IMG/VR virus record: IMGVR_UViG_2718217862_000002
Length of the DNA: 31,258 bases
Reading direction: 5' to 3' (one strand)
Origin: a virus
Taxonomy: Duplodnaviria; Heunggongvirae; Uroviricota; Caudoviricetes
Below, piece after piece: positions 1-31,258 of this stretch. Made by a program: the position numbers and the translations under genes. The notes beneath the pieces were generated by a model. That model did no database searches. It worked only from the letters and a program-made list of their open reading frames with translations, and was not told the origin of the DNA. Numbering within the stretch: the first letter of the stretch is position 1; each line of letters opens with the position of its first letter.

Positions 1-903
1 TTATGAAAGCATAGACCGTTTACCCTCCCTGGGTACGACGGAACAGGGGTCCTGATGGATAATTACATCCGATCCCGGAAAACGCCGTAAAATAGCCTGC
101 TCTACCTGATCCGCCACCATATGTGCCTGAACCAAAGGCAGAGAGTCTTCCATTTCCAAATGAATCTGAATAAAGCGGGTCGGCCCTGACTGCCGCGTGC
201 GAAGATCGTGAGCGCCGCTAACACCCGGCCAGGAAGTCACGATATCAATAATTTCTTGCCGTTCCTCATCAGGCAATGCGCGATCCAGTAATGACTGTAC
301 CGCCTCATATCCCATGCGTAACGCGCTATATAAAATATAGATGCCGATTCCCAATGCAAACAGAGCATCGGCGCGATGCCAGCCGTACCAGGACAACCCC
401 AGCGCCAGCAGAATTGCGCCGTTCATCATAACATCAGACTGGTAATGTAGCATATCAGCCCGCACAGCCTGGCTTTGCGTCCGCCGCACCACCCAACGCT
501 GAAACGAGACAAGGATAATCGTACAAATTAGCGCCACAATTGTCACGATAACCCCGACGCCTGGATCTGTCATCGGTGTTGGAGATATCAGATGTTGAAT
601 ACCCGTCAAAAACAGGAATAGTGCCGAACCGGAGATAAACATACTTTGCGCCAGCGCCGCGAGGGACTCAGCTTTACCGTGACCAAACGAGTGATTATCG
701 TCGGCAGGTTGCAGGGAATATCGCACCACCAATAAATTCGTCAACGACGCGCCGATATCCACCAGCGAATCCACCAGCGCGGCGAGAATACTCACCGACC
801 CGGTATACCACCATGCAAAAATTTTAATCAGCAATAGCAGCGAAGCCATCGCCGTCGCAGCAATCGCCGCCCGACTGACCAGCCGTCCATAAGATTGATT
901 CAT
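1..903 (-). CDS. fieF: Cation diffusion facilitator family metal efflux transporter FieF (YiiP), complete, 300 aa
   Basis: ORF 1..921 translation from [25 protein letters not shown]... to ...[12 protein letters not shown] is recognised as E. coli FieF; ATG at 903 gives 300 aa; stop codon at window position 1-3. Confidence 0.9.
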
Positions 904-983
904 AAATACTCCCGCTATCAACTGACGCTAGTATAACGGAAGCAAATCATCTGCAATGCATTAAGCAGCAGGCAAATTGAGGA

Positions 984-1011
984 TAAAAAAAACCCCCACA
1001 GCATGTGGGGG
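984..1011 (-). terminator. Putative rho-independent terminator (minus-strand sense): 8-bp stem CCCCCACA/TGTGGGGG, 3-nt loop, followed on the minus strand by a T8-9 run
   Basis: Perfect inverted repeat at 993-1000 / 1004-1011 with A-run at 984-992 on the plus strand. Lies upstream of fieF, in the host/prophage junction. Confidence 0.4.
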
Positions 1012-1103
1012 AAGACAGGGATGGTGTCACAAAAAAGCACCTAACCTGATGATATAAATGGATTTATATCAACCACTGTCCACATAGCGTCCACATCGAC
1101 CAT

Positions 1104-1135
1104 AAATAAAGCCCCTCAACTGAGGGGCTATTTTT
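1104..1135 (-). terminator. Putative terminator immediately downstream of ogr (hairpin GCCCCTCA-AC-TGAGGGGC flanked by A/T-rich runs on both sides)
   Basis: 8-bp perfect inverted repeat at 1111-1118 / 1121-1128; T-rich flank on the minus strand directly after the ogr stop at 1140. Confidence 0.45.
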
Positions 1136-1139
1136 GTGA

Positions 1140-1358
1140 TCACATCCACATAATTTGCTGCCCTGACGGCAACGGGTGCGGCCTTACGGCGTGGACTTCT
1201 CCCGGCTTCACGATGTATCGCTGTACCGACTCATAAGTGATGAACGTGGCGCTGCAATTCACGTTCTGACACTGGTGATAACGCTCTTTTGTCGTGTCAG
1301 TGATATAGCGGCTTGTACGCGCATGTGCGGCATGCTGGCATAAAGGACAATGAAACAT
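1140..1358 (-). CDS. ogr: Late-gene transcription activator Ogr (zinc-finger), 72 aa
   Basis: MFHCPLCQHAAHARTSRYITDTTKERYHQCQNVNCSATF... recognised as Ogr with a C-x2-C ... C-x4-C zinc finger; ATG at 1358 (internal to ORF 1140..1433). Confidence 0.85.
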   Translation of the reverse strand: MFHCPLCQHAAHARTSRYITDTTKERYHQCQNVNCSATFITYESVQRYIVKPGEVHAVRPHPLPSGQQIMWM

Positions 1359-1439
1359 CGCGAGCACCTCTTCCGGTTTTGTTGATGGTGCCATTTTAGT
1401 CAATTTATCCTTATAAAACAAACAGATAAACAAAACACA

Positions 1440-2603
1440 TCACTCATCATCTTCTGTTTCATACTCCACATCAGAAAGCCTGACCTCAAGCTCTAAGGAC
1501 GTCGTGAAGCCGCTATTATTCAGAAAATGTGCCACCTTAGTGATTGTCCAGTCCTGCTCGTCTATGACGCGCTTAAAGCCTGACACTTTGACCGGTGTTT
1601 CCGTGTAAATATCTGCCCGACCGGTAGCCAGGCTGATGGAGAACTCCGCCACGCCCCGTTGCAGCTTATCCCACTTCGCCTGAGCGGCGCGCATGGCCTG
1701 CGCTTTCGTGGCATATACCGTGGTCAGGGCAAAAACGTTGTCAGCCTCACCGGCCATGTATTCACCTTCGCGCGCTTCCGGTACTTTTGGCGCTTTCTTC
1801 TGCGTGACTGGTTTCGCTTTCGGGTGCTCCAGTGCGCGCAGGTGTTTCTCTTTCTTTTTGCGTTTCAGTTTTACCTTCTGCTTTTGCGGCTTCGGGTCTT
1901 TGGTGTGAAGCCACTTTGCCGTTACGCCGGTATAGGCTCCACGGTCAGCAATCGCAAAATGATGACGGTCACCGTCGCTGCGGGTGATGGTGATCTGCGG
2001 GATTTTTTTACCGCTGGCCGTCACCCCCTGCCCCGCTTTGAGAAACAACAGTTTTCCCATTTTTACCGACACCTCACCGCCGTTGCGTTCAGCAAGGCGG
2101 GTCAGGAATTTTGCATCAGACTCCTGCGACTGGTCGATGTGCGGGATTTTAATTCCGGCCAGTGACGGCGCGACACTGGCTTCCAGCCTGTTACGGGAGG
2201 CTATCGCCTCAACAATCGCACCGAGCGTGGTGTCATGCCAGGAGCCTTCACGGCGGGAATTGAGCGTCCCGCGAAAATCTGCACTCCGGGCGCGGATGGT
2301 GACCACATCCGGCGCGCCCCGGTGTTCAACCTCATCAACGGTAAATTTCCCTTTGCATACCAGGGCAAAACCTTTCCAGCCGATATACACCGTCAGGACA
2401 GCGCCACGAACCGGCAGCCCGACCTGCCCGTCGGCATCGTTCAGTTCAATATCAAGCTGGTCAGCCTCAAAGCCCCGGTTATCCGTCAGGGTCATGCTCA
2501 TCAGACGGTCGCTGATATTGCCGGTAATATCCCTGCTGTCGAGCATCAGCATGTAATCCGGCGTCAGCGTACTGCCTGCATCAAATGTCAGCGCGTCCAG
2601 CAT
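1440..2603 (-). CDS. D: Tail protein gpD (late control gene D), 387 aa
   Basis: MLDALTFDAGSTLTPDYMLMLDSRDITGNISDRLMSMTLTDNRGFEADQLDIELNDADG... recognised as P2 gpD; position between U and ogr. Confidence 0.9.
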   Translation of the reverse strand: MLDALTFDAGSTLTPDYMLMLDSRDITGNISDRLMSMTLTDNRGFEADQLDIELNDADGQVGLPVRGAVLTVYIGWKGFALVCKGKFTVDEVEHRGAPDVVTIRARSADFRGTLNSRREGSWHDTTLGAIVEAIASRNRLEASVAPSLAGIKIPHIDQSQESDAKFLTRLAERNGGEVSVKMGKLLFLKAGQGVTASGKKIPQITITRSDGDRHHFAIADRGAYTGVTAKWLHTKDPKPQKQKVKLKRKKKEKHLRALEHPKAKPVTQKKAPKVPEAREGEYMAGEADNVFALTTVYATKAQAMRAAQAKWDKLQRGVAEFSISLATGRADIYTETPVKVSGFKRVIDEQDWTITKVAHFLNNSGFTTSLELEVRLSDVEYETEDDE

Positions 2604-3082
2604 TATCCCGCCCCCGTCATACCTGTGAATCTGGTCGCCATACTGCCAGCCTTACCAATAAGCGACTCCGCCTGTTTACCGATATCGCCATAAAGCGCGG
2701 CCAGTGATTCATCAACGCGGGTGAGTGACAGCGTAAAATCAATTTTCCGGGGTGTGCCGTCTGCAAAGAAAATACTCCCTGTTTCACTCACCCTGCTGAT
2801 GACATACATGCCATAAATCATGCCAGTGCCATCCAGCAACGGCCACGCCCGGCCTTCCTCTGCCATCAGCCTGAGCGTGGTCATCGTCAGCTTGCCGCCG
2901 GTCAGTTCGGGATAAAGCACGCCGGCAAGCGTAATGTTTTCCTCACCCACACCGAGAAACTGAAAGGCATCCCGTTTACCGATACGGGAATTTGACGGCC
3001 AGCGATAATCTGATTCACGCTGCATGGTCTGGTGTGGCAGCGTCTGGCGCATAAAAACAAACATACCTAACGCGAGCATCAT
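2603..3082 (-). CDS. U: Tail protein gpU, 159 aa
   Basis: Size and position between T and D match P2 gpU; stop overlaps the D start (ATGA). Confidence 0.85.
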   Translation of the reverse strand: MMLALGMFVFMRQTLPHQTMQRESDYRWPSNSRIGKRDAFQFLGVGEENITLAGVLYPELTGGKLTMTTLRLMAEEGRAWPLLDGTGMIYGMYVISRVSETGSIFFADGTPRKIDFTLSLTRVDESLAALYGDIGKQAESLIGKAGSMATRFTGMTGAG

Positions 3083-3096
3083 TTTTCGTCACCTCC

Positions 3097-5544
3097 TTAA
3101 CCGTCATGCATCATGCTGGCACGGGCGCGCGCACGTTTATCCCGCTCGTATTTTTCGAGCGCATCCTGTAACTGGCGGTCGAGCTGAGTCCCCGGCGCAG
3201 TACCGCCCGTCAGACTGATGTGATATTCGTTTTTACTCTGGTCCACATAAGAGCGGCCAGCCGGTGCCGTAACCGGCTGATAAGCCTGATAGCCTGCATA
3301 AGAGCTGGTCGCCGGAATATAACCACCGGTGCCATACGTGGCGGCATGAGTTCTGGCGGCGGTCTGGTCAAGTGTGTCTGACTCTTTGTTGATAACACCG
3401 AGTTTTTCCAGTACCCAGTCAATACCACTGCGCAGTTTGTTGAACGCATTAAGCGGCAGCATCAACGCGTCAGCCAGTGCCTGCCCGAACATGACGCCCG
3501 TGTCACGGCAACGGTTCAGGGTGTCCTGGGTGGCTTTAACCGGGGCGATCAGGTTTTTAAACCACTGCCACGCGGCCTGTAACTTTTCGCCCAACCAGTC
3601 AAACACCGGCTTAAGTGGCGTGAACAGTTCCCCCACCGGCGCAAATGCCGCTTTCAGCCCTTCCACCACACCGCCAAAGAATGCGCTGACAGGCTCCCAG
3701 TATTTACGGATAAGCAACGCCCCGGCGACAATGGCGGCCACCACGGCCATAACCGGCCAGCTAATCGCTCCGATGGCGGTCATAACAGCACTGCCAACCG
3801 TCGTGAAGATTGCCCCCATTGCGCCTGCTGCCGCGATGATGGCATTGATGCCGGTGATAACCGGCCAGGCTACGAGGCCAATGGCACCGATGACACCAAT
3901 CAGTGCCAGTGCACCACCGACAATGATGCCGATGGTTGACGCCAGTGATTTGTTTTTCTGGATCCAGCCGTCGAGTTTTAACACATACTTTGTGGCCGTC
4001 TGCGTGAGCTTACGCAGTGCGCCTTCCTGCTGGTCAAACAGGTCAGTCCCCACCGCCTCATAAGCGGACTGAAACTCTTTAAAGTCACCGCCGAGGTTGT
4101 CCTGCATGATATTTAGCAGCTCGGCGGTCTTCCCGTCTGAGGCTTTAAACGCAGCGGTCAGTTTGTCCAGCTTTCCGGTTGAGGCGGCAGTCATCAGCAC
4201 GGCGGCGGCTGAGCTGGCCTCCTCCCCGAAAATGGTTTTCATGTATTCAGCCTGCTGGGCAGTACCGAGCCGGTTTTTCTCAAAACTGGCCTGCATTTCT
4301 TTCAGAATGGTAAATACTGGTCGGGTATTCCCCTTACTGTCTGAGGTTTTTACGCCAAGCTCTTTCAGTGCATCCCATGCTTTTCCCGTCGGTGCCTGCA
4401 GACGGCTTAACACGGCACGGCTTCCCGTCCCCGCCATTGAACCGGTAATTTTTGCATCATGCAGCGCCCCGACCATTGCGGCGGTTTCTTCAATGCTGAC
4501 ACCGGCATTTTTTGCCACAGGTGCGGCATAGGTCAGCGCATCGCTCATACCGTCAAAATCGGCGGCGGTTTTGTTCATCGTCATGGAGAGAACATCCCCG
4601 ATATGAGCGACCTTATCGTTTGAAAGCTGAAAGGCGGATTTCATCCCCATCAGCAGGGCGGCGTTTTCTTCCATCGTGCGGCGGTTCGCCAGCGCCATAT
4701 TCAGCGTGACCGGCGTTGCCGCCTGAATGGCATCAACATCCCCACCCGCTTTCGCGATGATTATCTGTGCACCGGCCGCATCATCCGCCGAGGCGGCGGT
4801 ATTGTCGCCGAGCTGGCGCGCCTGTTTGCGTAGTGCGGTCATTTCGGCGGAGTCTTTTGCCACTCCGAGCACGGCCTGCAATTCTGAGTTTTTCTGCGCA
4901 AACTCATAACCGGGCATCAGCAGCTTAACTCCGGCCATCGTTCCCGCCGCCGCAATCCCCACACCGGCAGCGCCCACCGAGGCCATATTTCCGACCAGTT
5001 CCTTTCCGGCCTGATAACGCTGTTTGACTGCGTTAAGTTTTGCCTGTTGCGCACTGACACGCGCCAGCGCGTCGCGCTGACGGTTAAGCTGTGCGGTGGT
5101 TTCACTGATACGGTTTTTCAGTCCCTGCTCATCATGTGCAAGATTGCGGGTATTAATTCCCACAGCGGCCAGTTCCCGCTGCTGGCGTTTAACGGAATCC
5201 GTCAGGCGGTTATATTTCGCCTGTAAGTCCTCCGCCGCACGCTTTGCGGATTCCAGCACTTTCGCCTGAGCACGGGTCGGACGTTCGGTGTTTTTAAACT
5301 GTGTGGCAAGGGCTTCGGCTTCCTGCCGAGCCTTTTCAAGTGCATGACCAGTCACGGCGAGCTGTGCACTGGTCTTGCGAAATCCCTCAATACGGGATGC
5401 CTGACCGTTCAGCTCGCGCAGTGATTTTTGTGTTTCCCGGATATCCCCCGACAGCGATTTGCTCGCTGTGCGGATGGATTTAAACGGGCGGGATGCCTGG
5501 TCAACAGCCCTGAGCAATACCTGTAATTTTACATTGTTACTCAT
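3097..5544 (-). CDS. T: Tail tape-measure protein gpT, 815 aa
   Basis: Long Ala/Gln-rich coiled-coil N-terminus and central hydrophobic Gly/Ala-rich segment typical of tape-measure proteins; size and position match P2 gpT. Confidence 0.9.
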   Translation of the reverse strand: MSNNVKLQVLLRAVDQASRPFKSIRTASKSLSGDIRETQKSLRELNGQASRIEGFRKTSAQLAVTGHALEKARQEAEALATQFKNTERPTRAQAKVLESAKRAAEDLQAKYNRLTDSVKRQQRELAAVGINTRNLAHDEQGLKNRISETTAQLNRQRDALARVSAQQAKLNAVKQRYQAGKELVGNMASVGAAGVGIAAAGTMAGVKLLMPGYEFAQKNSELQAVLGVAKDSAEMTALRKQARQLGDNTAASADDAAGAQIIIAKAGGDVDAIQAATPVTLNMALANRRTMEENAALLMGMKSAFQLSNDKVAHIGDVLSMTMNKTAADFDGMSDALTYAAPVAKNAGVSIEETAAMVGALHDAKITGSMAGTGSRAVLSRLQAPTGKAWDALKELGVKTSDSKGNTRPVFTILKEMQASFEKNRLGTAQQAEYMKTIFGEEASSAAAVLMTAASTGKLDKLTAAFKASDGKTAELLNIMQDNLGGDFKEFQSAYEAVGTDLFDQQEGALRKLTQTATKYVLKLDGWIQKNKSLASTIGIIVGGALALIGVIGAIGLVAWPVITGINAIIAAAGAMGAIFTTVGSAVMTAIGAISWPVMAVVAAIVAGALLIRKYWEPVSAFFGGVVEGLKAAFAPVGELFTPLKPVFDWLGEKLQAAWQWFKNLIAPVKATQDTLNRCRDTGVMFGQALADALMLPLNAFNKLRSGIDWVLEKLGVINKESDTLDQTAARTHAATYGTGGYIPATSSYAGYQAYQPVTAPAGRSYVDQSKNEYHISLTGGTAPGTQLDRQLQDALEKYERDKRARARASMMHDG

Positions 5545-5964
5545 TCGTGTTTCCGCTTCGCCGGAGCGCCTTTTCGCGCCATGTGATGAGTTCGGTCAGG
5601 CTCATGGGATACAGTTCTGATGGCGGCCAGTGAAATATCACTGCCACATCCGCCATCAGGTCATCGACCGAGAGATTTTTCGGAAACGTCACTGCACCGA
5701 GTTCGGCGACAAAAAACCGACCACCTTACCGGCCAGCGCCACAAGGTCAGGCAGTTCCAGCGCGGCGACTTCCTGCTCGGTCAGCATCGGTGCCGTCATG
5801 CGCGGCAGCACTTTAATCAGTGCATCGACTTCGGAGTTCGCGACTGCAGCCAGACTGACACCGCGCAGCGTCCCGGCATTGGGTTTCATCAGCGTGACCT
5901 GTTCGATAACCTGCTCACCACGTTTGACCGGATTGTCCAGGGTAATGACGTTTTCTTTGTTCAT
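5537..5964 (-). CDS. E+E': gpE+E' fusion made by programmed -1 ribosomal frameshift at TTTTTTG (slippery heptamer at 5710..5716, minus-strand sense); predicted 142 aa
   Basis: Traced by hand: the -1 frame is open from the slippery site down to a TAA at 5539-5537, overlapping the T start at 5544. Product length equals the 142 aa I recall for P2 E+E'. Confidence 0.7.
5689..5964 (-). CDS. E: Tail assembly chaperone gpE, 91 aa
   Basis: MNKENVITLDNPVKRGEQVIEQVTLMKPNAGTLRGVSLAAVANSEVDALIKVLPRMTAPMLTEQEVAALELPDLVALAGKVVGFLSPNSVQ recognised as P2 gpE. Confidence 0.85.
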   Translation of the reverse strand: MNKENVITLDNPVKRGEQVIEQVTLMKPNAGTLRGVSLAAVANSEVDALIKVLPRMTAPMLTEQEVAALELPDLVALAGKVVGFLSPNSVQ

Positions 5965-6020
5965 GGTTTTCTCACTTCTGAATCGGGGTTAACCGGTCAG
6001 CCAGGCTGACCGGATGAAAA

Positions 6021-6539
6021 TCACAGGCCGATATTGCGGCGGTGTTGCTCCAGCCGGTCGACGCCGTTCACCTTCTCAATCATGTTGATGGTGTCGATTT
6101 CGACCAGCTCCTTACCGTCTATCGTCAGCCGGAAATAGGTGCAGACCACGGAGATTTTCGACTCAGTGTCTTCTCCCTGTTTACCCTCGCCGGTGTCGAT
6201 TTCTTTCTGACGTCCACGCATGACCACTTCAACGGCCACCGTTTCGCCGGTATCGTCGCGCTGGTAAGAACCAGCAAAACGAATCGGCACGGCATCCACA
6301 CCGGTTGCGGCGTAAAGCTCCCAGATAACCGAATCCGGGAAGCCCCCGAGCGACCACTCCATTGACAGCGCATCGTCATCAAGGCCGAGGTCTACCGGTG
6401 CGCTGCCGTTCATCCCCGCACCGCGATAGTTTTCTAGCTTACGGGTCAGTTTTGGCAGCGTGACGGACTTTGCAACGCCCTGATAGCTGTAGCCGTTCAG
6501 AAAGACGTTCATTAACTTGAGTTTGCGCGGCATTGCCAT
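6021..6539 (-). CDS. FII: Tail tube protein gpFII, 172 aa
   Basis: Size and position downstream of FI match P2 gpFII. Confidence 0.9.
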   Translation of the reverse strand: MAMPRKLKLMNVFLNGYSYQGVAKSVTLPKLTRKLENYRGAGMNGSAPVDLGLDDDALSMEWSLGGFPDSVIWELYAATGVDAVPIRFAGSYQRDDTGETVAVEVVMRGRQKEIDTGEGKQGEDTESKISVVCTYFRLTIDGKELVEIDTINMIEKVNGVDRLEQHRRNIGL

Positions 6540-6551
6540 CGGTCAGGCTCC

Positions 6552-7742
6552 TTAATTGCTGTTAACCGAGGTGACCAGATTTGCCAGGTATTTATCGGTA
6601 ATACGCTGGCGCAGGGTCAGGTTTTCAAGAGGAGGCACCGGGGTATAGTCGTAGTCGATATACAGTTTTCCGGCCTTGAGGGTTTCCGCATCGTTGGATT
6701 CTTCGCTGAACCAGCAGGTCGCATCCACGATATAGCCGTTTGTTTTCAGCTCACGGAATTTGGCATTGATGCCGTCAACGATGTCGCGAATCAGCGTTGC
6801 GGTGATGGGCTTGTCCACCGCCCACATGTGCGCCTCAGCCATCGTGTCGGCCAGCACCTGCGCGGTGCGGGTGTAGTTTTCAAAGAGGAACAGCGGGTCA
6901 TCGGAGCAGGTACGGTTACCCCAGAAGCGGAAACCGTCGCGGCGAATCAGCGTAGTGACGCCTGACTCGTTAAGCAGGTCAGCATCGGTGCCGGACTCCT
7001 GCAAATCCCAGAAGACGGATGCGCTGATGCCGGTAACACCGTTCACCCCGACATTGGACAGCGTTTTATGCCAGCCCTGCTCCTGGTCGATTTTAGCGCG
7101 CAGACCCAGCGCACGGGCGGTGGCATACGCGGTGGCGGTGGTACTGGTGACCGTATCCCATGCGAGGAAATCCGGCCAGATGACCATCAGCTCACGCTGG
7201 CTGAAATTCTGGCGGTAGGCTTTCACCTCGGAAATGGTTTTACAGCCCCATGCGCTGATATACCCGAAAGCGCGCAGCTTCTGACAGACTGATGCCAGTG
7301 CAACAGCCACCTCTTTGGTGTCCAGTCCCGGCACACCAAGAATACGCGGTTTAACACCGGTTACCGACTCCGCCGCCAGCAGGGCTTTCAGTCCGGTGTA
7401 CTGACCGTTTTCGTCGGTGGTGCCGATGATATTGGAAACGGTCTGCGCGAGTTTCGTTTCTTCGTCGTCGCCGGTGCCGTCTTCCACACGCACGACAACG
7501 GTGACCGGTTTTGACTGGTCAGCGATGGCCTGCAACGATGCTGCCAGCGTGCCTTTTTTACCGGCCTTTGCAATTGCGCTCTGCACATTGGTAATCAGCA
7601 CAGGTTTATTGAGGGGGAAGGTTTCCGCATCCGCATCGCTGGCCGTGCAGACCATGCCGACAATGGCAGTGGATACGGTGGAAATGACACGGGTGCCGTC
7701 GTTAATCTCCAGCACCTGCACGCCGTGATGATAGTCACTCAT
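6552..7742 (-). CDS. FI: Contractile tail sheath protein gpFI, 396 aa
   Basis: MSDYHHGVQVLEINDGTRVISTVSTAIVGMVCTASDADAETFPLNKPVLITN... recognised as P2-type sheath; size matches. Confidence 0.9.
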   Translation of the reverse strand: MSDYHHGVQVLEINDGTRVISTVSTAIVGMVCTASDADAETFPLNKPVLITNVQSAIAKAGKKGTLAASLQAIADQSKPVTVVVRVEDGTGDDEETKLAQTVSNIIGTTDENGQYTGLKALLAAESVTGVKPRILGVPGLDTKEVAVALASVCQKLRAFGYISAWGCKTISEVKAYRQNFSQRELMVIWPDFLAWDTVTSTTATAYATARALGLRAKIDQEQGWHKTLSNVGVNGVTGISASVFWDLQESGTDADLLNESGVTTLIRRDGFRFWGNRTCSDDPLFLFENYTRTAQVLADTMAEAHMWAVDKPITATLIRDIVDGINAKFRELKTNGYIVDATCWFSEESNDAETLKAGKLYIDYDYTPVPPLENLTLRQRITDKYLANLVTSVNSN

Positions 7743-7801
7743 CCGTTTAACTCCGTGGTTAATGGGTGAGTGATATTTTCTGTTGTGCCGGAGATGTCAG
7801 G

Positions 7802-7984
7802 CTATTTGTCCCGGTTGGCTAAGGGATGACACAATTTATTCTTTGTCGCTGATGAGGGGAATTTTTTATAGAGCGTGGACAGGCCAATATCAAAAATCAG
7901 CTCACATCCTGCGCACTCCAGCGCGTTACGCTGCAATTCCGTATTCTGGTCATTTGTTGACACGCGGACATAGCCAATAAGCAT
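7802..7984 (-). pseudogene. Serine DNA invertase (Gin/Hin/Pin/Cin family) remnant with an in-frame internal deletion; 60 aa instead of about 190
   Basis: MLIGYVRVSTNDQNTELQRNALECAGCELIF is the conserved invertase N-terminus with the catalytic Ser in VRVSTNDQ; it is joined directly to DIGLSTLYKKFPSS, which matches the extreme C-terminal HTH end of Gin/Pin. The catalytic domain core of about 130 aa is missing. Confidence 0.7.
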
Positions 7985-8011
7985 GATGGATCCCCTGAAT
8001 AAAAACCGGGG

Positions 8012-8521
8012 ATGATGCCAGTTAGCCGTAATCTCTGCATTTTCTTAAACGTTGGTTTGGGAGAAACGATAAATAAAGCCTCCGGAGCTATGCAGAAATC
8101 GGCTAATGGAGCTGATATTTCTGATGTATCAGCCTTCCGAAATGCGCTCCAGTTAGGGACCGCCGCAACACGAGATGTTGGAGCAGATAATGCCTCGAAG
8201 TTACTGGATTTAGACAGCTTCAGGTCAATGATGTCAGGGAATGGCTACATCTACATTCCATGCATTGCGACGACAGGAAACCCGGTGAAACTTATGTTGC
8301 AGTGGGGAACGGTGGCAACACAAAAGGGAGCTGATGCTGGATATGCCTTACCATTTGCTTTTCCCTATGCAGGCTTATTTGCGACCGGAAACCGTGGAAC
8401 ATCTGGCTACAATGCCGCGATGAATGTGCGTATTGCCAGCAGAACGCATATCAGTATTCAGAACTGGTCGCCATCCGGAGAGGGCACCGAAGATTGTTGT
8501 TTTATCGCGCTGGGGTATTAA
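8012..8521 (+). CDS. Alternate tail-fibre C-terminal (receptor-binding, Sv'-like) cassette lacking an N-terminal constant region; probably not expressed as a fibre in this orientation
   Basis: C-terminal part is homologous to the C-terminus of H on the opposite strand (shared GY.Y.P ... LQWG ... ALG[IY]-stop); followed by a tfa gene; begins at the hix-like site. Confidence 0.55.
   Translation: MMPVSRNLCIFLNVGLGETINKASGAMQKSANGADISDVSAFRNALQLGTAATRDVGADNASKLLDLDSFRSMMSGNGYIYIPCIATTGNPVKLMLQWGTVATQKGADAGYALPFAFPYAGLFATGNRGTSGYNAAMNVRIASRTHISIQNWSPSGEGTEDCCFIALGY
8042..8065. promoter_or_regulatory. hix/gix-like recombination-site remnant (TTCTTAAACGTTGGTTTGGGAGAA)
   Basis: Resembles the Hin/Gin crossover consensus (TTCTTGAAAACC..GGTTTTTGATAA-like half-sites) but with a shortened centre; sits exactly where the alternate fibre cassette begins, next to the invertase remnant. 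Confidence 0.35.
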
Positions 8522-8523
8522 GA

Positions 8524-8934
8524 ATGAATAAATTTTATAAAGGCTCTTTCTATCCGAAAGCACTAAAAGAGGTATATATCAGCGCCGGTTCATGGCCTGA
8601 AAATGGCGTTGATGTTGATGATGAAACAATGGCAATTTACACAGGCGTAGCGCCACAAGGCAAAACGCTGGGGGCTGATAAAAATGGTAATCCTGCGTGG
8701 ATTGATATCCCGCCACTCTCCGCTGAACAACAGATTATTCAGGCTGAACAGAAAAGAACGGTATTGCGTTCTATGGCTGATAAGGAAATAGTCTGGAGAC
8801 AGGATGCTTTTGATGCGGAAATCGCGACGGCAGAAGAAACCGCCGCGTTATCTGAATGGAAAAAATACCGGGTGCTGCTGATGCGCGTTGATACCTCAAA
8901 AGCCCCCGATATTCTGTGGCCTCCGCAACCGTAA
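8524..8934 (+). CDS. Tail-fibre assembly protein (Tfa / P2 gpG family), 136 aa
   Basis: C-terminus EWKKYRVLLMRVDTSKAPDILWPPQP matches the conserved Tfa C-terminal motif (lambda Tfa / P2 G type, WRQYRVLLNRVDTSTAPD.WP); ATG at 8524 three nt after the cassette stop. Confidence 0.7.
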   Translation: MNKFYKGSFYPKALKEVYISAGSWPENGVDVDDETMAIYTGVAPQGKTLGADKNGNPAWIDIPPLSAEQQIIQAEQKRTVLRSMADKEIVWRQDAFDAEIATAEETAALSEWKKYRVLLMRVDTSKAPDILWPPQP

Positions 8935-8961
8935 CAAAAAGCCGCTGTTTGCGGCTTTCTC

Positions 8962-10074
8962 TTATATCCCCAGCGCAAGATAGGTGTAGCTGTCAATATT
9001 GTTTGCCGTACCGTTTCCACTCCAGCCATAGAGACTAAACCCGGTCTGCGTGTAATTAACAGATGTTACATACCGATGGTCAGCTGTGATTTTATGCGGA
9101 AGAACGATAAATGGGGTGACATTAAACGGTTTTTTAAAGCTTACCGTAGCATTGGTCGCCTGAACCGAGCCGTGCCCCCATTGCAGCAGCAATCCTCCCG
9201 GTAATTCAAAGTACCCATCAGCCTCCAGTAACCGTTCTCCAAATCCAAGGTATGCGAGAAGACCAGCTACATCCTTTCCACTCAAATGAGTCAGCGTCTC
9301 ATCCAGTGGCTGCTTACCTGACAGCGCATTGTTAATGGTGGTACTGAATTTCGGGTCATTGTTAATGGCTGCGGCAATTTCTTTCAGTGTGTCCAGCGTG
9401 GCTGGCGCACCGTTAATCAGAGCGGTAATAGCGGCCTGAACAAACGCAGTGGTCGCAATCCGCGTGGTGTTATTTCCTGCGGCAGGCGTCGGCGCTTTTG
9501 GTTCTCCGGTAAATGTCGGATTATGTTTCTGCGCATACTGGGTATGAGGATCCTGTGCGGCAATGTGGTTTCTCATCTGGTCATCCACATACAGCCTTAA
9601 TTCCAGGACTTCATCATCCACGTATTTACGGGTCGCCAGTACCACCGACGGGTCGATTTTCAGCGTGATAGCTTCGGTATTCGTGACAACCAGAATCATG
9701 CGGATAGTCTGGGTACGACCACTGCCTTCCTGCAACTGCGGTTTGTACGTTTCCGGGCAGTTCGCCACCGCAATGAGTACGCCTTCATCATCATAAAGCC
9801 CAATCTCACGGATCCAGAATCCGCCCTCGTTCTCAGGGATGATTTGCTCCGCAATAATCTGGCTCTGGTTGTTCGGGTCAACACTCAGAAGATTCAGCGG
9901 CGCGATGCGTTTCTGGTTAATCAGTTTTGTCTGTGCCGGGTCTGGTGTCGGCAAGACACCATTCGCATCACCAACGGCCATTTGCGTCAGATTCAGCTTA
10001 CTGCCGAGCATCGTCGCGTTAGCCAGCCGTGCTGCGCCCTGATTAGTCAGAATGGCGTAGTATTTCACTGTCAT
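8962..10074 (-). CDS. H: Tail fibre protein gpH, 370 aa (P2 H-like N-terminus, divergent shorter C-terminal region)
   Basis: N-terminus MTVKYYAILTNQGAARLANATMLGSKLNLTQMAVGDANG...GGFWIREIGLYDDEGVLIAVANCPETYKP recognisably P2 H-like; position between I and the tail-fibre accessory region. Confidence 0.85.
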   Translation of the reverse strand: MTVKYYAILTNQGAARLANATMLGSKLNLTQMAVGDANGVLPTPDPAQTKLINQKRIAPLNLLSVDPNNQSQIIAEQIIPENEGGFWIREIGLYDDEGVLIAVANCPETYKPQLQEGSGRTQTIRMILVVTNTEAITLKIDPSVVLATRKYVDDEVLELRLYVDDQMRNHIAAQDPHTQYAQKHNPTFTGEPKAPTPAAGNNTTRIATTAFVQAAITALINGAPATLDTLKEIAAAINNDPKFSTTINNALSGKQPLDETLTHLSGKDVAGLLAYLGFGERLLEADGYFELPGGLLLQWGHGSVQATNATVSFKKPFNVTPFIVLPHKITADHRYVTSVNYTQTGFSLYGWSGNGTANNIDSYTYLALGI

Positions 10075-10682
10075 GCGTTTACTCTCAGGTTATCAATTAA
10101 ATGAATGGCCGAGGCCGGGAAATAATCCCCTCCGACAATAATGGCCTCCGGGGTGTAGGGATAAACCGTCAGGGCGTCACCGTGATAGCATCCCGCACCG
10201 GCAAAAATGTTGCCGGTTGTACTTAAACTGATAGCCAGTCCCGTCAGATGGCGGCTTGCCGGTTTTGCATCAGCAACTAGGCGCTCCAGCTCCTGATACA
10301 TTTCCTCGGTAATACCCTGCTCAAGCACGCCAACAACGATACGGAACGTCCCCGGCTCCTCATTGAGTTGCCACCACTCCCTCACCTCAATCAGATAGCC
10401 GAGCGGCTCCACCACACGCCGGATTGCGCCTATAGTGCCCTTATGGCAGTGAATGAAATACGCATCGCGGATAACAGCGCGTTTTGTCGCTTCCGGCCAT
10501 TTATCATCCCAGCGGTCAACCGAAAATGACCACGCCAGCCACGGCAGCAGATTTGCCGGGCAGGTGTCCGGGTTCCACAGCTCACGAATACTGACCGGCG
10601 TTTTTTCAATTTCCGCACAGGCTTTTGCAGCAGCGACTTCAAGCGGTGATGAGCCGGTCGGCAGCAGGCGCGAATCACTCAT
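10071..10682 (-). CDS. I: Baseplate/tail formation protein gpI, 203 aa
   Basis: Synteny (between J and H) and sequence recognition. Confidence 0.8.
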   Translation of the reverse strand: MSDSRLLPTGSSPLEVAAAKACAEIEKTPVSIRELWNPDTCPANLLPWLAWSFSVDRWDDKWPEATKRAVIRDAYFIHCHKGTIGAIRRVVEPLGYLIEVREWWQLNEEPGTFRIVVGVLEQGITEEMYQELERLVADAKPASRHLTGLAISLSTTGNIFAGAGCYHGDALTVYPYTPEAIIVGGDYFPASAIHLIDNLRVNA

Positions 10683-11583
10683 CCGAGCCTCCGGTCACGA
10701 CGCGGTATTCGGTACAGAAAGACGCCTGCGTACTGTTGAGCACGATGTCGGCCAGTGGTGAAGCCAGTTCAACACGCTGCACGCCTTCCACATGCAAAGC
10801 GGCATAAATGGCAGACAGACGGATGTCACGCCCCAGCCGGTGCTGTGCCGTGATGTACGCTTCCAGTTTTTTCACGGCGGCAGCGCGTATGGGTTCGCTT
10901 TCGGGACCAGGGTAAAGGTAAAGCGTGGCGTTTATCTGGTATTCAACGATGGCGGCAGACTGCACGGTCACGCGGTCGGCCACCGGCCTGACGTCCTCGC
11001 CATTAAGGGCGTTACGCACCACAGCCAGCAGGTCTTCGGATGCGACGCCGTTATTTTCACGTGACAGCACAGAGATGGTGACGCAGGCCGGAGACGGACT
11101 GGTGACAGAGATATCCGCGACACGCCCGTCAGCACTGCGACCATGATACTGATAGGCCCCCACCGACCCGGCGACGCTTAAACCTTCAAACGCCTGCTGA
11201 ATACGCAGACGATAATCGGTATCAGATTCCATCACTGCCGGTGTCGGCGGGAGGGTCGAATCATCTGCCGGGGTGATAATCAGGCGCGTGGTGTTGTAAT
11301 TGGCACCAATCACATCAAGGTCATTACCGGCGGCACAGGCCAGCATCACCGCCCGTGCGGCCTCATTCACACGCTGACGCCAGATAAGCTCACGATAAGC
11401 ATTTTCCTCCAGCAGTTTGACGAGAGGCTCGGATTCCAGCGTCAGGGTACGGGCGACCGCCTCCTGCTGGTCTTCCGGGTAAAGGGAAATCAGTGTCGCC
11501 TTGCGTTCGGCAAGAATGGTTTCAAAGTCCAGCTCCTCGACCACATCCGGTGCGGGTAGCTGGTTCAGGTCGATAATCGGCAT
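10675..11583 (-). CDS. J: Baseplate assembly protein gpJ, 302 aa
   Basis: Size identical to P2 gpJ; synteny W-J-I. Confidence 0.9.
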   Translation of the reverse strand: MPIIDLNQLPAPDVVEELDFETILAERKATLISLYPEDQQEAVARTLTLESEPLVKLLEENAYRELIWRQRVNEAARAVMLACAAGNDLDVIGANYNTTRLIITPADDSTLPPTPAVMESDTDYRLRIQQAFEGLSVAGSVGAYQYHGRSADGRVADISVTSPSPACVTISVLSRENNGVASEDLLAVVRNALNGEDVRPVADRVTVQSAAIVEYQINATLYLYPGPESEPIRAAAVKKLEAYITAQHRLGRDIRLSAIYAALHVEGVQRVELASPLADIVLNSTQASFCTEYRVVTGGSDE

Positions 11584-11587
11584 GGTT

Positions 11588-11935
11588 TCAACTCACAGGG
11601 ATGGTTAATGAAAGTGGCTGGCCGGTGTCGTTGTGCTGGCCTGTCAAAGTGACCGTCATTCGCCCGTCAAAGCTGCGCGCCGTGGTGACGGATGACAGGG
11701 TGACGCGGGGTTCCCATTTCAGCACCGCCATGTAACAGGCGACCTTAATCTGCAACTCAAGCGCCGGGGTCTGCGGCTGGTCAATCATTGACGCTAGCAA
11801 CGAGCCGTAATCACGACGCATCACCCGTGAGCCGACGGGGGTACGCAGGATATCGCCGATACTCTGGCTGATATGCTCAAGGTCAGTGACAGTCAGGCCA
11901 TCACTGCGATTCATTCCGAGATAACGCGCTGTCAT
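11588..11935 (-). CDS. W: Baseplate protein gpW, 115 aa
   Basis: Size identical to P2 gpW; synteny. Confidence 0.85.
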   Translation of the reverse strand: MTARYLGMNRSDGLTVTDLEHISQSIGDILRTPVGSRVMRRDYGSLLASMIDQPQTPALELQIKVACYMAVLKWEPRVTLSSVTTARSFDGRMTVTLTGQHNDTGQPLSLTIPVS

Positions 11936-12567
11936 AGAGGACTCCCGGTTGTGCCGCCGCTGTCGCCGGGGTGTTTGTGGGTATGCAGTACCTTCCCGTT
12001 TGATGAGAGTTCACCGCCGGTGTGTTCAATGTTGCCGCGCATCGTCCCGCCCTTCTGCACTTCCAGCGTGCCGGTAGTCAGTTTGTTAGTGCAGACCACT
12101 TCCGGTGTGTCCAGGGTGACACGGGTTGACGCTTTCACCGTGACCACCGGTACCGTGGCAGTAACAGAATCAGAAGCCGTCACGCTGGCCGTTTTGATTC
12201 CGCTTACCGTGAGTGCACTGGTTTCGGGTTCATACTCAATCACCGCCCCGTCAGGGAAACGGATATGCAGTGCATCCGCCGACGCAGACGGCGCAGGGTT
12301 ATCGCCGGAATAAATCCCCGGCAGAACAAACGCCGTGTCAAGTTCACCGCCCACGGCCAGAATCAGCACCTGCTCCCCCACGGAAGGTGCCCACCATGTG
12401 CGCGAACGCCCGGCACGACAGGTCAGCCACTGAAGCCAGTCGGTGCACATGCCGCCGGTCTGCACACGGCAGCGACCGGCTTTAAGGTCGGTTTCGACGA
12501 CAAGGCCGGTACGAATCATGTTGCGCAGTGCGCGCGCGAGTTCCTGAATATTTGCGAGAGTGTTCAT
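11932..12567 (-). CDS. V: Baseplate spike/assembly protein gpV, 211 aa
   Basis: Size identical to P2 gpV; synteny. Confidence 0.85.
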   Translation of the reverse strand: MNTLANIQELARALRNMIRTGLVVETDLKAGRCRVQTGGMCTDWLQWLTCRAGRSRTWWAPSVGEQVLILAVGGELDTAFVLPGIYSGDNPAPSASADALHIRFPDGAVIEYEPETSALTVSGIKTASVTASDSVTATVPVVTVKASTRVTLDTPEVVCTNKLTTGTLEVQKGGTMRGNIEHTGGELSSNGKVLHTHKHPGDSGGTTGSPL

Positions 12568-12633
12568 AACGGGAAGGATGCCGCCGGGTCATACCGGCGG
12601 CAATGTGACGATGAGGTGTCGGGAATGGCACAA

Positions 12634-13086
12634 CTAACGGTCGAGGTGCGCCAGAATAATCTCTTCAATCATCTGCACATCCTCACCGGTAAAGCCGAGC
12701 AGAGGACGCGCCGGATAATCAATTTTCTTACCGTCTTTCCGGGTTTCTTCCGACAGACCGAACTGATGCACACTGGCGATTTTCGGCGACTTCCCGCCGT
12801 AAAATTCCATTGATACCTGTTCCGGGCTGGCGCGGATATGCAAAAAACGACTGGTGATAAGTTTCGCAAACATTTTTCGCTTAACGCGACCGGTCTTTTT
12901 TCTGGCGCTCTGCTGCTGACGTGGCGCGTAGGGTGTGCCGTCCGGGGCTTTCTGTGCCATCACCCGACGCTGCTGACTCTGACGCAGACGTTTTGCCAGT
13001 TCGGCGCTCAGTCGCCGACGCCCTGACGGTGACAGCGATTCAATCAGTCCGGTCAGCCGGTCTTCAAAACGCTTAAACTCATTCAT
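12634..13086 (-). CDS. S: Tail completion protein gpS, 150 aa
   Basis: Size and synteny match P2 gpS. Confidence 0.85.
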   Translation of the reverse strand: MNEFKRFEDRLTGLIESLSPSGRRRLSAELAKRLRQSQQRRVMAQKAPDGTPYAPRQQQSARKKTGRVKRKMFAKLITSRFLHIRASPEQVSMEFYGGKSPKIASVHQFGLSEETRKDGKKIDYPARPLLGFTGEDVQMIEEIILAHLDR

Positions 13087-13546
13087 CCCACTTGCTCACC
13101 AGTTCGCCATTGATATAAAGCTCCGCCGGGCGGGTGACCGGCTCCGGCGGCGGGGGTTCCGGGATATTCTTCACATGCAGCGCGCCGTCAACCTCGCTGA
13201 CCAGCGTGCGCTCGGTCAGCATCAGACTGATGCTGATATCAAAGCTGCTGTCATTGTTGATGTCTGCATAAAACGTGAAGCCCTTTTTCTGACCTTCGTC
13301 AGTGGTCATGATGTCGGGCTGATTTTCCCGCAGCCACGCCAGCACCGGCACGATGAGCAGGTCAAAATCACCGGTAAAGTCGGTCACAATCACATTGAGC
13401 GTGTAACGCTTTTCGAACGACAGCGACGTCGCCAGCGTGGAGGCAATACTCCCGTTATCCACGAATATCCGAAGCATCTCTGGACTGGTTTTCAGCACCG
13501 TGACGGCATCAGTCAGCGCCCTGCGCAGGCTGTCGGGTTTGAGCAT
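13079..13546 (-). CDS. R: Tail completion protein gpR, 155 aa
   Basis: Size and synteny match P2 gpR. Confidence 0.85.
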   Translation of the reverse strand: MLKPDSLRRALTDAVTVLKTSPEMLRIFVDNGSIASTLATSLSFEKRYTLNVIVTDFTGDFDLLIVPVLAWLRENQPDIMTTDEGQKKGFTFYADINNDSSFDISISLMLTERTLVSEVDGALHVKNIPEPPPPEPVTRPAELYINGELVSKWDE

Positions 13547-13799
13547 CGTTTTCGTCCTGACAGTGTTTAATCATTTTTACCTGGCTGGCACAGCGTGCCA
13601 GCGCGTTCTCAAGCTGCCGGAGATCGGCACTTAAATCGCCGTTCGTCTCCGGATCACTGCCCGGCATCGGGCAAAGACTCACTTTCGGGCAGGCGTTGTG
13701 GACAATCACTGGCGTCGGTGCAGGCCGGACGCTGGTGCAACCGGCGCACAGCATCAGGCAGGTCAGCACCATACCAGCGGCGAAAATCTTCGTTTTCAT
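13509..13799 (-). CDS. lysC: Rz1-like outer-membrane lipoprotein spanin LysC, about 96 aa, overlapping the 3' part of lysB in another frame
   Basis: Internal ATG at 13799 gives MKTKIFAAGMVLTCLMLCAGCTSVRPAPTP...: signal peptide plus lipobox-like Cys, Pro-rich, in the out-of-frame overlap position typical of Rz1-type genes. Confidence 0.6.
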   Translation of the reverse strand: MKTKIFAAGMVLTCLMLCAGCTSVRPAPTPVIVHNACPKVSLCPMPGSDPETNGDLSADLRQLENALARCASQVKMIKHCQDENDAQTRQPAQGAD

Positions 13800-14079
13800 T
13801 GAGTAACCTCGTGATGGTTTTCTCGCGCTGTGCTTCACGCTTCGCGGCGTTCTCCAGTTCCTGACGCAGTGCCACCTGCGCCAGCTCGTTTTTGTCTGCC
13901 CTGGTGAGCGCAACATGAAGCTGATTTTTCAGCATGGTGATGGTCGTCTGCTGCCCTCTGGCGACGTTGTTCACCCTGTCCAGCGAGGCGCGCAGGCTGG
14001 CGTTTTCATGCTTCGCCAGAAACAGCCCCGCCACCGCCAGCGATAACAACACAACCATCACAATCATCAGCTTTGACAT
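13654..14079 (-). CDS. lysB: Rz-like inner-membrane spanin LysB, 141 aa
   Basis: N-terminal transmembrane segment (MSKLMIVMVVLLSLAVAGLFLA) followed by charged coiled-coil region; size and position match P2 LysB. Confidence 0.8.
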   Translation of the reverse strand: MSKLMIVMVVLLSLAVAGLFLAKHENASLRASLDRVNNVARGQQTTITMLKNQLHVALTRADKNELAQVALRQELENAAKREAQREKTITRLLNENEDFRRWYGADLPDAVRRLHQRPACTDASDCPQRLPESESLPDAGQ

Positions 14080-14492
14080 GGTTCCCGCCCCTCAAAACGC
14101 TGACGGCAGGCCGTACGTATCAGCCGGAAGAACACCGACGCCACGAGATAAATCAGCGCGGTAAAAATCCACCCGGCAGCGACCAGCGAGATAAATGTCG
14201 CCACCATCACCACCAGAGCCGCCGCCCGTCTGCACCACGGCACCGGCTGCAAAAACAGCGACATGACAATCTTCACGGCCAGCGACTCCGGTGGCAGCTC
14301 CCGCCCGTAGCGTTCCAGCACATACTCCGAGGCATACACCCCGACACCACCGGCAACCACACAGATAACCGTCGCCAGAATCGCCCAGGCAGCGACAAAA
14401 TTGACGGCCACGCTCTGCGGGTAAATCAGGGACAGTGCCAGCATCAGCGCCAGCGACACGTTCAGCATCAGTGAAAGGGATAATTTCTTCAT
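14067..14492 (-). CDS. lysA: Lysis timing/regulatory membrane protein LysA, 141 aa
   Basis: Multi-pass hydrophobic protein between K and lysB; size matches P2 LysA. Confidence 0.75.
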   Translation of the reverse strand: MKKLSLSLMLNVSLALMLALSLIYPQSVAVNFVAAWAILATVICVVAGGVGVYASEYVLERYGRELPPESLAVKIVMSLFLQPVPWCRRAAALVVMVATFISLVAAGWIFTALIYLVASVFFRLIRTACRQRFEGREPCQS

Positions 14493-14506
14493 GGTGTTTA
14501 CTCCGT

Positions 14507-15004
14507 TTAAGCCGGTACGCCGCCGGCGGTACGCCAGACGGTGACCAGTTTTTCCAGTGAATGCTCACGCTGACCGTAACCGGCTCCCGGCAGGGACGCC
14601 CAGATATTGCGACAGCGTGAAATGGCGCGCTCAATGCGTCCCGCCCGGATGTCATCCAGTGCACCGCGTTCGCGGATCAACTGAATGGCGAGTCTGTCCT
14701 GTGACAACGGACTGAAATCCGGCAGGGCAAGTTGTTTGCGGTAATGCGGCCAGAACAGGTAAAGCTGCTGATAGCGACCGGAGGCCGTGGATTTTTCACC
14801 GCGACGGTTAAACACCTTCGCCGGTCGGCCATGTGCGAACGGGTGGTCACTGTAGTCGGTGAAGATTTCCGGCTTCCCGTCCAGTCCGGTGACTATCACG
14901 TCATAGCCCCGGTTTTTCGTCAGCGGATGATTCGCCGTCCCTTCGGACACGGCCAGCATGTCGAGAAAGGCAGCGATATTCTGATGCGTGTTGATTACCG
15001 GCAT
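14507..15004 (-). CDS. K: Endolysin (lysozyme) gpK, 165 aa
   Basis: MPVINTHQNIAAFLDMLAVSEGTANHPLTKNRGYDVIVTGLDGKPEIFTDYSDHPF... recognised as P2-type lysozyme; size matches. Confidence 0.9.
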   Translation of the reverse strand: MPVINTHQNIAAFLDMLAVSEGTANHPLTKNRGYDVIVTGLDGKPEIFTDYSDHPFAHGRPAKVFNRRGEKSTASGRYQQLYLFWPHYRKQLALPDFSPLSQDRLAIQLIRERGALDDIRAGRIERAISRCRNIWASLPGAGYGQREHSLEKLVTVWRTAGGVPA

Positions 15005-15285
15005 TACGGTTTCCCCCTGCCCTTAAAGCGGCGCTGAATGGCAATCTCAATCACCTGATAACCGGCGATACCCAGCATGGAGCCGATGCCGCACACCGCA
15101 GGCAGTGACAGGTCAGGAAACTGCACCAGAACAACACCGGCAACCATCGAGACAAAACCACCGAGCAACATGCGCCCGATAAACAGACGCGGGGTGATGG
15201 GTTCACCACCGGCAAGCACCTTGCCGACAACAATCAGCACCCCAATCATGAAAAGCGACAGGACGCTTTTTTCTTCTGCTGTCAT
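15004..15285 (-). CDS. Y: Holin gpY, 93 aa
   Basis: Small protein with hydrophobic transmembrane segments directly upstream of the endolysin; size matches P2 gpY. Confidence 0.8.
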   Translation of the reverse strand: MTAEEKSVLSLFMIGVLIVVGKVLAGGEPITPRLFIGRMLLGGFVSMVAGVVLVQFPDLSLPAVCGIGSMLGIAGYQVIEIAIQRRFKGRGKP

Positions 15286-15288
15286 GCG

Positions 15289-15492
15289 TTACTCCCACAG
15301 ATTGACAGTTTCAGCCACGGGCGCGGTCTGAACGTCGGGCAGTTCGACGGCGGTGCCGTGCGGCAGCACCGCGCCCAGTTCAGCCAGTCCCGGATTTGCG
15401 GCGAGCACGGCCTCGACCACGCCCTCAGTGCGCCCGTAATACCGGACACAAATGGCGTCGAGCGTGTCGCCCTGTAGCGCAAAGGTCTTCAT
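15289..15492 (-). CDS. X: Tail protein gpX, 67 aa
   Basis: MKTFALQGDTLDAICVRYYGRTEGVVEAVLAANPGLAELG... recognised as P2 gpX; ATG at 15492 overlaps the L stop. Confidence 0.8.
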   Translation of the reverse strand: MKTFALQGDTLDAICVRYYGRTEGVVEAVLAANPGLAELGAVLPHGTAVELPDVQTAPVAETVNLWE

Positions 15493-16001
15493 CAGATTTG
15501 ACTCACGATGCAACGCGGCTTGTCCTGGATACGCGCCACCGCCCAGCGCATATCCCGCCACAGTTCATCAATGGTGCTGTCAATGCTGTCAGCCTTCTTG
15601 TCGCCTTTCGCACTGGCATCCACGCCGCGATAACGCTCATAAAGCGACGCGGTCGCCATCGCACACACGGCGCGCTCGTAGTAAAAAACTTTGATGCTTT
15701 CACCGTCGATGTCGTCCGCCGGAACGTCCGCCAGACGCGTAAAACCGGCGGCAATTTTCTGTTCGCGGTACTCGTACAGCTCCGCATTCGTCTCCGCCAT
15801 GCCTGACTTGATGGCCTCACGCAGACGGGCGGGGGCGACGGTCTGCTCAAGGCGCATACGTTCCCGGACGCGCTTCGGGTCGATATCGGGAAAAAAGAAC
15901 GTGTTTTTAATCACCGGCTCGTCGCCTGCCGGTTGCGGGATGACCACCGTACCCTCACCGGACACGGGAGCCTCCTTTCGCGGAATAATCAGCGTCATCA
16001 T
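15492..16001 (-). CDS. L: Capsid completion protein gpL, 169 aa
   Basis: Start at MMTLIIPRKE (ATG at 16001); size matches P2 gpL. Confidence 0.85.
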   Translation of the reverse strand: MMTLIIPRKEAPVSGEGTVVIPQPAGDEPVIKNTFFFPDIDPKRVRERMRLEQTVAPARLREAIKSGMAETNAELYEYREQKIAAGFTRLADVPADDIDGESIKVFYYERAVCAMATASLYERYRGVDASAKGDKKADSIDSTIDELWRDMRWAVARIQDKPRCIVSQI

Positions 16002-16100
16002 GACTACCTCTGAAAAGTCGGGCGGTGGACGCCGGTGCAGTGTCAGGTGATTCACCCTCACTGACCGGCGTGCCGCCCTGGCGCGGGGCGCATTCGGTTG

Positions 16101-16844
16101 TTAACTGGCTTTCTTTTTCGGGCGTCCACGTTTTGCCGGTGTCGCACTCCGGCTCTTACGCGGGGCGCGGGTGGCCGCTTTTGGCTGCGGCTCCGGCTTC
16201 GGTTTCAGCTCCCGCTCCAGTCGTTCAATCTCTTTTTTGACGCCTGCCTGACAGTCGAGCTGTGTCGCACGTTGCAGGTGCGCCAGCGCACCGGCGGCAT
16301 CACCAGCGTCACGCAGAAACAGACCGGTGATTTTGTGCAGCTTTGCGCGCACTTCATCAGGCATGTCAGCCGTGGCGGTCAGTTCAAGGGTCTCCGTCAG
16401 CAGGCGGGTATCCACGGATTCACCGGCAGCGTGGGCGCGCATGGCCGCGAGTGCCACTTCCTCGGTGAACATGTACGGCGGGGTGCGGCGGTGTTTCCCC
16501 GGCATGGTCAGACCGTATTTCAGGGCATAACGGGCAATCTCCAGCGCACCGGCAATATCGCCGGTATCCAGACGCCACAGCATGACCGTCATCAGAATGT
16601 CATCCTGTGCACCTTTGCCCTGCTCCAGCACGCCGTTCACCCACGGCAACCAGAACGGCAGCAGTTCGCGTTTTTTCGCGGCCTTAAGCTCTTTTGAATA
16701 AATCGCTTTCAGTGTGCGCTGGTCTGCGGCGAGCTTAACCAGCATCTGCTCATAGACAGTTGCATGTCGCAGCGGGGCGGCTTCCCGCTGCGCGGTCATC
16801 GCTGCCGAGACCCGCATCATGTGGCGCTGTGCGGGACTCGTCAT
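16101..16844 (-). CDS. M: Terminase small (endonuclease) subunit gpM, 247 aa
   Basis: Size identical to P2 gpM; synteny N-M-L; basic C-terminal tail. Confidence 0.9.
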   Translation of the reverse strand: MTSPAQRHMMRVSAAMTAQREAAPLRHATVYEQMLVKLAADQRTLKAIYSKELKAAKKRELLPFWLPWVNGVLEQGKGAQDDILMTVMLWRLDTGDIAGALEIARYALKYGLTMPGKHRRTPPYMFTEEVALAAMRAHAAGESVDTRLLTETLELTATADMPDEVRAKLHKITGLFLRDAGDAAGALAHLQRATQLDCQAGVKKEIERLERELKPKPEPQPKAATRAPRKSRSATPAKRGRPKKKAS

Positions 16845-16847
16845 CGG

Positions 16848-17921
16848 TTACGCTCCCGGCTCTGCGGTCGCTTTAGCCGGTGTGGAAAAATCACCGACCT
16901 TAATTTTTTCCACCAGACAACCGGCGGCGTAGTCTTCCACCACGTAATCAATGTTCATTGACTCGTAGTTCTCCACGCGGTCGAGTTTCGGGTTTTCCAC
17001 AATCACGCGGCGATGGCTGTCATCCATGTAGTAGATGGACAGGTTTTCCAGCTTTGTGATGAGCATCGCATCCGCCGGGAAGTACGGGACGCGTACCGCC
17101 GGCAGGTTACCGATGCGTTTCTGGCTGATGATGACGTCAGCGGCCAGCATTTCGCTGTTGTCCTGCTCCTTGTTGACGATGGGAAAATACTTGTCTGCCA
17201 GTAGCTGACGTCCCACAATCACCACAAGGTCAGGGTCTTCCTGATACCACGGCTCAATCAGGTTGTTGGTCGCATCCATCACCAGTGCGTCAAGGCTGGC
17301 ATAATCACCGCCCTTACCCACGCGGATAACCTCAGAGGTGGTGTGCCCTTCCTCGTCAGTGACCTTGCTCATCACGCGCGCCGGTGCTTCATTGCGGTAT
17401 TTCTGCAGCCAGCCGACCGCCACATCCTGCAGCATCGGGTTACTGCTGCGGTCAGAGGTTTCGGCACGCCTCACGCCGTTAAAACCGGCCATGATTAAAT
17501 CAAGGGACTGGCGTTTGATAATGGCGTTACGGACACGGAGCTGGAAATCCTGATAACGCGCCCACAGGTCCAGCGTTTTGTAGCGGATATAAAAATCGAA
17601 GTTAATCTGGTCGCATTCGTACTTGTTTGACGCCAGCTTCGAGAAGTCCTTCGGCTGACGCTCGGTGCCACCGGCGGTGTCGGTGGTGCTGGCGATGGAG
17701 CCGGTGACACCAATACCAATTTTTTCCCCTTTCATTTCGCTGACCGGCACAATGTTGATGCGGGTCAGAAAGTCAGAGGACTCCTGCATGGTGTTCATCA
17801 GGGTCTGGGTGACCGACGGTTCAACGGTGAATTTTTTCGACACATCACCGGCGTCGATGCCGTTCAGTTCGGCAACACGGGACAGGTAGGCATTAAATTT
17901 AAAGCGGGTTTCCTGGCGCAT
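16848..17921 (-). CDS. N: Major capsid protein gpN, 357 aa
   Basis: Size identical to P2 gpN; synteny O-N-M. Confidence 0.9.
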   Translation of the reverse strand: MRQETRFKFNAYLSRVAELNGIDAGDVSKKFTVEPSVTQTLMNTMQESSDFLTRINIVPVSEMKGEKIGIGVTGSIASTTDTAGGTERQPKDFSKLASNKYECDQINFDFYIRYKTLDLWARYQDFQLRVRNAIIKRQSLDLIMAGFNGVRRAETSDRSSNPMLQDVAVGWLQKYRNEAPARVMSKVTDEEGHTTSEVIRVGKGGDYASLDALVMDATNNLIEPWYQEDPDLVVIVGRQLLADKYFPIVNKEQDNSEMLAADVIISQKRIGNLPAVRVPYFPADAMLITKLENLSIYYMDDSHRRVIVENPKLDRVENYESMNIDYVVEDYAAGCLVEKIKVGDFSTPAKATAEPGA

Positions 17922-17979
17922 AGTTTTTCCTGAAATTAAGGGTTAATCGTGAAGGTTTTCCCGGACTGGCTGACGCCGG

Positions 17980-18834
17980 TCAGCAGTTCGTCATCAGGGC
18001 GTCACCGCCACCGCCGGTGGCCTTGCTGCGGCGCTGCTGGGTCAGACTTTCGGTGTTGTCGAGACTGTTTTTCAGGCGGCTGAATGCCTGACTGGTTTCA
18101 TCCGCCCTGTCAGTCACCTCCTGCTTAAGAGCGGAAAAGGCAGTTTCCATCTCAGCGAGGCGCTGCTCAGTGGCGCTCAGTTTTTCCTGCACATGTTCAG
18201 CGACAGCGGTCACCGCTTCATGCACGTCATTCAGACGGGCGTCATCGCTGGCCTGTTTGCGGCCAAAAATGGATTTCACCTTTTCGGTCAGAGCGGTGAA
18301 CACGGTTTCAGGCAGGTCTTCAAATTCCAGCTCAACGGGCGTTGCCACTGAAATCAGGTTTTCAGGGCTTAATTTGAAGCGGTTCAGGGGGTTGTGTTTT
18401 GCCGTGCGGCAGAATTCCAGGTATTCAGTACCGAGGCTTGCCGGGTCATCGGTGACGGCCAGCCCCACCAGATAACATTTGCCGGTGTTGGCAAAGTTCG
18501 GCTGAATTTCCATTGAGGTATAAACCTTCTGCGCGGCCTTGTTCATCGCGATAAGGTCATCGGTCGGGGTGATTTTCGCAAACAGCGCCCATTTGCCTTT
18601 CAGCGCCGAATCATCGTCAATCTTTTCGGCCTTCAGTTCGGCCACATCGCCATAACGCTTAAAAATACCGTCAGGCAGGATGCCGCGCAGATGTTCCAGG
18701 TTAATACGGCAACCATAGACACGCGGGTCAAAGGTTTCGGCCATTTCCTGAATATCCTGCGCACTGATGACACGCCCGTCACAGGTGTCACCCTCAACGC
18801 CGATACGAAAGAATTTTGAGACTTTTTTTGCCAT
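17980..18834 (-). CDS. O: Capsid scaffolding protein gpO, 284 aa
   Basis: Start at MAKKVSKFFRIG (ATG at 18834, AGGA upstream); size matches P2 gpO; divergent from P. Confidence 0.85.
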   Translation of the reverse strand: MAKKVSKFFRIGVEGDTCDGRVISAQDIQEMAETFDPRVYGCRINLEHLRGILPDGIFKRYGDVAELKAEKIDDDSALKGKWALFAKITPTDDLIAMNKAAQKVYTSMEIQPNFANTGKCYLVGLAVTDDPASLGTEYLEFCRTAKHNPLNRFKLSPENLISVATPVELEFEDLPETVFTALTEKVKSIFGRKQASDDARLNDVHEAVTAVAEHVQEKLSATEQRLAEMETAFSALKQEVTDRADETSQAFSRLKNSLDNTESLTQQRRSKATGGGGDALMTNC

Positions 18835-19007
18835 TGTCAGGAGTCCTGAATAGTGATTAGAGGAGTCACATGTCGGCATCAGTTTCCCGACGATGCGCAT
18901 CCTCCGCCATCAGTCCCGGATGGCTTATCACTGACACAACAGCACCTTAGCGAATCGCAGGGCGCGACTCAGTAGCCTTGCCGTGTATTCATCACGGCGA
19001 GGTATTC

Positions 19008-20780
19008 ATGACCATCACCACAGACACCACTCTTTTACACGACCCGCGTCGTCAGGCGGCGCTGCTGTACTGGCAGGGGTTTTCCGTGCCGCAGATTGCC
19101 GCCATGTTGCAGATGAAACGCCCGACGGTGCAGAGCTGGAAACAGCGCGACGGCTGGGACAGCGTTGCTCCCATCAGCCGTGTCGAAATGAGTCTGGAAG
19201 CGCGGCTGACCCAGCTCATCATCAAACCGCAGAAAACCGGCGGTGACTTCAAGGAAATTGATCTGCTGGGACGCCAGATTGAACGACTGGCACGGGTAAA
19301 CCGCTACAACCAGACCGGCAACGAGGCAGACCTTAATCCGAACATCGCTAACCGCAACAAAGGCGGGCGACGCAAACCGAAAAAGAATTTTTTCAGCGAC
19401 GAGGCTATCGAAAAGCTGGAGCAGATTTTCTTTGAGCAGTCTTTCGAATATCAGTTGCACTGGTATCGCGCCGGGCTTGAGCACCGCATCCGCGATATCC
19501 TGAAATCCCGCCAGATTGGCGCGACGTTTTATTTTTCCCGCGAGGCGCTGCTGCGCGCCCTGAAAACCGGTCATAACCAGATTTTTCTGTCGGCCAGTAA
19601 AACGCAGGCGTATGTGTTCCGCGAATACATCATCGCCTTTGCCCGTCTGGTTGACGTTGACCTGACCGGTGACCCGATTGTCCTGGGCAATAACGGCGCA
19701 AAACTGATTTTTCTCGGCACCAACTCCAACACCGCACAGAGCCATAACGGCGACCTGTACGTCGACGAGATTTTCTGGATCCCGAATTTTCAGGTACTGC
19801 GTAAGGTGGCATCAGGTATGGCCTCACAGAGTCACCTGCGTTCGACCTATTTCTCCACCCCGTCCACGCTGGCGCACGACGCCTACCCGTTCTGGTCAGG
19901 TGAACTGTTCAACCGGGGACGCGCCAGCGCCGCCGAACGCGTGGAAATCGACGTCAGTCATAACGCCCTTGCCGGTGGGCTTCTCTGTGCGGACGGCCAG
20001 TGGCGGCAGATTGTCACCATTGAGGACGCCCTGAAAGGTGGCTGCACGCTGTTCGACATTGAGCAGCTCAAACGTGAAAACAGCGCCGACGATTTTAAAA
20101 ACCTGTTCATGTGTGAATTTGTTGACGACAAGGCGCCGGTGTTCCCGTTCGAGGAGCTGCAACGCTGCATGGTCGACACGCTGGAAGAATGGGAAGACTA
20201 TGCGCCGTTTGCCGCGAATCCGTTCGGCTCCCGCCCGGTATGGATTGGTTACGACCCGTCACACCGTGGCGACAGCGCCGGATGCGTGGTGCTGGCACCG
20301 CCGGTGGTGGCCGGTGGCAAATTCAGAATACTTGAGCGTCACCAGTGGAAAGGCATGGACTTTGCCACTCAGGCGGAATCCATCCGCAAACTCACCGAAA
20401 AATACAACGTCGAATACATCGGTATTGATGCCACCGGCCTCGGTGTCGGCGTGTTCCAGCTCGTGCGCTCGTTCTATCCCGCCGCGCGCGATATCCGCTA
20501 CACGCCGGAAATGAAAACCGCAATGGTGCTCAAGGCAAAAGACGTTATCCGTCGTGGCTGTCTGGAATATGACGTCAGCGCCACCGACATCACCAGCTCG
20601 TTTATGGCTATCCGCAAGACCATGACCAGCAGCGGACGCAGCGCCACCTATGAGGCCAGCCGCAGCGAGGAAGCCAGCCACGCCGACCTCGCCTGGGCGA
20701 CCATGCACGCCCTGTTAAATGAGCCACTCACCGCCGGTATCAGCACTCCGCTGACATCCACCATTCTGGAGTTTTACTGA
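19008..20780 (+). CDS. P: Terminase large (ATPase) subunit gpP, 590 aa
   Basis: Start at MTITTDTTLLHDPRRQAALLYWQGFSVPQIA (ATG 19008, GAGG six nt upstream); size matches P2 gpP. Confidence 0.9.
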   Translation: MTITTDTTLLHDPRRQAALLYWQGFSVPQIAAMLQMKRPTVQSWKQRDGWDSVAPISRVEMSLEARLTQLIIKPQKTGGDFKEIDLLGRQIERLARVNRYNQTGNEADLNPNIANRNKGGRRKPKKNFFSDEAIEKLEQIFFEQSFEYQLHWYRAGLEHRIRDILKSRQIGATFYFSREALLRALKTGHNQIFLSASKTQAYVFREYIIAFARLVDVDLTGDPIVLGNNGAKLIFLGTNSNTAQSHNGDLYVDEIFWIPNFQVLRKVASGMASQSHLRSTYFSTPSTLAHDAYPFWSGELFNRGRASAAERVEIDVSHNALAGGLLCADGQWRQIVTIEDALKGGCTLFDIEQLKRENSADDFKNLFMCEFVDDKAPVFPFEELQRCMVDTLEEWEDYAPFAANPFGSRPVWIGYDPSHRGDSAGCVVLAPPVVAGGKFRILERHQWKGMDFATQAESIRKLTEKYNVEYIGIDATGLGVGVFQLVRSFYPAARDIRYTPEMKTAMVLKAKDVIRRGCLEYDVSATDITSSFMAIRKTMTSSGRSATYEASRSEEASHADLAWATMHALLNEPLTAGISTPLTSTILEFY

Positions 20781-21814
20781 TGAGCAAGAAAAAAGGGAAA
20801 ACACCGCGACCAGCGGCAAAAAAAATGACCGCCAGCGCTCCGAAAATGGAGGCATTCACCTTTGGCGAGCCGGTGCCGGTACTCGACCGCCGTGACATTC
20901 TGGATTATGTCGAGTGCATCAGTAACGGCAGATGGTATGAGCCACCGGTCAGCTTTACCGGTCTGGCAAAAAGCCTGCGTGCTGCCGTGCATCACAGCTC
21001 CCCGATTTACGTCAAACGCAATATTCTGGCCTCGACATTTATCCCGCATCCGTGGCTTTCCCAGCAGGATTTCAGCCGCTTTGTGCTGGATTTTCTGGTG
21101 TTCGGTAATGCGTTTCTGGAAAAGCGTTACAGCACTACCGGTAAGGTCATCAGACTGGAAACCTCACCGGCAAAATATACCCGCCGTGGCGTGGAAGAGG
21201 ATGTTTACTGGTGGGTGCCGTCCTTCAACGAGCCGACAGCCTTCGCGCCCGGCTCCGTGTTTCACCTGCTGGAGCCGGATATTAATCAGGAGCTGTACGG
21301 CCTGCCGGAATATCTCAGCGCCCTTAACTCTGCCTGGCTGAATGAGTCGGCCACGTTGTTCCGCCGCAAGTATTACGAAAATGGCGCACATGCCGGATAC
21401 ATCATGTACGTCACCGATGCCGTGCAGGATCGCAACGATATCGAAATGCTTCGCGAAAACATGGTCAAGTCGAAAGGCCGCAACAACTTTAAAAACCTGT
21501 TTCTCTATGCCCCACAGGGGAAAGCCGACGGCATTAAAATTATCCCCCTCAGTGAAGTGGCGACGAAGGACGATTTTTTTAATATCAAAAAAGCCAGCGC
21601 CGCTGACCTGCTGGACGCGCACCGCATCCCCTTTCAGTTGATGGGTGGCAAGCCGGAGAACGTCGGGTCGCTGGGTGATATTGAGAAAGTGGCAAAGGTC
21701 TTTGTCCGCAATGAGCTTATCCCGTTACAGGACAGGATCCGCGAGATAAACGGCTGGCTCGGTCAGGAGGTCATCCGCTTTAAAAACTACTCACTGGACA
21801 CTGACAACGACTGA
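20780..21814 (+). CDS. Q: Portal protein gpQ, 344 aa
   Basis: Size identical to P2 gpQ; start overlaps the P stop; last gene before cos. Confidence 0.9.
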   Translation: MSKKKGKTPRPAAKKMTASAPKMEAFTFGEPVPVLDRRDILDYVECISNGRWYEPPVSFTGLAKSLRAAVHHSSPIYVKRNILASTFIPHPWLSQQDFSRFVLDFLVFGNAFLEKRYSTTGKVIRLETSPAKYTRRGVEEDVYWWVPSFNEPTAFAPGSVFHLLEPDINQELYGLPEYLSALNSAWLNESATLFRRKYYENGAHAGYIMYVTDAVQDRNDIEMLRENMVKSKGRNNFKNLFLYAPQGKADGIKIIPLSEVATKDDFFNIKKASAADLLDAHRIPFQLMGGKPENVGSLGDIEKVAKVFVRNELIPLQDRIREINGWLGQEVIRFKNYSLDTDND

Positions 21815-21819
21815 ACATC

Positions 21820-21841
21820 GCCGCCTGCGGGCGGCTTTTTT
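21820..21841 (+). terminator. Rho-independent terminator after Q (GCCGCC-TGCG-GGCGGC followed by T6)
   Basis: Perfect 6-bp GC stem with 4-nt loop and T-run beginning 6 nt after the Q stop codon. Confidence 0.55.
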
Positions 21842-21984
21842 ACACCCCGTCATCCCCCCCCCTCACACGCTCACCACCGCACAAAACACCCCGCAGACAC
21901 ACAACGCCTCAACGGGCAGACTAAGTGCCGTCACGACGCGCTGAGACGCTGAAAAAATACAATCAGCACCACCGTCAGCGCGCA

Positions 21985-22003
21985 GTGCTTTCCCCGCCTC
22001 GCC
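21985..22003. other. P2-type cos cohesive-end sequence (reverse complement of GGCGAGGCGGGGAAAGCAC)
   Basis: Plus strand reads GTGCTTTCCCCGCCTCGCC at 21985..22003, which is the exact reverse complement of the 19-nt P2 cohesive end as I recall it; located just beyond Q as in P2. Confidence 0.6.
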
Positions 22004-22229
22004 CGCCCGCTTCATGGGGCGGTTTTAATGCAGTTGCATGAGTACGTTGGAACCGCACTGGTGCTGACGATACCCAATCAAACCTTGCTGTATAATTACT
22101 TGCGAATTCACGCACATCAACGCGAATCTTACATCATGAATAATTCATTTATGGCTACAGAATGAGTATATTGCATGTTATGAAATAACTTTGTGCTCCT
22201 TCTCGTGGACATGTTCAACGGAGATCCAG

Positions 22230-23351
22230 ATGATTGCTGATTCAGAAATACTTTATGTTCCGCTAGATGATTTGGAACTTGACACAGAAAACCCAAGACT
22301 TCCTGAAGGCGTGTCTCGTGACCAATTGGGAATGATTAACTACATAGCAACCTCAACATCTATCGAAGACCTAATGAGTGCTATTGCGGAAAATGGTTTT
22401 TTCCCTGGAGAACCATTGATTGTCATTCCTGATAGTGGAGCGCCGGGGAAGTACATTGTAGTTGAAGGAAACCGTCGCCTATCCGCGGTCAAATTATTAC
22501 GCGATCCGACACTATGTGAAAATCCAAGTGCTCGACTACGAGAAATTGCATCAAATGCAAAACATACGGTCGATCGTGTTCCTGTCATTGAGCGCCAAAC
22601 AAGAGAAGAGATTCTTCCGTACCTTGGTTTCAGACATATTACTGGTGTCAAACAATGGGAACCCTTATCAAAAGCTCGATATATTAAACAGCTTTTTGAT
22701 TATACCAATGCAAATCTGGATCCAATGCTACGCTACTATGAGGTTGCCAGAGCTATTGGCAGTCGTAGGGATCATATCAAGCGTAACCTAGACGCTTTAG
22801 CGGTGTATGAAATCATTAAAAAAAATGATTTTTATGGTATTGAAAAGCTAGATGAAGAAACGATTAAATTTTCAGTATTATCAACAGCACTTGCTGATGA
22901 GCGGTTAGGCCAGTTTGTCGGAGTTTCAATCGAAGACGATGGAGACACAATACCAAGTCATCCTATCATCAATTCTAAGAGTTTAAAGAACAAAGAAATA
23001 AAAGAACTAACTGAATGGTTATATAAAAAAGGCGAGGATAAAAAAACTCGTGTAGGAGAATCACGTAATTTAAGAGAACTAGCTGCTGTTGTAAGTAGCC
23101 CTAAGGCATTGGAGCAATTCCGAATGGGGGCTCCACTCGCAGTTGCCTATCAATTGACATCTGATATTACTAAGGACTTTCTCCAGTTACTTTATCAAGT
23201 TGAAGCAGCTTTGATAGATGCAGCAGGCATGGTTGCCACGGTAGAGTATGATAGACAGGCCCATGAAGTAGCACGAAGAATCAATAAACATATTAAGCTT
23301 ATAGGTTCTGAAATAGCAGAGAAAAATAGCAGAGGTGATGATGACTTTTGA
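22230..23351 (+). CDS. ParB/Srx-like (ParB N-terminal nuclease/NTPase-fold) domain protein, about 373 aa; cargo gene 1
   Basis: N-terminal region ILYVPLDDLELDTENPRL ... LMSAIAENGFFPGEPLIVIP ... KYIVVEGNRRLSAVKLL follows the ParB-box pattern (NPR motif, then the G-x-R-R arginine motif). ATG at 22230 preceded by GGAG; the ORF-track start at 22191 is a TTG. AT-rich codon usage unlike the phage backbone. Confidence 0.7.
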   Translation: MIADSEILYVPLDDLELDTENPRLPEGVSRDQLGMINYIATSTSIEDLMSAIAENGFFPGEPLIVIPDSGAPGKYIVVEGNRRLSAVKLLRDPTLCENPSARLREIASNAKHTVDRVPVIERQTREEILPYLGFRHITGVKQWEPLSKARYIKQLFDYTNANLDPMLRYYEVARAIGSRRDHIKRNLDALAVYEIIKKNDFYGIEKLDEETIKFSVLSTALADERLGQFVGVSIEDDGDTIPSHPIINSKSLKNKEIKELTEWLYKKGEDKKTRVGESRNLRELAAVVSSPKALEQFRMGAPLAVAYQLTSDITKDFLQLLYQVEAALIDAAGMVATVEYDRQAHEVARRINKHIKLIGSEIAEKNSRGDDDF

Positions 23352-24330
23352 AGTAGGAGTTATGCATCCCAACTCTCCTCATTTGTTTGCAGATTTAGCC
23401 GAGTTACTCACGGTAATTAATTATACCGGACGTAACTCACTACATAAAAATGATTTAGATTCAGTAAGAAAATTCGGCATAACAAGCGTTGAAGAAATTG
23501 ATGAAGAATGTAATTCTGAAGAAGAAATTAATGGAGACGCTGAGAGAAATGATCGTTTTGAAGAGCAACTCGAAGATGTTTGGACACAACTCGAATATAG
23601 AGAAAGTGCTCTTGGCAAAATATATCCATTTATAATTTCAGGTGATGAGATAATTATTAAAGAAAATCTAAACCAACAACAACGAATATATGTTTTTCTT
23701 CTTTGCTGCTCTAGACTTAGATCCTTTAAGTCGATTAAAGGAGCAGCACAACGTTGGGCAAAGAGCTTTGCCAGAGTATGTAAAGTAGCAATGATTTCTC
23801 TCTTACCTGCACATGGCACCGTAAGAATTTTTGATGCTAACTCCGATGATAGGCAAAATTATTATGGAACAAATCTTCGGACAGCTCTACAAACTTTAGG
23901 AAAAGATCTTGGAGTTTGTAGTTTAAACACAAGGGAAATAAATAGAGCTCCCACATCTGGTGATGCCGGGTTTGACCTAATTGCTACAGTGGAATTTCCT
24001 GATGGTCAAACTAGCAACTATGGAATTCTTGGTCAATGTGGTGCACAAGAAACAGGGTGGCCAAGCAAAACATTAGAGGCTAACGTGTTAAAACTGACCA
24101 CCTATTTCCAAATTGCGTTCCAGCATCCATCAACAATGTTCACGCCTGTTTTCTATCGGGAAGCAAATGGCGAATGGGTAAGCACACACGCAACCGCTGG
24201 AGTATTATTATTAGATAGGTTGAGAATCATATATCTACTTGATAAGGCAAACCAATGGGAAGCGATAACTACCTCTGATTGGTTTCGCGAATTTGAGGAA
24301 GAGCTTTATACATTAAATCCAGAGCCTTAA
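23335..24330 (+). CDS. Hypothetical protein, 331 aa, no domain recognised; overlaps gene 1 by 17 nt; cargo gene 2
   Basis: Long ORF in the AT-rich island, start codons (ATGATGATG) overlapping the 3' end of gene 1; acidic stretch EEIDEECNSEEEINGDAERNDRFEEQLED near the N-terminus. Confidence 0.6.
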   Translation: MMMTFEVGVMHPNSPHLFADLAELLTVINYTGRNSLHKNDLDSVRKFGITSVEEIDEECNSEEEINGDAERNDRFEEQLEDVWTQLEYRESALGKIYPFIISGDEIIIKENLNQQQRIYVFLLCCSRLRSFKSIKGAAQRWAKSFARVCKVAMISLLPAHGTVRIFDANSDDRQNYYGTNLRTALQTLGKDLGVCSLNTREINRAPTSGDAGFDLIATVEFPDGQTSNYGILGQCGAQETGWPSKTLEANVLKLTTYFQIAFQHPSTMFTPVFYREANGEWVSTHATAGVLLLDRLRIIYLLDKANQWEAITTSDWFREFEEELYTLNPEP

Positions 24331-24337
24331 TAGCTTA

Positions 24338-25282
24338 TCAATCCCATAATTCTATTGGCAATGCCTTCGTTACAGCTTCAAAAAGCGGCGGAGGCACTGC
24401 ATTACCAACCACCGTGTATTTCATGCCAAGACTTGCAGCATTTGTTTCTGGAAACACTAGATCCTCAAACCCTTGTAATAGTGCAGCCTCTCGAAAACTG
24501 AATCTGCGAGCTCTCCGATCCTCAACAAATCTCCATTCATCAGTTCTTACTTTCTCCATCGGAGGACTGACAGGATGCAACGGCATATGCCTTGCATTAG
24601 CAACTATTGTCTTTGAAATTTGATCCCAATCCTGGCGACGATTGCGAGACATATAATACCAATGGAATCCCATATCATAAAATTCACCTTCTGGCCATTC
24701 AGGTAAATGCCCTATAGCATCTTTAATAGTAACATAGTTGACGCCAGTTGCTGGCCCATGAGTTGGCTGAGGGAACTCGTACTTAACTTTGAAATCATTA
24801 CGGATTCCTACGATAAATATTCTTTTTCTTTCCTGCGCTACTCCATATTCAGCCGCATTTAAAACTTTTGCGGAAACAGTATAACCTGCTTCAGTAAAAA
24901 CCCTGATCTGGTCAGATAACAAATGCTCAAAATTTTTTCTAACCATACCAGACACGTTTTCTACTATAAAAGCTTTAGGCTTTATATTGTTTAAAGCTCT
25001 AGCAAACTCTAAATAAAGAGTATTAATTTTTCGATCGGCTTTACGCGCACCACCCTGGCTGAATCCCTGACATGGATAACAACCTACCAGCAAATCAGAT
25101 TTAGGAAAAGTAGTTACATCAGCAATATTGCCTAATATGTAATCAGTTTCTGGATGATTGGCAATATAAACATCGCGCGCATACGGCAAGATATCGTTGG
25201 CCATAAGCACATCAAAGCCGGCTCTCAAAACCCCCGCATCGGAACCACCGCATCCAGAAAAAAGTGAAACTACTGTTGGCAT
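24338..25282 (-). CDS. DNA (cytosine-5)-methyltransferase, 314 aa; cargo gene 3
   Basis: Canonical m5C MTase motifs in order: FSGCGG (motif I, AdoMet binding), PCQGFS (motif IV, catalytic Cys), ENV (motif VI), QERKR (motif VIII). Convergent with gene 2, stops 8 bp apart. Confidence 0.9.
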   Translation of the reverse strand: MPTVVSLFSGCGGSDAGVLRAGFDVLMANDILPYARDVYIANHPETDYILGNIADVTTFPKSDLLVGCYPCQGFSQGGARKADRKINTLYLEFARALNNIKPKAFIVENVSGMVRKNFEHLLSDQIRVFTEAGYTVSAKVLNAAEYGVAQERKRIFIVGIRNDFKVKYEFPQPTHGPATGVNYVTIKDAIGHLPEWPEGEFYDMGFHWYYMSRNRRQDWDQISKTIVANARHMPLHPVSPPMEKVRTDEWRFVEDRRARRFSFREAALLQGFEDLVFPETNAASLGMKYTVVGNAVPPPLFEAVTKALPIELWD

Positions 25283-25401
25283 TATCCCCTCCTAAAACCG
25301 ACCGCGTATTATAGCGAAAGCCTCCGTATATAGAAGCAGGTTTTGAACAAGATTATGTTCTCACTTTTTAACAACTGTGGCCATAAAAAATTAGCTCAAT
25401 A

Positions 25402-25430
25402 TGAAAAACAGATTAATTCATTGTTTTTCA
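25402..25430. repeat. Perfect 9-bp inverted repeat TGAAAAACA-N11-TGTTTTTCA in the AT-rich spacer between the MTase start and the A stop
   Basis: Read directly from sequence at 25402-25410 and 25422-25430. Confidence 0.5.
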
Positions 25431-25483
25431 TAGAAAAATTCCACAAACACTATAACATTCCCACAACACTGCAGTAGTAGTCA

Positions 25484-27760
25484 TTATTGTTTAATTGAAA
25501 AAACCGACCACTCATTAGCGACCGGATACGTGAATTTTTTCCCGTCATAATTTACGGTTGCCCCACGCGCCAGCGCCTCAAGCTCCCATCGCTGCGGCCT
25601 GATACCGTTCTGAGCAAGGTCAACGCGGATACGGGTAATTTGCATTCGTTCCGACCGGGTCAGTCTGGCCGATGGTGCCATTTCATGCGGTTTTAACGGG
25701 CTTCCGTTTCTTTGCTGGCGATTTGGTGTTCTCAGGCCATGTTTTAATGCACCTCTGAGCGCCCTCACGACCTCCGGGTCATTCCATTCGATGACACCGT
25801 CATCAACCAGATTAAGCACTGCTGCGGCGTGCTCAGAAGGTGTGGGAGCTGGTAACGAAGTATCACCACCGGTGAGCTTTCCACAGTTATTGACAGGACT
25901 CCGAGGCGCGGCGATGCCGCTTTTTAAAGTCAAAGGCTCAACGACCGGAACTTTCGGCACAATGCGCCAGTCCGTCGTTCTGGTGATATGAATATGACGC
26001 GCGCCGAGATGCGGCGCGTAAATGCCGACCACTCTCTCGACTTCTTCCTCGTATTCGTTAACGTCATCCGACGGGCTACGGGCGACCCTGACAGTCTGAC
26101 AATCGCGCGGGACATTTGCCCCGCCCTGCGCGCTGATATACAACGCAAAATCGCCACTGTCTGCGGCGGCGCGTGCAGCCTCCACGCGTTCGTCAAATTC
26201 ATCAGCAATGCTGACGCCGCGAGGCAATTTACGTAGCTCACGGTAAGCTCCCATTGTCGGCAGGCCAACCGTTTTAAATTGCGGGATGCGCCACGTTGAC
26301 GCCCATGCGGTAACAGCCGCCGCAGTATCTTTCAGCGGTCTGCCGGTATCGTTATCGAGCTGACCATCCAGTGCATAGCCGTCGATATTTTTTGAAATGT
26401 ATTTCGCGATATATCCCGCAGCACCGCCCCGGTTAAGGTGTTTTGCCTGAAAACGGTTTCGCGCGGCTCCTCTTTCGTCGCCATCCTCTTTGAGCGCATA
26501 GCGGCGCATGATTTCGATAATCTGGTTACGCTGGCGTGGATTACAAAAAAGCATCATATGCCAGTGCGGCGTTCCGTCGTGGTGTGGCTCGACGACTCGC
26601 AAACCGTAGACCTGTAAATCATTATCCTTGAATGCCGTGCGCATCAGGCTCCAGATACGGCAGAGATAACGCTGCGCATCCTTTGGATTAAATGCCTCAT
26701 CATTCCAGCCGTGATTAAGCTGGACGGTTTTATTTTCGCCTTTTCCAACCTGACGTGTCGGGTGATACTTTGACGGCGCGGTCAGCGTGATAAACATCCC
26801 CACATCACCCTCTGAGGCGGCGTAACGCTCAATACCGGCAATGGTGTTCATCAGCTCCATCCGGCGAATTTCAGGATTAGAAATACTGCCCATCACCTTA
26901 CTGATAAGGTCGATGCGCTCGCCGGTTTCCCTGTTTTCAAGATCACACGATTTAAGAAATTCCAGATTTGCCTGGCGGCGCGCACGCACATCACGAATGG
27001 CATGTTTACTGGCATAAGGTGAACGGTCTTTATTGACCTCCCCGACAGCTATCAGTAACGCCTCATGCCAGCGCATACGCTGGCCTTTAAGCTGATGAGT
27101 CCACCACTCATCGTTAAACAGACGGGCAATGGCAGAATATGCCTGCCTCGTGGTCATCTGCCCTTTACGGTATTTGTTCCAGTAGAGAGGGGAAATATTG
27201 AAAGCACGTGCAGCGCCAGCAACATGACCATAGAGGTGAGCCTGCGCCTCATCCGTAAACAGCGATTCTTTTTCGCCATGTGCATCCACCCAGGCATCGC
27301 TGAGTTCCTCATACATCATGAAAAGCTGCGATGAGATACGGGCAGCAAACTTTTTCAGCTCCTTGTCATTCATTCCCGGCAGGCGCGCATAGTGGTCACG
27401 CTCTGCCAGAAACAGTAACGACGCGTCGGTGTTCATTTCATGGCGCTGATTCACACGCTCAATGCGCGGCCATAAACGACGCTGAAAAGTGGATGTGAGG
27501 AAATAAAACCCGTGCACCGGGCTTTTATTGCGCCGGATGTAGTCATAGCGTGAAGTAAACAGCGAGCGCAAAAAGTAAGGCAGGCGGTTAATCGTGGATA
27601 AAACACCTTGCACCTGACGCATCTCGTCACGTGTAAGAGGTCTTTCGCGCCCGACAGCCTCGCGTGGCGCGTTCCATGCATAAGCACCGGTAAACGCCTT
27701 ACCGGTGCCTGCGGCAAATGCTGACGGAGGGACAAAACGCCCGGAGGCTTTAACGGCCAT
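25484..27760 (-). CDS. A: Replication initiation protein gpA (rolling-circle endonuclease), about 758 aa
   Basis: Size and position match P2 gpA; first ATG at 27760 (MAVKASGRF...); the ORF-track start at 27802 is a TTG that would overlap orf83 by about 50 nt. Confidence 0.85.
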   Translation of the reverse strand: MAVKASGRFVPPSAFAAGTGKAFTGAYAWNAPREAVGRERPLTRDEMRQVQGVLSTINRLPYFLRSLFTSRYDYIRRNKSPVHGFYFLTSTFQRRLWPRIERVNQRHEMNTDASLLFLAERDHYARLPGMNDKELKKFAARISSQLFMMYEELSDAWVDAHGEKESLFTDEAQAHLYGHVAGAARAFNISPLYWNKYRKGQMTTRQAYSAIARLFNDEWWTHQLKGQRMRWHEALLIAVGEVNKDRSPYASKHAIRDVRARRQANLEFLKSCDLENRETGERIDLISKVMGSISNPEIRRMELMNTIAGIERYAASEGDVGMFITLTAPSKYHPTRQVGKGENKTVQLNHGWNDEAFNPKDAQRYLCRIWSLMRTAFKDNDLQVYGLRVVEPHHDGTPHWHMMLFCNPRQRNQIIEIMRRYALKEDGDERGAARNRFQAKHLNRGGAAGYIAKYISKNIDGYALDGQLDNDTGRPLKDTAAAVTAWASTWRIPQFKTVGLPTMGAYRELRKLPRGVSIADEFDERVEAARAAADSGDFALYISAQGGANVPRDCQTVRVARSPSDDVNEYEEEVERVVGIYAPHLGARHIHITRTTDWRIVPKVPVVEPLTLKSGIAAPRSPVNNCGKLTGGDTSLPAPTPSEHAAAVLNLVDDGVIEWNDPEVVRALRGALKHGLRTPNRQQRNGSPLKPHEMAPSARLTRSERMQITRIRVDLAQNGIRPQRWELEALARGATVNYDGKKFTYPVANEWSVFSIKQ

Positions 27761-28025
27761 ATGAGCCAAAAGCCTCAGAACAACGCTTGCTGAGTTGCTC
27801 AACCTGCGCGTTTAAATCAGCAAAAGACTTTGCGCTTCCGGTCAGAATATCGTGATGCATCAGGCCGGAAACGAGCTGGCTTAATTTCGGGTAATAACCA
27901 ACCACCGCCAGCCATTCCTGACCGGCGTTTTTACCGCTTTCCGCTCTCTTTTTCTCGTGGAGAATAAACTGAAAGCTGTCACTGGTAACGACATAACGTT
28001 CGCCAATTTCAATACGAATACTCAT
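27750..28025 (-). CDS. Hypothetical protein (P2 orf83 position), 91 aa
   Basis: Synteny within the early operon between orf82 and A; start overlaps the orf82 stop. Confidence 0.55.
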   Translation of the reverse strand: MSIRIEIGERYVVTSDSFQFILHEKKRAESGKNAGQEWLAVVGYYPKLSQLVSGLMHHDILTGSAKSFADLNAQVEQLSKRCSEAFGSYGR

Positions 28026-28246
28026 GCCGTTCTCCGGTAATGTTTGTTTTTTGCTTCAAAGACTGACTGACAGGAAACACAACGCGTGGCTGACGGGTAA
28101 GCCGCACGACGGGCAGCAGGTATTGGCGCGTCACACTCTTCGCAAACCAGCGCAGAAGCACCGCAATGTTTTACCCTTGCCGCGTTAATCTGGCGCTCCA
28201 GTAATTCAGCCTGTTGTTCCTGAATAAAATCTACGTTGTCCGGCAT
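28022..28246 (-). CDS. DksA/TraR-family C4-type zinc-finger protein (P2 orf82 position), 74 aa
   Basis: Four Cys in CEECDAPIP ... CVSC arrangement typical of TraR/DksA C4 zinc fingers; synteny. Confidence 0.7.
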   Translation of the reverse strand: MPDNVDFIQEQQAELLERQINAARVKHCGASALVCEECDAPIPAARRAAYPSATRCVSCQSVFEAKNKHYRRTA

Positions 28247-28248
28247 TA

Positions 28249-28551
28249 TCAGCTCCTTTTATCGTTAAGTTGCCTGGATACATCAGCGCAATAACTGGCA
28301 AGTTCTGTCGTTAATTTTGTCAGTTCATCCACTGAGGAAATTTGCTTGTGGAATACAGCGCGTTTAACAAGTAAATTGACCACATCAGACAGGAGGTTTA
28401 ATTCATTCTGATAAATCGCGATAACAGATTCAGTTATGTCGCGTTTTTCTTTATCAAGGCAAAGTTGAATAAGAGACAAATCGCCATTTTTCATAACGGC
28501 GATTTTTAAGGCGTTATTCAGTAATACAACTGAATGAGAACAGGACATCAA
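28249..28551 (-). CDS. Hypothetical protein (P2 orf81 position), 100 aa
   Basis: Synteny; start overlaps the orf80 stop. Confidence 0.5.
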
Positions 28552-28772
28552 AGCACCTCCCCGCGAGACAATCCGATATTGTGAAATTTTTCCGACTCCT
28601 GACTGAGCAGCTCGACTATCTCCACGCGGGATAACTCCGCCTTTGTGATATGGCGAATCATGGCGTCAAGATGAGAAGAAAAGCGTGTCGCTGCGTCGGC
28701 CTGTGCTTCGGCTCTGGCCTGTTGCAGCAGTAATGCGTATTTACCGCACTTGTTTTCAGAAACTGTATGCAT
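28548..28772 (-). CDS. Hypothetical protein (P2 orf80 position), 74 aa
   Basis: Synteny in the early operon. Confidence 0.5.
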
Positions 28773-28835
28773 GACTTTCTCCAGGCAAAAAGAAGCCCCG
28801 CACGATTAAGTGCGTTAAAAACTCTGGTTAATTAT

Positions 28836-29336
28836 TTAATGCAGATATTGCTCTGGTTTTACCGACGTCAGAATTGTCGGTGCATACTCAAACAGGCTGA
28901 ATAATTCACGTAATGCACGGAATAAAGCATCACGCCAGTAACATGATTCTTCATTAATTCGCCAGTATGGCTGGTTGAATTCTTTTTCAGTCAATCCGGC
29001 ATGCATAAATAAAGTACGACGCTGACTGACTGTTAAAAAACTAATATATGCATACTCACTTGCGCCAACCTGACGGCGTTTTGAGAATGCCCCACGCAAT
29101 TCATCAATTGCACAAACCAGCCGTTCACGTTCGACGTCGTTCATTTCTTCAAAACGCATCGTTGCGTGACGCTGTTTTAACTGCGCATGGAAGCAAACCG
29201 TTAGCCGTTCGCGTTCCATCATCTGATTATAATAATCACATGTATCCTGCCAGCGAGGGACGGCAAGATGCTTGCCAATTATCCGGCGCATAGCTGCTGG
29301 CTGTTTTTCAACGAGATTGAGCGTCATCACTGTCAT
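28836..29336 (-). CDS. B: Replication protein gpB (helicase loader-like), 166 aa
   Basis: Size identical to P2 gpB; position between cox/orf78 and orf80. Confidence 0.85.
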   Translation of the reverse strand: MTVMTLNLVEKQPAAMRRIIGKHLAVPRWQDTCDYYNQMMERERLTVCFHAQLKQRHATMRFEEMNDVERERLVCAIDELRGAFSKRRQVGASEYAYISFLTVSQRRTLFMHAGLTEKEFNQPYWRINEESCYWRDALFRALRELFSLFEYAPTILTSVKPEQYLH

Positions 29337-29503
29337 TTCCAGACCCTCCGGCTTTTCAGAAAGGTCAGAGCCTTTTTTAACGGACTCTGTTTTTTGGTGC
29401 GGATAATGATTCCCTTGCGTCCCTTCCCGTGGGTGATGGTGAAGTCAATCGCCCTGTGGCTTTCGTTACGCAGTAACTGAGCAATACAACGCGGCTCATT
29501 CAT
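29333..29503 (-). CDS. Small hypothetical protein (P2 orf78 position); start uncertain
   Basis: Short ORF between cox and B; internal ATG (MNEPRC...) chosen to avoid overlap with cox; weak evidence. Confidence 0.35.
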   Translation of the reverse strand: MNEPRCIAQLLRNESHRAIDFTITHGKGRKGIIIRTKKQSPLKKALTFLKSRRVWK

Positions 29504-29505
29504 AA

Positions 29506-29778
29506 TCACAACCCCATCCACAAAAGCCATGCATCACGCTGTTCAACCGGTCGGTTATAAAACGCCTCACGTACAGCGCGATTAAACTCAGGAATGAAAA
29601 CCCATTTTTCACCGGCACGAGCCTTCGGTTTGCAAGGATCACGCAATTCAATAATTGGTAATTTATTTGCCTTCACCATTTCACTGACAGCTGTCTTTGG
29701 CTTCCCTAATAAATCAGCAAATTTATCCACATGAACCGCATCAAGCGGATACTGAATCACATAATTTTCAGCGTCCAT
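29506..29778 (-). CDS. cox: Cox (excisionase / early transcription regulator), about 90 aa
   Basis: C-terminal ...PVEQRDAWLLWMGL resembles the P2 Cox C-terminus; first gene of the early operon, divergent from C. Confidence 0.8.
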   Translation of the reverse strand: MDAENYVIQYPLDAVHVDKFADLLGKPKTAVSEMVKANKLPIIELRDPCKPKARAGEKWVFIPEFNRAVREAFYNRPVEQRDAWLLWMGL

Positions 29779-29855
29779 ATATGGTACCCTCATAGGATCC
29801 AGCCCTTTCTAAACCACTCAAAACCGTTTAGACGCTGGTTTATTCTCAAATCAAT

Positions 29856-29903
29856 GGAACCTATATAGGTTCCAGTTTTGAGGGAATTTAGTCCCTATAT
29901 AGG
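29856..29903. promoter_or_regulatory. Immunity-switch operator/promoter region: perfect 18-bp palindrome GGAACCTATATAGGTTCC (29856-29873) and second CCTATATAGG copy (29894-29903)
   Basis: Two copies of CCTATATAGG, 34 bp centre-to-centre, in the 136-bp cox-C intergenic region where Pe/Pc and repressor operators lie in P2-like phages; each contains a TATA-rich -10-like hexamer. Confidence 0.45.
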
Positions 29904-29914
29904 CACCATGTCAA

Positions 29915-30208
29915 ATGAAATTAAGCGAAAAGATTAAGGCCTTGCGTGAGGCGGAAGGGCTAAGCCAATCAAAATTCTGTGAAATCATAGAGTTACCGCT
30001 AAGCACACTTAAAAAATATGAAGGAGGAAACTTTGAACCCGGTGGCACAGCTTTGCTAAAAATCACTATGCATCCCACATTCCAAAAATATGCTCTATGG
30101 CTTATGACAGATAAAACCGCGCCGGACGCAGGACAAATCGCACCGGCTCTCGCGCACATTGGGCCAGAGTCAACAGAGTCCAACCACTCCGCGAAAAGGA
30201 TTGGCTAA
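29915..30208 (+). CDS. C: Immunity repressor C (HTH), 97 aa
   Basis: N-terminal helix-turn-helix region (LSQSKFCEIIELPLSTLKKYE) and C-terminal GQIAPALAHIG resembling P2 C (GQIAPALAHFG); located directly upstream of int. Confidence 0.85.
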   Translation: MKLSEKIKALREAEGLSQSKFCEIIELPLSTLKKYEGGNFEPGGTALLKITMHPTFQKYALWLMTDKTAPDAGQIAPALAHIGPESTESNHSAKRIG

Positions 30209-30277
30209 CTCTATATAAAGATTACATTTTCACCATTTGCTACCAAGATGGTGAATACAGCGCCGGAGGGCTTTCTT

Positions 30278-31258
30278 ATGGCAATTAAGAAGCTCGATGA
30301 TGGTCGCTATGAAGTGGACATTAGACCTCGCGGTCGCGACGGAAAACGCATCCGCAGGAAATTCGAAAGAAAAGCTGAAGCACTAGCATTTGAGCGATAC
30401 ACAATCGCCAATGCCAGTCAGAAAGAATGGGGAGGCCAGCGAGCAGACCGCCGGACTTTGAGTGAGTTGCTGGACATCTGGTGGAAATATCACGGGCAAA
30501 ACCACGAGCATGGAACAAAAGAGTTTAATCATCTACTCAAAACCATCAGCGGCATAGGTGATATACCAGTGAGCAGGATGAGCAAAAGGGCTTTGATGGA
30601 TTATCGTTCCATGCGACTACGTGATGGTATCAGTGCCGCAACGATAAACCGTGACATGTACCGATTATCCGGCATGTTCACAAAATTAATTCAATTGGAT
30701 GAATTTTCCGGGCAACACCCAATTCACGGACTGCCGCCACTGGCGGAGGCCAACCCTGAAATGACGTTCCTGGAAAAAGCAGAAATCGAAAAACTGTTAA
30801 ATGTTTTGGCTGGTGATGACTTACTTGTCGCGCTTTTATGTCTGAGCACTGGAGGAAGATGGACGGAAGTTGCCACGCTAAAACCAGCACAGATTACAAA
30901 TTGCAGGGTTACCTTCCTGAAAACCAAAAACGGTAAAAAGCGAACCGTGCCGATTTCTGAGGAACTGGAGAAAAAAGTTAAAGAGGAGGCCAGCGCCAAA
31001 TTATTCAAAGTTGATTATGAGAAATTTTGCGGGATTTTACGCAGAGTGAAACCTGATATACCACCCAATCAGGCAACCCACATCCTGCGGCATACATTCG
31101 CAAGCCATTTCATGATGAATGGGGGCAATATAATCGCACTGCAACAGATTCTGGGACATGCAAGCATTCAGCAGACGATGGCCTATGCGCACCTTGCGCC
31201 TGACTATCTGCAAAATGCCGTCGCTCTGAATCCACTAAAAGGCGGAGTGACGTTATAA
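30278..31258 (+). CDS. int: Tyrosine integrase, 326 aa
   Basis: MAIKKLDDGRYEVDIRPRGRDGKRIRRKF... recognised as P2 Int-like; C-terminal catalytic region (HILRHTFASHFMMNGGNIIALQQILGHASIQQTMAYAHL) carries the tyrosine-recombinase R/H-x-x-R/Y signature; GGAGGG RBS seven nt upstream of ATG 30278; stop codon is the last triplet of the window. Confidence 0.9.
   Translation: MAIKKLDDGRYEVDIRPRGRDGKRIRRKFERKAEALAFERYTIANASQKEWGGQRADRRTLSELLDIWWKYHGQNHEHGTKEFNHLLKTISGIGDIPVSRMSKRALMDYRSMRLRDGISAATINRDMYRLSGMFTKLIQLDEFSGQHPIHGLPPLAEANPEMTFLEKAEIEKLLNVLAGDDLLVALLCLSTGGRWTEVATLKPAQITNCRVTFLKTKNGKKRTVPISEELEKKVKEEASAKLFKVDYEKFCGILRRVKPDIPPNQATHILRHTFASHFMMNGGNIIALQQILGHASIQQTMAYAHLAPDYLQNAVALNPLKGGVTL

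Follow-up and report, generated by a model that had tools for sequence, protein, structure and literature searches.

The invertase gene of a tail-fibre switch in this P2-like prophage has been reduced by an internal deletion to a remnant of 60 codons, and the switch is probably an orphan whose cassette is flipped occasionally by a Din-family invertase acting in trans. The window, that is, the whole stretch of 31,258 nucleotides that was analysed, comprises a complete P2-like prophage, located in E. coli between fieF and cpxP. According to the account that we favour, a tail-fibre inversion cassette of the Gin/Cin/Pin/Hin type, carried by a P2-like prophage, lost codons 32–168 of its invertase gene in one step, between two in-phase copies of the direct repeat GCTGATTTTTGA. 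The elements needed in cis are kept, namely both 26-bp crossover sites, the 5' stretch with the predicted enhancer and the pF promoter. Self-flipping would be impossible after this loss, and a compatible Din-family invertase from another prophage, a phage or a plasmid would flip the cassette instead. Such trans flipping would have taken place at least twice since the deletion in one E. coli clone. Within this account, we infer the function of the enhancer and the identity of the trans-acting enzyme as a Din invertase.

The window matches the prophage of strain Y5 base for base over the part that was compared, and other strains are nearly identical. On the minus strand, the baseplate genes are followed by the tail-fibre gene H, a block of 1.2 kb, the 60-aa ORF, the sheath gene (6552–7742) and the rest of the tail operon. 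The 1.2-kb block between H and the remnant encodes a second fibre tip and a chaperone on the plus strand. Elsewhere in the window, between the portal and replication genes (22230–25282), one gene matches PD-Lambda-5_A of PADLOC (E = 6e-29). It is adjoined by an overlapping ORF of 329 aa, which has no Pfam or PADLOC match, and by a gene for a Dcm-type cytosine methylase; this region looks like anti-phage defence cargo.

The remnant ORF (7802–7984, minus strand) begins with ATG, ends with TAG and encodes 60 aa, which correspond to residues 1–31 and 169–197 of a 197-aa serine invertase of the Din family. A preliminary description of this DNA had interpreted the ORF as an invertase N-terminus fused to the C-terminal helix-turn-helix end of the same protein, and both halves of that interpretation are borne out. 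In phmmer searches of PDB chains, residues 1–37 of the remnant aligned with residues 1–37 of Gin (domain E = 4e-13), and residues 26–51 corresponded to the end of the DNA-binding domains of Gin (163–182) and Hin (27–51), in agreement with the intact alleles described below. With Pfam, the remnant matched only profile positions 2–42 of the 145 in the Resolvase domain (PF00239). No match to HTH_7 (PF02796) was obtained with Pfam in the 60-aa remnant, the last helix and the tail being all that is left of this domain. Arg8 and Ser10 are kept, as the Y-x-R-x-S motif is present in the form GYVRVST. What is missing comprises the Asp/Arg cluster around residues 67–71, the oligomerisation helix, everything else of the catalytic domain and all but one of the three DNA-binding helices. 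Since the catalytic core, the oligomerisation helix and most of the DNA-binding helices are gone, the 60-aa product, judged from its sequence, cannot act as a recombinase. The gene adjoining the invertible segment is this remnant, and no active invertase is encoded next to the segment. The pseudogene called by RefSeq at this place (7877–7984) comprises the N-terminal 36 codons only, and so overlooks the in-frame fusion that runs on to the original stop codon.

The history of the remnant can be read from intact alleles found at the same position in three related prophages (L002, L003 and L004). These are 594 nt long, encode 197 aa and share the stop codon of the remnant. The 197-aa protein of L002 contains both domains at full length according to Pfam (Resolvase, E = 2e-52; HTH_7, E = 1e-12). 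Relative to the intact alleles, exactly 411 bp, or 137 codons (codons 32–168), are absent from the remnant; the earlier estimate of about 130 codons was right as to an internal loss and somewhat low as to its size. The intact gene contains the 12-nt direct repeat GCTGATTTTTGA at nt 84–95 and nt 495–506 (coordinates of L002). It is the longest direct repeat of the invertase gene, and the chance expectation of a 12-mer repeat in 594 nt is 0.01. The two copies flank the 411-bp core, and a single copy has been kept at the deletion junction of the window (7890–7901, minus strand). The lost DNA is thus bracketed by repeats in the parent and exactly one copy is left, the classical pattern of replication slippage or microhomology-mediated deletion, as which the 411-bp loss is classed.

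Both copies of GCTGATTTTTGA are in phase and encode (E/A)-L-I-F-(E/D). The repeat pair exists because both spots of the protein encode Leu-Ile-Phe and an acidic residue in the same frame. As the in-phase repeat encodes L-I-F twice, recombination between its copies leaves the frame open, and selection need not be invoked; the in-frame outcome is not a mark of selection. It had been proposed beforehand that the gene had suffered a precise in-frame deletion rather than random decay, with the junction at an IF-D / IY-D repeat. The intact alleles confirm the former by showing 411 bp lost between copies of a 12-nt repeat, and the placing of the junction was essentially correct, given the residues that the repeat encodes.

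The cassette itself retains the sites at which inversion takes place. The two crossover sites are imperfect, and they were located from the boundaries of matches and by eye and then verified. The left 26-bp site (8040–8065) reads TTTTCTTAAACG-TT-GGTTTGGGAGAA, with its 2-bp core at 8052–8053. The right 26-bp site (9235–9260), located inside H, reads TTCTCCAAATCC-AA-GGTATGCGAGAA and is inverted with respect to the left one. Both are intact and share the 2-bp core. The invertible segment between them (8054–9246; 1193 bp) is reversed in 12 genomes with the same deletion allele. As oriented in the window, H (8962–10074, minus strand) encodes a fibre of 370 aa whose N-terminus is of the tail-collar type and whose C-terminal tip is Gp53-like. 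A silent alternative C-terminal tip (Gp53-like_C; 8066–8521, plus strand) is joined in frame with H by inversion, yielding a fibre of 431 aa. The gene for the tail-fibre assembly chaperone (Caudo_TAP, 136 aa; 8524–8934, plus strand) is co-oriented with H in the flipped state only.

The segment thus holds two Gp53-like tips and a single Caudo_TAP chaperone gene. In the window orientation, H ends at a hairpin (8932–8964), and there is no chaperone gene on the same strand downstream of it; fibre and chaperone come together in the flipped state only. The window orientation may, from this arrangement of genes, be a chaperone-less or defective state. A 1.2-kb invertible segment that is 97.7–99.8% identical was also found in EC7 (NZ_CP060963.1, 3706892–3708260), beside an annotated pinE and apparently in an e14-like element. 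Its position next to pinE indicates that the cassette is common to e14-type and P2-type elements.

The 5' end of the invertase gene contains a predicted Fis-dependent recombinational enhancer (7900–7961; gene nt 24–85), assigned by position and homology. Two candidate 15-bp cores are located at gene nt 24–38 (7947–7961) and gene nt 71–85 (7900–7914). They were placed with the help of the hin sequence and of the Hin enhancer described next. A distance of 47 bp separates the centres of these cores, and 98.5 bp separate the nearer core from the centre of the left crossover site. The enhancer of Hin is about 65 bp long, is located about 100 bp from hixL and contains two Fis sites whose centres are 47 bp apart (PMC3798978, PMC2724282). 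The whole enhancer-homologous stretch is on the retained side of the deletion junction, and a Fis-dependent enhancer would thus have been kept in the remnant. At the other end of the gene, the 3' end of the remnant ORF is overlapped by a P2-type pF late promoter of the sheath operon (7766–7839, minus strand; start at 7766–7768, activator site at 7811–7839), recognized by homology with P2, and the deletion leaves this promoter intact. The invertase has an unusual C-terminal tail, ATKNKLCHPLANRDK, whose coding DNA is homologous to the pF late-promoter region of P2 (window 7766–7850).

The preliminary description had expected the deletion to leave the tail-fibre switch locked. As stated, this expectation fails: the same allele, in the same prophage and at the same site, is found with the segment in either orientation. 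Both orientations, whose detection in a culture that description had named as grounds for refutation, were found at the level of the clone, that is, across genomes. Six complete E. coli genomes with the deletion allele have the window orientation across the whole cassette, and 12 further genomes have the exact inverse in a single piece, at 99.8–100% identity. The flipped configuration was detected by searching with a synthetic sequence inverted at the 2-bp core, and each of these 18 genomes gave a single-piece match to one of the two 1.75–1.8-kb configurations with at least 99.8% identity. Eight of the 18 clone loci were fetched and aligned, seven of which include chromosomal flank; all seven are at the same chromosomal site next to fieF. 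Once the segment had been set to one orientation, none of the eight aligned loci showed more than five SNPs relative to the window over 23 kb. In the assembly of GYB01 (L008), prophage genes are frameshifted by several indels, which are probably sequencing errors, and in TL-14 (L024) the alternative fibre tip lacks 3 nt, corresponding to window positions 8453–8455.

The junctions of the flipped state point to the manner of the exchange. In AR_0137, the hybrid sites are exactly the recombinants predicted for an exchange at the core. Around the core, the parental sites have TTGG (4 bp) alone in common; homologous recombination needs a longer match, and the exchange was therefore site-specific. 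Shared SNPs bear on the number of events. E-ge-1, TL-14 and P50 have a chromosomal variant in uspD/tpiA in common, and E-ge-1 and P50 share a SNP in the tape-measure gene (window position 4994). Of these three, P50 is in the window orientation and the other two are flipped, and the genomes outside this group likewise include both orientations. With both orientations occurring within each of two SNP sublineages, the alignments imply, given clonal descent, at least two inversions in the clone after the deletion. Autonomous switching is lost, and the segment is still invertible.

The deletion allele is widespread. With the remnant region alone as query, at least 24 complete E. coli genomes gave an uninterrupted match, and in a large protein collection 434 contigs have the exact 60-aa ORF. 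The identical deletion was also detected in other P2-like prophages, namely those of MNCRE44 (L018), of SRY149 (L019), SRY157 and SRY206, and of NCTC10973 (L020). The prophages of MNCRE44, SRY149 and NCTC10973 carry different segment and fibre cargo, and two of them are integrated next to pflB, not fieF. Together with the window clone, there are at least four P2-like backgrounds with the identical deletion, at two attachment sites, an indication of slippage at a hot spot or else of exchange between mosaic phages. A comparison of haplotypes, with four deletion alleles and three intact ones, had few informative sites to draw on and did not separate a single from a recurrent origin. Among sequenced phage records, none carries the deletion; the closest are pro483 and its relatives, which have an intact cassette.

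This distribution bears on the strongest of the alternatives, namely that the switch is permanently locked and that recurrent, independent deletions at the same 12-nt repeat froze it in differing orientations. A repeat pair that is in phase and the longest of its gene could be used repeatedly, the identical deletion is present in several backgrounds with different cargo and attachment sites, and many genomes of the clone have no intact chromosomal invertase core, all of which speaks for this explanation. We nevertheless regard it as unlikely. At least three to four identical events would be needed in lineages that are a few SNPs apart, with no intact survivors among the 18 genomes of the clone, yet the deletion was identified in only about 24 of the 375 database records with this locus. 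In addition, a private SNP in the flank of the remnant (alignment column 697) is common to all members of the clone, and so fits one ancestral allele. No intact allele was found on the haplotype of the clone, the best intact match having one mismatch in 304 nt and belonging to a different prophage.

If the cassette is flipped in trans, as we consider probable, a source for the enzyme has to be sought elsewhere in the cell. Din-family invertases act on one another's sites. PinQ of Qin inverts the P segment of e14 (PMC12529663), and the Fels-2 invertase is reported to contribute to inversion of the H segment of Salmonella (Kutsukake et al. 2006). Invertase-like places were counted in each genome by comparing the blastn matches of a composite query, in which the remnant region was combined with a 300-nt piece of the deleted core in the opposite sense, with those of the remnant region alone. 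By these place counts, every genome of the clone has at least one extra core-like place. The clearest candidate is AF51 (OZ547064), where a second P2-like prophage encodes an intact invertase identical to the parent at 195 of 197 residues, and where the crossover sites of that second prophage differ from the window sites by one or two bases. According to the place counts, an invertase core is also present in a second element of GYB01, AF43 and DETEC-S560, and a more divergent one in PRO_A-1370.

Six genomes have one further chromosomal core-like place only, namely Y5 and 1000, which have the window orientation, and 1000C-3, E-ge-1, ES11 and JX4-T, which are flipped. In strain 1000, the extra place is a 159-nt fragment of a pinH-like pseudogene (L017, 19375–19533), located between the ileY/ypjC-side genes and ypjA and 80% identical to the deleted core over 134 nt; a place count is thus no proof of an intact paralogue. 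Three prophages that might have supplied an invertase are absent from strain 1000: e14 (icd abuts iraM), Rac (uspF abuts ttcA) and Qin (ydfJ is intact). One plasmid of strain 1000 and one of E-ge-1 were inspected over their first 50 kb; no Din invertase was found there, and these plasmid stretches encode one distant resolvase-type protein (36% identity over 69 aa). The association between a second invertase and orientation was not significant (3/5 vs 2/11; Fisher p = 0.24). In the lineages of Y5, 1000, 1000C-3, E-ge-1, ES11 and JX4-T, the enzyme would need to have been present only transiently, to be encoded on a plasmid or to be too divergent to be matched by blastn. Flipping is probably rare and episodic, and the word 'locked' is fair, in a weak sense, for the present state of some strains.

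A further reading takes the remnant to reflect more than decay, the choice of fibre being set by a co-resident element that bears an invertase. In its radical variant, an unrecognised or highly divergent recombinase inverts the segment in those lineages that have no detectable Din invertase. We hold this to be distinctly unlikely. If true, host-range switching would be coupled to polylysogeny or superinfection.

A route without site-specific inversion would be homologous recombination, or gene conversion, in which a copy of the cassette elsewhere, for example in an e14-like element or in a second P2-like prophage, supplied the segment the other way round. Potential partners exist, as the e14-like element of EC7 has the same 1.2-kb segment beside pinE and some members of the clone have a second P2-like prophage. 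However, the back-flipped segment and both of its flanks are base-identical, with no imported SNPs and no restored invertase, and the breakpoints fall within 4 bp at the centre of the 26-bp sites. The second prophage of AF51 has different segment cargo and strain 1000 is without e14. We consider this route very unlikely. Even less probable is that the 60-aa product is a functional small protein, a modulator of invertases or of crossover sites, and that the allele is under selection. Its frame, start codon and upstream region are intact and the exact ORF recurs on hundreds of contigs, but the in-phase repeat forces an in-frame result, the dimer interface and most of the helix-turn-helix are missing, and clonal inheritance of the prophage accounts for the spread. 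Finally, although the GYB01 assembly is rich in indel errors, the chance that an error of sequencing or assembly produced the deletion or the orientation is negligible, because the identical junction recurs in at least 24 independent complete genomes as well as in the 434 contigs, and because the inverted repeats are only 26 bp long and are spanned by reads.

Loss of the invertase gene followed by occasional flipping in trans thus remains the reading that we prefer, and it carries a caution: an invertible segment is not necessarily fixed when the invertase gene beside it is dead. As the orientation can be changed by enzymes encoded elsewhere, the fibre that is displayed can depend on which other elements reside in the same cell. 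The allele is common, being present on hundreds of contigs, and offers a natural set of strains for testing the reach of Din invertases across elements.

A close functional comparison is with the switches of the Din family (Gin of Mu, Cin of P1, Pin of e14 and Hin of Salmonella). The parent of the remnant is likewise a protein of 197 aa with Resolvase and HTH_7 domains, and the N-terminus of Gin is nearly identical to that of this parent. These switches have, like the window, two inverted 26-bp sites with a 2-bp core, alternative fibre C-termini and a chaperone gene. They also have an enhancer inside the 5' end of the invertase gene, which is probable in the window. In contrast to them, the enzyme gene of the window is internally deleted, leaving the cassette non-autonomous, and the window segment has two Gp53-like tips with one chaperone gene. 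In early work on P1 and Mu, hin-defective Salmonella was reportedly rescued by either phage. The pairs formed by PinQ and e14 and by the Fin invertase of Fels-2 and Salmonella resemble the window in that a switch without an active enzyme of its own is served by a related invertase elsewhere in the cell. They differ in that trans action in the window is deduced from population genomics, with several genomes in which no resident donor was found.

By gene order, the nearest relatives are phage pro483, the 'P2' prophage of O157:H43 strain T22 and phage S164, in which the cassette is likewise located between the fibre genes and FI. They are about 96–97% identical to the window across the start of the sheath gene, the ends of the invertase gene and the intergenic region, whereas the 411-bp core is kept in those phages. 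P2 itself has no invertase. The same genomes also contain a second decayed gene of a Din-family invertase, the pinH fragment; however, this is an internal piece of 159 nt that has neither ends nor sites, whereas the remnant of the window keeps the ends of the gene together with the cis sites. All the components of this system are of well-known kinds, namely decayed prophage invertases, slippage deletions and Din invertases that act in trans. The evidence from the population for inversion after the deletion is the sole mildly surprising element, and the current understanding of Din switch systems is unchanged.

Follow-up and report, generated by a model that had tools for sequence, protein, structure and literature searches.

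The locus at positions 7802-10074 of a 31,258-nt stretch of caudovirus DNA (hereafter the window) raises the question of whether an invertible tail-fibre segment that has lost its own recombinase is a fossil or can still switch host range. The original prediction derived it from a fibre-tip module of the Mu G, P1 C or e14 P type, an origin that is upheld here, and took it to have decayed. By contrast, the analysis below indicates, with a probability of about 0.7, that the locus is a host-range switch still active in the Gin/Cin/Pin manner of inversion, orphaned and served by an invertase in trans.

The prophage is P2-like, apparently complete, and lies between fieF and cpxP. Its genes follow the P2 order (ogr-D-U-T-E-FII-FI, H-I-J-W-V, Q-P-O-N-M-L, then A, cox, C and int), according to the RefSeq annotation of AR_0137, JX4-T and P50, which carry the identical prophage, and Pfam matches of the window include sheath and Tail_P2_I.

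Two fibre tips and one tail-fibre assembly gene

The fibre genes and the element separating them are:
8012-8521, plus strand: ORF of 169 aa, silent alternative fibre tip Hv' (Pfam Gp53-like_C)
8524-8934, plus strand: tfa, 136 aa, the sole tail-fibre assembly gene (Caudo_TAP, 2.3e-36)
8938-8958: GC-rich hairpin between runs of A and T, candidate bidirectional terminator between the convergent tfa and H stops
8962-10074, minus strand: H, tail-fibre gene, 370 aa (Pfam Phage_tail_fib at the N-terminus, 1-150; Gp53-like_C, 291-369)
8962-9234, minus strand: Hv, the variable tip of H now expressed, ca. 91 aa, a Gp53-like lectin-type head with no tfa after it
9261-10074, minus strand: constant N-terminal part of H, baseplate attachment and shaft (Pfam Phage_tail_fib, 1-150)

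The predicted lack of a tfa downstream of H on the minus strand was confirmed: tblastn with five diverse Tfa proteins detected only plus-strand 8524-8931, and no second Tfa homologue was found in any frame of the 31-kb window. The plus-strand gene facing H, which comes within 27 nt of the H stop codon, is indeed a tfa, matching the full-length PF02413 profile with 125.3 bits (cut-off 22.1). The hairpin between the two genes was found by a plus-strand terminator scan, and its folding energy was -13.3 kcal/mol on the plus strand and -18.5 kcal/mol on the minus strand (z of -3.5 and -3.9); it would terminate late transcription of the fibre gene whichever way the segment lies. A promoter scan for the cassette and tfa found no sigma-70-like promoter upstream of 8012 on the plus strand, and no P2 late-promoter dyad (TGT-N12-ACA) was found near FI or the segment.

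The variable part of Hv' spans 8054-8521; the start codon of the ORF (ATG, 8012) is external to the invertible segment. Alignment of the C-termini of the cassette and H bore out the homology proposed for them, weak but genuine (26% identity, pairwise E = 0.004), and both exceed the Pfam Gp53-like_C threshold (35.3 bits versus a cut-off of 24.9). Among the motifs said to be shared, LQWG and the ALG[IY] endings are common to both; GY.Y.P is not, the corresponding stretch being GYIYIP in the cassette and GYFELP in H.

The constant part of H is common to both isoforms of the fibre and is 97-99% identical across relatives and P2-like phages, pro483 among them. Its current tip, Hv, is under purifying selection, with a dN/dS of ca. 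0.16 against two relatives (L006 and L007). When Hv was compared by tblastn with 50,697 phage records, only a weak partial match, to pro483, was obtained, and no tfa-less context of this tip occurred among the sequenced phages of that collection; such contexts were therefore taken from metagenome and genome contigs. At one of these, a non-invertible phage locus (L010), a 72%-identical tip ends the fibre and no tfa lies beside it within the 8 kb read of a 23-kb contig. Phage phi458 was considered as a carrier of the same segment and rejected: its H tip is of another kind and precedes a 74-aa ORF, and it contains an IS1 insertion. PDB sequence searches with H or the tip alone returned shaft matches or an insignificant match (E = 0.87). 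AP22 gp53, the founding Gp53-like member, was purified as a trimer, and a chaperone is unmentioned in that paper.

Crossover sites at both ends of the segment

Two sites bound an invertible segment of ca. 1.2 kb:
8040-8065: invertase-proximal 26-bp crossover site TTTTCTTAAACGTTGGTTTGGGAGAA, core TT at 8052-8053
9235-9260: H-internal 26-bp crossover site TTCTCCAAATCCAAGGTATGCGAGAA, core AA (plus strand) at 9247-9248

The H-side site had been thought lost. A search of the H coding sequence for a gix- or hix-like 26-mer, proposed at the time, located it intact, by both the inverted-repeat and the gix-type pattern searches. The two sites form the top-ranked inverted repeat of the region (26 nt), and they are imperfect palindromes in inverted orientation with a matching central dinucleotide, as in invertase systems. 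The gix-type pattern matched nowhere else in the 31-kb window, where 0 matches were expected by chance; in Mu, used as a control, it recovered exactly the annotated gixL and gixR boundaries, and in each relative exactly two sites. The sites encode ..FLNVGLGE.. of the silent cassette ORF and ..LAYLGFGE.. of H, respectively, and in all relatives homology to the constant part of H begins exactly at 9235.

A deleted invertase with a spared candidate enhancer

Next to the invertase-proximal site lie:
7802-7984, minus strand: remnant of a Gin/Pin-family serine invertase, 60 aa (Pfam Resolvase, residues 3-35 only)
7890-7901: deletion junction, a 12-bp direct repeat that is present twice in the intact gene (ELIF and ALIF codons)
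7900-7962: candidate recombinational enhancer, two Fis-consensus 15-mers (consensus scan)

The claim that the invertase core is lost held. Residues 1-31 are joined in frame to the last ca. 29 residues, with loss of the catalytic core and of most of the DNA-binding domain. Alignment to the intact 197-aa gene of two relatives (L002 and L003) showed a 411-bp in-frame deletion, the junction being placed by the overlap of two blastn segments against L003. The intact relative's invertase is 74% identical to Mu Gin; the window itself has no functional adjacent invertase gene, only the 60-aa remnant.

The putative Fis sites, at 7948-7962 (TGTCAACAAATGACC) and 7900-7914 (GCGCAGGATGTGAGC), have centres 48 bp apart, 97.5 and 145.5 bp from the centre of the crossover site. 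Their assignment relies on a degenerate consensus and on near-identical sequences in gin of Mu, where the distances to the gixR centre are 96.5 and 144.5 bp, a conservation that is partly forced by coding sequence. The Hin enhancer is 65 bp long, with a Fis site at each end, and lies ca. 100 bp from hixL (PMC3798978), a geometry with which the two putative sites agree. The deletion stops just beyond both Fis-type sites. Since the candidate enhancer and both crossover sites were thus spared, the segment should still be invertible in trans.

Both orientations occur among carriers of the deletion

The proposed comparison with relatives yielded relatives with intact invertases and both orientations of the segment in the deleted-invertase prophage. 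Among complete E. coli genomes with the same prophage, six had the window's orientation and 12 the inverted one, the orientation of an assembly being the consensus of a possibly mixed culture. When inverted in silico at the site centres, the window was identical to JX4-T, with 0 mismatches over 7300-31258 (24 kb). Against AR_0137, the inverted window showed 0 mismatches over 5501 bp, with the crossover at 8051-8055, and 2 mismatches over the full 31258 bp. Between natural isomers the exchange is thus confined to the central 5 nt of the sites, its point mapping to 8052-8055.

Carriers of either orientation all have the same recombinase pseudogene. Prophages of opposite orientation differ by 0-4 SNPs, and along the series of SNP haplotypes the two orientations appear as A+B, then B, then A, then B. 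Because the orientations are interleaved with the haplotypes, at least three inversions took place after the deletion of the invertase. These comparisons show that the segment occurs as two isomers, that its exchange point is precise and that it went on inverting once the invertase had been deleted; contrary to what had been supposed, the fibre variant has not become fixed. As the segment still flips among near-identical E. coli prophages despite its gutted invertase, it is not decayed.

Inversion after the deletion implies that the recombinase must work in trans. A related serine invertase from another prophage or element in the same cell would invert the segment, and the same is presumed for the window's own strain. 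A DNA homologue of the deleted invertase core is present in 83% of complete E. coli genomes, and isolate AF51 provides one explicit case of co-residence, harbouring the same prophage together with another P2-like prophage whose invertase, of 197 aa, is intact. Cross-action among such invertases is established, one example being the two that act in Salmonella flagellar phase variation.

Inversion joins the cassette to the constant part of H, giving a 431-aa fibre, H' (annotation and Pfam matches of L001). H and H' are both intact, in-frame fusions, and each has a tail-collar N-terminus and a Gp53-like_C end. Since inversion yields two fibres, the annotated 370-aa fibre is just one of two isoforms.

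A single tfa as the probable native layout

The loss of one tfa, also part of the original prediction, appears unlikely from sequence comparisons, which suggest that a single tfa is the native design. The same one-tfa layout accompanies an intact invertase in E. coli LZYWN_4 (L007), in Klebsiella (L009) and in Salmonella (L017 and L018). L006 and L007 retain the Hv tip, while their Hv' and their tfa each belong to a different type. Variation in tfa goes with the adjacent Hv' cassette and not with the H tip, and the H-tip module lacks a tfa of its own in every context seen. An arrangement in which each tip has its own tfa (S-U/S'-U') is absent from the window, which has one Caudo_TAP gene, on the Hv' strand.

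These patterns are consistent with an Hv tip that folds without Tfa and a single tfa that serves Hv' only. In the window's orientation H ends in the short Gp53-like head Hv, with the candidate terminator hairpin directly after it; in the other orientation it ends in the longer Hv', followed by a dedicated tfa, which is in cis to the fibre gene in that orientation only. A broader proposal, to which we give roughly even odds, is that the switch toggles between chaperone-dependent (Hv' plus Tfa) and chaperone-independent (Hv) tips as an asymmetric one-Tfa module conserved across Escherichia, Klebsiella and Salmonella, and that orphan switches devoid of an invertase persist, with the cis enhancer spared, on the invertases of co-resident prophages.

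Alternative explanations

The two orientations might have arisen with no inversion catalysed in trans, by RecA-dependent recombination between the inverted repeats, by inversion before independent identical deletions or through assembly artefacts. In favour of this, the isomers are known here from assemblies and not from switching within one culture; however, the repeats are only 73% complementary over 26 nt and their longest shared run lies precisely in the middle, at the point of cleavage by serine invertases. Homologous recombination was rejected because that run is too short, independent deletions because the junction is identical in all carriers, and assembly error because clean isomers were present in 18 independent complete assemblies from different laboratories. 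Combined, these observations make the explanation highly improbable. Even less credence is given to a decayed module, locked in one orientation after losing its invertase, its H-side site and one tfa. Such a module would account for the deleted invertase core and the presence of one tfa only, but it conflicts with the H-side site in place, with both orientations at 0-4 SNPs interleaved with haplotypes, and with the one-tfa layout beside intact invertases in three genera.

The role of tfa in the window's orientation could also be read otherwise. That orientation may need Tfa in trans, from the plus-strand gene or another prophage, or may be an OFF or low-infectivity state, with a single tfa serving both tips or only the inverted form giving good fibres. 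A Pfam domain is common to the two tips, a tfa accompanies one of them, the orientation with tfa in cis predominates among the near-identical prophages (12 of 18) and in most database forms of the cassette (108-aa proteins), and many E. coli genomes have several tfa genes. Expression of the plus-strand gene in the window's orientation is, however, hard to reconcile with the absence of a promoter-like site upstream of the cassette and tfa and with the terminator hairpin between the two transcription units. Moreover, the tfa type switches with Hv' while Hv is unchanged, Hv is under purifying selection, and at L010 a tip of the Hv kind is the sole tip of a fibre that has no adjoining tfa in the 8 kb read, all of which renders this reading unlikely, and a Tfa-independent Hv tip is preferred.

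Relation to known systems

The locus is a known kind of system, an invertible fibre-tip segment of the Mu and P1 style, and within that kind an orphan that is still active and asymmetric in having a chaperone gene for one tip only. With Mu G/Gin (as with P1 C/Cin and e14 P/Pin) it shares 26-bp imperfect palindromic inverted sites with matching central dinucleotides, an invertase gene adjoining one site (with 74% identity to Gin in the intact relative), candidate Fis-type enhancer sequences equally far from the site in the 5' part of that gene, and the swapping of the C-terminal tip of a fibre with its N-terminus encoded outside the segment. Unlike Mu G, which spans 3 kb and carries two tfa genes (S-U/U'-S'), the segment here measures 1.2 kb and has one tfa, its tips are short Gp53-like heads and its resident invertase is deleted, so that inversion has to rely on a recombinase acting in trans.

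Invertible fibre loci in P2-like prophages of E. coli (EPEC E2348/69) resemble the present one in producing alternative fibre C-termini by inversion, and cultures were shown to contain the two forms side by side (Goldberg et al. 2014, PMC4272514). The text consulted ascribes inversion to an invertase and inverted repeats, contains no discussion of tfa content or trans-dependence, and refers to work on two invertases in Salmonella flagellar phase variation (Kutsukake 2006).

The one-tfa relatives in E. coli LZYWN_4, Klebsiella pneumoniae and Salmonella enterica have the same arrangement: invertase, site, Hv' and tfa on one strand, Hv on the other, and a site inside H. Their Hv tips are 80-87% identical to that of the window; they differ in having an intact invertase (188-199 aa), Hv' and tfa of a different sequence type and a longer constant part of H (444-496 aa). 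Two-tfa sisters of the same prophage lineage were found in E. coli 1002W03 (L002) and AF51 (L011). These share the invertase-proximal site, the Hv' cassette and tfa, with 98-99% identity up to window position 8900, and the constant part of H, but their opposite-strand tip is of another type and has its own Caudo_TAP gene (197-200 aa). In GZEC065 (L003) a 77-aa ORF without Pfam match occupies the place of that second gene.

Implications

The established mechanism of serine-invertase switches is unchanged by these results. What they correct is an attractive earlier reading: the locus is a live phase-variable host-range switch and no fossil, and it illustrates cleanly, in a natural setting, how a segment that inverts a fibre tip stays active through trans action once its own recombinase is lost. 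The conserved one-tfa layout supplies matched, related tips with and without a chaperone gene, usable to probe the Tfa-dependence of the Gp53-like head. The findings are relevant to host-range prediction from a single assembly, be it for prophages, P2-derived tailocins or engineered particles. If the proposed dependence on co-resident invertases is true, the ability of any one prophage to go on diversifying its host range would be decided by the set of prophages in its cell.

Gene layout and predicted transcription of the fibre locus

The window appears to hold a complete P2-like prophage between fieF and cpxP, as stated by the RefSeq annotation of identical copies. Its tail-gene run passes from H to the sheath gene FI across a region containing plus-strand genes, a hairpin and an invertase remnant.

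Features of the fibre locus
10675-11583, minus: J, tail gene
10071-10682, minus: I, tail gene
8962-10074, minus: H, tail fibre
8938-8958: GC-rich hairpin
8524-8934, plus: tfa (Caudo_TAP, 2e-36)
8012-8521, plus: cassette ORF, 169 aa (Pfam Gp53-like_C)
7802-7984, minus: serine invertase remnant, 60 aa
6552-7742, minus: sheath gene FI, downstream of H

The layout in the original prediction, with H lacking a tfa and facing a plus-strand cassette and tfa, was correct, and tblastn with five diverse Tfa proteins as queries found no second tfa in any of the window's reading frames. The proposed homology of the H C-terminus to the product of the cassette was also borne out, as a weak one (26% identity, E=0.004) with a Pfam domain common to both above threshold.

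Hairpin 8938-8958 folds well whichever strand is taken (-13.3 and -18.5 kcal/mol, z about -3.5 and -3.9) and is followed by T-rich tracts in either direction, which makes it a candidate terminator in both orientations. It would stop late V-W-J-I-H transcription behind Hv, the H tip expressed in the window, in one orientation, and after Hv', the cassette tip, and tfa in the other. No sigma-70-like promoter was found ahead of the plus-strand cassette, and tfa is probably silent in the window orientation, as are S'/U' in Mu G(+).

The prophage also carries an accessory island (22230-25282) between its portal and replication genes, which resembles cargo for defence against phages at a P2 hotspot.

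Genes of the accessory island
22230-23351, plus: ParB-N-domain protein (PADLOC PD-Lambda-5_A, 6e-29)
23341-24330, plus: partner ORF overlapping the ParB-N gene, no PADLOC match
24338-25282, minus: convergent C5 DNA methyltransferase (DruM/MTase_II, 1e-113)

Both crossover sites are intact

The H-side crossover site, previously thought lost, was found intact by inverted-repeat and pattern searches. The top inverted repeat of 7700-10200 was a 26-nt pair.

Crossover sites
8040-8065: cassette side, TTTTCTTAAACGTTGGTTTGGGAGAA, core TT at 8052-8053
9235-9260: inside H, TTCTCCAAATCCAAGGTATGCGAGAA, core AA at 9247-9248

Only these two sites in 31 kb matched a palindromic pattern (up to 3 mismatches) of the gix/hix type, the 26-bp crossover sites of Gin/Hin-type serine invertases. 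The pattern gave 0 matches in 100 shuffles, recovered exactly both annotated G-segment boundaries of phage Mu, and found exactly two sites in each related locus. The central dinucleotides agree in inverted orientation (TT/AA), and both sites share one reading frame, which gives ..VGLGE.. on the cassette side and ..LGFGE.. on the H side. Position 9235 is exactly where homology to the constant H region begins in every relative, and likewise in pro483 and other P2-like phages.

The ATG of the annotated 'gp53-like domain-containing protein' (window 8012-8053) lies outside the invertible segment, so that in both orientations a promoterless ORF continues in frame through the crossover site to the silent tip (169 aa in the window, 108 aa after inversion; PGAP calls both genes). 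Its leader, MMP..CIF.NVGLGE, overlaps the presumed invertase promoter/leader region and is kept in L006, a relative with a similar Hv, and in E. coli LZYWN_4.

Inversion recurs in prophages with a deleted invertase

E. coli AR_0137 contains the same prophage and recombinase pseudogene with the middle segment inverted, so that H' (431 aa) is followed by tfa in cis and the window's H tip becomes a 108-aa silent cassette. In-silico inversion of the window, with crossover anywhere in 8051-8055, gave a sequence identical to AR_0137 across 5501 bp and differing from it by 2 mismatches over the entire 31258 bp; strain JX4-T agreed with the inverted form at every base of 7300-31258. A census of 5426 complete E. 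coli genomes gave 6 in the window orientation and 12 in the inverted one. Four SNPs separating these prophages were used to build a haplotype series.

Haplotypes and orientations (A, as in the window; B, inverted)
Haplotype 0 (window), no SNPs: A, Y5 and strain 1000; B, JX4-T
Haplotype 1, 15513G and 20136T: B, AR_0137
Haplotype 2, as 1 plus 7824A: A, P50
Haplotype 3, as 2 plus 20111A: B, 23CRST051

Set against this series, the orientations require three or more inversions, every one of them in a prophage that carries the deleted invertase. Homologous recombination between the repeats was rejected as the route, since the exchange point falls at the site centre, where only 4-5 bases are identical, a signature of serine invertases. 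The decay and fixation of one fibre variant inferred earlier are thus contradicted by the two known orientations and by repeated inversion since the invertase deletion.

A candidate enhancer and a probable recombinase acting in trans

Relatives such as E. coli GZEC065 and 1002W03 carry an intact 197-aa invertase, 74% identical to Mu Gin. The window copy has a 411-bp in-frame deletion bounded by copies of a 12-bp repeat (junction 7890-7901), and with it went the catalytic core and the greater part of the DNA-binding domain. Two Fis-consensus 15-mers remain, 48 bp apart, the distal one stopping right at the deletion junction.

Fis-consensus 15-mers
7948-7962: proximal, centre 97.5 bp from the crossover-site centre
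7900-7914: distal, centre 145.5 bp from the crossover-site centre

Mu gin has nearly identical sequences at distances of 96.5 and 144.5 bp from gixR, and the spacing agrees with the Hin enhancer, 65 bp long with a Fis site at either end and ~100 bp from hixL (PMC3798978). The 15-mers mark a candidate enhancer of the switch.

All cis elements therefore appear to be retained and the recombinase alone to be missing, from which we infer catalysis in trans. Isolate AF51 has two P2-like prophages, this one and another whose invertase is intact. Of complete E. coli genomes, 83% contain DNA homologous to the missing core (pinE counted in); in the window's own genome, searched with one place listed per genome, no such invertase was located. 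Cross-action among Gin/Pin-type invertases is established. One example is Kutsukake 2006, as cited in PMC4272514.

A single tfa as the probable native arrangement

The supposed loss of one tfa conflicts with one-tfa layouts beside intact invertases in other prophages, and the single tfa is, by these comparisons, probably native design. In the P2-like prophage of LZYWN_4 (188-aa invertase), a first site is followed by cassette and tfa on one strand, then by the H tip on the opposite strand and a second site within H; a Klebsiella prophage and two Salmonella prophages share this order in inverted orientation. The junction of tfa end, hairpin and Hv tip is present at >=99% identity in 19 E. coli genomes, and diverged versions (81-86%) occur in other elements.

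L006 has the one-tfa layout on a different baseplate type. Its Hv protein and that of LZYWN_4 are ~82% identical to the window's, whereas cassette and tfa are both of another sequence type, which indicates that tfa travels with Hv' and not with Hv. Homology to two-tfa relatives ends at 8900 and that to the L006/LZYWN_4 type starts at 8902, placing the putative module boundary at the conserved 3' end of tfa. Breakpoints of module exchange fall in its last ~33 nt (window 8900-8934; motif APDI[LV]WP), which seem to serve as a recombination joint for exchanging opposite-strand tips. Elsewhere in this prophage lineage, different opposite-strand tips adjoin a second Caudo_TAP gene in 1002W03 and AF51 and a 77-aa ORF without Pfam match in GZEC065; judged from such arrangements, the fibre-tip module family is modular.

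Hv is under purifying selection (dN/dS 0.16). A non-invertible phage locus encodes a 181-aa fibre ending in a tip 72% identical to Hv, with a convergent YqaJ/RecT pair next to it; the 8 kb read of its 23-kb contig contained no tfa. For AP22 gp53, founding member of the Gp53-like Pfam domain, the purified protein was trimeric and had a lectin-fold head, in a paper silent on any chaperone. Together with the co-travel of tfa and Hv', these observations favour the reading that Hv needs no Tfa and that tfa serves Hv' alone.

Several sister modules were also noted. ORFs of 74-77 aa without Pfam match follow the fibre gene at the expected tfa position in GZEC065 (L003, 3127-3360) and Escherichia phage phi458 (L005, 4421-4645), and could encode another small chaperone or be spurious. 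In phi458 (OP434518) the homologous invertible region is broken by IS1 (InsA/transposase B, 3136-3833) and the invertase is annotated at just 92 aa; this module looks like a genuinely decayed version. In 1002W03 (L002, 3717-5000), which has an intact invertase and two tfa, H is split into two pseudogene fragments. An ENA contig (ERZ1745275; L016, 4884-5570) of a different baseplate type (Sheath_initiator, Phage_Wedge1) encodes a 181-aa short fibre with a tip 95% identical to the window Hv and, 27 nt on, a convergent Caudo_TAP fragment at the contig end, which suggests that the one-tfa invertible module also serves non-P2 tails.

Relation to known inversion switches

In mechanism, the locus belongs with the Gin/Cin/Pin-type inversion switches, which are known in P2-like prophages of E. 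coli (PMC4272514) and from systematic surveys (PMC9881135). Its crossover sites, the exchange of tips in frame and the inversion observed are as in textbook systems, and a likely enhancer is present; unlike these systems, the locus has neither a functional cis invertase nor one tfa per tip. What the original prediction had observed thus largely stands, whereas the decay, site loss and fixation drawn from it do not. To the known theme the locus adds two modest twists, an orphaned yet active switch and a conserved asymmetric chaperone arrangement.

Follow-up and report, generated by a model that had tools for sequence, protein, structure and literature searches.

The closest described counterparts of the locus reported here are invertible tail-fibre segments of the Din family. 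In the P segment of the Escherichia coli element e14 (sites pixL and pixR, invertase PinE), the crossover sites have an AA core and the fibre gene is joined in frame to alternative C-terminal ends, as is the case here. The constant part is StfP in e14 and gene H of a P2-like myovirus at the present locus; the latter further differs in that its invertase has been deleted and in that the outer half of the site in H, GGTATGCGAGAA, is unlike pixL. Invertible fibre segments have also been documented in P2-like prophages of E. coli, e.g., in EPEC E2348/69 (PMC4272514). Such P2-like loci with an intact invertase, namely those of EPEC E2348/69 and of four relatives fetched for comparison (L001, L002, L006, and L007), exhibit the same gene order (H, variable ends, tfa genes, invertase, sheath), the same site positions, and the same 68.5 bp between the site and the invertase ATG as the present locus, whereas the latter lacks invertase codons 32-168 and has an assembly-protein gene for only one of its two variable ends. 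Moreover, one EPEC locus comprises three sites and four states (PMC4272514), as opposed to the two sites found here.

In the G segment of phage Mu (Gin) and the C segment of phage P1 (Cin), inverted 26-bp sites of 12-2-12 architecture lie inside the fibre gene, and the P1 annotation places the Cin enhancer in the 5' part of the invertase gene; the present locus shares the former feature and retains a sequence equivalent to the latter. Likewise, the boundary of the Mu G segment is 67 bp from the start of gin, compared with 68.5 bp from site to ATG here. However, the Mu core is GA instead of AA, the Mu and P1 segments are 3-4 kb long with chaperone genes on both arms, and P1 cin is located on the other side, overlapping cixL, unlike the arrangement described below. 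Finally, PinQ of Qin has been shown experimentally to invert the e14 P segment (PMC12529663); a segment flipped by a recombinase encoded elsewhere is also what is proposed here, but the e14 target retains its own invertase, whereas the present locus has none. The system thus belongs to a known kind, the invertible fibre segments of e14/P2 type, of which it is an orphan form; its unusual aspect is that flipping continued after the resident invertase had been lost, with no chromosomal donor detectable for at least one genome pair.

Genomic Context and Gene Layout

The window, i.e., the whole stretch of 31,258 nucleotides that was analysed (IMG/VR record IMGVR_UViG_2718217862_000002), contains a P2-like prophage that occupies a position between fieF and cpxP in the E. 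coli chromosome and has 100% identity to strain Y5 (NZ_CP013483.1). In minus-strand order, the gene for tail protein I (10071-10682, minus strand) is followed by H, by a fibre cassette and an assembly gene on the opposite strand, by an invertase-like ORF, and by the tail sheath gene (6552-7742). As now assembled, the fibre gene H (8962-10074, minus strand) encodes 370 aa, in which the Pfam domains Phage_tail_fib (aa 1-150) and Gp53-like_C (aa 291-369) are recognized; it consists of a constant part (aa 1-276; 9247-10074, minus strand) and the variable part now joined to it, which carries the Gp53-like_C domain (aa 277-370; 8965-9246, stop codon 8962-8964, minus strand). The silent alternative C-terminal fibre cassette occupies 8054-8521 on the plus strand (155 codons and a stop, GLGETINK...IALGY) and also carries Gp53-like_C by Pfam; its own tail-fibre assembly protein (Caudo_TAP) is encoded at 8524-8934 on the plus strand (PF02413, E 2e-36; also called by RefSeq).

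The existing annotation of this region is misleading, in that the silent cassette is called a free-standing gene of 169 or 108 aa and the crossover sites are unannotated. The annotated 169-aa ORF (8012-8521), a "gp53-like domain-containing protein" in RefSeq, has its start in the spacer and is no stand-alone gene, its first ~14 codons being spacer and crossover site. The call varies with orientation, and 108 aa is obtained in flipped genomes (e.g., L019 8038-8364); the free-standing cassette protein is an annotation artefact of invertible segments. The variable end of H (8962-9246) has no assembly-protein gene of its own, and the sole tfa gene (8524-8934) points away from H in the window orientation, a hairpin at 8932-8964 separating the two. 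Relatives carry either two tfa genes (L001, L002, and L007) or a 77-aa ORF (L006).

Crossover Sites

To locate sites of the Din family, a position weight matrix (PWM) was built from 13 published 26-bp hix, gix, cix, pix, mix, and bix sites (those of Hin, Gin, Cin, Pin, Min, and PinB; PMC3241671, Table 3). On both strands of the window, the stretch 8040-8065 (minus strand) ranks first with 32.8 bits, against a window background of -41 +/- 11 bits; known sites obtain 21.4-37.0 bits from the same matrix. Its score lies above all 200 Markov-simulated windows, in which the mean maximum was 8.6 bits and the largest value 25.8 bits. The score is not circular, because 8040-8065 stays in the top two with a matrix lacking pix, lacking pix and mix, or restricted to hix and gix. 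The third-best match (22612-22637, 7.0 bits, in a ParB-like gene) was dismissed as background level in view of the null mean maximum, and the scan revealed no further Din sites above background in the window besides the two described here.

The minus strand of 8040-8065 reads TTCTCCCAAACC AA CGTTTAAGAAAA over 26 bp, with the outer half-site at 8040-8051, the core at 8052-8053, and the inner half-site at 8054-8065; two imperfectly symmetric 12-bp half-sites thus surround a 2-bp core, as in the Din family. It is identical to pixR of E. coli e14 at 25 of the 26 bases and contains the e14 P-segment repeat TTGGTTTGGGAGAA (PMC12529663) in full. Accordingly, 8040-8065 is a genuine full-length Din-family crossover site of the tail-fibre inversion type, and of the pix type by its resemblance to pixR. 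The preliminary description of this DNA, made by reading the letters without database searches, had pointed to the 24-mer TTCTTAAACGTTGGTTTGGGAGAA at 8042-8065 on the plus strand as a hix/gix-like site; the 24-mer is indeed there, in one copy in the window (zero are expected in shuffles, even with three mismatches tolerated), and it encodes FLNVGLGE in frame at the start of the plus-strand cassette ORF, as had been stated. The suspected likeness to invertase sites is borne out by the PWM rank, and the expected invertase-proximal position by the distance of 68.5 bp from the invertase ATG, which recurs in relatives with an intact invertase. The "shortened centre" ascribed to the site is not real: the start had been placed 2 nt too late, and the full site is a canonical 12 + 2 + 12.

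The partner crossover site lies inside H at 9235-9260 (plus strand) and is the second-best PWM match in the window (26.0 bits; next, 7.0 bits). Its plus strand reads TTCTCCAAATCC AA GGTATGCGAGAA, with the inner half-site at 9235-9246, the core at 9247-9248, and the outer half-site at 9249-9260. It is inverted relative to 8040-8065, and an AA core is found in both sites (read on the minus strand for 8040-8065 and on the plus strand for 9235-9260), giving the inverted pair with identical core dinucleotides that characterizes a Din segment. On the minus strand, 9235-9260 encodes LAYLGFGE, and the core falls within the codon of Leu276. The same pair of sites is present at the same positions in the four relatives with an intact invertase (L001, L002, L006, and L007), where the corresponding place in H reads TTCTCCCAAACC AA GGTATGCGAGAA. 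The two sites of the window have 19 of 26 positions in common; a repeat search over 7700-10200 did not report the pair, and the PWM was needed because sites that share only 19/26 positions offer no long exact seed.

It had been suggested that the partner site is gone, on the ground that the H region encoding NDPKFSTT is not hix-like. That region indeed has no PWM match; the conclusion is nonetheless refuted by 9235-9260, 37 codons downstream of NDPKFSTT, and a good partner site inside H is precisely the observation that the preliminary description had named as telling against its own view. Similarly, the parallel drawn between TINKASGAMQ in the cassette and TINNALSGKQ in H is unsupported, since the BLASTP alignment between the cassette and the C-terminal part of H is confined to their Gp53-like domains; the true counterpart of the cassette start in H is LAYLGFGE.

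Inversion and Its Products

The two sites delimit an invertible segment of 1195 bp (8053-9247). This segment was inverted in silico, and the resulting query of 2332 nt, spanning the invertase remnant, was compared with 5,426 complete E. coli genomes. The flipped query matches 12 genomes in a single piece at 100% coverage and 100.0% identity, and the window arrangement is fully matched in 6 genomes. Because both queries span the invertase remnant, all of these genomes (18/18; 12 flipped and 6 window-type) share the same 411-bp invertase deletion. Over the other 21 kb of the prophage, the deletion-bearing genomes show 100.0% identity, compared with 98.2% for the next relative; judged by this identity, the deletion-bearing copies are one prophage lineage. 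The orientation of an assembly is the consensus for that genome, and the flips are those seen between genomes, not within a culture.

For five fetched genomes, SNPs relative to Y5 (window orientation) were counted over 39.9 kb comprising the prophage and host flank. JX4-T is flipped and has 0 SNPs, the inversion being its sole difference from Y5 over the 39.9 kb, and AR_0137, also flipped, has 2 SNPs. OZ547064, in the window orientation, carries the 2 SNPs of AR_0137 and 1 more; P50, in the window orientation as well, carries the 2 SNPs of AR_0137 and 2 more; and the flipped 23CRST051 resembles P50 with 1 additional SNP, which is the only one separating these two genomes. Since the SNP pattern among the six genomes is tree-like and each clade contains both orientations, at least three independent inversions took place after the deletion. 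Around the exchange point, the sites are mutually identical only over TTGG (8052-8055; counterpart 9245-9248), so that the crossover is mapped to 4 bp containing the core dinucleotide. Inversion with exchange at the core is hence documented by 12 flipped genomes, 6 window-type genomes, and at least three events.

The flip in silico makes H read through in frame (...LAYL/GLGETINK...IALGY) into a protein of 431 aa, composed of H residues 1-276 and the 155-aa cassette end, i.e., an in-frame alternative to the present C-terminal end. The assembly gene (8524-8934) then comes next on the same strand, being co-oriented with H only after inversion, and a 431-aa tail protein followed by tfa is indeed annotated in flipped genomes. 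The fibre protein thus differs between near-identical genomes purely through orientation. The preliminary description had called the locus a fibre shufflon; a tail-fibre inversion system it is, but one of the two-site serine-invertase kind, not a multi-site Rci system. A shufflon would have more than two sfx-type repeats and the tyrosine recombinase Rci, whereas two sites and the remnant of a serine (Resolvase) type enzyme are found here.

These findings bear on the view that the locus is a relic, in which a decayed, centre-shortened hix/gix-like site has lost its partner and the cassette is permanently frozen. The truncated invertase gene and the lack of a PWM match at the NDPKFSTT-encoding region of H are in keeping with such a relic; however, the site is full length and matches pixR at 25/26 positions, a strong partner is present at 9235-9260, and the flipped form in 12 complete genomes, with at least three independent flips, refutes a frozen state. 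The probability left to the relic reading is negligible, and what is found here is not a dead relic but a tail-fibre switch of the classical Pin/Gin/Cin type that is complete and evidently usable.

Inversion might instead proceed independently of any invertase, through RecA-dependent or illegitimate recombination between short inverted repeats. Although the failure to find an invertase on the Y5 chromosome (see below) would be accommodated in this manner, the sites share 19/26 positions and their longest identical run at the exchange point is 4 bp, which is far too short for RecA-mediated exchange given its minimal homology requirements; moreover, every flip resolves within the 4 bp that hold the invertase cleavage dinucleotide. 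Recombination of this type is considered very improbable as the source of the observed flips.

Invertase Remnant and Putative Enhancer

In place of the intact small serine invertase (~190 aa, with a catalytic domain and a C-terminal HTH) that adjoins a Din segment, only a 60-aa remnant is present at 7802-7984 (minus strand), as delineated by alignment with intact relatives. Of a Din invertase of 197 aa, which is intact in the relatives L001 and L006, it retains residues 1-31 and 169-197, joined in frame; residues 32-168 (411 bp) are deleted, and with them most of the catalytic domain and of the DNA-binding domain. Judged by this domain content, the remnant cannot be active. The Pfam domain Resolvase is recognized on the 60-aa ORF at aa 3-35 only, RefSeq treats the ORF as a pseudogene, and the retained parts are 100% identical to the SCEC020022 copy. 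Overlapping BLAST segments and alignments place the deletion junction at 7890-7901 (no strand assigned), 12 bp that read GCTGATTTTTGA on the sense strand. This sequence occurs twice in the intact gene, in the codons for LIFE and LIFD, so that the deletion is of the microhomology-mediated kind.

A 12-bp direct repeat flanking the deleted part of the intact gene means that the identical deletion could in principle recur, and a second explanation dispenses with a trans-acting enzyme on these grounds: the flips would have occurred under an intact invertase, and the same 411-bp deletion would then have arisen several times independently, on segments lying either way round. The intact invertase that is not detected on the Y5 chromosome would be explained likewise. 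Against such recurrence, none of the 5,426 complete genomes (0/5,426) combines this haplotype with an intact invertase, all full-length matches carrying the deletion, nor does any of them hold this variable end of H in a P2-like context with an intact invertase; in addition, the SNP tree would require the identical deletion to have occurred independently at least three times in six genomes separated by no more than 5 SNPs in 40 kb. Recurrent deletion is, therefore, regarded as unlikely.

The deletion ends 5 bp past a stretch equivalent to the P1 Cin enhancer, which covers nt 19-90 of cin in the GenBank annotation of P1. By homology to that enhancer, a recombinational enhancer equivalent is fully retained at 7895-7966 (minus strand): positions 7966-7895 correspond to the P1 enhancer in a gap-free alignment with 57/72 identical positions, and 71/72 positions are identical to an intact relative. 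Two conserved G-N13-C Fis-like cores are found at 7949-7963 and 7900-7914, with centres 49 bp apart. The proximal core is 96.5 bp from the centre of the crossover site, in agreement with the ~100 bp given for Hin (PMC3798978). From its sequence, 7895-7966 would be expected to function as an enhancer in a Fis-dependent manner.

Direct evidence covers the two sites and the way they are arranged, the fusion in frame, the deletion, and the occurrence of both orientations in otherwise identical prophages, and 8040-8065 is very probably the invertase-proximal site of a two-state Din-family fibre switch that lost its own invertase by deletion and was later flipped in trans. In such a switch, a serine invertase would bind 8040-8065 and the inverted partner 9235-9260 in H, and strand exchange at the central AA/TT dinucleotide would flip the 1195 bp between them. 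In the window orientation, H residues 1-276 carry a 94-aa Gp53-like end and no chaperone gene comes with it; in the other orientation, the Gp53-like end joined to them has 155 aa and brings along its own assembly protein, so that the inversion changes the receptor-binding tip of the fibre. The resident invertase has been destroyed by the in-frame loss of 411 bp between direct repeats of 12 bp, and flips after the deletion would proceed in trans, using the retained enhancer equivalent and Fis.

Possible Origin of a Trans-Acting Recombinase

Because the flips post-date the deletion, a trans-acting recombinase is the simplest account of them, and the enzyme responsible was probably a Din-type invertase, or another Pin invertase, supplied by a different element in the same cell. 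Candidate donors were sought by a locus count, in which a unique 1-kb tag was concatenated with invertase centres and the matching places were counted per genome; counts with a 3.5-kb tag are ambiguous for several genomes, in which single-copy status is not established, and only cases with a clean baseline were used. By this tag search, a PinR/Q-type locus is present in the siblings TL-14, E-ge-1, 800, P50, and 23CRST051, and a P2-like or PinE-type locus in AR_0137, 005008, GYB01, OZ547259, and ES11. The same search revealed no PinR/Q-type, P2-like/PinE-type, or Gin/Cin-type locus on the Y5 chromosome. Three elements are missing from that chromosome as well, namely e14 (icd adjoins iraM), Rac (uspF adjoins ttcA), and Qin (ydfJ adjoins ydfI).

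On the Y5 chromosome, blastn with a tag-only control yielded one extra locus, a 168-bp pinH-like pseudogene fragment beside ypjA (1619624-1619791; L026 9625-9792). The fragment also occurs in K-12 C3026 and is, in both genomes, the sole locus matching the central part of the Din invertase gene; with ~134 nt matched at ~80% identity in one place per record, it can be mistaken for a functional invertase. The switch may be locked in Y5 now, since no intact invertase is detected on its chromosome.

In the P1-like phage-plasmid pEC-16-35-3 (L027), a copy of the cassette with 97.7% identity adjoins a Cin-like recombinase, and P1-like phage-plasmids are plausible as mobile donors of an invertase. The pair formed by Y5 and JX4-T, which has 0 SNPs in 40 kb and opposite orientations, shows no detectable intact chromosomal invertase. 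A wider proposal, namely that the locus is an orphan switch still flipping repeatedly by means of recombinases from unrelated transient elements (P1-like phage-plasmids, other prophages, and those of PinR/Q type), is given an even chance of being correct. If true, the host range of a phage would be set by other mobile elements co-resident in the cell. The fibre tip, and presumably the host range, of this P2-like prophage can change in lineages that no longer encode the invertase. The locus provides a natural case of cross-talk between mobile elements, as observed in the laboratory for PinQ and e14; this is a modest addition and involves no new mechanism.

As to the PinR/Q enzymes themselves, the proteins encoded by K-12 pinR (L017 9085-9675) and pinQ (L018 3623-4213) are 99.3% identical to each other, and PinQ and PinE share 38% protein identity (PMC12529663). 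The nucleotide identity of ~25-28% between PinR/PinQ centres and Din invertases comes from an ungapped, position-by-position comparison and is roughly at chance level. In the fetched Rac and Qin regions, no Din-like sites above background were found with the PWM (best, 9.7-11 bits), which is of interest given the reported inversion of the e14 P segment by PinQ.

Exchange of Fibre Ends and Other Cargo

In strain EC7 (L016, NZ_CP060963.1 3707050-3708254), the same 1.2-kb segment is found at 99.8% identity in an e14-like element, with an intact pinE alongside. One end of this copy is marked by an exact pixL and the other by a site that combines the variable end's own inner half with the outer half of pixR, a composition indicating that inner half-sites travel with the segment. 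Similarly, the cassette together with tfa (97.7%) corresponds to the S-fibre end of the P1-like phage-plasmid pEC-16-35-3. On the evidence of these sequence matches, fibre ends bounded by crossover sites are exchanged among e14-like, P2-like, and, for the cassette, P1-like elements. A reverse transcriptase of the retron Ec67 type is encoded near the segment in the e14-like element of EC7.

Elsewhere in the window, the portal and replication genes are separated by a cargo module (22230-25282), which encodes a protein with a ParB-N domain that matches PADLOC PD-Lambda-5_A (E 6e-29), an unassigned protein of 329 aa, and a DNA cytosine methyltransferase (DruM/MTase_II-like, E 1e-113). The module probably represents a cassette for anti-phage defence or modification located in a P2 variable region. 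Of the 5,426 genomes, only 84 contain the 1-kb stretch 23400-24399 of this module.

Follow-up and report, generated by a model that had tools for sequence, protein, structure and literature searches.

What is the function of the three genes that lie between the cos site and replication gene A of this P2-like element, and do they form an anti-phage defence system that can be related to a known one? Within the window (the whole stretch of DNA analysed, 31,258 nt), the island at 22004-25483 contains three intact genes and has a GC content of 39.8%, versus 54.0% in the remainder of the window, so that both the AT-richness judged by eye in the earlier note and the three genes described there were borne out. 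The conserved left boundary is the portal protein gene (P2 Q-like, 20780-21814, plus strand), recognised by its ORF, by the portal annotation of the identical E. coli locus and by a PF04860 match in the Salmonella counterpart. The right boundary is the replication endonuclease gene A (25484-27802, minus strand), an ORF which is so annotated in the identical E. coli locus, where the RefSeq start corresponds to window position 27760, and which has a PF05840 match in the Salmonella counterpart. The island starts directly after the 19 nt cohesive end of the cos site (21985-22003, GTGCTTTCCCCGCCTCGCC), which is the reverse complement of the P2 cos sequence GGCGAGGCGGGGAAAGCAC. Its position matches the cargo hotspot of P2-like prophages described by Rousset 2022 (PMC9122126) and Vassallo 2022 (PMC9519451), in agreement with the earlier placement at P2 tin/old.

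A candidate terminator-like GC hairpin with a T-run (CCGCCCGCTTCATGGGGCGG TTTTAATGCA) was found by consensus scan at the left junction (22003-22032, plus strand), followed by the region 5′ of the gene 1-gene 2 operon (22033-22229, plus strand), which contains a perfect TATAAT at 22091-22096 as candidate promoter, and a GGAG sequence 8 nt before the ATG. The region 5′ of the methyltransferase gene (25283-25483, minus strand) has a GC content of 34.8% with AGGAGG before the ATG, and includes an 18 nt sequence (25294-25311) which recurs at the 3′ end of gene A (25500-25517, repeat family D1). A further terminator-like hairpin was located at 25525-25504 by consensus scan. The promoter scan gave no excess of sites (8 versus 9.1 in shuffles), terminator-like sites in the consensus scan were not enriched over shuffled sequence, the repeat and inverted-repeat search for parS-like or regulatory sites returned only short pairs at chance level, and no tRNA genes were found.

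Gene 3 (24338-25282, minus strand), convergent with gene 2, encodes a complete C5-cytosine DNA methyltransferase of 314 aa, as read earlier from its catalytic motifs: PF00145 (5.5e-65) covers the full length of the protein, TIGR00675 matches with 1.4e-56, and the translation shows motifs I, IV, VI, VIII, IX and X. The nearest solved structure is that of M.HaeIII, with a full-length alignment that includes the target-recognition region (1.4e-48). Gene 1 (22230-23351, plus strand, 373 aa) consists of a ParB/Srx N-terminal domain, a ParB-type DNA-binding domain and a C-terminal helical domain. Its ParB/Srx fold, already proposed in the earlier note, and its helix-turn-helix domain were assigned with confidence, and the GxxRxxA box is intact (E79-G-N-R-R-L-S-A86), while the C-terminal helices gave no match to HEPN or any other fold. 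The gene 1 family comprises 327 clusters at 50% identity (E ≤ 1e-30). An acidic C-terminus ending in DDDF is invariant in 26 close homologues and was considered as an SSB-tail-like docking peptide, an idea that was dropped because the tail is not kept in the wider family (0/139 had a final F among the most frequent endings) and falls in the overlap of genes 1 and 2.

The ORF of gene 2 (23341-24330, plus strand, 329 aa) overlaps the end of gene 1 on the same strand, with either the start at 23341 or an alternative GTG start at 23335. Profile searches of gene 2 against Pfam, NCBIfam, PADLOC and PDB sequences, and of 32 family members against Pfam, gave nothing consistent, and the earlier description of a protein with no recognisable domain thus holds for sequence families. 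It does not hold for the predicted structure, as the search for nuclease folds that had been suggested yielded a winged-helix N-terminal region and a restriction-endonuclease-like C-terminal domain of the PD-(D/E)xK type, with weak matches to NgoMIV and MspJI in a PDB fold search. The canonical (D/E)xK triplet is absent, but acidic, Gln and Lys residues are conserved throughout the family (G207-D208-x-G210-x-D212, Q232-C233, W240, K243 and D292-R293-x-R295). Gene 2 may on the basis of this model encode a PD-(D/E)xK-type nuclease, which would cleave DNA.

Comparison of the locus with its relatives demonstrated that the island is a real, mobile three-gene cassette common to many bacterial phyla, and that its genes stay together as a conserved unit in phyla and mobile elements that are not related to each other. 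Genes 1 and 2 were adjacent and co-oriented in 38/38 distinct related loci that could be scored for both (drawn from L001, L005, L007, L010 and L011-L050, with both gene positions on the contig), and the pair was present in at least seven phyla, including Chloroflexota, Acidobacteriota, Bacteroidota, Desulfobacterota, Campylobacterota and Actinobacteriota. For 28 fully flanked loci (complete gene 1-gene 2 pair flanked by no less than 1.1 kb on either side), a C5 methyltransferase was located within 300 bp of the pair in 21 and at 1-3.3 kb in two more, giving 23/28 within 3.3 kb. Four arrangements were seen, with the methyltransferase either downstream, in convergent or co-directional orientation, or upstream, in co-directional or divergent orientation. 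A linkage that persists through such rearrangement points to function. The other five pairs (L012, L019, L023, L038 and L049), in which the conserved residues are intact, have no methylase within 6 kb, although one may be present elsewhere in those genomes, and they argue against a purely classical restriction-modification (R-M) logic. The cassette is carried by P2-like prophages of E. coli and Salmonella, integrase-flanked islands of Pseudomonas and Pelomonas, a Burkholderia prophage and a Rep_trans element in Methylophilaceae. Within complete E. coli genomes, a close methyltransferase accompanies all close copies of the gene 1-gene 2 pair (48/48), with the methyltransferase subfamily present in 226 genomes and a DNA-detectable pair in 84. 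The methyltransferase is still ~70% identical where gene 2 has fallen to 26-32%, as is usually seen in R-M pairs, whose modification gene is better conserved than the restriction gene.

The island cassette is listed in Table S5 of Rousset 2022 (PMC9122126) as DNA_methylase, hypothetical and ParBc, and the arrangement is therefore already catalogued and belongs to a known theme; it is absent from the table of tested systems in that study. The 'putative plasmid partitioning system' reported there for a quarter of P2-like phages may correspond to the recurrent StbA and Plasmid_stab_B of Table S5, where the cassette has a separate entry. Literature searches by accession and keywords found no study of this cassette.

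The closest named relative is PD-lambda-5 from E. coli ECOR7, for which broad protection against phages was shown experimentally (Vassallo 2022, PMC9519451). The first ~200-280 residues of gene 1 are homologous to its component A (best PADLOC match 6.2e-29, with at least 25 PD-Lambda-5_A models matching), in an alignment which spans only model positions 7-277 of 440, and comparison with PD-lambda-5A of phage AS1 gave an hhalign probability of 98.7%, with the DxxNPRLP and VVEGNRR motifs common to both. This homology to a component of a protective system counts for an R-M-like defence reading. The two systems are alike in the N-terminal ParB/Srx domain plus central domain of component A and gene 1, in being paired with a DNA methyltransferase, and in being small cargo modules of mobile elements, phage-derived or otherwise, with the PD-lambda-5 locus adjoining an integrase gene in phages AS1 and ValB1MD-2. 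However, PD-lambda-5 consists of two genes and the cassette of three conserved genes, with gene 2 always beside gene 1, and the PD-lambda-5 A protein is ~440-500 aa long and has a HEPN-like region at its C-terminus (PD-Lambda-5_A model positions 250-502 are matched by the second ORF of ValB1MD-2), whereas gene 1 lacks that effector region. Component B is a D12-class N6-adenine methylase (MethyltransfD12) and gene 3 a C5-cytosine enzyme; the methylases of AS1 and ValB1MD-2 matched the PD-Lambda-5_B models with 1e-103 to 1e-118, whereas these models were absent from the best 25 matches of gene 3. Gene 2 as a detached C-terminus of PD-lambda-5A was ruled out, as it shows no relationship to that protein (hhalign 0.4%, no PADLOC match). 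The earlier view that the module fits no named system still stands, as the other defining features of PD-lambda-5 are missing, but through gene 1 the cassette does have a named relative. Most likely, the cassette is an R-M-like defence cassette that represents a variant related to PD-lambda-5.

PD-lambda-5 was itself read by Vassallo 2022 (PMC9519451) as a compacted system combining restriction-modification and abortive infection, with stronger protection against T-even phages, the DNA of which resists most classical restriction. Transferred to the cassette, this reading would make the ParB-like protein and the nuclease a latent toxic effector, which would respond to a signal of infection (for example a phage protein, replication intermediates or a loss of methylation capacity) with no scanning for unmethylated sites, and the methylase would limit self-damage or be the monitored component. 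It gains from the methylase-less pairs with intact residues, which show that the pair can exist with no methyltransferase beside it, and of which some lie amid other defence genes (GmrSD and Mrr at L049, a type I S subunit at L012, Uma2 and HipA at L038). However, the predicted effector has a DNase-type fold rather than the HEPN-like region of PD-lambda-5A, self-marking is the simplest explanation for a tight linkage to a single methyltransferase subfamily that outlasts rearrangement, and the trigger is purely hypothetical, which together make such a guard system rather unlikely.

The cassette also resembles type II R-M systems, with which it shares convergent nuclease and methylase genes with few bases between the stop codons, a full-length M.HaeIII-type C5 methylase and, by prediction, a REase-like nuclease fold as in NgoMIV/BsaWI-type endonucleases. 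It differs from these systems in its obligatory third component with a ParB fold, in the missing canonical triplet and in the pairs that lack a methylase. M.HaeIII-type methylation is itself subject to restriction in E. coli K-12, and PD-lambda-5 required a Δmrr host. The mth-orf96-orf98 genes of phage Wphi (NC_005056), a family which also occurs in other Peduoviridae, occupy the same hotspot in the same convergent order, and are a distant member of the cassette family. They are highly diverged, and their annotation gives no more than the product names gp96, gp98 and DNA cytosine methylase. Identity is 34% between gp98 and gene 1 and 25% between gp96 and gene 2, and a methyltransferase ~71% identical at the DNA level is present in the genome of E. 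coli W, the Wphi host strain, which served for this comparison in place of Wphi mth. A literature search found no functional study of these genes. A resemblance to Druantia type II is confined to gene 3, which scores on the PADLOC model DruM2|DruM (378 bits, 1.1e-113) as well as on MTase_II, but DruE, DruF and DruG are absent from the 3.5 kb three-gene island, which is too small to hold them, and neither gene 1 nor gene 2 matched a Druantia model.

The earlier note had left the choice between an R-M-like and a modification-dependent module. The former is supported by the REase-like fold of gene 2 and the three-gene linkage, and the latter is disfavoured since the linkage to a methyltransferase is conserved. 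In its fullest form, the modification-dependent alternative holds that a ParB-like NTPase and nuclease, comparable to GmrSD and BrxU, attack modified phage DNA as a type IV-like enzyme, with the methyltransferase being an independent phage gene that shields the P2-like genome from host restriction; we regard this as very improbable. GmrSD combines DUF262 (GmrSD_N) with a DUF1524 HNH domain and has no cognate methylase, whereas the cassette has no PF03235 or PF07510 matches, its partner protein is REase-like instead of HNH, and a methyltransferase is linked. The modification-sensing ParB-like NTPase nucleases DndI, SspE and GmrSD/BrxU are among the closest known systems.

ParB partition and CTPase proteins share the ParB/Srx fold, GxxRxxA box and helix-turn-helix domain with gene 1, but the three-gene island lacks both a ParA ATPase and a family of repeated or palindromic parS-like sites, and a partition function for gene 1 was rejected on these grounds. 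The wider proposal that the cassette is not primarily anti-phage, and instead acts in maintenance, either by post-segregational killing of the R-M type or by ParB-like maintenance of an extrachromosomal phage state with an anti-restriction methylase, is for the same reasons improbable, even though gene 1 homologues are named 'chromosome partitioning protein ParB' in databases and R-M systems can act as addiction modules. Addiction and defence are compatible with each other. The identical cassette is present in Yersinia phage HQ103, which persists in a plasmid-like form in Y. pestis at 21°C, which speaks for maintenance, but this carrier state was attributed to H-NS and a defective repressor (PMC10321612), and the cassette is mostly found in integrated elements, always with its nuclease-like partner.

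On balance, we consider it somewhat probable that the island is a self-contained, horizontally mobile R-M-like cassette against phages, which a P2-like prophage carries as cargo in its hotspot near cos, and which would function as follows. The C5 methyltransferase would mark and thus protect host and prophage DNA at a short site, possibly GGCC-like; the window contains 116 GGCC sites versus 150 ± 9.5 expected, a mild depletion which is not attributable to the gene 3 methylase and was given no weight. Gene 1, a ParB/Srx-fold protein predicted to bind nucleotide and DNA, may be the sensor or licensing subunit, which would recognise whether DNA is modified and release self DNA that bears the mark, as the analogy with the ParB-like NTPases DndI and SspE suggests. 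The precedent of DndI, which senses DNA modification and releases self DNA (PMC11662687), counts for such a role. On unmarked incoming DNA, gene 1 would work with the putative nuclease of gene 2, translated from the same overlapping operon, and the DNA would be cut. The cassette may have evolved as a relative of PD-lambda-5, itself a ParB/HEPN protein with a Dam-like methylase, in which the sensor module was retained, the fused C-terminal effector gave way to a DNase-type protein of its own gene, and a cytosine methylase took the place of the adenine methylase.

A bolder reading, which is possible though doubtful, is that the cassette represents an undescribed, widespread class of restriction enzymes, in which a ParB-type nucleotide switch, possibly using CTP, replaces the ATP/GTP motors of type I, type III and McrBC enzymes. 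The ParB-like subunit would load on DNA, read m5C as the self mark and license the separate winged-helix and REase subunit to cut DNA that lacks the mark. PD-lambda-5 and the cassette would then belong to one ParB-sensor superfamily as two variants that differ in the effector, with a fused HEPN in the former and a separate DNase in the latter.

With the present PADLOC models, this island would be reported only as an orphan PD-Lambda-5_A and a methylase, and such loci are therefore probably under-counted in defence surveys. If defence is confirmed, a compact (3.3 kb) and widespread family spanning at least seven phyla would join the modification-based immune systems, and a function would be given to two protein families which are now called 'hypothetical' or, misleadingly, chromosome partitioning proteins. 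The E. coli P2-like prophage and the infectious phage HQ103 would then provide a simple genetic system for the coupling of a ParB/Srx switch to a nuclease and a DNA mark, a question of effector and mark coupling which equally concerns PD-lambda-5.

The sequence between positions 22004 and 25483 has a GC content of 39.8%, compared with 54.0% in the rest of the window and 55.7% and 50.4% in its immediate flanks, which confirmed the AT-rich island proposed in the earlier note, at the location given there. The island starts directly 3′ of a 19 nt sequence at 21985–22003, the reverse complement of GGCGAGGCGGGGAAAGCAC, which we take to be the P2 cos site, and its right end coincides with the stop codon of gene A, which encodes the replication endonuclease. 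The predicted three-gene content and convergent layout between these borders were borne out, as the island is occupied by three ORFs: gene 1 (22230–23351, + strand), gene 2 (+ strand, 23341–24330 from the RefSeq ATG start at 23341, with an alternative GTG start at 23335), and a C5-cytosine methyltransferase (gene 3, 24338–25282, − strand) convergent with gene 2. Genes 1 and 2 overlap by 11 nt, with a GAGG sequence 6 nt upstream of the gene 2 start, and the stop codons of gene 2 and the methyltransferase are 7 nt apart. An 18 nt direct repeat, located just upstream of the methyltransferase start (25294–25311, AAAACCGACCGCGTATTA) and in a terminator-like hairpin at the 3′ end of gene A (25500–25517, AAAACCGACCACTCATTA), may be a recombination scar at the right junction of the cargo. 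Stretches with lower GC than the late-gene backbone are also found at 8001–9000 (0.46–0.48) and 28001–31000 (0.42–0.48), the latter covering the right end of the prophage with its early/regulatory genes and integrase. The window is a P2-like prophage, with Yersinia phage HQ103 being 96.8% identical across the aligned 86% of the first 25 kb, and is also close to other Peduovirus genomes.

The methyltransferase gave a full-length match to PF00145 (5.5e-65), and its translation contains motifs I, IV (PCQ), VI (ENV), VIII, IX and X, in agreement with its earlier description as a complete m5C methyltransferase with intact catalytic motifs, as predicted from sequence. The closest solved structure is M.HaeIII (GGCC), and because the alignment is end-to-end and includes the target-recognition region, a GGCC-like specificity may be taken as a lead, nothing more. 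The whole window contains 116 GGCC sites versus 150 ± 9.5 expected from dinucleotide-preserving shuffles, a mild depletion that could not be linked to this methylase; counts were equal to or higher than that of the window in all 100 shuffles. The PADLOC model of DruM (Druantia type II) also gave the methyltransferase a score of 378 bits, far above those of the generic type II methylase models, with no other Druantia genes present beside it, and one methylase subfamily may be common to several defence architectures.

Searches with gene 2, alone or as a 32-member family, gave no sequence matches in Pfam, NCBIfam, PADLOC or PDB sequences, consistent with the lack of a recognisable sequence domain reported earlier. 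Its structure model is confident (pLDDT 85.7, pTM 0.87) and consists of two parts, and the fold matches, with modest scores, suggest a winged-helix/REase protein with a newly recognised nuclease fold. The residues G207-D208-x-G210-x-D212, Q232-C233, W240, K243 and D292-R293-x-R295 were kept in 29 family members, down to ~25% identity, and are compatible with a variant PD-(D/E)xK site, but do not form the canonical triplet; MspJI likewise uses Q-x-K. The gene 2 family comprises 273 clusters of ~330 aa proteins, which are 50–60% identical across Gamma- and Betaproteobacteria.

The three genes behave as one unit. Context look-ups showed a shared layout, in which a ~372 aa gene overlaps a ~330 aa gene and a C5 methylase faces them in convergent orientation. 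This layout adjoins an integrase in Pseudomonas nitroreducens, and is located in a prophage in Burkholderia vietnamiensis, on a small Rep_trans element with an inserted HNH gene in a Methylophilaceae genome, and in the Q/A hotspot of Salmonella P2-like prophages. A species-level scan (one genome per species) detected 40 loci, as far as Chloroflexota, Acidobacteriota, Bacteroidota, Desulfobacterota, Campylobacterota and Actinobacteriota, and genes 1 and 2 were neighbours in each of the 38 distinct loci whose contig covers both positions. Twenty-eight complete pairs had 1.1 kb or more of sequence on each side; a C5 methyltransferase was found within 300 bp in 21 of them, in four different orders/orientations, at 1–3.3 kb in two, and was absent in five. 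The methyltransferase is still ~70% identical where gene 2 is down to 26–32% identity. The pair was detected by DNA similarity in 84 complete E. coli genomes (48 near-identical, 36 at ~64%), with a near-identical methylase accompanying every near-identical pair, while the methyltransferase subfamily is present in 226, including E. coli W. Some cassettes have extra genes separating gene 2 from the C5 methylase (locus-internal positions 7165–7929 in L003 and 3165–4097 in L004, both from Methylophilaceae, and 6948–10061 in L041 from Pelomonas parva), with one insert encoding an HNH_2 protein and another a 1037 aa protein with an N6_Mtase domain, which suggests that the cassette accretes further nuclease or methylase modules.

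The gene 1 family (E <= 1e-30) contains 327 clusters at 50% identity, nearly all of 355–385 aa. PADLOC identified gene 1 as PD-Lambda-5_A (6.2e-29), with the alignment limited to model positions 7–277 of 440. PD-lambda-5 is a two-gene 'ParB/HEPN, methyltransferase' system from ECOR7, with a D12-class adenine methylase as B component (Vassallo 2022, PMC9519451). We compared the cassette with the bona fide PD-lambda-5 loci of Marinobacter phage AS1 and Vibrio phage ValB1MD-2. The gene 1 family aligned with the first ~200 residues of the AS1 A protein (98.7% alignment probability), and the gene 2 family showed no relation to that protein (0.4%). The PD-Lambda-5_B models recognised the AS1 and ValB1MD-2 methylases at 1e-103 to 1e-118, but are unsuited to gene 3, which belongs to another methyltransferase class. 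The two systems thus have the sensor module in common, whereas the effector of the cassette is different and separately encoded, and its modification enzyme is different. The cassette departs from PD-lambda-5 on three of the four testable points of membership, and therefore should not be filed as that system. In ValB1MD-2 (L054, 2947–4499) the A homologue is split into two overlapping ORFs of 252 aa (model positions 4–238) and 265 aa (250–502), followed by the PD-Lambda-5_B methylase, which represents either a frameshift or a natural sensor/effector split; the latter would be analogous to the two-protein organisation seen in the window.

The same arrangement was listed at least 98 times among P2 hotspot loci as 'DNA_methylase + hypothetical + ParBc', with the same RefSeq entries (WP_001143636, WP_000142509 and WP_000559725), in Table S5 of Rousset 2022, but is absent from the table of tested systems in that study. 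Literature searches found no functional study of the cassette. Phage HQ103 carries the identical three-gene cassette, the phages vB_EcoM-12474II-V a version of 58–61% identity, and phage Wphi a distant version, mth-orf96-orf98. The HQ103 record annotates two unknown genes only, leaving unannotated an intact 314 aa methyltransferase ORF (L053 3185–4129, NC_070908.1 about 28684–29628). This phage is reported to persist in Y. pestis at 21°C in a carrier state, as a plasmid-like element, in a paper that mentions neither the ParB-like gene nor the methylase (PMC10321612). The hotspot of Yersinia phage L-413C lacks gene 2 and the methyltransferase, and contains a truncated gene 1 homologue (L052 4031–5023, NC_004745.1 29530–30522; 62% identity, query residues 9–303) that looks like a decayed cassette remnant.

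Folds, motifs, homology and linkage were shown by this analysis, and a restriction-modification-like defence cassette is their best-supported reading, with type IV-like and maintenance/addiction readings less likely. The methylase would mark self DNA, the ParB-like protein would bind DNA and tell marked from unmarked by a nucleotide-dependent switch, and the winged-helix/REase protein, translationally coupled to it, would cut unmarked DNA; we infer these roles of methylation, nucleotide use and cleavage, as well as the target site and phenotype. Mechanistically, DndI offers the nearest precedent: in this ParB-like NTPase-nuclease, the phosphorothioate mark stimulates the ATPase, so that the enzyme lets go of self DNA and restricts phage DNA that lacks the modification (PMC11662687). 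The main difficulty for the restriction-modification-like reading is posed by the five loci without adjacent methylase, where the conserved residues of the pair are kept. Either these loci have their methylase at a distance, or the pair is not lethal in itself; the second case would speak for an Abi/guard-type mechanism, which has been suggested for PD-lambda-5. Methylase-free pairs were found in the company of other defence genes: between an upstream GmrSD and a downstream Mrr-type endonuclease in Candidatus Thiovulum (L049, 3176–7739), after a type I specificity subunit and AAA ATPase in Methylococcaceae (L012, 1388–4332), and with Uma2 and a HipA-like kinase downstream in L038 (6942–8689). 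In E. coli GF47 (L057 3163–3860, NZ_CP172169.1), as in GF54, the ~64% variant has an IS1 element within its gene 1 homologue and an intact gene 2 and methyltransferase, and loss of the ParB-like gene is therefore tolerated in the presence of the nuclease-like gene and the methylase.

The earlier reading was right in outline. Rather than a system of a categorically new kind, the cassette is P2 hotspot cargo that was already catalogued but is uncharacterised, and it represents a new architectural variant on the PD-lambda-5 theme of ParB sensor plus methylase. It is a good target for experiments in view of its breadth across phyla, the nuclease fold newly recognised in gene 2, and the availability of an infectious phage and of numerous E. 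coli lysogens that carry it.

Follow-up and report, generated by a model that had tools for sequence, protein, structure and literature searches.

What does a ParB-like gene do in the cargo of a P2-type phage, and with which of its neighbours does it act? The question is raised by the first gene of a low-GC island in the 31,258-nt stretch of Caudoviricetes DNA analysed here (IMG/VR record IMGVR_UViG_2718217862_000002), hereafter the window. This gene, ParBL, occupies positions 22230..23351 of the plus strand and encodes a ParB/Srx-fold protein of 373 residues. The open reading frame had been picked out by a sequence-only reading and is genuine. A GGAG Shine-Dalgarno motif, read from the sequence, lies at 22220..22223 (plus strand) with a 6-nt spacer to the ATG at 22230, the homologue alignments begin at this ATG, and RefSeq carries a call for exactly 22230-23351 (WP_000559725, 'ParB N-terminal domain-containing protein').

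The gene is bordered on the left by the P2-type portal gene Q (20780..21814, plus strand; PF04860 and RefSeq), a conserved hotspot flank, and by a 19-mer on the minus strand at 21985..22003, GGCGAGGCGGGGAAAGCAC. This 19-mer occurs once, as an exact match (0 expected by chance) to what we take to be the P2 cos sequence, and it borders the cargo hotspot on its left. [quoted passage not shown] The start of ORF2 (23341..24330, plus strand, 329 residues) overlaps the stop of ParBL by 11 nt. A gene for a C5-cytosine DNA methyltransferase (C5-MTase; 24338..25282, minus strand, 314 residues) is convergent with ORF2, and 7 nt separate their stop codons. The right flank, also conserved, is the P2-type replication endonuclease gene A (25484..27802, minus strand; PF05840, E 3e-123, and RefSeq). 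The cargo therefore consists of three genes, ParBL, ORF2 and the C5-MTase, placed between cos/portal and gene A in P2 hotspot 1. Its low GC content is real, with approximately 38-41% at 22000-25400 versus approximately 55% in the flanks.

The P2 hotspot between cos/portal and gene A is home to old, tin and four newly validated defence systems (PMC9519451). The three-gene cassette was found in 48 of 5426 complete E. coli genomes and the hotspot flanks in 2172, and such rarity of the cassette against frequent flanks is typical of swappable defence cargo. It occurs in infectious Peduoviruses: HQ103, where it is 99.97% identical, vB_EcoM-12474 and, in a distant version, Wphi. The Wphi version is gp98/gp96/mth, with a methyltransferase 76% identical and a ParBL/ORF2 pair only 34%/25% identical. 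Further copies adjoin integrases in Burkholderia and Pseudomonas elements, and the three-gene unit moves intact among prophages and integrative elements of distant hosts. A search for an invertible tail-fibre segment gave no inverted repeats.

Taken alone, sequence profiles match ParBL weakly. The match to Pfam ParB_N (PF02195) has an E-value of 0.11 and 13 bits, below the 26.3 cut-off, and the H. pylori ParB structure in the PDB is matched with E-values of 0.009-0.024; a precomputed PF02195 match is carried by many close homologues. The predicted structure shows an N-terminal alpha/beta ParB/Srx fold and bears out the assignment first made from motifs. The best structural match of the model is KorB, a CTP-dependent repressor, and Spo0J aligns over 156 residues, including the HTH region. 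The N-domain covers 22230..22604 (plus strand, approximately residues 1-125) and contains the invariant N21-P22-R23 and E79-G-N-R-R83 motifs. D18, N21-P22-R23, E79-G80-N81-R82-R83 and the F58/G60-E61-P62 hydrophobic stretch are identical in all of the approximately 35 distinct family members compared, which range from Proteobacteria to Bacteroidota, Actinobacteria and Planctomycetes with identities down to approximately 30%. The NPR, hydrophobic-core and EGNRR motifs quoted earlier are thus present far beyond chance. The EGNRRLSA stretch aligns with GERRLRA of H. pylori ParB. Together with R135-H-I-T-G139, which sits just past the N-domain stretch, these motifs may form a nucleotide-binding pocket.

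The remaining ~270 residues had been described as lacking any recognised motif. They are not featureless, since a ParB-like HTH/helical middle region, covered by the Spo0J alignment, is followed by a conserved helical C-terminal domain. A HEPN domain was considered for this C-terminus and rejected: an RRINKH (Rx4H) motif is present, but its histidine is an asparagine in most homologues, and the PD-Lambda-5_A profiles discussed below stop short of it. Membership in the DndB or DUF262 families, which had been named as related folds, was rejected. No DUF262 or DndB profile matched ParBL, and neither ParBL nor ORF2 has a DUF262 or DUF1524 Pfam match at E<=1; the closest known defence relative is PD-lambda-5.

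Compared with the canonical ParB, Spo0J and KorB proteins, which are CTP-dependent DNA clamps, ParBL has the N-domain fold in common, its NPR box corresponds in position to ParB box I, and EGNRRLSA carries the paired arginines of GERRxRA. It differs in its C-terminal domain, and it scores 33 bits against the partition-ParB model TIGR00180, over residues 41-92 only, where the cut-off is 58.45. By manual alignment, the ENLQR box III, which holds the CTP hydrolysis residues, is absent, and its position holds an invariant RH(I/V)(T/S)G. In ParBL this is R135-H-I-T-G139, which we take to be the ENLQR position from alignment to a canonical ParB sequence. No ParA gene or parS-like repeat lies near ParBL, which is surrounded by the portal gene, cos, ORF2, the C5-MTase and gene A, and none of approximately 45 related loci has a conserved ParA neighbour; the obligate partner is instead a nuclease-fold protein. 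The identity of a partition ParB was rejected on the missed TIGR00180 cut-off and the lack of ParA, in agreement with the initial view that ParBL is not a partition protein.

The model of that partner, ORF2, has a winged helix at the N-terminus and, at the C-terminus, a PD-(D/E)xK nuclease fold like that of Mrr/MspJI. Its top fold match is MspJI, a modification-dependent enzyme, and the fold also resembles NgoMIV, Cfr10I, SgrAI, AgeI, HindIII and FokI-type catalytic domains. Residues D208, D212, D221, Q232-C233, K243, E246 and D292-R-x-R295 are invariant in the family. ORF2 of the window has no match in Pfam, NCBIfam or PADLOC, and among 22 diverse homologues the only match to these collections is one weak DUF4365 hit (E 0.003); Pfam Mrr_cat matches 0 of the 22. 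Alignment of the family with a single Mrr_cat protein by hhalign pairs GDAGFDL...GQCG with GDHGVDL...VQCK only (E 0.046, probability 1%), and the likeness of the ORF2 GDxGxD...QC motif to the Mrr catalytic motif is, at this negligible probability, suggestive and not proof. The lysine of the Mrr Q-x-K motif is missing in all ORF2 members. ORF2 is thus a candidate DNA-cleaving enzyme.

The third gene encodes a clear C5-MTase (PF00145, E 5.5e-65; TIGR00675). Its likeness to M.HaeIII runs along the whole protein and takes in the target-recognition region; the structure 1dct is matched with an E-value of 1.4e-48 over residues 4-308, with a conserved MSRNR stretch, all motifs are aligned and the gene is intact. 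On this likeness, GGCC is the predicted target. The 116 GGCC sites in the window, versus 150±9.5 expected, are a mild depletion measured in the window alone and are no guide to specificity. Mean identity across loci is 72% for the methyltransferase, 53% for ParBL and 46% for ORF2. The methyltransferase is more conserved than the other two, as is usual for M relative to R genes.

A profile search returned 653 clusters at 50% identity (E<=1e-30), and the loci examined span Proteobacteria, Bacteroidota, Acidobacteria, Actinobacteria, Planctomycetes and others. Wherever a related locus extends far enough downstream, an ORF2 homologue lies directly 3' of ParBL; this holds in at least 7 phyla, and the pairwise identities of the two proteins are strongly correlated (Spearman rho 0.90). 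Co-evolution of the methyltransferase with the pair was examined in the same manner and discarded, its identities being uncorrelated with those of ParBL (rho ~0). A C5-MTase is adjacent in approximately 20 of approximately 38 species-level loci. The arrangements number at least 4 and draw on different C5-MTase lineages: the methyltransferase gene may lie downstream and convergent, lie upstream within one operon, come with Vsr, or come with an additional nuclease. Only C5-MTases, and no other class of methyltransferase, adjoin the pair. In the other ~18 of the ~38 loci, no DNA methyltransferase lies within approximately 4 kb. These pairs are often found between housekeeping genes with the catalytic-type residues of ORF2 intact, which indicates that the pair can occur with no methylase linked to it.

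ParBL and ORF2 are the sole candidate nucleases beside the methylase in two settings, the three-gene cassette of beta/gamma-proteobacteria and the M5C-ParBL-ORF2(-Vsr) operons of alpha-proteobacteria, and there they occupy the usual place of the R gene. Elsewhere a NotI-like restriction enzyme (alpha-proteobacterial loci L019, L021, L022 and L041) or an HNH nuclease (locus L009) is also present, and the methyltransferase of these five loci may belong to that enzyme. In a Methylovulum locus (L010), an IS element stands at the place of the methyltransferase and ORF2 carries E246A; as a single anecdote, this is consistent with a nuclease that was inactivated once the methyltransferase had been lost.

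The cassette is most likely an uncharacterised RM-like defence system, distantly related to the validated PD-lambda-5. We give a probability of about one half to the reading in which a nucleotide-binding domain of ParBL serves to sense DNA, ORF2 does the cutting, and m5C is the protection of self DNA. ParBL would then be the sensor subunit of a three-gene RM-like anti-phage cassette that a P2-like prophage bears as cargo in its cos-proximal hotspot. The HaeIII-like C5-MTase would mark host and prophage DNA. ParBL would bind and scan DNA, with its NPR/EGNRR/RHITG pocket as a putative nucleotide-dependent switch, and would recruit or license its obligate partner ORF2 in a presumed complex. ORF2 would then cleave incoming DNA that lacks the methyl mark. 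The loci with no methyltransferase nearby, the NotI-like and HNH nucleases beside some methyltransferases, the uncoupled methyltransferase identity and the missing ENLQR box of ParBL count against this RM-like reading.

PD-lambda-5 consists of PD-Lambda-5_A (a ParB N-domain plus HEPN, approximately 440-500 residues) and PD-Lambda-5_B (a D12-class adenine methyltransferase); it has been experimentally validated, with a broad range, and needed an mrr-deleted host (Vassallo et al. 2022, PMC9519451). ParBL matches the PADLOC PD-Lambda-5_A models with a best E-value of 6e-29 (25 models matched), over profile positions 7-277 of 440. The homology thus takes in the ParB/Srx N-domain and some of the middle region, and the HEPN part lies beyond the end of the match, whereas true PD-lambda-5_A proteins match the profile over its full length. 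PD-Lambda-5_B was not among the best 25 of the 63 PADLOC matches of the C5-MTase; the methyltransferases of phages AS1 and ValB1MD-2 match it with E-values of 1e-103 and 1e-118. As PADLOC matches the A component only, PADLOC and DefenseFinder would be expected to report at most a partial PD-lambda-5_A match. Both systems are compact, are borne by prophages or mobile elements and have a DNA methyltransferase as an integral neighbour, and genuine PD-lambda-5 copies also adjoin phage integrases (Marinobacter phage AS1, Vibrio phage ValB1MD-2). They differ in that the HEPN half of PD-lambda-5 is unmatched in ParBL, whose candidate Rx4H is not conserved, and the effector of the cassette is a separate winged-helix plus PD-(D/E)xK protein with no PADLOC model. 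The methylase of PD-lambda-5 is Dam-like and that of the cassette a C5-cytosine enzyme (PF00145); PD-lambda-5 has two genes and the cassette three. Evolutionarily, the cassette is a sister architecture to PD-lambda-5 in which effector and methylase have been exchanged for others. The location in the old/tin hotspot, the PD-Lambda-5_A match, the ever-present ORF2 and the frequently flanking C5-MTase agree with the earlier placement of ParBL in a DNA-modification-linked defence island with a nuclease.

Type II RM systems with a C5-MTase, such as HaeIII or EcoRII-Dcm-Vsr, are a second point of reference. The cassette likewise has a HaeIII-like C5-MTase convergent or in operon with nuclease-fold genes, Vsr accompanies it in several relatives, and its M gene is better conserved than the R candidates. 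It adds an obligatory ParB/Srx-fold subunit whose conservation exceeds that of the nuclease, the pair is frequently seen with no methylase nearby, and the Mrr-like nuclease motif lacks the canonical lysine.

A possible, if somewhat unlikely, alternative is that ParBL-ORF2 is an autonomous two-gene nuclease system like GmrS/GmrD or McrB/McrC. Its nucleotide-binding DNA sensor and its nuclease would together attack modified or phage-specific DNA (Type IV-like) or sense infection, and the C5-MTase would have a separate function, for example as the partner of another restriction enzyme or as a phage counter-restriction methylase. GmrS and GmrD can be two separate prophage-encoded proteins. The DUF262-type systems GmrSD, BrxU, SspE and Menshen NsnA have a logic in common with the pair, a ParB-superfamily NTP-binding DNA sensor with a nuclease effector (PMC12065111), and in two of them, GmrSD and SspE, it is modified DNA that the ParB-family domains sense (review: PMC12065111). 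They differ from it by their DGQQR motif, HNH/DUF1524 effector and modification-dependent targeting, whereas ParBL has EGNRR with no DUF262 match, a PD-(D/E)xK effector, a retained ParB-like HTH and a linked methylase. The McrBC (Type IV) plan is similar, with an NTP-binding DNA-recognition subunit and a PD-(D/E)xK nuclease subunit; McrB is, however, an AAA+ GTPase and not ParB-like, and McrBC is m5C-dependent. To our knowledge, McrBC is never paired with a C5-MTase.

Autonomy of the pair would account for its universality and for the intact ORF2 residues where the methyltransferase is missing nearby (18 of ~38 loci), for the NotI-like or HNH nucleases alongside the methyltransferase in several loci, and for the uncoupled divergence of the methyltransferase. 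The modification dependence of MspJI points the same way, as does PD-lambda-5, whose protection is best against T-even phages, which have hypermodified DNA (PMC9519451). Against it, the adjacency is specific to C5-MTases, recurrent, tight and independently arisen, and includes overlapping-gene operons and Vsr with no other nuclease. The three-gene unit is also transferred intact among prophages and integrative elements of distant hosts, and an active C5-MTase neighbour would make an m5C-dependent Type IV enzyme toxic.

In a more far-reaching reading, ParBL could be a ParB-type nucleotide-gated DNA clamp repurposed as the scanning and communication subunit of a restriction enzyme. This proposal is speculative and we regard it as unlikely as it stands. 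The clamp would load on the unmethylated target, switch on CTP or another NTP via the NPR/EGNRR/RHITG pocket, slide, and deliver or activate the Mrr-like ORF2. If true, NTP-dependent restriction would gain a new mechanistic class, one that is widespread (hundreds of clusters at 50% identity, many phyla) and operates whether or not a dedicated m5C methylase is present.

Quite improbable in our view is an 'RM plus Abi' guard modelled on PrrC with EcoprrI. The methylase, methylated DNA or an adjacent RM system would keep ParBL-ORF2 inactive, and a phage that inhibits or evades methylation or restriction would set it free; indiscriminate DNA degradation and abortive infection would follow. The related PD-lambda-5 was read by Vassallo et al. 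as a compacted RM+Abi system (PMC9519451), the ParB-family sensor of SspE is activated by the host's own modification (PMC12065111), and the pair adjoins complete type II systems (NotI-like enzyme plus methyltransferase). The loci with no methyltransferase nearby would offer nothing to guard, however, and nothing in the cassette points to a toxin-like RNase; the HEPN portion of PD-lambda-5_A is absent. Finally, a ParB/KorB-type regulator or partition/segregation factor of the P2-like element, unrelated to defence, is brought to mind by the KorB and Spo0J matches and by databases that label some homologues 'chromosome partitioning protein ParB', but is very improbable given the failed partition-ParB score, the missing ParA and parS, the integration of P2, which makes a partition system unneeded, the constant coupling to a nuclease-fold protein, the occurrence of the pair as a two-gene islet amid housekeeping genes in many phyla, and the dispensability of the cargo (<1% of E. 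coli genomes versus ~40% with the hotspot flanks).

No study of this cassette was found in the literature searched; Rousset et al. 2022 mention neither ParB nor a methylase, and a promising Tn-seq paper turned out to concern unrelated RM systems. If the RM-like reading is right, a large, widely distributed pair of ParB-fold and nuclease genes is an unrecognised anti-phage nuclease module, and the long-known, unexplained Wphi genes gp98, gp96 and mth gain a function. The cassette also ties the ParB/CTP-switch field to restriction-modification, and its versions with an m5C methylase, without one, or with an extra restriction enzyme are a natural comparison set for self/non-self discrimination. 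Because both the isolated phage HQ103 and E. coli lysogens contain an identical copy, the cassette is directly testable.

ParBL, a 373-residue ParB-like protein (22230-23351, plus strand; RefSeq WP_000559725, 'ParB N-terminal domain-containing protein'), is the conserved, putative sensor subunit encoded by a three-gene cassette that lacks annotation and has two genes as its core. The cassette comprises ParBL, the 329-residue ORF2 and a convergent C5-cytosine DNA methyltransferase (C5-MTase), which are the cargo of a P2-like prophage of E. coli. This cargo is flanked on the left by the portal gene (20780-21814) and on the right by the replication gene A (25484-27802), a locus that is the P2 'hotspot 1'; a sequence that we take to be P2 cos lies at 21985-22003. 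In the composition profile, a sharp-edged island at ~22000 to 25400 has ~38-41% GC, and the surrounding prophage is at ~55%. The cargo is present in 48 of 5426 complete E. coli genomes, of which 2172 have the hotspot flanks, and a 3.7-kb stretch is 100% identical across many E. coli chromosomes. P2 itself carries old and tin at hotspot 1, and of the 21 defence systems that Vassallo et al. (PMC9519451) newly validated, 4 came from there. At the left end, a host cation-efflux gene (CDF family; 4-921, minus strand) runs off the window, which thus takes in the boundary between host and prophage, with the att site expected somewhere from about 921 to 1440.

The ParBL ATG at 22230 is preceded at 6 nt by a GGAG Shine-Dalgarno sequence, and the alignment of its homologues begins at this methionine. 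The LDTENPRL, FFPGEPLIVI and VVEGNRRLSAV motifs, from which a ParB/Srx fold had been proposed, are all present. Pfam ParB_N gives a borderline match (E 0.11) and TIGR00180 reaches 33 bits with a cut-off of 58, whereas H. pylori ParB (PDB) aligns at E 0.024 when the query is the single sequence and at 0.009 when it is a family profile, pairing EGNRRLSA with GERRLRA, and a precomputed PF02195 match is present in many homologues. Judged by sequence profiles alone, the fold assignment is borderline. Across ~35 distinct members from at least 7 phyla, with overall identity down to ~30%, the invariant residues are D18, N21-P22-R23, N55, F58, E61-P62, E79-G80-N81-R82-R83, Y131, R135-H136-(I/V)-(T/S)-G139, W143, K148 and W263. 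When aligned by hand with what we take to be the canonical ParB sequence, RHITG stands in the position of the ENLQR box. The ParBL pocket is thus conserved, yet chemically unlike that of partition ParBs. A HEPN Rx4H motif in the C-terminal RRINKH was rejected because its histidine varies among homologues.

ORF2 (23341-24330, plus strand) shares its first 11 nt with the 3' end of ParBL, stop codon included. Pfam, NCBIfam and PADLOC return nothing for it, and 22 diverse homologues scanned singly gave no family match beyond one weak DUF4365. Its predicted structure is confident (pLDDT 87, pTM 0.89), with MspJI as the best Foldseek match (probability 0.96, E 0.015). Residues D208, D212, D221, Q232-C233, W240, K243, E/D246, W279 and D292-R-x-R295 are invariant in all phyla. 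Using hhalign with one neighbouring Mrr_cat protein, the sole aligned segment weakly matches GDAGFDL...GQCG to the Mrr motif GDxGxD...QxK; the motif lysine is absent from every ORF2 member, and K243 is a candidate stand-in. From the model, the MspJI match, the invariant residues and the weak Mrr alignment, we read ORF2 with moderate confidence as a winged-helix protein with a putative Mrr/MspJI-like PD-(D/E)xK nuclease domain.

The ParBL family is large. A word-index search returned 1995 matches, the best 120 of which are all ~370 residues long and ~60% identical, and come from Enterobacteriaceae, Pseudomonas, Burkholderia, methylotrophs and others. In an exhaustive profile search, 5147 cluster representatives passed E≤1e-3 and 653 of them E≤1e-30; those ranked in the top 150 are full-length (about 360-380 residues) without exception. 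Scanning one genome per species yielded 46 ParBL loci. Wherever a locus extends far enough downstream, an ORF2 homologue lies directly 3' of ParBL, mostly in an overlapping or abutting frame, and the pairwise identities of the two proteins are correlated (Spearman rho 0.90, for cassettes with all three genes). By these comparisons, ParBL and ORF2 form an obligate, co-evolving pair.

The C5-MTase gene (24338-25282, minus strand; PF00145, E 5.5e-65) is convergent with ORF2. The protein aligns full length with M.HaeIII (E 1.4e-48, 'MSRNR' conserved), and GGCC-type specificity is plausible because the resemblance includes the target-recognition region. GGCC, the predicted target type, occurs 116 times in the window versus 150±9.5 in dinucleotide-preserving shuffles, a mild depletion that, measured against shuffles alone, is no evidence for specificity. 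A C5-MTase adjoins the pair in ~20 of ~38 informative species-level loci, among which no DNA methylase of any non-C5 class was seen beside it. In beta- and gamma-proteobacteria the gene is convergent with ORF2 and comes right after it, the two stop codons being separated by 0-17 nt; among these loci are P2/186-like prophages (E. coli, Salmonella, Edwardsiella) as well as integrase-adjacent elements in Burkholderia and Pseudomonas. In one alpha-proteobacterial clade the C5-MTase precedes the pair in a shared operon, which often ends with Vsr; Acidobacteria and Dormibacteraeota have it downstream, with Vsr. Phage Wphi carries a distant cassette at the same hotspot (gp98 34% identical to ParBL, gp96 25% to ORF2, mth 76%). 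Throughout these cassettes, the sole nuclease candidates beside the methylase are ParBL-ORF2, in the R-gene position. Mean identity is 72% for C5-MTase versus 53% for ParBL and 46% for ORF2, matching the usual pattern in which M genes are better conserved than R genes.

We put the probability that the cassette is a restriction-modification-like defence system at roughly one half. The analysis establishes the folds, the motifs, the synteny and the place in the hotspot, and each biochemical step is inferred. The m5C methylase would mark self DNA, ParBL would bind DNA through its HTH and be switched by way of its conserved nucleotide-type pocket, and ORF2, in complex with ParBL, would cut unmarked DNA. 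Such a simple reading is complicated by methylase-less loci, extra nucleases and uncoupled methylase identity. The pair has no DNA methylase within ~4 kb in ~18 loci, including several from gamma- and beta-proteobacteria and all examined Bacteroidota, Riflebacteria and Phycisphaerae. It often lies there between housekeeping genes (e.g. citrate synthase, aconitase, NadA, GuaA), with the ORF2 invariant residues intact. C5-MTase identity is uncoupled from ParBL identity (rho ~0). Both observations would suit a rival reading that we hold to be less likely, in which the pair acts on its own in the manner of GmrSD or McrBC and the methylase serves a separate function. At a Methylovulum MAG locus (L010, 2242-5101), an IS element (serine resolvase and IS605 OrfB/TnpB-like gene) sits directly 3' of ORF2, where relatives have the methylase, and of all ORF2 copies only this one has E246A, a change at an otherwise invariant site; this single anecdote would fit decay after methylase loss. 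A second alpha-proteobacterial clade has a NotI-like endonuclease adjoining the C5-MTase (loci L019, L021, L022, L041), and in another locus (L009) ORF2 and the C5-MTase are separated by an HNH_2 nuclease; these methylases may chiefly be partners of those enzymes. The NotI-like neighbours could suit an abortive-infection module guarding a restriction-modification system, a reading that we hold to be improbable. A phage regulatory or partition role is very improbable. Beside the pair, a Flavobacteriales MAG also has an Mrr_cat restriction endonuclease (L028, 1707-2579) and Sphingomonas an NYN-domain protein (L019, 4663-5556), which suggests small defence islands.

We compared the cassette with known systems using PADLOC. 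The nearest profile to ParBL is PD-Lambda-5_A (best E 6e-29), with the candidate PDC-M38A at E 1e-20. PD-lambda-5, discovered in ECOR7, has a first protein of ~500 residues with ParBc at residues 6-89 and weak HEPN/DUF4145 matches, and a D12-class adenine methyltransferase as second component; it protects against 9 of 10 phages, most strongly T-even phages, and its cloning needed an mrr-deleted host (PMC9519451). In Marinobacter phage AS1 and Vibrio phage ValB1MD-2, genuine PD-lambda-5 loci align with the A profiles from end to end and reach 1e-103 to 1e-118 against the B profiles. For ParBL-family proteins, those of Wphi, Bacteroidota and alpha-proteobacteria among them, the A-profile match is confined to the first 160-277 positions. 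Proteins of the ORF2 family gave no PADLOC match at all. Like PD-lambda-5, the cassette thus has a ParB-type sensor and follows the logic 'sensor + effector + methylase', but it lacks the features that define PD-lambda-5, namely the HEPN domain, the Dam-type methylase and the two-gene layout. The ValB1MD-2 A protein (L059, 2947-5386) is split into a ParB part (profile positions 4-238) and a HEPN-side part (250-502 of 503), followed by a Dam-like PD-Lambda-5_B; sensor and effector halves can therefore be separate genes. The systems of the DUF262 group (GmrSD, SspE, BrxU, Menshen NsnA, PD-T4-2) detect DNA modification with a ParB-family NTPase domain, which governs a nuclease (PMC12065111). The cassette differs from this group, and its proteins lack the DUF262 signature. 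The observation of a ParB-like protein in the sequence-only reading is confirmed and its interpretation supported, with a sharper placement. The cassette is a new variant among ParB-linked, methylation-associated, presumably defensive systems. Literature searches found no publication on it.

The isolated Yersinia/E. coli Peduovirus HQ103 (L061, NC_070908) carries an identical cassette (99.97% identity), which makes it testable at once. ParBL and ORF2 are labelled 'hypothetical' in its record, and the intact C5-MTase gene (2338-3279, 100% identical protein) is unannotated in both the deposited and RefSeq records. Yersinia phage L-413C (L057, NC_004745) retains at 207-1199 a ParBL homologue that is cut short at the C-terminus (62% identical, residues 9-303), with ORF2 and the methylase gone, an apparent deletion remnant at the same hotspot.

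Elsewhere in the window, GC is also lower (about 47-49%) in the tail-fibre region at 7742-10074, where no inverted repeats of at least 18 nt were found; the window's ORF list contains no invertase ORF of at least 110 residues. The 370-residue tail-fibre gene (8965-10074, minus strand) is followed by two ORFs of opposite orientation on the plus strand, one for a second Gp53-like tail-fibre C-terminus (8012-8518) and one for tail-fibre assembly (8494-8931), an odd layout that resembles an invertible host-range segment.

Follow-up and report, generated by a model that had tools for sequence, protein, structure and literature searches.

Gene 2 of the P2-like prophage described here is most likely a DNA-cutting enzyme with an Mrr/MspJI-like fold. 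Together with the ParB/KorB-like protein encoded by gene 1 and a C5 cytosine DNA methyltransferase, it most likely belongs to an unannotated, widespread variant of restriction-type anti-phage system. The three genes lie in the window, i.e. the whole stretch of 31,258 nucleotides that was analysed (IMG/VR record IMGVR_UViG_2718217862_000002). On balance, the reading towards which we lean is that gene 2 acts as the DNA-cleaving effector of a three-gene, RM-like anti-phage module carried as cargo at a P2-like prophage hotspot. Literature searches that covered PD-lambda-5, Wphi orf96, PDC-M38, papers on the P2 hotspot, and ParB with restriction and CTPase did not turn up any account of the triad.

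Genomic context of the module

The module occupies a low-GC island of the prophage, with a GC content of 35-43% where the phage genes on either side have 52-60% (Table 1); it lies about 230 bp away from the end of the phage genome at cos. Matches to the island are found at the right end of Yersinia phage HQ103 and at the corresponding place in phage Wphi, which carries the same triad there (gp98-gp96-mth). Reference P2 presumably carries old/tin at the position of the island. A P2 hotspot beside the portal has been described (PMC9519451), and the island is a variable defence hotspot of the P2-like prophage.

Table 1. Coordinates of the module, its motifs and the flanking phage genes in the window.
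Feature	Position	Strand	Description
Portal, terminase and scaffold ORFs	17980-21814		
Low-GC cargo island	22000..25483	.	Between portal/cos side and replication gene A, P2-like prophage
Candidate extended -10 promoter TGtATAAT	22087..22096	+	Read by eye; about 135 nt 5' of the gene 1 ATG
Gene 1	22230..23351	+	373 aa; ParB/KorB-like NTP-binding fold, HTH, helical hairpin, acidic tail
Gene 1/gene 2 overlap	23341..23351	+	11 nt (ATG 23341), 14 nt (ATG 23338), 17 nt (GTG 23335)
Gene 2	23341..24330	+	328-331 aa depending on start; helical winged-helix-like N-half and Mrr/MspJI-like C-half
Motif G207-D208-A-G210-F-D212	23959..23976	+	Aligns to MspJI SGDGGVD (profile-to-PDB)
Motif G231-Q232-C233-G234 ... 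W240-P-x-K243	24031..24069	+	Q232 aligns to the Q of MspJI GQAK
C5 cytosine DNA methyltransferase	24338..25282	-	314 aa; Pfam DNA_methylase E 5.5e-65
gpA	25484-27802		

The position of the module close to cos and the genuine ParB/KorB fold in gene 1 could also be taken to mean that the ParB-like protein and its partner handle phage DNA, in partition, packaging or regulation near cos, next to an ordinary phage methylase. This explanation, which involves no defence, is considered extremely unlikely: the GC content of the island is foreign, most P2-like phages lack the island, which takes the place of other cargo in a known defence hotspot, the same pair of genes 1 and 2 is found in bacterial chromosomes outside prophages beside GmrSD, Mrr or type I RM genes, and gene 2 has a restriction-endonuclease fold (see below). 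The neighbours of gene 1, namely the portal/cos side of the phage and gene 2, do not suggest a partition context, and a search for ParB binding sites gave no short palindromes between positions 21850 and 25500. Upstream of gene 1, the string TGtATAAT may represent the promoter of a gene 1-gene 2 operon; a consensus promoter scan, which needs a -35 element, missed this string and returned no more sites than were found in shuffled sequence.

Gene 1 and gene 2 are probably a coupled pair

The sequence-only reading had placed a gene of unknown function, translationally coupled to the one before it, at 23335-24330. An open reading frame is indeed present there on the + strand, counting 331 aa from a GTG, and overlaps the 3' end of gene 1, whose TGA stop codon lies at 23349-23351. 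The beginning of gene 2 had been given as ATGATGATG, where the actual letters are GTGATGATGAC (GTG ATG ATG ACT), and the overlap of 17 nt that had been proposed applies only to the GTG at 23335, not to the ATG at 23338 (14 nt), which is the start annotated in public records (329 aa), or to the ATG at 23341 (11 nt). Homologues favour this second ATG as the probable start of gene 2: it aligns with the N-terminus 'MxFxIG' of most of them, and it begins 5 nt after a Shine-Dalgarno-like AGAGG at 23331-23335. Overlaps of 8-17 nt, mostly 11, recur in related loci (at least 38% identity), and an overlap of the ATGAnTTTTRA type is found again in most loci at that level of identity; the gene 1/gene 2 overlap is not a chance feature.

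All 42 evaluable genomic loci have gene 1 immediately upstream of gene 2 and, in the reverse search, all 79 evaluable viral loci have gene 2 immediately downstream of gene 1. The similarities of the two proteins to their homologues are correlated (Spearman 0.87-0.89), as in co-divergence. Adjacency in both search directions, the recurring start/stop overlap and this co-divergence support the co-transcription and coupling with gene 1 that had been suggested from the sequence. The co-occurrence check proposed at the same time also came out in favour of the pair, gene 2 homologues never occurring without gene 1 at evaluable loci and the reading frame being conserved. The idea of a two-gene module held for the pair itself and has been refined to three genes, the methyltransferase being present at most loci but not all. 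The proteins of gene 1 and gene 2 would be expected to form a physical complex.

Gene 2 is real and under purifying selection (dN 0.083 versus pS 0.74, synonymous change being saturated). There are about 300 full-length homologues; 273 homologues were counted at 49-100% identity, and the family comprises 1239 clusters at 50% identity, with members all of about 300-365 aa. These are distributed in Proteobacteria and also in Acidobacteriota, Chloroflexota, Bacteroidota, Actinomycetota-like MAGs and Campylobacterota. In PHROGs, gene 2 falls only into families 3984 and 14650, both of unknown function, and none of the Pfam, NCBIfam or PADLOC family models, including the restriction endonuclease models of PADLOC and Pfam, matches it significantly. 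The N-terminal half contains the invariant residues D18, E21, R87, YPF95-97 and Y117. The stretch that had been described as acidic and of low complexity is acidic (15 D/E in 30 within residues ~50-82), but the model gives it two helices (pLDDT ~81-84) rather than disorder, and no other part of the family is as prone to indels.

Gene 1 is related to the ParB-like half of PD-lambda-5_A

Gene 1 has the ParB N-terminal fold with a Box II GxxR phosphate-binding motif, its Box I-like and Box II-like motifs reading NPRLP and EGNRR, respectively. This is followed by a DNA-binding HTH domain like that of KorB/SopB and by a hairpin of helices at the C-terminus; the acidic tail is disordered and ends in ...DDDF. 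The nucleotide preference of the ParB fold is not predictable from sequence (PMC12704722). Against the PADLOC PD-Lambda-5_A models, gene 1 gave a best E-value of 6.6e-29, with matches ending at about position 277 of the 440 in the profile, and hhalign gave 98.7% against the protein of Marinobacter phage AS1_27, a full-length PD-Lambda-5_A match. Profile comparison thus identifies gene 1 as homologous to the N-terminal, ParB-like half of PD-lambda-5_A. A HEPN domain was sought in gene 1 and rejected: the string RRINKH resembles the Rx4H motif, but its His is not conserved and the region forms a two-helix hairpin. Gene 2 was likewise rejected as the missing half of PD-lambda-5_A, hhalign against the C-terminal half of that protein giving 0.15%.

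Gene 2 is predicted to be an Mrr/MspJI-like nuclease

The AF2 model of gene 2 (pLDDT 89.5) has a restriction-endonuclease-like alpha/beta core fold. In a Foldseek search of 350,542 chains, the best three matches of this model were chains of MspJI (E 0.03 and probability 0.91 at best). MspJI was also the best match of a profile of the divergent gene 2 family among 177,635 PDB sequences, the alignment placing GDgGlDlV...fgQCac of the gene 2 family over SGDGGVDFIG...LGQAKC of MspJI; it was reached by sequence with the divergent profile only, and PDB searches with the single gene 2 protein or with a profile of close homologues returned spurious coiled-coil or acidic matches only. The Pfam models Mrr_cat and Mrr_cat_2 were each weakly matched by one of 43 divergent members (E 0.005 and 0.023, respectively) and did not match the gene 2 protein of the window itself. 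Comparison of the family with E. coli Mrr or a low-diversity Mrr alignment by hhalign gave probabilities of 8-12% (11.6% against the Mrr alignment) and paired just the C-terminal segment LLxDRxRIxxL / VLVDGERLxxLM, a likeness that is suggestive and is not counted as evidence.

The residues expected at a nuclease site are strongly conserved among the 299 members examined. D212, the predicted metal-binding catalytic Asp, and Q232 are invariant (299/299), and D208 is found in 297. At position 234, where the canonical QxK lysine would stand, the family has G (155), A (126), T (8) or K (7); the lysine is missing in 292 of the 299 members, with G or A in 281. K243 is present in 293 members and is missing in four of the seven that have K234 (Fisher p=1.6e-6), and from this covariation K243 appears to replace the canonical catalytic lysine.

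The lack of the QxK lysine in nearly the whole family could instead mean that gene 2 is a catalytically dead restriction endonuclease-fold protein, serving DNA binding or specificity, with cleavage carried out by the ParB-like domain of gene 1 or by a host nuclease. DNA nicking has been reported for some ParB/Srx-fold proteins, in work cited in PMC12839542. Pfam also includes an inactive restriction endonuclease family, NA-iREase1, that is related to Mrr_cat. Inactive derivatives usually lose residues such as D212 and Q232, which are invariant here, and K243, which is nearly so, and the reciprocal pattern of K234 and K243 is as expected of a conserved active site in which the lysine has moved; a dead enzyme is judged very unlikely.

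The Foldseek result, the divergent profile, the Mrr_cat matches and residue conservation all point towards a nuclease, the first three agreeing on the enzyme and the first two leading to the catalytic domain of MspJI, and gene 2 would on this basis be expected to have nuclease activity. The sequence-only reading had found no motif that it could assign; this is superseded by the aligned GDxGxD...GQC nuclease motif. Its suggestion that the unassignable partner may be an effector is in keeping with a fold like that of restriction endonucleases and with putative catalytic residues that do not vary.

The third gene is a C5 cytosine methyltransferase

The methyltransferase gene converges on gene 2, their stop codons lying 7 nt apart. 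The closest solved structure of its product is M.HaeIII (E 1.4e-48), in an alignment that spans the entire protein and takes in the variable region for target recognition. This HaeIII-like region predicts GGCC or a relative as the methylated site. A C5 methyltransferase homologue adjoins the pair at 77 of 80 viral loci and lies within 3.5 kb of it at 29 of 45 genomic loci; the arrangement is convergent with gene 2 at 80 of 98 loci, and position and orientation of the methyltransferase vary across phyla. At six chromosomal loci whose flanks are complete (L002, L010, L014, L017, L034 and L045), no DNA methyltransferase lies within about 3.5 kb, and in all six the gene 1-gene 2 pair is present with intact motifs. 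The surroundings of these loci are housekeeping genes or other defence genes. A strict restriction enzyme needs a methylase, which at these six loci could sit elsewhere in the genome; such loci leave room for other modes of action of the gene 1-gene 2 pair.

Comparison with known systems

PD-lambda-5, an experimentally validated system from a P2-like prophage of E. coli ECOR7, consists of a ParB/HEPN protein and a methyltransferase (Vassallo et al. 2022, PMC9519451). Gene 1 and the N-terminal part of PD-lambda-5_A have the motifs LDxxNPRLP and VVEGNRR in common, and both systems are compact prophage cargo in which a ParB-like protein is paired with a DNA methyltransferase. They differ in that gene 1 is without the HEPN half, the effector here being a separate restriction endonuclease-fold protein, and in that the methyltransferase here is of the C5, HaeIII-like type, whereas PD-Lambda-5_B is Dam-like and N6-adenine-specific. 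Genuine PD-lambda-5 members, annotated as adenine methylases, match PD-Lambda-5_B at E 1e-103 to 1e-118, and this model is absent among the best 25 PADLOC matches of the methyltransferase of the window.

This kinship raises the alternative of abortive infection in the manner of PD-lambda-5, in which gene 1 would sense foreign or unmethylated DNA and gene 2 would be released as an indiscriminate DNase that attacks the DNA of host and phage equally, so that the infected cell dies instead of the invader being selectively restricted. The homology of gene 1 to the sensor half of PD-lambda-5_A is consistent with it, as are the nature of the fused effector of PD-lambda-5, a HEPN RNase in a system labelled 'RM+Abi' by its authors, the apparent modularity of the effector slot (a fused HEPN there, a separate nuclease here) and the occurrence of gene 1-gene 2 pairs without a nearby methyltransferase. 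Direct restriction would account equally well for the tight linkage to a conserved methyltransferase and for a convergent gene order like that of type II systems, and selective and indiscriminate cleavage are not distinguishable from sequence. Abortive infection is regarded as rather improbable.

MspJI, AspBHI and Mrr resemble the C-terminal half of gene 2 in the motif GDGGxD ... GQx(K) and in the hydrophobic strand and D/G-x-x-L helix that come after it. They are single chains, whereas gene 2 has a methyltransferase linked to it and a ParB-like partner that is obligatory, is without an SRA-like or Mrr_N domain and has its predicted catalytic Lys relocated. MspJI and Mrr, the closest structural relatives, are modification-dependent, a polarity opposite to the one proposed here. 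In a type IV-like alternative, gene 2 would cut foreign-modified DNA, with gene 1 as an NTP-dependent regulator comparable to DUF262 in GmrSD and with the methyltransferase serving the phage in a separate role, e.g. anti-restriction. The modification dependence of MspJI, AspBHI and Mrr_cat, to which gene 2 is closest in structure and sequence, suits this alternative, as do the six loci without a methyltransferase. In Mrr, a winged-helix-like N-terminal part precedes the catalytic domain, and the winged-helix-like N-part and Mrr-like catalytic domain of gene 2 resemble this order. Against these points, the C5 methyltransferase at 77 of the 80 viral loci, in positions and orientations that vary across phyla, argues for functional coupling, and a nuclease that depends on m5C would be toxic to its own host beside a resident m5C methylase, except where the two enzymes differ in specificity. 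A type IV-like action is considered unlikely.

GmrSD, BrxU and SspE combine a ParB-superfamily DUF262 NTPase with a fused HNH nuclease (PMC12065111) and thus likewise pair a ParB-superfamily nucleotide-binding module with a DNA nuclease in phage defence. In the window, by contrast, a classical ParB_N/KorB domain with an HTH and a PD-(D/E)xK nuclease are separate polypeptides, with a methyltransferase alongside, and neither gene 1 nor gene 2 gave a Pfam match to DUF262 (GmrSD_N) or DUF1524/HNH (GmrSD_C). A genuine GmrSD gene stands beside the pair at one locus (L045), where Pfam detects it easily.

LlaJI and BsuMI comprise m5C methyltransferases, a McrB-like AAA+ GTPase and a McrC-like PD-(D/E)xK nuclease. 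As generally described, they share with the present module the protection of self by cognate C5 methylation and the combination of an NTP-binding subunit with a separate nuclease; they differ in that the NTP-binding subunit there belongs to the AAA+ GTPases and does not have a ParB fold, and no sequence relationship is known. Type II RM systems such as HaeIII are similar in that a methyltransferase, here close to M.HaeIII over its full length, is encoded next to a putative endonuclease in convergent orientation; this adjacency is found in the window and at 77 of the 80 viral loci. Unlike in type II RM, an additional ParB-like subunit is required here, or at least always present.

Proposed mechanism and biological implications

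In the restriction-type reading preferred here, host and prophage DNA would be marked by the convergent HaeIII-like C5 methyltransferase. Gene 1, with its intact NTP-binding motif, HTH and acidic tail, would then engage unmarked incoming DNA and recruit or license gene 2, which would cut the DNA by means of a winged-helix-like N-half and a PD-(D/E)xK half whose catalytic lysine has putatively moved from QxK to K243. The start/stop overlap of 11-17 nt would couple translation and so yield both proteins at the same time, as would suit a complex. Dependence on NTP, sensitivity to methylation and anti-phage activity of the module are inferred as parts of this mechanism. It is further suggested, tentatively and at a low probability, that the module may represent a distinct class of NTP-dependent restriction in which a nucleotide-gated ParB/KorB clamp, with no helicase or AAA+ motor, reads methylation and delivers or activates an Mrr-like nuclease via its acidic tail.

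With no Pfam, NCBIfam or PADLOC model for gene 2, current defence-finding tools miss the module as a whole and would report just an 'orphan' methyltransferase and a partial PD-lambda-5_A match. The gene 2 family itself would offer a clear case of putative relocation of the catalytic lysine in an Mrr/MspJI-like nuclease. The role of the ParB-fold switch outside segregation is a question posed by a 2025 survey of the fold (PMC12704722), and the module, if the mechanism is true, would provide a tractable E. coli/P2 example of a ParB-fold nucleotide switch outside chromosome segregation and extend the only validated defence built on ParB plus a methyltransferase by a branch armed with a nuclease. 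Should the clamp model hold, the module would be a DNase-armed sibling of PD-lambda-5 within a modular family made up of a ParB-like sensor, a methyltransferase and an interchangeable effector, and in a restriction system the ParB switch would be what tells self from non-self.

Genomic context of the island

The window covers nearly all of a P2-like prophage, in which three genes occupy a stretch at ~22000-25480, from the portal/cos side to gene A, with a GC content of 35-43% versus 52-60% in the backbone. This position, which adjoins the P2 portal, is a rich defence hotspot according to Vassallo et al. (PMC9519451). Gene 1 encodes a ParB/KorB-like protein, gene 2 is the gene under study, and the third gene encodes a HaeIII-like C5 methyltransferase. 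The island DNA recurs at 100% identity in 48 complete E. coli genomes, whose records annotate the triad as 'ParB N-terminal domain-containing protein', 'hypothetical protein' and 'DNA cytosine methyltransferase'; Yersinia phage HQ103 also carries this DNA, ~230 bp from its cos end. In the RefSeq record of HQ103 (NC_070908.1; locus L047), genes 1 and 2 are listed as hypothetical proteins and the methyltransferase has no CDS; its 314-aa ORF is intact (L047 2335-3279, minus strand), which marks a gap in the public annotation. In the P2-like Yersinia phage L-413C (NC_004745.1 29617-30504), the gene 1 homologue is truncated (residues 9-303, 62% identity) and gene 2 was not detectable; this homologue is apparently a decayed leftover of the module. 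A distant counterpart of the triad (gp98, gp96 and mth) sits in the same place in phage Wphi. Literature searches turned up no published description of the triad.

An extended -10-like element, TGtATAAT, which a consensus scan missed, lies ~135 nt upstream of gene 1 and is a candidate operon promoter. Elsewhere in the prophage, two ORFs lie on the strand opposite to the surrounding tail genes and encode a Gp53-like tail-fibre C-terminal domain and a tail-fibre assembly protein. These two resemble an alternative or inverted tail-fibre cassette, such as those of invertible host-range segments.

Positions of features in the window.
Feature	Position	Strand	Remark
Tail-fibre ORFs (two)	8012-8934	+	
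Scaffold, terminase, portal genes	17980-21814		
TGtATAAT element	22087-22096	+	candidate promoter
Gene 1	22230-23351	+	
Gene 1 C-terminus	23319-23351	+	
Gene 2	ends 24330	+	
C5 cytosine methyltransferase	24338-25282	-	convergent
Replication gene A	25484-27802		
Integrase	right edge of window		

Reading frame of gene 2 and its overlap with gene 1

The gene 2 ORF and its overlap with gene 1 are both genuine as read from the window. The sequence-only reading had given the start as 'ATGATGATG', which is slightly wrong: gene 2 begins GTG ATG ATG ACT TTT GAA, and gene 1 ends ...GAT GAT GAC TTT TGA. The overlap of 17 nt that it reported holds from the GTG and shortens to 14 nt from the publicly annotated ATG and to 11 nt if translation starts at the second ATG. 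The latter lies 5 nt downstream of AGAGG and matches the 'MxFxIG' N-terminus of most homologues in the alignment. This type of overlap recurs among related loci, being mostly 11 nt and of the form ATGAnTTTTRA. Against two relatives (~78% nucleotide identity), gene 2 showed a dN of 0.083 versus a pS of 0.74, and its frame is thus clearly under purifying selection. Gene 2 is a genuine, conserved gene. The acidic stretch noted near its N-terminus is likewise genuine, and no other part of the family is as prone to indels. The model shows it as helices, not as disorder.

In gene 1, a Box II-like EGNRR motif, aligned to GERRLRA, is invariant, and at the C-terminus a helical hairpin leads into a disordered acidic tail whose last residue is Phe. 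This tail (...RGDDDF) keeps its acidic character and aromatic terminal residue across the family (numbered related loci L001-L021), also in loci that lack the gene 1-gene 2 overlap (L002 ...DEDGF, L004 ...DEDSF, L007 ...DEDVF), and so cannot be put down to the overlap alone. The gene 1 tail resembles the SSB C-terminal tip (DDDIPF) and might act as a docking peptide that binds either gene 2 or a host protein.

Fold and predicted active site of the gene 2 protein

Pfam, NCBIfam and PADLOC hold no model for gene 2, PHROGs includes its family only as 'unknown function', and each of its 273 close homologues is named hypothetical. The family comprises 1239 representatives at 50% identity, nearly all of 300-365 aa. 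A confident AlphaFold2 model based on 41 sequences (pLDDT 89.5, pTM 0.90) gave MspJI chains as its best three Foldseek matches among 350,542 PDB chains (top E 0.03, probability 0.91), with no other match below E 2. MspJI was also the top match (E 0.06, 177,635 PDB sequences) of a profile of 43 divergent members, in which GDgGlDlVa...vvfgQCac aligned with SGDGGVDFIG...VVVLGQAKC, the catalytic D...QxK region of MspJI. Two divergent members further matched Pfam Mrr_cat and Mrr_cat_2 (E 0.005 and 0.023). These structure-model and profile routes are independent and converge on one enzyme; each line is weak alone, whereas their agreement is not. Gene 2, earlier described as unassignable, is no longer so. 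Because its closest structural relatives are modification-dependent enzymes, a type IV-like reading has to be weighed, and we give it a slight chance.

Across a 299-member alignment, D212, Q232, R87, Y117, R293 and R295 are invariant and D208 nearly so. The canonical lysine position 234 is occupied by G (155), A (126), T (8) or K (7), and K243 of a WPxK motif, nine residues downstream, is present in 293/299. K243 is absent in four of the seven members with K234 and present in 290 of the 292 without it (Fisher p=1.6e-6). A relocated catalytic lysine produces just such reciprocity, which argues that the predicted site still functions and has not decayed. The residues invariant in the N-terminal half (D18, E21, R87, YPF95-97 and Y117) could form the gene 1 interface or a DNA-binding surface.

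Gene neighbourhood and the methyltransferase

Gene 1 lies directly upstream of gene 2 in 42/42 evaluable loci (one genome per species; three others are interrupted by contig ends), and a search from gene 1 in viral contigs placed gene 2 directly downstream in 79/79 evaluable loci. A C5 methyltransferase adjoins in 77 of 80 viral loci, the remaining three being interrupted by contig ends. Genes 1 and 2 diverge together (Spearman 0.87-0.89), and the methyltransferase correlates loosely with them (0.32-0.42); over L001-L128 it is far better conserved than both partners, still at ~70% identity where gene 1 is at ~34% and gene 2 at ~27%. It aligned with M.HaeIII over its full length, including the variable recognition region, so that a GGCC-like target is a reasonable guess, though only a guess. 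In one sublineage (e.g. L026, L027, L029, L082, L089 and L128) a second, more distant C5 methylase type (43-47% identity) substitutes on the same strand, downstream.

In six chromosomal loci whose flanks are complete (L002, L010, L014, L017, L034 and L045), the gene 1-gene 2 pair has intact motifs and no DNA methyltransferase within ~3.5 kb; their neighbours are NadA, HisF, GuaA, citrate synthase, PrmC or other defence genes (GmrSD, Mrr, type I S subunit). The methylase may lie elsewhere in these genomes, or the pair may be independent of it. In a Thiovulum MAG (L045 5176-9739) the pair sits in a defence island, between an upstream GmrSD gene and a downstream HARE-HTH/Mrr_cat gene, and in a Helicobacter cetorum MAG (L030 1976-6877) a 1633-aa HerA/FtsK-like ORF overlaps the gene 1 start.

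Relation to PD-lambda-5 and proposed function

PD-lambda-5 is listed as 'ParB/HEPN, methyltransferase' in the supplement of Vassallo et al. and termed a compacted prophage 'RM+Abi' system in their text (PMC9519451). Its genuine members, including those of Marinobacter phage AS1 and Vibrio phage ValB1MD-2, combine a ~480-aa protein with a Dam-like adenine methylase matching PADLOC model PD-Lambda-5_B. Gene 1 shares homology with roughly the first 200 residues of that protein (hhalign 98.7%), and only the N-terminal two thirds of gene 1 match the PADLOC PD-Lambda-5_A models. A HEPN half is absent from gene 1, gene 2 shows no relation to the HEPN half of PD-lambda-5_A, and the methyltransferase belongs to the C5 rather than the Dam-like adenine class; the locus is therefore not PD-lambda-5 but a sibling that follows the same logic with another effector, encoded by a gene of its own. 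In ValB1MD-2 (L129 3132-5571), PD-lambda-5_A occurs as two adjacent ORFs, gp42 (profile positions 4-238) and gp41 (250-502), followed by the Dam-like methylase; the split reflects either a frameshift or a sensor and a HEPN effector that are naturally separate. By analogy with what was suggested for PD-lambda-5, the module might act by abortive infection, which we regard as unlikely.

We consider a restriction-like system the best supported explanation and slightly more likely than not. In such a system the methyltransferase would mark self DNA, the ParB-like protein would engage unmarked DNA, probably in a nucleotide-dependent manner, and gene 2 would be the nuclease cutting it, with translational coupling ensuring that both products are made together. 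The analysis demonstrates only the genomics, folds and residue conservation; that the products are active, form a complex, use NTP and respond to methylation we infer. The six loci with no nearby methyltransferase are the main counter-evidence to a restriction-like function. Gene 2 most likely encodes the predicted nuclease subunit of a ParB-assisted, restriction-like module that is widespread yet unannotated, a reading that is directly testable in E. coli.

Follow-up and report, generated by a model that had tools for sequence, protein, structure and literature searches.

The C5-cytosine DNA methyltransferase encoded at positions 24338..25282 (minus strand, stop codon included; 314 aa) of the 31,258-nucleotide phage genome analyzed here (hereinafter, the window) is intact and probably is the modification component of a three-gene, restriction-modification (R-M)-like anti-phage module, in which the two genes that converge on it, gene 1 and gene 2, would attack unmarked DNA. 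That an intact methylase should stand in an R-M layout is unsurprising in itself; the finding nevertheless points to a widespread, uncharacterized defense module.

An intact C5 methylase and its predicted target

The methylase open reading frame (ORF) starts with ATG and ends with TGA at 24340-24338 on the minus strand. The encoded protein contains motif I (FSGCGG, residues 8-13), motif IV with the catalytic cysteine (PCQGFS, 70-75), motif VI (ENV, 108-110), motif VIII (QERKR, 150-154), motif IX (RRFSFREAALLQGF, 259-272), and motif X (GNAVPP, 293-298) in the canonical order, with a HaeIII-type target recognition domain (TRD) between motifs VIII and IX, where the variable region that separates QERKR from RRFSFREAALLQGF spans about 105 residues. 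The Pfam profile PF00145 covers residues 3-308 (profile positions 2-322 of 324; E=5.5e-65, 220 bits against a cut-off of 22), and the NCBIfam profile TIGR00675 is matched with E=1.4e-56 (192.5 bits against a cut-off of 100.65). Across an alignment of 72 sequences, that is, the window sequence and 71 unique homologues, the core motif residues F8, G10, G12-G13, P70-S75, E108, and N109 are invariant, along with Q150, R152, R154, and N294-P299. The ORF, the motifs and both family profiles agree with the first-pass annotation, made from the sequence alone, which had described an intact C5 methyltransferase with FSGCGG, PCQGFS, ENV, and QERKR in order. As a C5-family enzyme the protein is unremarkable, with a match far above chance, and it is predicted to catalyze methyl transfer to C5 of cytosine.

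Among solved structures, the closest one is M.HaeIII (1dct; E=1.4e-48, residues 4-308 aligned with 3-320), with 37.5% identity overall and 31.8% identity within the TRD, which is aligned over its whole length. Residues S224, R225, R227, and R243 of M.HaeIII correspond to S212, R213, R215, and R231 of the phage methylase, all of which are invariant in the 72 sequences. In M.HaeIII, S224, R225, and R227 contact the bases of GGCC, and the R243Q substitution lowered GGCC methylation (PMC3526282). The first-pass annotation had considered the TRD impossible to assign; given that this domain aligns with that of M.HaeIII and that the base-contacting residues are retained, we tentatively predict GGCC as the target, with the inner C as the presumable site of methylation. 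The automatic annotation of a phage record names a 76%-identical homologue of the methylase 'Modification methylase BspRI', and BspRI recognizes GGCC. The GGCC count in the window is 0.68 of the expectation, which is not diagnostic because the phage has its own methylase.

The methylase appears to be transcribed from a promoter of its own. The 150 nucleotides upstream of the gene are conserved among diverged loci; in an alignment of seven loci, with methylases about 75-89% identical, the Shine-Dalgarno sequence GGAGGGG located 5' of the ATG (25286..25292, minus strand) is invariant, and so is a perfect TATAAT hexamer (25308..25313, minus strand) within the invariant leader TTCGCTATAATACGCGGTC. 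This hexamer is a candidate -10 element of the methylase promoter, which a consensus promoter scan did not pick because the -35 element is poor. About 65 nt 5' of TATAAT, the diverged loci share an invariant TGGCCA block; the GGCC within it (25379..25382) might, speculatively, be a site of self-methylation or regulation.

A three-gene module in the P2 defense hotspot

The window is a P2-like (Peduovirus) genome that encodes the large terminase at 18978..20780, the portal protein Q at 20780..21814 (plus strand), and the replication protein gpA at 25484..27802 (minus strand). The methylase belongs to a low-GC cargo island (22030..25483; 37-43% GC compared with 51-58% in the flanks) between gpA and cos/portal Q, the position of the P2 tin/old defense hotspot (hotspot #1). 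This locus is a hotspot for anti-phage systems (Rousset et al. PMC9122126; Vassallo et al. PMC9519451), and several systems described in the latter study sit in P2-like prophages. The same position is occupied in Yersinia phage HQ103, phage Wphi, and prophages of E. coli and Klebsiella. Over the 3.5-kb island, the window shares 100% identity with the right end of HQ103, which has the same three-gene layout and whose linear genome end (cos) maps to about position 22004 of the window. The whole island was found in 48 of the 5426 complete E. coli genomes; at identity of at least 95%, the methylase of the window allele and its genes 1-2 were likewise each found in 48 genomes.

Gene 1 (22230..23351, plus strand) encodes a 373-aa protein with an N-terminal ParB/Srx domain including an EGNRRL box, an HTH-like middle domain, and a helical C-terminus. 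Its start is assigned to the ATG at 22230 from homologues and the HQ103 annotation, the mechanical ORF start being at 22191. The PADLOC profile PD-Lambda-5_A matches this protein with E=6.6e-29 (residues 22-295 on profile positions 7-277 of 440), such that the ParB and middle domains are covered and the C-terminal third of the profile is unmatched. The candidate family PDC-M38A of PADLOC also matches gene 1; a literature search returned no mention of PDC-M38. Because conservation 5' of gene 1 is poor, we draw no regulatory conclusion from that region.

Gene 2 (23341..24330, plus strand) overlaps gene 1 by 11 nt and encodes a 329-aa protein with an N-terminal winged-helix-like region and a putative C-terminal restriction-endonuclease-like, that is, PD-(D/E)xK-like, domain; the start is assigned to the ATG at 23341 on the same grounds as that of gene 1, with the mechanical ORF start at 23335. 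The invariant residues are D214, Q234, G236, Q238, K245, and E248 (in the numbering of the 331-aa ORF), which are part of the conserved stretch SGDAGFD(214)LIA ... GQ(234)CGAQE ... WPxK(245)xLE(248)A. The canonical (D/E)xK signature is missing and the signal of the restriction-endonuclease-like fold is weak. Profile searches with gene 2 against Pfam, NCBIfam, PADLOC (also at E<=10), and PDB sequences produced no match, nor did a Pfam scan of 30 gene 2 homologues, each searched singly. The family is large and unannotated, with 1177 clusters at 50% identity, 705 of these at E<=1e-10. The 715-aa PDC-M38A profile hinted at a fusion of genes 1 and 2, which is absent among the 150 best relatives of gene 2; these are stand-alone proteins of about 310-370 aa, or shorter fragments. 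We infer that gene 2 encodes a winged-helix protein with a divergent PD-(D/E)xK-like domain, a putative nuclease effector.

The TAA stop of gene 2 (24328-24330) and the convergent stop of the methylase (24338-24340) are separated by a spacer of 7 nt (24331..24337), in which a scan detected no terminator-like hairpin; the tail-to-tail spacing of 8 bp reported in the first-pass annotation is the same distance under a count that runs from the last base of one stop to the first base of the other. Elsewhere among the E. coli variants, gene 2 and the methylase either abut at their 3' ends or share 4 nt there.

In phages, the linkage of the methylase with genes 1-2 is obligate. Among the best 80 IMG/VR loci with a methylase at least 69% identical, genes 2 and 1 are directly beside the methylase in all 77 that have enough flanking sequence to be evaluated, in the convergent orientation in 76 and co-directionally in one (L107). 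A bacterial sample, searched from gene 2 and limited to one genome per species, comprised 18 evaluable loci. The methylase (60-77% identical) adjoins genes 1-2 in 12 of these, from hosts that include Methylophilaceae, Halomonas, Acinetobacter, Acidovorax, Undibacterium, and an Acidobacteriota MAG, and wherever the position is visible, gene 1 is directly upstream of gene 2. Loci L021 and L022 have the operon order methylase-gene 1-gene 2, and in L017 and L018, the module adjoins phage tail genes rather than gpA. The layout of the window was found in all five E. coli loci inspected. The convergent layout is also kept in Klebsiella, at four places with an 89%-identical methylase and close genes 1 and 2 (93% and 86% identity), and at five places with a 75%-identical methylase and distant genes 1 and 2 (32% and 27%). 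Two decay products fit the view of the three genes as a unit: phage L-413C has lost both gene 2 and the methylase, retaining only a truncated gene 1, and strain GF54 carries IS1 inside gene 1, whereas its methylase and gene 2 are undamaged.

The main reservation about an R-M reading comes from six loci, all from Methylococcales, that contain genes 1-2, with the conserved residues of gene 2 all intact, and no adjacent C5 methylase. One of these adjoins a type I HsdS and an AAA ATPase; in another, an IS607-like element takes the methylase position; and two are located between housekeeping genes. Possibly, in these genomes, the mark comes from elsewhere, or the effectors are latent until triggered, or else the simple R-M logic is incomplete.

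In a comparison of pairwise identities across 74 non-redundant modules, the identities of gene 1 and gene 2 are strongly correlated (Spearman rho 0.875), whereas there is almost no correlation of the methylase with gene 2 (rho of 0.22) or gene 1 (0.16). Of the 431 methylase pairs with at least 85% identity, 194 come with gene 2 proteins less than 40% identical; in the pair L071 and L074, the methylases are 98.7% identical, the gene 2 proteins 26.9%, and the gene 1 proteins 32.9%. When the window serves as the reference, the methylase has a median identity of 75%, compared with 36% in gene 1 and 28% in gene 2. Thus, genes 1 and 2 track each other as a co-evolving pair, and their products probably form a complex, whereas the methylase is a conserved cassette that is swapped independently at the convergent junction. 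Given that near-identical methylases are combined with very different genes 1-2, this pattern suggests that the methylase and the effectors are coupled through the DNA mark and not through protein contact; very different effector alleles would then work with one and the same mark.

Comparison with known defense systems

The known system that the module most resembles is PD-lambda-5 of ECOR7, which consists of a ParB/HEPN protein A and a methyltransferase B (Vassallo et al. 2022, PMC9519451); in both cases, a ParB-fold first protein is paired with a DNA methyltransferase. PD-lambda-5 has been validated experimentally, which required a host strain lacking the mrr region (PMC9519451). The module described here nevertheless departs from PD-lambda-5 in two defining features, the class of the methylase and the number of genes. 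PD-lambda-5 encodes a D12-class N6-adenine methylase (MethyltransfD12 in HHpred), whereas the one encoded in the window is a C5-cytosine enzyme of PF00145; and PD-lambda-5 has two genes, whereas here there is a third conserved one, the nuclease-like gene 2. Furthermore, protein A has a HEPN/DUF4145 C-terminus, the part for which gene 1 yields no match.

The resemblance to classical, convergent Type II systems that target GGCC (HaeIII/BspRI/NgoPII-type) includes a single-subunit C5 methylase with a HaeIII-like TRD, the tail-to-tail arrangement with putative restriction genes, and the swapping of methylase and effector genes as separate cassettes. As in Type II R-M, the methylase sits beside the putative restriction genes and is inherited together with them. 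The differences are that the putative restriction half consists of two proteins, one with the ParB/Srx fold and the other without the canonical (D/E)xK, and that genes 1-2 can exist without the methylase beside them: the Type II rule that restriction genes never occur without their methylase would be broken by the six Methylococcales loci. To our knowledge, the ParB/Srx fold is not found in Type II enzymes.

Combination of a ParB/Srx-fold domain with a nuclease module in modification-sensing defense is typified by the GmrSD/SspE/BrxU-type enzymes (DUF262 ParB-like NTPase plus a nuclease domain). This likeness is a lead; however, each of these enzymes is one polypeptide that depends on modification or senses PT and has no cognate methylase, whereas in the present module the proteins are split and presumably are blocked by modification. 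No match to DUF262 or DUF1524 was found in the module. Matches to DUF262/ParBc have been reported by HHpred for PD-T4-2A (PMC9519451).

The best PADLOC profile for the methylase is PDLC00027, DruM2 of Druantia type II (E=1.1e-113). We considered and rejected membership in that system: only the methylase profile matches, the DruE helicase, DruF, and DruG are absent, and the neighbors are gpA and genes 2 and 1 in a 31-kb P2-like genome. The similarity to DruM reflects a shared methylase clade only.

Phage Wphi carries, in its TO region (AY135739), the genes mth, orf96, and orf98, which match the trio of the window in both architecture and position. The Wphi methylase is 76% identical to that of the window and gp98 is 34% identical to gene 1, so a different allele of genes 1-2 is involved; the record names Mth, gp96, and gp98 without a function. 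A search of the accessible literature found no experimental, functional or descriptive paper on the gene trio, and the Tn-seq paper that it returned deals with other R-M systems.

Proposed mechanism and alternative explanations

If, as we favor, the methylase is the modification component of the module, a conserved promoter of its own would drive its transcription towards the effector operon, and the enzyme would mark the DNA of the host and the prophage, with GGCC as the predicted site. Gene 1, the ParB/Srx-fold protein, would probably act as a DNA-binding switch or clamp that depends on a nucleotide, and gene 2, the winged-helix and PD-(D/E)xK-like protein, would probably be the nuclease. 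Incoming DNA without the mark would be attacked by the complex of the two proteins, the putative restriction activity of the module, and methylation would block these effectors, the only link between methylase and effectors being the DNA mark.

This reading has to be weighed against three others. Genes 1-2 could be held latent by the methylase, or by the state of methylation or the supply of SAM that it reports, until phage interference, for example, by DNA mimics or a SAM lyase, triggers the gene 1-2 nuclease, with the infected cell dying or arresting, instead of the simple cutting of unmethylated DNA. PD-lambda-5, whose A profile matches gene 1, has been described as a compacted RM+Abi system (Vassallo et al., PMC9519451), and the occurrence of genes 1-2 without a C5 methylase, in one case beside a type I HsdS, would suit an effector that is able to join different modification modules. 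Nonetheless, we regard such guarding as unlikely: the pairing of near-identical methylases with gene 1-2 alleles that are only 25-35% identical argues against specific protein contact, and gene 1 lacks the C-terminal part of PD-Lambda-5_A (the match ends at 277 of 440), which the HHpred table of the PD-lambda-5 study assigns to the HEPN/DUF4145 region (PMC9519451). Alternatively, the chemistry of the methylase and the nuclease could have as its main purpose the killing of cells from which the prophage has been lost (post-segregational killing). The module is carried by a mobile element, and HQ103 is reported to persist in a non-integrated carrier state (PMC10321612). The tested occupants of the hotspot (old, tin, and the PD systems), for their part, are anti-phage. 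R-M pairs are known to act as addiction modules. An addiction role and an anti-phage role can coexist, so that this alternative, which we find improbable, concerns the selective role of the module and not its mechanism.

Phage-borne C5 methylases are often orphans, and the first-pass annotation had listed an orphan phage methylase used for self-protection among its alternatives. On this account, the enzyme would guard the phage or prophage DNA from host GGCC-type restriction enzymes or tune gene expression, with genes 1-2 as unrelated cargo that shares the hotspot; dcm-type genes figure in a 2026 survey of P2-like viruses as auxiliary, immune-evasion genes, and the PADLOC profiles of orphan methylases match the protein too, more weakly (E=4.8e-40). 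The genomic record contradicts this explanation, which we consider highly improbable: the methylase clade occurs without genes 1-2 in none of the 77 evaluable viral loci and the 5 inspected E. coli loci, it adjoins them in the 12 of 18 bacterial loci, the linkage outlasts changes of gene order (L021, L022, and L107) and of genomic site (L017 and L018), and the methylase and gene 2 were lost together in L-413C. The other possibility raised in that annotation, that the methylase is tied to genes 1-2, holds up, the three genes being kept together even when their order has changed.

A broader proposition, which is conceivable and which we put forward with considerable doubt, is that the trio represents an undescribed R-M class, in which a ParB/Srx nucleotide-switch protein and a new nuclease family sense missing GGm5CC, the methylase is a freely exchangeable cassette, and pressure from phages drives rapid diversification of the two effectors.

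If the proposed function of the module is correct, it would account for a trio that has been known since the first Wphi sequence and usually is annotated as 'methylase + hypothetical + ParB-like', and a common methylase of P2 prophages would be the self-marking half of a defense system and not an immune-evasion orphan. PD-lambda-5, a validated system whose mechanism is unexplained, would join a broader ParB-fold, modification-coupled family. Lysogen DNA should then resist HaeIII, and GGm5CC methylation would bear on cloning and on McrBC-type restriction between prophage-carrying strains. The methylase family is represented in 189 of the 5426 complete E. coli genomes, and the 75%-identical Klebsiella methylase protein has entries in 987 blocks of the assembly collection, so that an undescribed R-M class of this kind, if confirmed, would be common.

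Gene starts and upstream elements of the two-gene pair

Genes 1 and 2, which encode a ParB/Srx-fold protein and a putative nuclease, respectively, and are convergent with the C5-cytosine methyltransferase gene (24338-25282, minus strand), are assigned starts at TTG 22191 and GTG 23335 by mechanical ORF calling. Judging from the homologues and from the annotation of Yersinia phage HQ103, whose island is identical to the one analyzed here, these are probably not the true starts; the supported ones are ATG 22230 for gene 1 (373 aa) and ATG 23341 for gene 2 (329 aa). With these starts, the two genes overlap by 11 nt, which suggests translational coupling. In the otherwise divergent stretch that precedes gene 1 and adjoins cos, alignment of the homologous loci reveals a single conserved feature, namely, ATGCA/ACGCA-like repeats spaced by about 10 nt (about 22100-22170 in the window). 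In the public HQ103 records (MZ420230.2 and NC_070908.1), genes 1 and 2 are labelled “hypothetical protein”, and the methyltransferase gene (28684-29625, 100% identical) has no CDS annotation.

The region upstream of the methyltransferase gene

About 150 nt 5′ of the methyltransferase gene (25283-25430) are conserved in six other loci (L024, L029, L113, and L115-L117), although the methyltransferases themselves are only 75-89% identical. Unchanged across the window and these loci are the leader TTCGCTATAATACGCGGTC..GGAGGGG and a TGGCCA site (GGCC at 25379-25382); the -35 region shows no conservation in the same set. Just upstream of the island, within the last codons of gpA, lies a minus-strand terminator-like hairpin of nine pairs followed by a T run (25495-25525), which may mark the end of the early operon ahead of the putative methyltransferase promoter.

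Loci with altered module content

Genes 1 and 2 occur without an adjacent C5 methyltransferase in six loci of Methylococcales (L003, L007, L008, L013, L014, and L016), all of which keep the conserved motif residues of gene 2. In L003, the pair has both a type I HsdS gene and an AAA ATPase gene as neighbours, and in L013 and L016 it is flanked by housekeeping genes (CvfB-like, nadA, guaA); in L008, an IS607-like element (resolvase and TnpB) occupies the methyltransferase position. Methylophilaceae bacterium MTYP (L004:9003-9932) encodes, between gene 2 and the methyltransferase, an additional 310-aa protein with a match to PF13391, the HNH_2 endonuclease domain (E=7e-11).

Two loci contain decay products. 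In the hotspot of Yersinia phage L-413C (L114; AY251033, 29530-30522), the module is reduced to a truncated homologue of gene 1 (62% identity over residues 9-303), directly followed by orf91/gpA, with neither gene 2 nor the methyltransferase present. In E. coli GF54 (L118; NZ_CP172159.1), the gene 1 homologue is disrupted by IS1A, and gene 2 and the methyltransferase are intact.

Depletion of GATC

Under a maximal-order Markov model, GATC is strongly depleted across the entire window (1-31258; 35 occurrences against 129 expected, ratio 0.27). It is the rarest 4-bp palindrome relative to expectation, followed by GGCC (ratio 0.68).
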